13,323 nucleotides of DNA from a virus (IMGVR_UViG_3300030381_000139:1-13323); one strand, 5' to 3'. Positions 1-13,323 are shown, counted from the first letter of the stretch. The notes: a model not told the origin generated them from the letters alone. Numbers and translations are program-made.

Positions 1-38
1 AAAGTACCCCGTCCTCGATAGCAAGCAAGGTGATTTCC

Positions 39-127
39 CACTTTAGCGTAGTAAAGTGCTAAAGTGCTAAAGCGATAAAGCAAGACAGCACTGCTTTAGT
101 ATGCTAAAGTGCTAAAGTGGTGAAGTG
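39..127 (+). repeat. 8-bp periodic CTAAAGTG-type repeat clusters in the left terminus
   Basis: Tandem 8-mers: gtaaagtg 51-58, ctaaagtg 59-66, ctaaagcg 67-74, ataaagca 75-82, ctaaagtg 104-111, ctaaagtg 112-119, gtgaagtg 120-127. Inverted copies: cactttag 39-46 and tgctttag 92-99. Confidence 0.8.
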
Positions 128-200
128 AGTACAAATAATTGGACAGATAATGAGTACAAATAATTGGACAGATAAAGTGTACAAATAATTGGACTAATAG
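127..200 (+). repeat. Three tandem direct repeats of about 25 bp (GAGTACAAATAATTGGACAGATAAT), present only at the left end
   Basis: Units at 127-151, 152-176 (one mismatch) and 177-200 (degenerate). The right ITR has only a single diverged remnant, gagtgcaaataaaaaataa. Confidence 0.85.
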
Positions 201-302
201 AAAATAAAAAATAATACCCTTACGCGATAAAGAGCAAAAATATTTAGTTAAATAGAATTAACAAATACATAAAAGAAAAATATAATGTTTACAAATTATT
301 CA

Positions 303-331
303 TTGACAATGGGGGTGTAGTGTGGTATACT
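303..331 (+). promoter_or_regulatory. Left-ITR sigma-A type promoter with extended -10
   Basis: TTGACA at 303-308, a 17-nt spacer, TG at 323-324, and TATACT at 326-331. It faces inward toward the 424 and 572 genes. Confidence 0.7.
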
Positions 332-340
332 ATATATAGA

Positions 341-374
341 GTTAAGGGAGAGGACAAGAAAAGAAAACCTTAAC
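341..374 (+). promoter_or_regulatory. 5' leader hairpin with a purine-rich loop containing an orphan SD-like GGGAGAGGA
   Basis: gttaagg 341-347 pairs with ccttaac 368-374, with a 20-nt loop gagaggacaagaaaagaaaa. It starts a few nt after the predicted TSS, and no start codon follows the SD-like run. Confidence 0.5.
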
Positions 375-388
375 GAACAAAATTTTAA

Positions 389-406
389 AGTTGCAACGTG
401 GCAACA
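389..406. promoter_or_regulatory. GTTGCAAC-doublet palindrome, variant AGTTGCAACGTGGCAACA
   Basis: Read directly. It ends 17 nt upstream of the ATG at 424, just 5' of the RBS. Confidence 0.85.
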
Positions 407-423
407 GAAAGGAAATGATTATA

Positions 424-570
424 ATGAGAATTAGAGTAATTCAATATGTGGACGGTTTTATAAAATATGATGAGGTTTATGAGGGATTCACATATGATGA
501 GTTAAAGCGTGAAATGGACGAGCTTAAAGGTGAGGCATTTGACTATTATGAAATGGAAATAGGTGAGTAA
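424..570 (+). CDS. Hypothetical small acidic protein (48 aa), the first gene after the left-ITR promoter
   Basis: Translated by hand: MRIRVIQYVDGFIKYDEVYEGFTYDELKREMDELKGEAFDYYEMEIGE. An RBS-like GAAAGGA lies about 10 nt upstream. An in-frame alternative ATG sits at 415. The ORF is below the track's size cut-off. It has 14 acidic and 6 basic residues. Confidence 0.5.
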   Translation: MRIRVIQYVDGFIKYDEVYEGFTYDELKREMDELKGEAFDYYEMEIGE

Positions 571-571
571 C

Positions 572-841
572 ATGAAAATTAATGGTACAGAGGTTAAGGG
601 TATTAAAAAAGCTATAGGTGAATGGAATAAAGATAATACAAATAAAGTTATAATTTATTCACAAGTTCGGTATGAAGTTATAGTAAAATCAAAAAAATTT
701 TATGATAGAGTTATTAATAAAATATACGGAGCTGATTGTTTGTTTGTTGATTTAACTGCTATAATTAGTGATGTGTATCCACCAAATTATAAAATATCTA
801 TGGTAACAATTCAAGCAGTATTAAGAGAATATGTTTTATAA
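572..841 (+). CDS. Hypothetical protein (89 aa from the ATG at 572)
   Basis: This is track ORF 563-841. The ATG at 572 is preceded by AGGTGAG (561-567), so it is preferred over the GTG at 563. A terminator hairpin follows immediately. I recognise no motif. Confidence 0.6.
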   Translation: MKINGTEVKGIKKAIGEWNKDNTNKVIIYSQVRYEVIVKSKKFYDRVINKIYGADCLFVDLTAIISDVYPPNYKISMVTIQAVLREYVL

Positions 842-880
842 AAATATCCCTCGTGAGAAAAAAACTCACGAGGGATATTT
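842..880. terminator. Bidirectional intrinsic terminator between the convergent plus- and minus-strand units
   Basis: A perfect 16-bp stem (aaatatccctcgtgag 842-857 with ctcacgagggatattt 865-880) and an aaaaaaa loop. The flanks are A/T-rich on both sides, so both strands read a hairpin followed by a U-rich tail. Confidence 0.8.
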
Positions 881-1971
881 TACGCTCTTATGCTGATAGT
901 GTGTTTACTTTGTGCATTTATCCAGTTTCTAACAATTTCACCTACTGAATTATCTGCATAGAATACACGATTAAATGTTATTAAATTATTAATAAGTTTA
1001 TGCACGTCTGTTGGCTGTTCTGCTAATGATTGAACGTGTAAGGGGTTTGTATCAGTTTCAAAACTGTATACAACCCTCTTTTTTAATTCGAGGTTTTCCG
1101 TCTTTGTCTGAATATTAAAAAATAGAAATACAGTATTTTCATAATGGATAATATTACAAGCAATAATATCATTGTCAAAGAATATGTAAGCTCTATATAC
1201 AATATTTTCCTTTTTAATTTTAAATGGTGCATGAGGGTAATTCTTAATTTCCCATTGCCCCGTGGTTATCATTTTCAATTGTGGATTATCAAAAGCAAAA
1301 TATTTACTAACTTTTCCAGTCTGTCCTTTGCTGTCTGAGTATTCAAGAGCGAGTGTTAATTCGCTGTCACCATATGTAAATAATTTCAAGTCACCCTGTT
1401 TAATGTCTGAAATTTTACCTAAACCCATTTCGGCAAAGTACGGGCAATACTGGTTTACTGTATTTGCTATCATGTAAATAATAGTGTTATCCCTATCACG
1501 AATAATTGATGATAGCAAGTTAGTAAATGTAACAAATTCATTATTAAGATAAAAAGAACGGGTCATAAATTCGTCAAATAGTATATATTTAAAGTAGCCG
1601 TTGTCTGCACCCTTTGTGCGTTCCCATGCGTTTAGGGAAAAACACTTACAAATACTTTGTTCACTTTTTTCTTCGGTATTTGTATTATATAGGTAAAATT
1701 CTCTATTTTTGTATGTAGTGCTGTTAAACTGACCATTGGATAGTTTTTCAATTAATGCTGAATGTGGTTTAAACAAATTTTGGATATTTTTCGGCATAAT
1801 TTCCTCATCGTATCTTCTAATATATGCCAATCTAAAATTATTTTTGAAATATCCTTCTATTTCCTGTTTACATACTGCGTATGTTTTACCGTTTGAACGC
1901 TGTCCTATAATTAAATTGTATAGTGCGTTTAACTTATTAATCTTTTTTAGTGAATAGTATTCATTTTTCAT
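880..1971 (-). CDS. DNA encapsidation (packaging) ATPase, phi29 gp16-like
   Basis: Walker A IIGQRSNGKTYA, AYIRRY, and Walker B YILFDEF. These match the remembered gp16 layout (VIGARGIGKSYA, IYVRRY, IVFDEF). The start is trimmed to the ATG at 1971 (MKNEYY), which has a GGGAG RBS. It overlaps the polymerase 3' end by 11 nt. Confidence 0.85.
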   Translation of the reverse strand: MKNEYYSLKKINKLNALYNLIIGQRSNGKTYAVCKQEIEGYFKNNFRLAYIRRYDEEIMPKNIQNLFKPHSALIEKLSNGQFNSTTYKNREFYLYNTNTEEKSEQSICKCFSLNAWERTKGADNGYFKYILFDEFMTRSFYLNNEFVTFTNLLSSIIRDRDNTIIYMIANTVNQYCPYFAEMGLGKISDIKQGDLKLFTYGDSELTLALEYSDSKGQTGKVSKYFAFDNPQLKMITTGQWEIKNYPHAPFKIKKENIVYRAYIFFDNDIIACNIIHYENTVFLFFNIQTKTENLELKKRVVYSFETDTNPLHVQSLAEQPTDVHKLINNLITFNRVFYADNSVGEIVRNWINAQSKHTISIRA

Positions 1972-4099
1972 TAAAATCACACTCCCAGAAATTTGTAGCC
2001 AATTCTTGGCTTTTCTCAAATAATGTATGCTCTTTTGCACCGTTACCGAAATTTGTACCACACATTAAATAATATATGAATTGTTCGGATAGTGCCATGT
2101 TATAATCCTGTTCTTCCATGTGTATATAGGTATTTTCTGCCACTTCGGCATAATTTCCCATATAATCTTTTAATACAATTTTGTAGGGGTCATTAATATA
2201 TGTTAATGTATTTTTTCCAGTATATTCTTTAGGTATATACATTTCATTGTCAAAAAATTCAAACGGTTGCAACGTTGCAACTATGTACGGAACGGCACAT
2301 TTTTTATTTAGTCCTGAAACTGTAATATTAAATTTCCCGTCTTGCTCATAAGCGTAACGTTTTGCACCTAATGTCTTAAATTTTGAATAAACTCCCTCAA
2401 AATCCCACACCCCTAAAGGTTTTTCAATGCCTTTAATGGTTTTAGGTTTAGCTAAATTCAAATCAATTTCATAATAGGTCAATGCTTTGTTAATCTCGTC
2501 AATACAATTTTTGTTATATTCATTTATCCAGTTTTCATAATTTTCATAGTTTAAAAATTTTATGCTATCTGTGTCGCAATAAATAACATCGTCATTAATT
2601 TTCAATATACCTTTAAAGAGTTCGTGTCTAGCCCATGCAGTAATCCACACACCCCACTGATATACTAATACTTGTTTTTTATTCTTTATATAATTTTCTT
2701 GTAATGCTTCTGTAATATCTTTCTTTTCCGTGTTCCATTCTTCACCATTAAAAACAATATCATCATTAACGGGGTTGGTCACACACATTCCGAACAAACT
2801 ATTTAACATACCTTTGCCAATTAAATATTCAACTTCTTTTCCCACCACACCTTTTAATGTAGTCTTATCATTGTAAAATTTTAACGCACATTCTATAATT
2901 TGTTTTGGCAAATATCCATAACTTGACGTGTAAAATTTGCCAATTGACAAATGTTCATAAGAATAAAATTGCTCAAAATCCTTAAAATCAATATCCGTAA
3001 AATATGTAAATATCCTATCTGCCGATACAATTCGTCCATTATCAACAACAGCATTATCACAAACAGAACATTTTGAACGTGATATAATATGATTACATTT
3101 TTTAGCAGTGACATTAGTTAATTCAACCTCAAAAACACATGGATAATTTTTAATACAATATCTAAAATCTGCTAAATCTTTTATGTGAGTTTTTGTAAAT
3201 GGTTGCATTGGATATTTTTTTCTTATCATAACAGAGGGATAAGAACTTGTAAAATCGATACTGGCAACATTTTCCAGCACCATTCCTACATACATATAAT
3301 TCGCATGAGTATATCCACCCATGAAACTTTTGTGCAACAGACAAAACAAATCTTTATCAATTGGGGCTATCTTCTTAATTTTTTCTCTATATTTTGGATA
3401 ATATGTATGTTTCTTAATGTAGTTTTGGCAATATTTTCTTACATATCCTGTTTTAGTTAATGGTATTTTTGTTATATCATTATCATTTTTTGCCATTTCT
3501 TCAAGTATAAAATAATGTAATATTTTAACATCATGTTCACAATATCCTAGTTCTTCTTTTGTTAGTGGAGTTTTCCATGTTCTTACAAGTTTATAATTCA
3601 AATCACCTGTTAATTTTTGTATTTTTACGCTTGTCAAGTCTTCCGCTGTTTTTGCCAAATTCATTCCGCTAAGCATTAAACTACATTTCAGGTCAAAACA
3701 ATCATTCATAGTACATTTAATAGGGTGACGTGCATTTCTAGCGAAAACATCTTTGAACCGTTCATGGCCGATTAGAAACTGGAACTCATATCCTAAATTG
3801 TGAATATATATTATAATTCTTCTGTATTCATTTAATTGTAATACTTCTTTTAACTTATTCAATGTAAAGTCGAAATCTTCCCATGTTCTACCATATACAT
3901 AATTTCCATTTAATGCAAACATAAAAATGTACATACACGCTCTTTTGTTTTCACCGTCATAAAATGACGAAGTTTCAATGTCAAACGCAAAAGGGGCGTT
4001 ATAATATTCTATATACTGGTTATCCCTTGTTTTTGTTGTAACAGTTTGTAAATTACTATTTTTAAGAATGTTAAAATCAAAATCATTCACATTTATCAA
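1961..4099 (-). CDS. Family B DNA polymerase, protein-primed type
   Basis: ExoI FDIETSS, ExoII IHNLGYEFQF, ExoIII YCEHDVKIL, motif A DFTSSYPS, motif B KGMLNSLFG, motif C YCDTDSIKF, and KxY GAKRYAY. The start codon at 4099 is TTG, with AAGGGGTG 6 nt upstream. No ATG is available before ExoI. Confidence 0.93.
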   Translation of the reverse strand: MINVNDFDFNILKNSNLQTVTTKTRDNQYIEYYNAPFAFDIETSSFYDGENKRACMYIFMFALNGNYVYGRTWEDFDFTLNKLKEVLQLNEYRRIIIYIHNLGYEFQFLIGHERFKDVFARNARHPIKCTMNDCFDLKCSLMLSGMNLAKTAEDLTSVKIQKLTGDLNYKLVRTWKTPLTKEELGYCEHDVKILHYFILEEMAKNDNDITKIPLTKTGYVRKYCQNYIKKHTYYPKYREKIKKIAPIDKDLFCLLHKSFMGGYTHANYMYVGMVLENVASIDFTSSYPSVMIRKKYPMQPFTKTHIKDLADFRYCIKNYPCVFEVELTNVTAKKCNHIISRSKCSVCDNAVVDNGRIVSADRIFTYFTDIDFKDFEQFYSYEHLSIGKFYTSSYGYLPKQIIECALKFYNDKTTLKGVVGKEVEYLIGKGMLNSLFGMCVTNPVNDDIVFNGEEWNTEKKDITEALQENYIKNKKQVLVYQWGVWITAWARHELFKGILKINDDVIYCDTDSIKFLNYENYENWINEYNKNCIDEINKALTYYEIDLNLAKPKTIKGIEKPLGVWDFEGVYSKFKTLGAKRYAYEQDGKFNITVSGLNKKCAVPYIVATLQPFEFFDNEMYIPKEYTGKNTLTYINDPYKIVLKDYMGNYAEVAENTYIHMEEQDYNMALSEQFIYYLMCGTNFGNGAKEHTLFEKSQELATNFWECDFNEK
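2265..2282. promoter_or_regulatory. GTTGCAAC-doublet palindrome, GGTTGCAACGTTGCAACT, embedded in the DNA polymerase gene
   Basis: Read directly. It encodes VATLQP in the polymerase frame and lies 293 nt upstream of the ATPase start. Confidence 0.8.
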
Positions 4100-4120
4100 C
4101 TATTACACCCCTTTACAAAT

Positions 4121-4138
4121 AGTTGCAACGTTGCAACT
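4121..4138. promoter_or_regulatory. Perfect palindrome AGTTGCAACGTTGCAACT upstream of the DNA polymerase gene
   Basis: Read directly. It lies 21 nt upstream of the polymerase TTG start and overlaps the stop codon of the 183-aa gene. Confidence 0.9.
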
Positions 4139-4688
4139 ATTTTAATGTTTGTAAAAAATTTCGCATTAAGTCATTCATGTCGCTTTCAGTTTTTGCTGAT
4201 TTTTCAAGTGTGTCTAATACTGCATTAATTTCATCATCATTAAACCCTTTTGTTACCATATCACGCACAAACGTTTGAGCCGAATCACTATTAGATAGCT
4301 GTTTTAAAATAGCATTATCTCCATAAAATTCTAGTACACGGTCAACAGTCTCATCTTCAATTTCCAGCCGTAAGGCGTGTTTATGAATAATTTTTTTTGT
4401 GTCAGCCACACTCGTCTGTTGACCTAAAAACTGTCTAATCTGTACATAATGTTTTAACAACTCTGCACGATTTTCGCCTTTCGTGCCTGTTTTAAAAAAG
4501 TTCTTTTTAGTCGAAAATTTGTTCTCTTTTAGAAATGTATTCCATTTCGCCATAATTATAGGGTTTTTCTTGTAATACCCACTTTTTTTCAATTGGCTAA
4601 GGCGTAAATTTGCTTTACGCCCTTGCCTTAAAATCTCCGCTTTCAATTGCTCATTTGTTAAACCGCTTGCAAAATGTTCATTCATCAT
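4137..4688 (-). CDS. Hypothetical 183-aa protein, a positional candidate for the terminal protein
   Basis: It lies immediately upstream of the polymerase, as gene 3 does in phi29. The N-terminal half is basic (RQGRKANLRLSQLKKSGYYKK) and the C-terminal part is acidic (DDEINAVLDTLEKSAKTESDMNDL). I see no recognisable sequence similarity. Confidence 0.3.
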   Translation of the reverse strand: MMNEHFASGLTNEQLKAEILRQGRKANLRLSQLKKSGYYKKNPIIMAKWNTFLKENKFSTKKNFFKTGTKGENRAELLKHYVQIRQFLGQQTSVADTKKIIHKHALRLEIEDETVDRVLEFYGDNAILKQLSNSDSAQTFVRDMVTKGFNDDEINAVLDTLEKSAKTESDMNDLMRNFLQTLK

Positions 4689-6772
4689 ACAAATACACCA
4701 CCTTGTAACATATTTACTATATATTGTCTTTCACTGTCCGTACATCTGAAATTAATTTCAGGATTGCTAACAACTGTAAACCCCTTAAAATCTGATAGTT
4801 TTCCAGTTTTTTCACATGCAAAACCTATGGTTCTTCCGTAATTATCAGGTACATTTAAAATCGGTCTGTCAATTATGAAATAACAATGTTGAGGTTGCCA
4901 CGTTGCAACCGACGGAGAACTTGCACTCGCCTCTTGGTAATTAGTACCAGTTGCAAAGCCACTGTATAATTTTTCTGCACTGCTAACCATACCGCCAACA
5001 TTTCCGCTAGCGATTGACGATACACCACCAACAGCACCACCGACTACATTTCCAATAACTGTACTAGCATAACTAGCACTGTCGTTTCCAGTCATTGGAA
5101 TCGATACACCTACTACTCCATTTCTGTAAATAAAAGGTATATCGTCTTTAAATACTATGGCAGTTCCTGCACCTGTGGTATAGTCAACTATCATTTTAAC
5201 CGATATTCTATGCCCCATAAATTCAGCCGTTGAAACTGGTACAACCCCGATATATGGTATATATAATTGTGCTGTTGTGTATGGTTCGTAATCTAGGAAA
5301 TTTTTGAATTTAGTAAAAAATGTGCATTCACCTAAATCAATTAAACTGTTTACTTTTTCTGTTAATTTGATACCTGATACCCCTGTATCAGTTCTGCCAA
5401 TAACGATATTTTCTGCCCTTGTAGCAGAATTTTTCAAAGCAACGTTAAACGGAAAAAGTCGTAAGTCAATAATACCATTCATGGGGTTTTCGCCCATTAA
5501 TGCTAAACCTTTTACAATTTCTTGAAATTTAGTTTCGTCAGCATTCCACAAAAAATCAGCTAAATTTTTTACAGTATTTGCATTAACTGCAAAACTCCGA
5601 TTGAAAACATTTACATTAGACAGTGTAGGTTTATTCAAATCTATTTTGTCGGTGTAGTTATTCGGGTCTGTATTACTGATACCATTAAATGGATTATCCT
5701 GCCAATCTGTAGGAGTATCCCACGTTGTTTGAATTTGTTTTGCATTTTCTGCGCCCTCAGAATACTTCCCTGTAATTTTTCCGTCGTCTGATATAATACC
5801 GCAATATATACCATTTTGGTTTAGATTTTCCTGCTTTGCTAAATTTGCCGAAAATGTGTAATATGTTCCCATTCTGCTATATAATTTATGAATGTTTTCG
5901 ATACTATAATCAAAAACTGGTAAATATCCCGTATACACGTCACTACCAATAGCGAAATATATTTTATTCCACAAATCAATAAAACCTAAATTCGCATAGT
6001 AATAAGTATAAGTATTAAAATAATTAACGTTTAAATCCTCACACCCATAAATAAATGTGTTCAAAATAGCGTGGTCTCCGTCTGAACTGCCAAAAAATAG
6101 TGCTCCGTAAATGTCATAATTATCCACTATAGAATTTTTTGAATATGTGCAAAACGGTATTATATTAAAACCTTGACAGCGTTGTCTGTCACCAATCTCC
6201 GCTCTAAAATAATATGGAAGTGCGTATATCCCTACGATATGATGTGTATTTTTATATGTGGTTTCAAATGTTTGTACGTCTACGTCAATTCTATCACTAA
6301 ATGACGATACGTCACCCATATCAGAATATTCAAATCTATACGCTATCACTCGAACCAAAAAAAGAAAATCTTTTAATTTATACTCAGTGCCAAAATAATA
6401 GCCTAAATTATCACTCTTGGTACTATCATATGCCATTCTATAATATGTAGTCTTAGTTTGGTTAGCAATTACGGGGCGATTTTGTAATGTATCTTCAGTA
6501 TTTAATCTGCCAAACATAGCGCATACACCGCTCGGAGCATTTGTGCCCTTTACAAATTCAGATTGATGAGGTTTATTATATCCACTTCGCACAAAATAAT
6601 CGTCAGGGGGGTTAAAATCAACCGCATAAAAAATCGTTTCATCAATGGGGTTGTTTAATTGTAATTTACCATTATCAATTAATTCTTTCATTGACTGTGT
6701 GGTTTTTATTCCTTTTAGATACTCTAATGATATACTCCTATCACTGGAATAAATTTCTTTATTTAACTTCAT
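4685..6772 (-). CDS. Tail knob / distal tail tube protein candidate, phi29 gp9-like
   Basis: A 695-aa protein in the structural block. It has a Gly/Ala/Ser/Val-rich hydrophobic stretch (VIGNVVGGAVGGVSSIASGNVGGMVSS) followed by a C-terminal domain. This resembles the remembered gp9 arrangement (GGGISAGASAAGGSALGMASS, then about 110 aa). Confidence 0.55.
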   Translation of the reverse strand: MKLNKEIYSSDRSISLEYLKGIKTTQSMKELIDNGKLQLNNPIDETIFYAVDFNPPDDYFVRSGYNKPHQSEFVKGTNAPSGVCAMFGRLNTEDTLQNRPVIANQTKTTYYRMAYDSTKSDNLGYYFGTEYKLKDFLFLVRVIAYRFEYSDMGDVSSFSDRIDVDVQTFETTYKNTHHIVGIYALPYYFRAEIGDRQRCQGFNIIPFCTYSKNSIVDNYDIYGALFFGSSDGDHAILNTFIYGCEDLNVNYFNTYTYYYANLGFIDLWNKIYFAIGSDVYTGYLPVFDYSIENIHKLYSRMGTYYTFSANLAKQENLNQNGIYCGIISDDGKITGKYSEGAENAKQIQTTWDTPTDWQDNPFNGISNTDPNNYTDKIDLNKPTLSNVNVFNRSFAVNANTVKNLADFLWNADETKFQEIVKGLALMGENPMNGIIDLRLFPFNVALKNSATRAENIVIGRTDTGVSGIKLTEKVNSLIDLGECTFFTKFKNFLDYEPYTTAQLYIPYIGVVPVSTAEFMGHRISVKMIVDYTTGAGTAIVFKDDIPFIYRNGVVGVSIPMTGNDSASYASTVIGNVVGGAVGGVSSIASGNVGGMVSSAEKLYSGFATGTNYQEASASSPSVATWQPQHCYFIIDRPILNVPDNYGRTIGFACEKTGKLSDFKGFTVVSNPEINFRCTDSERQYIVNMLQGGVFV
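4893..4910. promoter_or_regulatory. GTTGCAAC-doublet palindrome variant GGTTGCCACGTTGCAACC, embedded in the tail-knob gene
   Basis: Read directly. It encodes VATWQP and lies 204 nt upstream of the 183-aa gene start. Confidence 0.75.
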
Positions 6773-7269
6773 ATGTTTAAACCCCCATTTTCTGCTGTTC
6801 CTTGATTACTTCCGCCACCTGCCACATTTAGCACAAAATTGTAACTATTTACCGTGGCACTGTCAAGATTAAAATCTCCCCCAGTAAATTCAATTACTTT
6901 CATTTCCTTATTACCTTTTAATGGTAACATTGTATCAGGGATATATGTGCTTCCAATATTTTCATTTCTAGTTACTAGAAATTCACTAGATAGCAATGCG
7001 GTTGAATAGGTAAATATATCAAATTCACATTGTAAAATAATAGTTTCTGCACTCTCAACGTCTGCCGAAATTATATGATAAAACCTATCAAAAAATGGTA
7101 TATATGTCATATTTGCGTTAAACGTTTCAGACGTACAAAATAATCTTATACGGGGTGTAAAACTGTTCATAGTATCCAATATTTCACAATTATACTCAAC
7201 TGCGTTTGTTACTGTTTTTTGAATAGTTCGTACATCTTGCGAACATTGATACGTTGTTATAATTGGCAT
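6769..7269 (-). CDS. Hypothetical virion protein (166 aa), possibly tail-tube or collar-associated
   Basis: It sits between the capsid and knob genes, with an ATGA overlap onto the knob gene. The segment MTYIPFFDRFYHIISADVESAETIILQCEFDIFTY loosely resembles the N-terminal pattern of phi29 tail-tube proteins as I remember it. Confidence 0.3.
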   Translation of the reverse strand: MPIITTYQCSQDVRTIQKTVTNAVEYNCEILDTMNSFTPRIRLFCTSETFNANMTYIPFFDRFYHIISADVESAETIILQCEFDIFTYSTALLSSEFLVTRNENIGSTYIPDTMLPLKGNKEMKVIEFTGGDFNLDSATVNSYNFVLNVAGGGSNQGTAENGGLNI

Positions 7270-7288
7270 TTTTTTCTCTCCTCAATAT

Positions 7289-7306
7289 AGTTGCAACGTT
7301 GCAACT
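7289..7306. promoter_or_regulatory. Perfect palindrome AGTTGCAACGTTGCAACT upstream of the 166-aa gene
   Basis: Read directly. It lies 19 nt upstream of the ATG at 7269. Confidence 0.9.
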
Positions 7307-7312
7307 TTTTAG

Positions 7313-7330
7313 GGTTGCAACGTTTTAACT
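7313..7330. promoter_or_regulatory. Degenerate second copy GGTTGCAACGTTTTAACT, forming a tandem pair with 7289-7306
   Basis: The first octamer is intact and the second has 2 mismatches. Centre-to-centre spacing to the neighbouring site is 24 bp. Confidence 0.6.
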
Positions 7331-7339
7331 ATCATTTTG

Positions 7340-8485
7340 TTATACTGTTTTTGGTGCATCTGCTACTATAAATACAACACAATTTTCCATTGTATCATTG
7401 AAATAGCTAGCGTCATACTTGTAAAAATAGTTCCAGTATTCGCCCTTTGGATTGTAAATGCTAGTTACTCTCGGATTAGCATTGCATACCATACATGCGT
7501 CACGGTCAAAGATAGTTCCAATAATACCTGCCTGAGATACCTTGTTACCGCTAGCAGTTGTAACATCAATTTTGGAAATTTCTGCAAAATCGAACGTTTC
7601 GCCTGTTCCACTGCCCTGCCAGTATGGCACCTCTGAATAACCTGTCAATTTTACAAGGTCATTGTGGAATGTGTCACTCTGTAGGTAAACCTCAGCCGTA
7701 TTTACAAATCTTGACAAAAGCACCATTTTCATGTCACTTTCTGGGGTAAAAGTTGTGTAACCGCCGTCATTGAACAGCATTGAGGGACGTTGAATGTACT
7801 TGATGTACTCCTTGATTTTTCCAATAGCGTACCTAAGGAAATCCTTATCCATAAGAGCGTGGTCTGCTTTCAGGGTCTGAGTAAACTCTGTGTTATACAT
7901 TGTCAAAAGATTAACAACATTGTTATTGCTGTGTATCTTCTCTGCAATAAGATTATTAACAGTTCGTGTTTTAAGTATATCATTTGACAAAGTGAGTTTA
8001 AAACGTATTCTGTTTTCAATCATAGCAAAAAAGCTATTCATTTCAGCAGGAGAATTAAATGCTGACTTGACCTGCATTTCTGTAAATGACATCTGCACTT
8101 CATATGTTACCTTGCTGTCATAAAATTTTGACTGCACGTCAGGGGCTGTAAATACGAATGGGTCATAACTCTGACCGTTTGTCAATTTCCAACTGTCATT
8201 CTCGACTGCGTCAGGCATTTCACAGCGAACTTTTTGCATTGCCGAGCCGTACTCCCATGAATCCGTGAGTATATCGGGGGCAGTTGAATTGTAAACACGG
8301 TCAACAAAAATCATTCTGCCGACTTTATCAATCAACTTGCGAACGTAGTTGTCAACGTCCGTGGCTTCCAAAATCTGCTTGCCCATGTCGACAACATTGG
8401 TCAAATCTTCCGTTGTTACGGCACTTTCGCCGATTATTTCCTGCTGTACATCATTTAGTATTGTAGCAATTTGTGTAACTTTCAT
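7340..8485 (-). CDS. Major capsid protein, phi29 gp8-like
   Basis: Size is 381 aa. The C-terminal motifs TIFDRDACMVCNAN and YNPKGEYWNYFYKY match the remembered gp8 VLVDKDWFMVYDN and RNPRGLYWNYYYHV. It has a strong RBS and relatively high GC. Confidence 0.8.
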   Translation of the reverse strand: MKVTQIATILNDVQQEIIGESAVTTEDLTNVVDMGKQILEATDVDNYVRKLIDKVGRMIFVDRVYNSTAPDILTDSWEYGSAMQKVRCEMPDAVENDSWKLTNGQSYDPFVFTAPDVQSKFYDSKVTYEVQMSFTEMQVKSAFNSPAEMNSFFAMIENRIRFKLTLSNDILKTRTVNNLIAEKIHSNNNVVNLLTMYNTEFTQTLKADHALMDKDFLRYAIGKIKEYIKYIQRPSMLFNDGGYTTFTPESDMKMVLLSRFVNTAEVYLQSDTFHNDLVKLTGYSEVPYWQGSGTGETFDFAEISKIDVTTASGNKVSQAGIIGTIFDRDACMVCNANPRVTSIYNPKGEYWNYFYKYDASYFNDTMENCVVFIVADAPKTV

Positions 8486-8772
8486 TATATTGTACCTCTC
8501 TTTATTTCCTCACCCTTTAGGCGATAATAGTGATTTAGTTTTTTCTTTAACGTGTTATCAATCCCTTTAAAACATGAAAATTTATCTTTGATAACATTTT
8601 CATATTTTAGCCAATCGGCAAGACACAACCAAAACACGAAATCATCACTATATAAAATATAGTCCTTTAAATCTTCCTTATTTTGGAGTGTATCTACTAC
8701 TACTTTTAATACGACTGCTCTTGCAAGATTTACATAATTTTCCGCATATGTTGGACTTCTCACTTTTTCCAT
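8485..8772 (-). CDS. Hypothetical 95-aa protein. It occupies the position of a scaffolding protein, but its composition is not typical of a coiled coil.
   Basis: The start is trimmed to the ATG at 8772 (MEKVRSP), which has a GAGAGGAAAA RBS. The track start at 8799 reads through the palindrome. The stop overlaps the capsid ATG by 1 nt (TAATG). Confidence 0.5.
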   Translation of the reverse strand: MEKVRSPTYAENYVNLARAVVLKVVVDTLQNKEDLKDYILYSDDFVFWLCLADWLKYENVIKDKFSCFKGIDNTLKKKLNHYYRLKGEEIKRGTI

Positions 8773-8791
8773 TATTTTTCCTCTCTTTTCT

Positions 8792-8809
8792 AGTTGCAAC
8801 GTTGCAACT
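8792..8809. promoter_or_regulatory. Perfect palindrome AGTTGCAACGTTGCAACT upstream of the 95-aa gene
   Basis: Read directly. It lies 19 nt upstream of the ATG at 8772. Confidence 0.9.
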
Positions 8810-8811
8810 TT

Positions 8812-9489
8812 TTAATATACACCAATTAGAATTATATCTGCTATTGCTTTAGCAAACATATCAACAACAGAAAACATTGCTAGTTCTCGTTCTGACTGTA
8901 TCATCTGTTGTGATGTAGTAACTCCTATATTACCGCTTCTTGTAAATTCATGCACGGTTTTTTCATTTCCTGCCGTGGTAACTGTAGTGTCTATATCCTG
9001 CGTGTCGGTATTAGTTCCTGTATTAGTGGTTTTGCTATCATTAATAAAACTGTCCGATTTGTCAAAAGTTGTTTTTCCAGTTGTAATTGACGTATCAAGC
9101 CCTACGGTATTTGTATTTTTACCTTTGTTTGTTTGCGTGATGTTTGGCGTTCTTGTGTCAGTTCCTTTTTCTGTCATGGAATAGTTCTCAATGGGATTAT
9201 ATTCCAATGATAGAGTATCAACTAACTTGTCGTATTCGTACTTATGCGATTTACCATATAATGCTATATAGTCGCTTGCCTGTTTTACCATATTGGTATT
9301 ACTTGTCGTATTTTCATTATCATAATACTTATAAAAATCACGTTCGCCGAACTTATTTGCAAAATAGAAAAACATTTCATCAGGCGACAAAATTGCGAAT
9401 AATTTTAACTCTTTTGATATTTTATCAAAAATAGTTTCTATAGTAGGAAATACTTCAACCCATTCATTCAGCGTTATCATCTTTTTCAT
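8812..9489 (-). CDS. Lower collar / proximal tail-tube connector candidate (phi29 gp11-like by position)
   Basis: It immediately follows the portal gene and overlaps it by 26 nt. The central region is rich in Thr, Asn and Lys, which would fit long beta-hairpins. It carries EYNPIENY and RSGNIGVTTSQQMIQSERE motifs that I associate with collar proteins; this is unverified. Confidence 0.45.
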   Translation of the reverse strand: MKKMITLNEWVEVFPTIETIFDKISKELKLFAILSPDEMFFYFANKFGERDFYKYYDNENTTSNTNMVKQASDYIALYGKSHKYEYDKLVDTLSLEYNPIENYSMTEKGTDTRTPNITQTNKGKNTNTVGLDTSITTGKTTFDKSDSFINDSKTTNTGTNTDTQDIDTTVTTAGNEKTVHEFTRSGNIGVTTSQQMIQSERELAMFSVVDMFAKAIADIILIGVY

Positions 9490-10417
9490 TGTCGGTCTCC
9501 TCTTCTGTTGGTTCTTCCTCTGTAGGCTCTTCCTCAGTTGTTACTAAATCTTCCCATTCAGGGGAAATCTCAACACTAATATTAGTATCAAACATAGCGT
9601 TAATTTTATCAACTGCCTGCTGACGGTTATTTAGCATATTAACAACATTTACAAATAATGCACTATCATTAATATTAACCTCTGCTGTGTTTAGCCGTTC
9701 ACGTTTCATGTTAAAATTTGCATTTACGCCAATGGAATTGTAAAAATTAGCCAACCAAAATTGATACGTTTCAATCGTCTGTTGTAGGATTGTAGCAACA
9801 CTTGTATTATCTGCCATTTTTATTGGTGAAATACAATTTAATATTGTGTCGTCAATCATAACAGCAGGATTACCGTTATATAACTGTTTTAGAACTTTTT
9901 CCCCTGCAATTCTTACGGTATCATCTTTGCACAAAAATGCTGTCTGCACTCTGCCGTTTTTCAATGCACTGGAAATTGTAACCACGCAATCAGCTAACAT
10001 ATTAGCGGTTAGTGTCAGTATAGGGTATAAACCTCCTGTCATTGTTTGTGTGGGGTATTTATCCGTATCACTGTTAAACATTGCCACTCCGTCAACGTCT
10101 AACTTTACAATTTTACTTCCTAAAATTGGATTTGCAATAACAAATTCTGTAGGTAAATAATATTCGTTAGGATAACCGCTATAATTTCCATTTAGTGCAT
10201 ATAGCTTTCCCTTGAACTCGGTGAAAACAACTCTTCCTGTTACAAATAACCAAAAGTTCATTATTTGTTCATCAATGGTGTCGGGTAGATTTTTCCATGT
10301 AAACATATTGATAACACGATTTAACAGCATTTTGTAATAATAATTTGTCAATTGTGTTTTGTCTATGTTTGAAACTCCGAACTCACTCCAACTCCACGGC
10401 TTTATTTTTGAACCCAT
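9464..10417 (-). CDS. Portal (head-tail connector) protein, phi29 gp10-like
   Basis: FTWKNLPDTID, LYNGNPAVMI and GVNANFNMKRERLNTAEV match the remembered gp10 FEWENLPPTIN, YEGNAPVIF and GIKNANLEKKERMVTDEV. The start is trimmed to the ATG at 10417 (MGSKIKPW), which has a GAAAGGGGTGAA RBS. The C-terminal tail is acidic. Confidence 0.85.
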   Translation of the reverse strand: MGSKIKPWSWSEFGVSNIDKTQLTNYYYKMLLNRVINMFTWKNLPDTIDEQIMNFWLFVTGRVVFTEFKGKLYALNGNYSGYPNEYYLPTEFVIANPILGSKIVKLDVDGVAMFNSDTDKYPTQTMTGGLYPILTLTANMLADCVVTISSALKNGRVQTAFLCKDDTVRIAGEKVLKQLYNGNPAVMIDDTILNCISPIKMADNTSVATILQQTIETYQFWLANFYNSIGVNANFNMKRERLNTAEVNINDSALFVNVVNMLNNRQQAVDKINAMFDTNISVEISPEWEDLVTTEEEPTEEEPTEEETDNEKDDNAE

Positions 10418-10436
10418 TTTTTCACCCCTTTCAATC

Positions 10437-10454
10437 GGTTGCAACGTGGCAACT
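10437..10454. promoter_or_regulatory. GTTGCAAC-doublet palindrome variant GGTTGCAACGTGGCAACT upstream of the portal gene
   Basis: Read directly. It lies 19 nt upstream of the ATG at 10417. Confidence 0.85.
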
Positions 10455-10483
10455 TTTGTTACCACGTTCTGCCGATTTGTTAT

Positions 10484-10822
10484 TTACTGTATCTGAATTG
10501 AATAGAACTCGCCGTTAGTTGACTTGCCCTTTACAAATCTTACCTTGACTTCTTCGCCGTCGTTAAGGCAGTCGCTGAGAATATCTGCCAACTCTTCCAT
10601 ATGGTCTAGGCAGACCTTTGACGAGAACCCAAACACGCCGATGTCGGTAGCTATGTAGCCAATATCACACGGCTTCTTATCTCTATCCAAGCCCCCATTT
10701 TCTACCACTGCACAACCTGAAACAGTGTGCCACTCTACCGCTTCTGCTGTCTTGATTGAAATACTTCCGCTCTTTGCGTTAAATATGTCCTTTTTTGTCA
10801 TGTTTACGTTAAATCCGTTCAT
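10484..10822 (-). CDS. Single-stranded DNA-binding protein candidate, phi29 p5-like
   Basis: The protein is 112 aa. Its C-terminus EEVKVRFVKGKSTNGEFYSIQIQ resembles the remembered p5 ETFKVKVVQGTSSKGNVFFSLQLSL, and the preceding segments can also be aligned by eye. Confidence 0.55.
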   Translation of the reverse strand: MNGFNVNMTKKDIFNAKSGSISIKTAEAVEWHTVSGCAVVENGGLDRDKKPCDIGYIATDIGVFGFSSKVCLDHMEELADILSDCLNDGEEVKVRFVKGKSTNGEFYSIQIQ

Positions 10823-10992
10823 GTTTAAAACCTCTTTTCATGTTTTGTAATTTGTTCAATATTGTATGACCGTAATATATAATAGTTATGTACGTTAGAT
10901 AACAATAGCGGTTTAGCGCTCTTATTTTATAAATGTTAATTATTATCAATTTGCCTGTTGTATTGTTAAATGCTCACATAACGTATTATCTG

Positions 10993-11661
10993 TTAAAAAT
11001 TAACTATTTTGTCAAGAATAGCTTCATAAAGGGCGTTGATTAGCTTTGCCCCTGCTATTCCATTTTCTTTTTTTTTCAGCTTCCGCAGAATCTCATTTGT
11101 AGCCTTTTCAGTGCCTTTTCCGTATATGCCGTTGAAGTCAACACCTGTACTAATTATTTTGCAGGTTTTTGCAAGTTTTAACATCATTTTGTATGCGTAA
11201 ACACCTGCATTATTATCTCCACGCTTTAAGCCTGCAGTATCAAAAGCATTGCCCTTATATCTCAGCACCCCTAAAAAGTTATGGTATGTATGGCGTTCTT
11301 TTGCTACAAAATTATGTCCGTTGTAATTCTGGTCATAACTGTAAAAATAACCTATAGTACCCTCACCTGTTGCAATTGAGATATGCCCGATATTGTCAGA
11401 TGATTTAAACACACATATATCCCCTTGCATTGGTACAAATTCTGGGGTATTTGCAATTTTTGTAAAATTCTTTACAAGAGCCGATACCTCATTGAAGCGT
11501 GTGAAATACTGTTGTGCATTGAAATTGTATGGATAATATGTAAAAACGTTAAAACATTTCTGCATATAGTCGTTTACTAAATCACAACACTGATACGGAT
11601 AAACTCCGTCAAACTCTATTGACTTCCCAAGATTTCTGGAAATATATTCCTTAAATGTCAT
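10993..11661 (-). CDS. Endolysin: N-terminal CHAP domain plus a C-terminal PG_binding_1-like domain
   Basis: A CHAP-like Cys context YPYQCCDLVN and His context NIGHISIA. The C-terminal GDNNAGVYAYKMMLKL...DFNGIYGKGTEKATNEILRKL fits the peptidoglycan-binding repeat pattern. It is adjacent to the holin-like genes. Confidence 0.8.
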   Translation of the reverse strand: MTFKEYISRNLGKSIEFDGVYPYQCCDLVNDYMQKCFNVFTYYPYNFNAQQYFTRFNEVSALVKNFTKIANTPEFVPMQGDICVFKSSDNIGHISIATGEGTIGYFYSYDQNYNGHNFVAKERHTYHNFLGVLRYKGNAFDTAGLKRGDNNAGVYAYKMMLKLAKTCKIISTGVDFNGIYGKGTEKATNEILRKLKKKENGIAGAKLINALYEAILDKIVNF

Positions 11662-11867
11662 TTTTCTTTTACCTCTAAATCTGTTAATCTATGGTTGATT
11701 ACCTTTATCTGTTCTTCAACGACTGGTAAACGCCGAGCAAAATTGTTATGTTCTGCCACTCGGTTTTCCAGTTGTTGCACTCTGTACTCTGTCAACTTAA
11801 ACCCCGAATAACTTCCGATACACGTGCCTATCAGGGATAGCACTGCAACAATTATGGTACTCCACAT
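11658..11867 (-). CDS. Holin-like or lysis accessory membrane protein (N-terminal TM plus coiled coil, BhlA/UviB-like architecture)
   Basis: TM segment IIVAVLSLIGTCIGSYSGF followed by a heptad-like RVQQLENRVAEHNNF...IKVINHRLTDLE. It has an ATGA overlap with the endolysin gene. Confidence 0.5.
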   Translation of the reverse strand: MWSTIIVAVLSLIGTCIGSYSGFKLTEYRVQQLENRVAEHNNFARRLPVVEEQIKVINHRLTDLEVKEK

Positions 11868-12028
11868 TATACTTTACCATTTTTTGAGAACTGAGTGCCG
11901 AAGTAAAAAGCAATGACCGTTGTAAATACTGTCATATACTGTTCACTTGTTATCTTCCCTGCTAGTGATAGTAGACAGAAAACAATCGTTAGTAGGATTG
12001 TTACGATTGATTTTATTGTTATCTTCAT
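11867..12028 (-). CDS. Holin candidate (53 aa, two TM segments)
   Basis: The start is trimmed to the ATG at 12028, with a GGGAGGA RBS 6 nt upstream. TM segments are IVTILLTIVFCLLSLAG and YMTVFTTVIAFYFGT, with a short charged C-terminus. It lies upstream of the endolysin gene. Confidence 0.6.
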   Translation of the reverse strand: MKITIKSIVTILLTIVFCLLSLAGKITSEQYMTVFTTVIAFYFGTQFSKNGKV

Positions 12029-12030
12029 TC

Positions 12031-12258
12031 TTATCCTCCCATTGTCGAACACCCCATTGTTGGCAAACCGCTTTCATACTTATATATAGCGGTTATATCG
12101 CCCAAACTTACCTTAACCCTATAAGGGTACCGGTCTTTTTTAGGGTACTGAAATTCTGAAATCCCTTGGGGCTGTATATGCCCTTTTTCACAGTGTTTAG
12201 CGTCGCCTTCATTTTCAAAACCCGCACCGCATACATCACAAACAAAAAGTGTTTTCAT
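12031..12258 (-). CDS. Small zinc-finger / zinc-ribbon protein (75 aa), function unknown
   Basis: FVCDVCGAGFENEGDAKHCEKGH gives C-x2-C-x11-H-x4-H with a Phe three residues after the second Cys, which is a C2H2-like layout. It has a good RBS, AAGGAAGG. Confidence 0.6.
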   Translation of the reverse strand: MKTLFVCDVCGAGFENEGDAKHCEKGHIQPQGISEFQYPKKDRYPYRVKVSLGDITAIYKYESGLPTMGCSTMGG

Positions 12259-12280
12259 TTTTATTTACCTTCCTTTCTAT

Positions 12281-12307
12281 CACACTGAGTAATTAATACT
12301 CAGTGTG
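12281..12307 (-). promoter_or_regulatory. Perfect 11-bp stem, 5-nt loop hairpin spanning the stop codon of the 225-aa gene. It has no U-tract.
   Basis: cacactgagta 12281-12291 pairs with tactcagtgtg 12297-12307, with loop attaa. The TAA stop (12295-12293) lies in the loop. Confidence 0.6.
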
Positions 12308-12970
12308 CTTTGTTGTAATATCAAAACTCATGTTAATATTTTCGATATTTTCTCTTTTTTCCATAAGCTTATTGACCCACATTGACAGTTCTTTAAGATT
12401 TTCAAAATGTGCCAAATCTCTCGGATTTTCCTCTTCATTAGTTGCGACGTTGCAACTCTCAGCGGTTACCGCTTCCTCAACTTCCTCTTCTATTTCCCCG
12501 AGTTCCTCTTCCTTTTCCTCAACCTCGGCTTCCTCAGTGTCCTTCATTTCAAGTGCCTTGGTGTTGCTGACAAACTCTCTCAACTGCTTTATCGTCATAT
12601 CGGGTGTAATATTGCCGTTTTCGATAACCTCGTTATCAAGGGTTACAAGGGTTGCAAGCTGATTGAATGTAAACATTTCAGCGTTGAGCGGTGAGTTAAT
12701 GTCAGTTATGAACTTATCAGATACTCTTCTCATACGGCTTGCAGTTGACTTTGTGATGTTAAACATTGTCATGGTATAATCGCCGAAGTCACCGAAATCG
12801 TCCTTCCATGTACCATTGTTGTATATCTCCGCAAGGTCAGTGCAGATAGCCTTCTTGTTATCCTCTACGTTTACCATTCTTGTAAAGATACGATGAGTGC
12901 TTTCTTTAAGTGCGTTGTTCTTGAATTCGTTCATAATGTTTGCGCTCTCTGATTTAATAATGTTCTCCAT
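12293..12970 (-). CDS. Early protein (225 aa) with a putative HTH DNA-binding region and a long acidic segment
   Basis: It is the first gene after the right-ITR promoter. GTWKDDFGDFGDYTMTMFNITKSTASRMRRVSDKF followed by FTFNQLATLVTL resembles the DUF3102/ParB-type HTH layout, by eye only. The acidic run is EEAEVEEKEEELGEIEEEVEE. Confidence 0.4.
   Translation of the reverse strand: MENIIKSESANIMNEFKNNALKESTHRIFTRMVNVEDNKKAICTDLAEIYNNGTWKDDFGDFGDYTMTMFNITKSTASRMRRVSDKFITDINSPLNAEMFTFNQLATLVTLDNEVIENGNITPDMTIKQLREFVSNTKALEMKDTEEAEVEEKEEELGEIEEEVEEAVTAESCNVATNEEENPRDLAHFENLKELSMWVNKLMEKRENIENINMSFDITTKHTEY
12440..12457. promoter_or_regulatory. GTTGCAAC-doublet palindrome variant AGTTGCGACGTTGCAACT, embedded in the 225-aa gene
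   Basis: Read directly. It encodes CNVATN and lies 181 nt upstream of the zinc-finger gene start. Confidence 0.75.
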
Positions 12971-12985
12971 GGTAATTTCCTCTCT

Positions 12986-13003
12986 AGTTGCAACGTTGCA
13001 ACT
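12986..13003. promoter_or_regulatory. Perfect palindrome AGTTGCAACGTTGCAACT upstream of the 225-aa gene, at the inner edge of the right ITR
   Basis: Read directly. It lies 15 nt upstream of the ATG at 12970 and about 50-70 nt downstream of the predicted right-ITR TSS. Confidence 0.9.
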
Positions 13004-13018
13004 TTAAAAATTTTATTT

Positions 13019-13052
13019 GTTAAGGTTTTCTTTTCTTGTCCTCTCCCTTAAC
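13019..13052 (-). promoter_or_regulatory. Right-ITR copy of the 5' leader hairpin with the orphan SD-like loop
   Basis: gttaagg 13019-13025 and ccttaac 13046-13052. The sequence is identical to the left copy in reverse complement. Confidence 0.5.
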
Positions 13053-13061
13053 TCTATATAT

Positions 13062-13090
13062 AGTATACCACACTACACCGCATATGTCAA
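13062..13090 (-). promoter_or_regulatory. Right-ITR sigma-A type promoter with extended -10, the likely driver of the minus-strand gene string
   Basis: On the minus strand: TTGACA (13090-13085), a 17-nt spacer, TGgTATACT (-10 at 13067-13062). The core elements are identical to the left-ITR promoter. Confidence 0.7.
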
Positions 13091-13196
13091 TGAATAATTT
13101 GTAAACATTATATTTTTCTTTTATGTATTTGTTAATTCTATTTAACTAAATATTTTTCCTTTTTATTGCGTAAGGGTATTATTTTTTATTTGCACT

Positions 13197-13285
13197 CGCT
13201 TCACCGCTTTACCACTTTACTACATTAAAGCGTTGCTGTCTTGCTTTATCGCTTTAGCACTTTAGCACTTTACTACGCTAAAGTG
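13197..13285 (-). repeat. Mirror-image 8-bp periodic CTAAAGTG-type repeat clusters in the right terminus
   Basis: cactttag 13258-13265, cactttac 13266-13273 and ctaaagtg 13278-13285, plus diverged inner copies (ttcaccgc, tttaccac, tttactac). Confidence 0.75.
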
Positions 13286-13323
13286 GAAAATCACCTTGCT
13301 TGCTATCGAGGACGGGGTACTTT

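Follow-up and report, generated by a model that had tools for sequence, protein, structure and literature searches.

The window analysed here is the whole 13,323-nt stretch of IMGVR_UViG_3300030381_000139, a 13-kb phage in which one palindrome, AGTTGCAACGTTGCAACT, recurs ten times, mostly just ahead of genes. The initial annotation offered three readings of this repeat: operators for a DNA-binding protein, RNA hairpins, or hairpins extruded on a displaced single strand during replication. This raises the question of what recognizes the palindrome, and whether it does so in DNA or in RNA. The ten copies probably constitute a parS/KorB-like operator network for a ParB-type helix-turn-helix (HTH) protein of 225 residues encoded by the phage itself. 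Comparative evidence is decisive for this reading, namely the co-occurrence of private palindromes with homologues of the protein, the presence of parS elsewhere in the lineage, the predicted fold, and the layout of the sites.

The palindrome and its placement

The ten copies of AGTTGCAACGTTGCAACT comprise four perfect ones and six with one to three mismatches (Table 1). No match occurs in 200 dinucleotide-preserving shuffles, and a search allowing up to four mismatches returns the same ten sites and no more, with 0.08 in the shuffles. The palindrome network is thus real, with ten sites against none expected. Every one of the window's 15 GTTGCAAC octamers falls within one of the ten sites, so the unit is the 16-18-mer and not the single octamer. 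The recurrent asymmetric variant (T12G/A7C) is genuine, and its copy at 10437 has a complementary upstream arm.

Table 1. Copies of the palindrome and associated features in the window
Feature	Coordinates	Strand	Context
Two tandem sigma-70-type early promoters, left end	258..331	+	TTAACA-17-TATAAT; TTGACA-17-TGnTATACT
Motif copy, 2 mismatches, T12G	389..406		Left-end early transcript 5' leader; ATG 424 lies 17 nt on
Motif copy, 1 mismatch	2265..2282		Within DNA polymerase gene; encodes VATLQP
Motif copy, perfect	4121..4138		DNA polymerase start (4099) 21 nt on; palindrome extended to 4117-4142
Motif copy, 3 mismatches, A7C	4893..4910		Within 695-aa tail gene; encodes SVATWQP
Motif copy, perfect	7289..7306		166-aa gene (start 7269) 19 nt on
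Degenerate second copy, 1-3 mismatches	7313..7330		Pairs with 7289-7306 in a ~18-bp sense-RNA hairpin, 7287-7332
Motif copy, perfect	8792..8809		19 nt ahead of 95-aa (scaffold-like) gene (start 8772); capsid gene next
Motif copy, 2 mismatches, T12G on + strand	10437..10454		Portal gene (start 10417) 19 nt on
Upstream arm, AACGUGGUAAC on sense strand	10459..10469	-	Pairs with left half of 10437 motif
First right-end gene, 225 aa, candidate cognate binder	12293..12970	-
Motif copy, 1 mismatch	12440..12457		Within 225-aa gene itself; encodes SCNVAT
Motif copy, perfect	12986..13003		Right-end early transcript 5' leader; 225-aa gene (start 12970) 15 nt on
Mirrored early promoter pair, right end	13062..13135	-

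Re-measured distances agree that six copies precede start codons by 15-21 nt, with a Shine-Dalgarno sequence between motif and start codon at each. The A-rich 5' flank described on the sense strand is also real and conserved, with variable length. The three in-gene copies lie further from the next gene: the 2265 copy is 203 nt upstream of the GTG start (2061) of an ATPase ORF, or ~293 nt if that ORF starts at ATG 1971, the 4893 copy is 204 nt upstream of a 183-aa gene, and the 12440 copy, of which several relatives have a perfect version, precedes a 75-aa gene by 181 nt. One palindrome therefore stands near many operon starts, including that of the 225-aa candidate regulator.

Near-consensus sigma-70-type promoters are found two per end (258-286 and 303-331; 13135-13107 and 13090-13062), and the left-end pair is conserved in relatives. 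As originally placed, the motif lies downstream of these terminal promoters at both ends, spanning roughly +52 to +69 relative to the proximal one. The left motif is directly ahead of a 92-aa gene in most relatives; the inserted 48-aa gene that starts at 424 belongs to this genome alone, a correction to the initial annotation. An intrinsic terminator identity was rejected, as no U-tract follows the motif on the sense strand. On the antisense strand the claimed lack of a U-tract does not hold, as several copies are followed by T-runs and have a terminator-like score. A bidirectional terminator is located at 841-880.

Conservation in close relatives

All ten sites are retained and syntenic in 18 relatives (~85% nucleotide identity), against the absence or random placement that the initial annotation had named as a refutation. 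Nucleotide diversity is 0.007-0.034 in the motif core versus 0.10-0.21 in the flanks. Within the three genes that contain a copy, third-codon-position diversity is 0.02-0.09 in the motif versus 0.24-0.38, for example 0.021 versus 0.239 over the whole gene for the 2265 copy and 0.040 versus 0.376 for the 4893 copy. As judged by these diversities, the site network is under strong sequence-level selection, synonymous positions included. The 16-nt core shows no wobble or compensatory drift, whereas the flanking arms do drift. Structure alone is therefore not the constraint, and the drift-free core fits recognition of the DNA by a putative binding protein. Sites are also gained: L002 has acquired a perfect copy through a 24-nt insertion downstream of a consensus sigma-70-type promoter, and L036 and L021 contain extra genes between duplicated motif units.

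Private palindromes and parS in distant relatives

Distant relatives comprise 63 loci whose capsid proteins are 43-62% identical. Different multi-copy palindromes are found in this set with the same placement, just 5' of ribosome-binding sites. Relatives bearing a homologue of the 225-aa protein carry GTCCAAACGTTTGGAC (L082, 14 copies), GTTCGGACGTCCGAAC (L108, 10 copies), TCTAGTTGACTAGA (L081), TTAGTTGACTAA (L065, 15 copies), TTCCGGTCAACCGGAA (L078, 6 copies), TCCGTTYRAACGGA (L070, 6 copies), TTCCGTTTAAACGGAA (L124, 5 copies), TCTAATCAATTAGA (L072, 4 copies), TTTAAACGTTTAAA (L059, 4 copies), and GTGCAAWTTGCAC (L089, 3 copies). These palindromes are mostly beside ribosome-binding sites; those of L089 are all in the terminal regions and not beside such sites. 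A network of at least three copies is present in 9 or 10 of 11 homologue-positive genomes versus 10 of 53 homologue-negative ones (Fisher p = 1.3e-4 to 1.1e-5). The homologue-positive exceptions, L059 with a weak network and L103 with no perfect one, count against the 225-aa protein as binder. L070 and L124, which encode the closest homologues compared (39% identical), have almost the same site. In the window, L108, L065, L081, and L124, the gene for the homologue has a site immediately before it. Across the genomes compared, the 225-aa family and private palindromes co-occur throughout the lineage.

The exact host parS, TGTTTCACGTGAAACA, is present in at least 17 of the 63 distant loci, in up to five copies, and homologue-negative relatives often carry it, which shows that the lineage uses ParB-type sites. 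Related phages have either a protein-plus-palindrome pair of their own or the host ParB site in its place. The window contains no match to parS (TGTTNCACGTGAAACA) at up to three mismatches, and its half-site GTTGCAAC is one base longer than GTTTCAC. The initial annotation knew of no equivalent element in phi29-like phages, yet equivalents exist: host Spo0J binds phi29 DNA at five parS sites (PMC2731898), and many relatives of the window carry canonical parS.

The candidate binding protein

The 225-aa protein is composed of a helical domain (residues ~20-143) with a predicted HTH (..FNITKSTASRMRRVSDKF..), an acidic linker, and a C-terminal helix. Its AlphaFold model has a pLDDT of 75-89 over residues ~20-143, with a shallow alignment behind it. 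The top 13 Foldseek matches in the PDB are the DNA-binding domains of Spo0J-parS, ParB-parS, and Noc-NBS complexes, with marginal E-values (0.06-2), probabilities of 0.4-1.0, and TM-scores of 0.3-0.5; KorB and VirB are also among the matches. Predicted viral structures that match the model are DUF3102 and ParB-like proteins. The modelled fold thus resembles the DNA-binding domains of ParB, Spo0J, Noc, and KorB. A profile search against PDB sequences gave no match, and neither did Pfam ParBc, with only ~20-40 residues ahead of the helical domain. By this predicted layout, the protein is without the N-terminal ParB/Srx CTPase domain, and its genome is without a ParA partner, as no ParA-type ATPase is found among the window ORFs.

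DUF3102 is the name that the protein carries in NR. The Pfam DUF3102 profile (PF11300) does not match it even at E up to 10, and an HMM built for the family matches a bona fide DUF3102 protein of L042 (E = 2.8e-4). The exact motif core lies within the DUF3102-type genes of L042 and L148 in the same frame, and degenerate copies lie within the L137 and L151 homologues. In B. subtilis, a parS site is located inside spo0J. An A-x-R-[MFY] recognition-helix signature is common to the five proteins that accompany AGTTGCAACGTTGCAACT and absent from homologues with other palindromes.

The same motif outside the lineage

In no cultured phage or plasmid was AGTTGCAACGTTGCAACT found. The identical 18-mer is dense in unrelated ~17-kb TerL/portal contigs, a 26-kb contig, and Treponema MAG contigs. 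No homologue of the 225-aa protein was found in the sequence of these unrelated motif-dense elements, of which one ~17-kb contig is fully covered. This density where no homologue was seen counts against the 225-aa protein as binder. In the ~17-kb contigs ATG often follows the motif immediately, a zero spacing that the operator model does not predict, and in these unrelated phages the whole stop-to-ATG spacer consists of the motif. Motif-ATG spacing is 0 nt in at least six genes of L037, L025, and L004. One perfect copy in L039 sits between a pair of convergent genes, at a point where no gene starts.

Proposed mechanism

The operator reading, in the ParB-parS format suggested initially with the 225-aa protein as a candidate, is favoured by comparative and structural evidence, with the binder itself predicted. 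The 16-18-bp palindromes would be the DNA sites of a dimeric phage protein, the 225-aa product, whose early expression would come from the consensus promoters of the two terminal repeats. Binding at about +52 in both early leaders may provide autoregulation or early shut-off. The protein is also predicted to bind ahead of the portal, scaffold/capsid, tail, and polymerase modules, where the sites occupy short spacers, and at the three in-gene sites ~180-200 nt ahead of the next gene. Bound sites could then block or silence transcription in the manner of KorB or a stoperator, controlling read-through in the leftward 12-kb array of genes; such roadblocks may divide the 12-kb unit into temporal modules, as the initial annotation suggested. 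A close alternative effect of binding would be ParB-like tethering, condensing, or segregation of the genome, for which phi29 uses the Spo0J of its host and parS. It is not obvious why a lytic phage should have an early protein repress its late modules, given their timing, which counts against the operator reading.

RNA hairpins and other explanations

The sites are transcribed, so they also fold as hairpins beside Shine-Dalgarno sequences. The bare motif has a folding energy of -7.2 kcal/mol, and at three sites flanking arms lengthen the transcribed palindrome to 11-18-bp hairpins, with energies of -12.5 (4121), -18 (10437), and -21 kcal/mol (7289/7313). The 10437 motif and its upstream arm form an 11-bp stem with an A4-8 loop; on the sense strand this stem is paired in 176 of 176 cells, and 7 of its 11 pairs vary, via G·U only, where the antisense equivalent would be A·C. 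The 7289/7313 hairpin is conserved in 19 genomes and shows a compensatory U-A to G-C change together with a sense-strand G·U in the L009/L018/L023/L026 clade, while an extension pair at 4121 occurs across relatives as A-U, G-C, or sense-strand G·U. Such changes, confined to the sense strand, imply an RNA-level function that could be the primary one, and they indicate that an added role, such as processing, stability, or ribosome-binding-site accessibility, operates at these three sites. It is unlikely that the element is primarily an RNA hairpin 5' of the Shine-Dalgarno sequence in polycistronic mRNA, with the DNA palindrome incidental, serving as a processing site like those of T7 RNase III, a 5'/3' stabiliser, or a translational operator for an RNA-binding factor. 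The ribosome-binding-site adjacency kept in relatives with other palindromes and the motif-filled spacers of the 17-kb phages would suit such an element. However, the arms alone bear out the hairpins proposed at the outset, since the core never drifts as they do; rare variants of the in-gene copies show no sense-strand bias, and the outermost palindrome pair is not maintained. Single sites have stems of 7-11 bp, the 7-bp ones too short for RNase III, and only 7289/7313 (~18 bp) and 10437 (11 bp) come near the ~20-bp irregular hairpin of that enzyme. The long 10437 hairpin breaks the motif's own hairpin, so no single RNA shape is common to the sites, and no Rfam 15 covariance model matches them at E up to 1. 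The exact host parS in many relatives is a DNA site, and co-occurrence with a ParB-fold HTH protein also points to DNA.

Three further explanations fare worse against the operator reading. The motif could be a promoter that spans about -18 to -1, so that transcripts begin at its 3' edge; host RNA polymerase and an extra factor would use it, and the mRNAs would have short Shine-Dalgarno-bearing leaders here but none in the 17-kb phages; both motif-ATG spacings (0 and 15-21 nt) and the position of the in-gene copies agree with this, TGcAACGTT is in our own reading an extended -10 that retains A-11 and T-7, and the replication genes, ~9 kb from the only strong promoters, would need internal ones. 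It is nevertheless improbable, because selection on sense-strand RNA structure upstream of the motif implies that the upstream sequence is transcribed, sigma-70-type promoters precede the motif at either end as well as the copy newly gained by L002, nothing starts at the L039 copy, and relatives have parS at the same positions; moreover, a perfect palindrome has no direction, and the phage encodes no RNA polymerase or sigma factor. A highly improbable view makes the motif a recombination linker or mobile palindrome, its identical copies being junctions for gene-cassette swaps from which conservation follows. The genes flanked by duplicated units in L036 and L021, the 48-aa insertion in the window, the L002 insertion, and a Cluster O mycobacteriophage gene flanked by a 17-bp palindrome (PMC4351075) are of this kind, but second-order selection cannot yield site-by-site purifying selection that extends to synonymous positions, the phage encodes no recombinase, and short repeats of any kind are expected to recombine incidentally. 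Hardly credible, finally, are hairpins on the displaced strand in protein-primed replication or a host REP-like repeat. Palindromes could fold in single-stranded DNA, where G·T would be tolerated on the strand with the G·U pattern, but specific support for this third initial reading is absent; the motif also occurs in elements without protein priming, and in the half that holds 4121 displacement would affect the other strand. The REP-like repeat, which the initial annotation had named as a refutation, is itself refuted by 11 exact matches in 185,579 species genomes, close to what chance would give, with two of the 11 contigs coming from one MAG and both being mobile-element contigs.

Comparison with known systems

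One close analogy is the KorB-OB (and KorA) regulon of IncP plasmid RK2, in which a single palindrome, present in ~10 copies across the replicon and near operon starts that include KorB's own, is bound by the element-encoded ParB-family protein KorB. KorB differs in having a CTPase domain and the partners IncC and KorA; the window protein, a predicted binder, has in its ~225 aa only a DNA-binding domain, an acidic linker, and a C-terminal helix. The stoperators of Cluster A mycobacteriophages (L5 gp71) are likewise many copies of a short site in the short intergenic spacers of a compact genome, and are proposed to stop elongation once phage repressor is bound. Unlike the perfect dyads of the window, they are asymmetric 13-mers that keep one orientation to transcription and are recognized by a monomer; the phage there is temperate, and the window has no lysogeny genes. 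Cluster O mycobacteriophages contain more than 30 invariant copies per genome of a 17-bp palindrome, TGTTCGGNNNCCGAACA, in intergenic regions or near gene 5' ends (PMC4351075). It resembles the window motif in this placement and in the occasional gene between two copies, but differs in sequence, host, and phage type, and no cognate protein is proposed there.

Like the window phage, phi29 is a small protein-primed podovirus with a 16-bp CG-centred palindrome in several copies, and a ParB-type HTH binder, known there, is predicted here. The window differs in its palindrome, in its phage-encoded candidate binder without a CTPase domain or ParA, and in sites that tile the gene starts. It can be suggested tentatively that the DUF3102 proteins form a large and uncharacterised group of ParB-type DNA-binding domains that stand alone, each paired with a private 12-18-bp palindrome of fast-switching specificity. 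If so, one such protein and a site at nearly every gene start would make, in tiny protein-primed phages, a minimal genome-wide control or hitch-hiking system that acts as both DNA operator and mRNA hairpin. That unrelated phages and a mobile element have the site as well would then mean cross-talk, through shared specificity or eavesdropping on a regulator.

The RNase III hairpins of T7 are sequence-related hairpins between genes, upstream of ribosome-binding sites in long polycistronic transcripts, as in the window. Most window sites differ from them in their 7-11-bp stems and sequence-invariant core, while the 7289/7313 hairpin, with ~18 bp and an internal loop, approaches the T7 size.

Distribution and Conservation of the Palindrome

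The palindrome AGTTGCAACGTTGCAACT is an 18-bp element found ten times in the window at three mismatches or fewer, where none is expected (200 shuffles), which bears out the genome-wide network proposed in the initial annotation. Allowing four mismatches adds no copy in the window, and the octamer half-unit GTTGCAAC does not occur there outside the ten sites. The proposed placement 5′ of ribosome-binding sites also holds: six copies end 15–21 nt 5′ of a start codon, and a Shine-Dalgarno sequence lies in the interval. Of the other four, three lie within genes; the fourth is a degenerate partner in tandem. The in-gene copies are nearly equidistant from the next starts, which may be coincidence.

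All ten sites are syntenic across 18 close relatives (IMG/VR genomes 84–90% identical to the window), the conservation that the annotation had asked of related genomes. Nucleotide diversity is 0.007–0.034 in the 16-nt core versus 0.10–0.21 in the neighboring flanks. At third codon positions of the polymerase, tail, and 225-aa genes, it is 0.02–0.09 in the core versus 0.24–0.38 gene-wide. The motif sites are under selection.

Candidate Binding Protein

The 225-aa protein, the first product of the right-end genes, is the putative binder of the motif. It is named DUF3102 (domain of unknown function) in NR, and the Pfam DUF3102 model falls below threshold on the same protein. Its AlphaFold model, built from a shallow alignment, has a pLDDT of 75–89 over residues ~20–143. 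The best 13 PDB matches to the model are all ParB/Spo0J/Noc DNA-binding domains, several complexed with parS or NBS DNA, with KorB and VirB lower among the matches (probabilities up to 1.0, E-values 0.06–2). DUF3102 and ParB-like proteins also match the model in a library of predicted viral structures, and the family profile has no match among PDB sequences.

A capsid-protein profile retrieved 63 distant relatives (L059–L121; capsid 43–62% identical), many of which contain their own multi-copy dyad, mainly right 5′ of ribosome-binding sites. Homologues of the 225-aa protein are present in 10 of these loci and in L124, the sole new genome found in a search of viral contigs for further family members; these are phages with private palindromes. 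Networks of at least three copies are present in 9 or 10 of the 11 homologue-positive genomes versus 10 of the 53 homologue-negative ones (Fisher p = 1.3e-4 to 1.1e-5), and several of the latter ten are networks of the host ParB site parS. In the window, L108, L065, L081, and L124, the gene for the 225-aa protein or its homologue has the site immediately 5′. The L070 and L124 proteins are 39% identical, and the two genomes share nearly the same site.

Private palindromes, each a multi-copy dyad particular to one relative
Locus	Palindrome	Copies
L082	GTCCAAACGTTTGGAC	14
L108	GTTCGGACGTCCGAAC	10
L081	TCTAGTTGACTAGA	7 within 1 mismatch; 15 if centre variable
L065	TTAGTTGACTAA	15
L078	TTCCGGTCAACCGGAA	6
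L070	TCCGTTYRAACGGA	6
L124	TTCCGTTTAAACGGAA	5
L072	TCTAATCAATTAGA	4
L059	TTTAAACGTTTAAA	4
L089	GTGCAAWTTGCAC	3, all in terminal regions

Exact host parS, TGTTTCACGTGAAACA, is present in at least 17 of the 63 distant loci at 1–5 copies each; in L073 it overlaps the -35 element of the terminal promoters and also lies 5′ of ribosome-binding sites. Other repeats occur in individual relatives: TTCCACGYRCGTGGAA in L105 and L110 (five copies), GTTAGAAWWTTCTAAC in the ends of L084 (four copies), and CCAGTTGACTGG in L069. No 225-aa homologue was found in the parS loci or in L105, L110, L084, and L069, the last of which is an incomplete contig.

The exact core is also found within genes that are DUF3102 members, bona fide or likely, in L042 (54% G+C) and L148 (38% G+C), at one position and with the reading frame shared (..VATLQ..), and homologues in L137 and L151 contain degenerate core copies within the gene. 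The window, L042, L148, L137, and L151 proteins have A-x-R-[MFY] in common in the putative recognition helix, which is STASRMRR in the window protein, and homologues associated with other palindromes are without this signature. Because the core lies inside DUF3102 genes and A-x-R-[MFY] is shared, we think that a widespread DUF3102 sub-type recognizes this palindrome, a reading of the sequences that leaves unaccounted for a group of 17-kb phages without a detected binder.

Occurrence in Unrelated Elements

The exact 18-mer is dense in elements unrelated to the window phage. Contigs of ~17 kb with terminase, portal, and capsid genes (47–50% G+C) contain 14–17 copies, often touching the ATG with no spacer; RNA pairing at the outer motif positions in these phages has no strand bias. 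A 26-kb contig with genes for PolA and a primase-helicase is likewise dense in the 18-mer, as are two Treponema MAG contigs, one with integrase, topoisomerase, and relaxase genes and the other with ParA and replication genes; this MAG is a lead on the host at most. Searches for shared proteins by blastp (E < 0.5), by phmmer queried with the DNA-binding domain, and by the HMM of the family found no 225-aa homologue in these elements, with one 17.6-kb contig wholly covered and the rest partly. Pfam searches of their ORFs found no ParB and no DUF3102. The motif-containing Treponema locus L048 holds a plasmid-like module with a ParA-type ATPase, a 325-aa HTH protein, RepL/HTH_36, and two SSBs; alignment of the HTH protein to the family with hhalign is not significant.

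The motif is not a generic host repeat of the REP type, an identity that the initial annotation had weighed: the exact 18-mer is found in 11 stretches among 185,579 species genomes, approximately the chance number, and single matches in Rhodococcus and Nocardia are attributed to chance. Scans with 14- and 15-mer cores gave for the most part chance singletons among the matches listed. The motif has no matching Rfam family, its network is absent from isolate phages and plasmids, and astrithr, Phanie, and AD70P2, which are cultured relatives, lack any repeat of this kind. The whole window had no megablast match among 50,697 phage records, and the motif string does not occur in the literature searched. 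In our own comparison, sigma-54, ECF-sigma, cre/LacI, and PurR-box sites are unfit in spacing or bases. To our knowledge, integron attC, IHF, and DnaA-box readings offer no lead.

RNA Structure at the Motif Sites

The motif alone has a folding energy of -7.2 kcal/mol. At the 10437 site, an arm lying upstream and the left motif half build an 11-bp stem with an A4-8 loop, and across 16 distinct sequences the sense strand keeps pairing in 176 of 176 cells. Seven pairs vary, each through G·U only, which equates to A·C on the opposite strand. The 7289 and 7313 copies fold jointly into one hairpin of ~18 bp in 19 of 19 genomes, with a compensatory U-A to G-C change and a sense-strand G·U in one clade, and at 4121 the sense strand has A-U, G-C, or G·U at an extension pair. 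From these sense-strand patterns it follows that the sites are transcribed and that the hairpin matters.

The RNA-hairpin reading of the initial annotation thus stands in part. The hairpin is a real second layer, with processing, stability, and ribosome-binding-site access as candidate roles. Structure alone, however, cannot account for the core, because the core shows no G·U or compensatory drift, strand bias is absent from the in-gene copies, and hairpin shapes vary from site to site.

Proposed Function and Alternatives

The motif network is probably a set of parS/KorB-like DNA sites recognized by an HTH protein that the phage itself encodes, of ParB type and DUF3102 kind, a reading in which we place moderate confidence. 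ParB-parS-format operators are the best supported of the readings first proposed, through homologue co-occurrence and the ParB-like model, from which the binding function is inferred. The 225-aa protein would bind at +52 of either early leader and ahead of every gene module, with autoregulation and gating of read-through as the predicted result. A close alternative is that such binding would instead serve tethering or segregation, by analogy with phi29, which uses parS sites with host Spo0J (PMC2731898). Both roles are predictions. Whereas phi29/Spo0J is a single case, the window's lineage appears to use ParB-type sites, host or private, as a general strategy.

Promoter, recombination-linker, and replication-hairpin functions are each less likely. 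At both window ends and at a gained copy in L002, the motif lies 3′ of a promoter: each end has two near-consensus sigma-70-type promoters, with the motif ~52 nt 3′ of the proximal one, and L002 has an extra perfect copy through a 24-nt insertion near 10785, just 3′ of the conserved promoter TTAACA-16-GATAAT. A linker would fit the accessory-gene junctions, which the motif marks: inserted genes in L036 and L021 sit between duplicated motif units, and the window 48-aa gene is likewise a motif-associated insertion.

If the DUF3102-operator reading is true, DUF3102 gains a testable role as a ParB-like site-specific DNA binder, and about a dozen natural protein-site pairs become a possible source for a recognition code. 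Its chief value would be to tie an uncharacterized protein family to natural cognate sites within a lineage that systematically uses ParB-type sites: 11–14-kb phages, abundant in metagenomes, that tile their genes with parS or private sites. Such compact one-protein, one-site networks are potential orthogonal regulators, and constraint at both the DNA and RNA levels on one 18-mer is unusual dual coding in a regulatory site.

Genome Organization

The window is an entire linear genome of 13,323 bp with an inverted terminal repeat perfect over 36 nt. Homology between the ends reaches well past this repeat, to about 340–400 nt in all with one ~69-nt indel, and takes in both promoters, the motif, and a GTTAAGG...CCTTAAC stem at the leader start. 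Two small rightward genes occupy the left end, and all remaining genes run leftward from the right end in the order: 225-aa protein, 75-aa zinc-finger-like protein, two small membrane proteins, CHAP lysin, 112-aa protein, portal, second 225-aa protein, 95-aa scaffold-like protein, major capsid protein, 166-aa protein, 695-aa tail protein, 183-aa protein, family-B DNA polymerase, and packaging ATPase. The Astrithrvirus group of 11–12-kb podoviruses is 42–47% identical to the window capsid and polymerase. Relatives have two convergent arms, in contrast to the single leftward array of the window.

Coordinates of features in the window and in aligned or retrieved loci
Feature	Position	Strand	Description
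Motif copies	389, 2265, 4121, 4893, 7289, 7313, 8792, 10437, 12440, 12986		named by start
In-gene copy 12440			181 nt before start 12258
In-gene copy 4893			204 nt before start 4688
In-gene copy 2265			203 nt before GTG 2061
225-aa gene	12970-12293		putative binder
75-aa gene	12031-12258	-	N-terminal C-x2-C-x11-H-x4-H, resembles zinc finger; weak matches only (DUF7128, phrog_32948)
Leftward array	880-12970		12 kb; starts with 225-aa and lysis genes, replication genes at far end
Homologous ends	1-400, 12920-13323
Promoter TTAACA-16-GATAAT	10942-10969	-	sigma-70-like, conserved, 5′ of 112-aa gene
Hairpin AAATATCCCTCGTGAG...CTCACGAGGGATATTT	841-880	both	17-bp stem, about -28 kcal/mol either strand, T-runs both sides
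TAAAGTGCTAAAG repeats	52-72, 105-117; mirror 13219-13272		three copies per terminal repeat
T run in L036	~10850 (aligned to window)		~50 T in lysin-to-112-aa spacer
L048 module	183-2071 (of L048)		plasmid-like

The T run in L036 is probably an assembly or sequencing artefact. Separating the rightward genes from the leftward ATPase gene, the 841-880 hairpin makes a textbook bidirectional terminator, and it has weak His_leader matches in Rfam. The TAAAGTGCTAAAG repeats, which number seven in the relative L061, are possibly origin- or terminal-protein-related.
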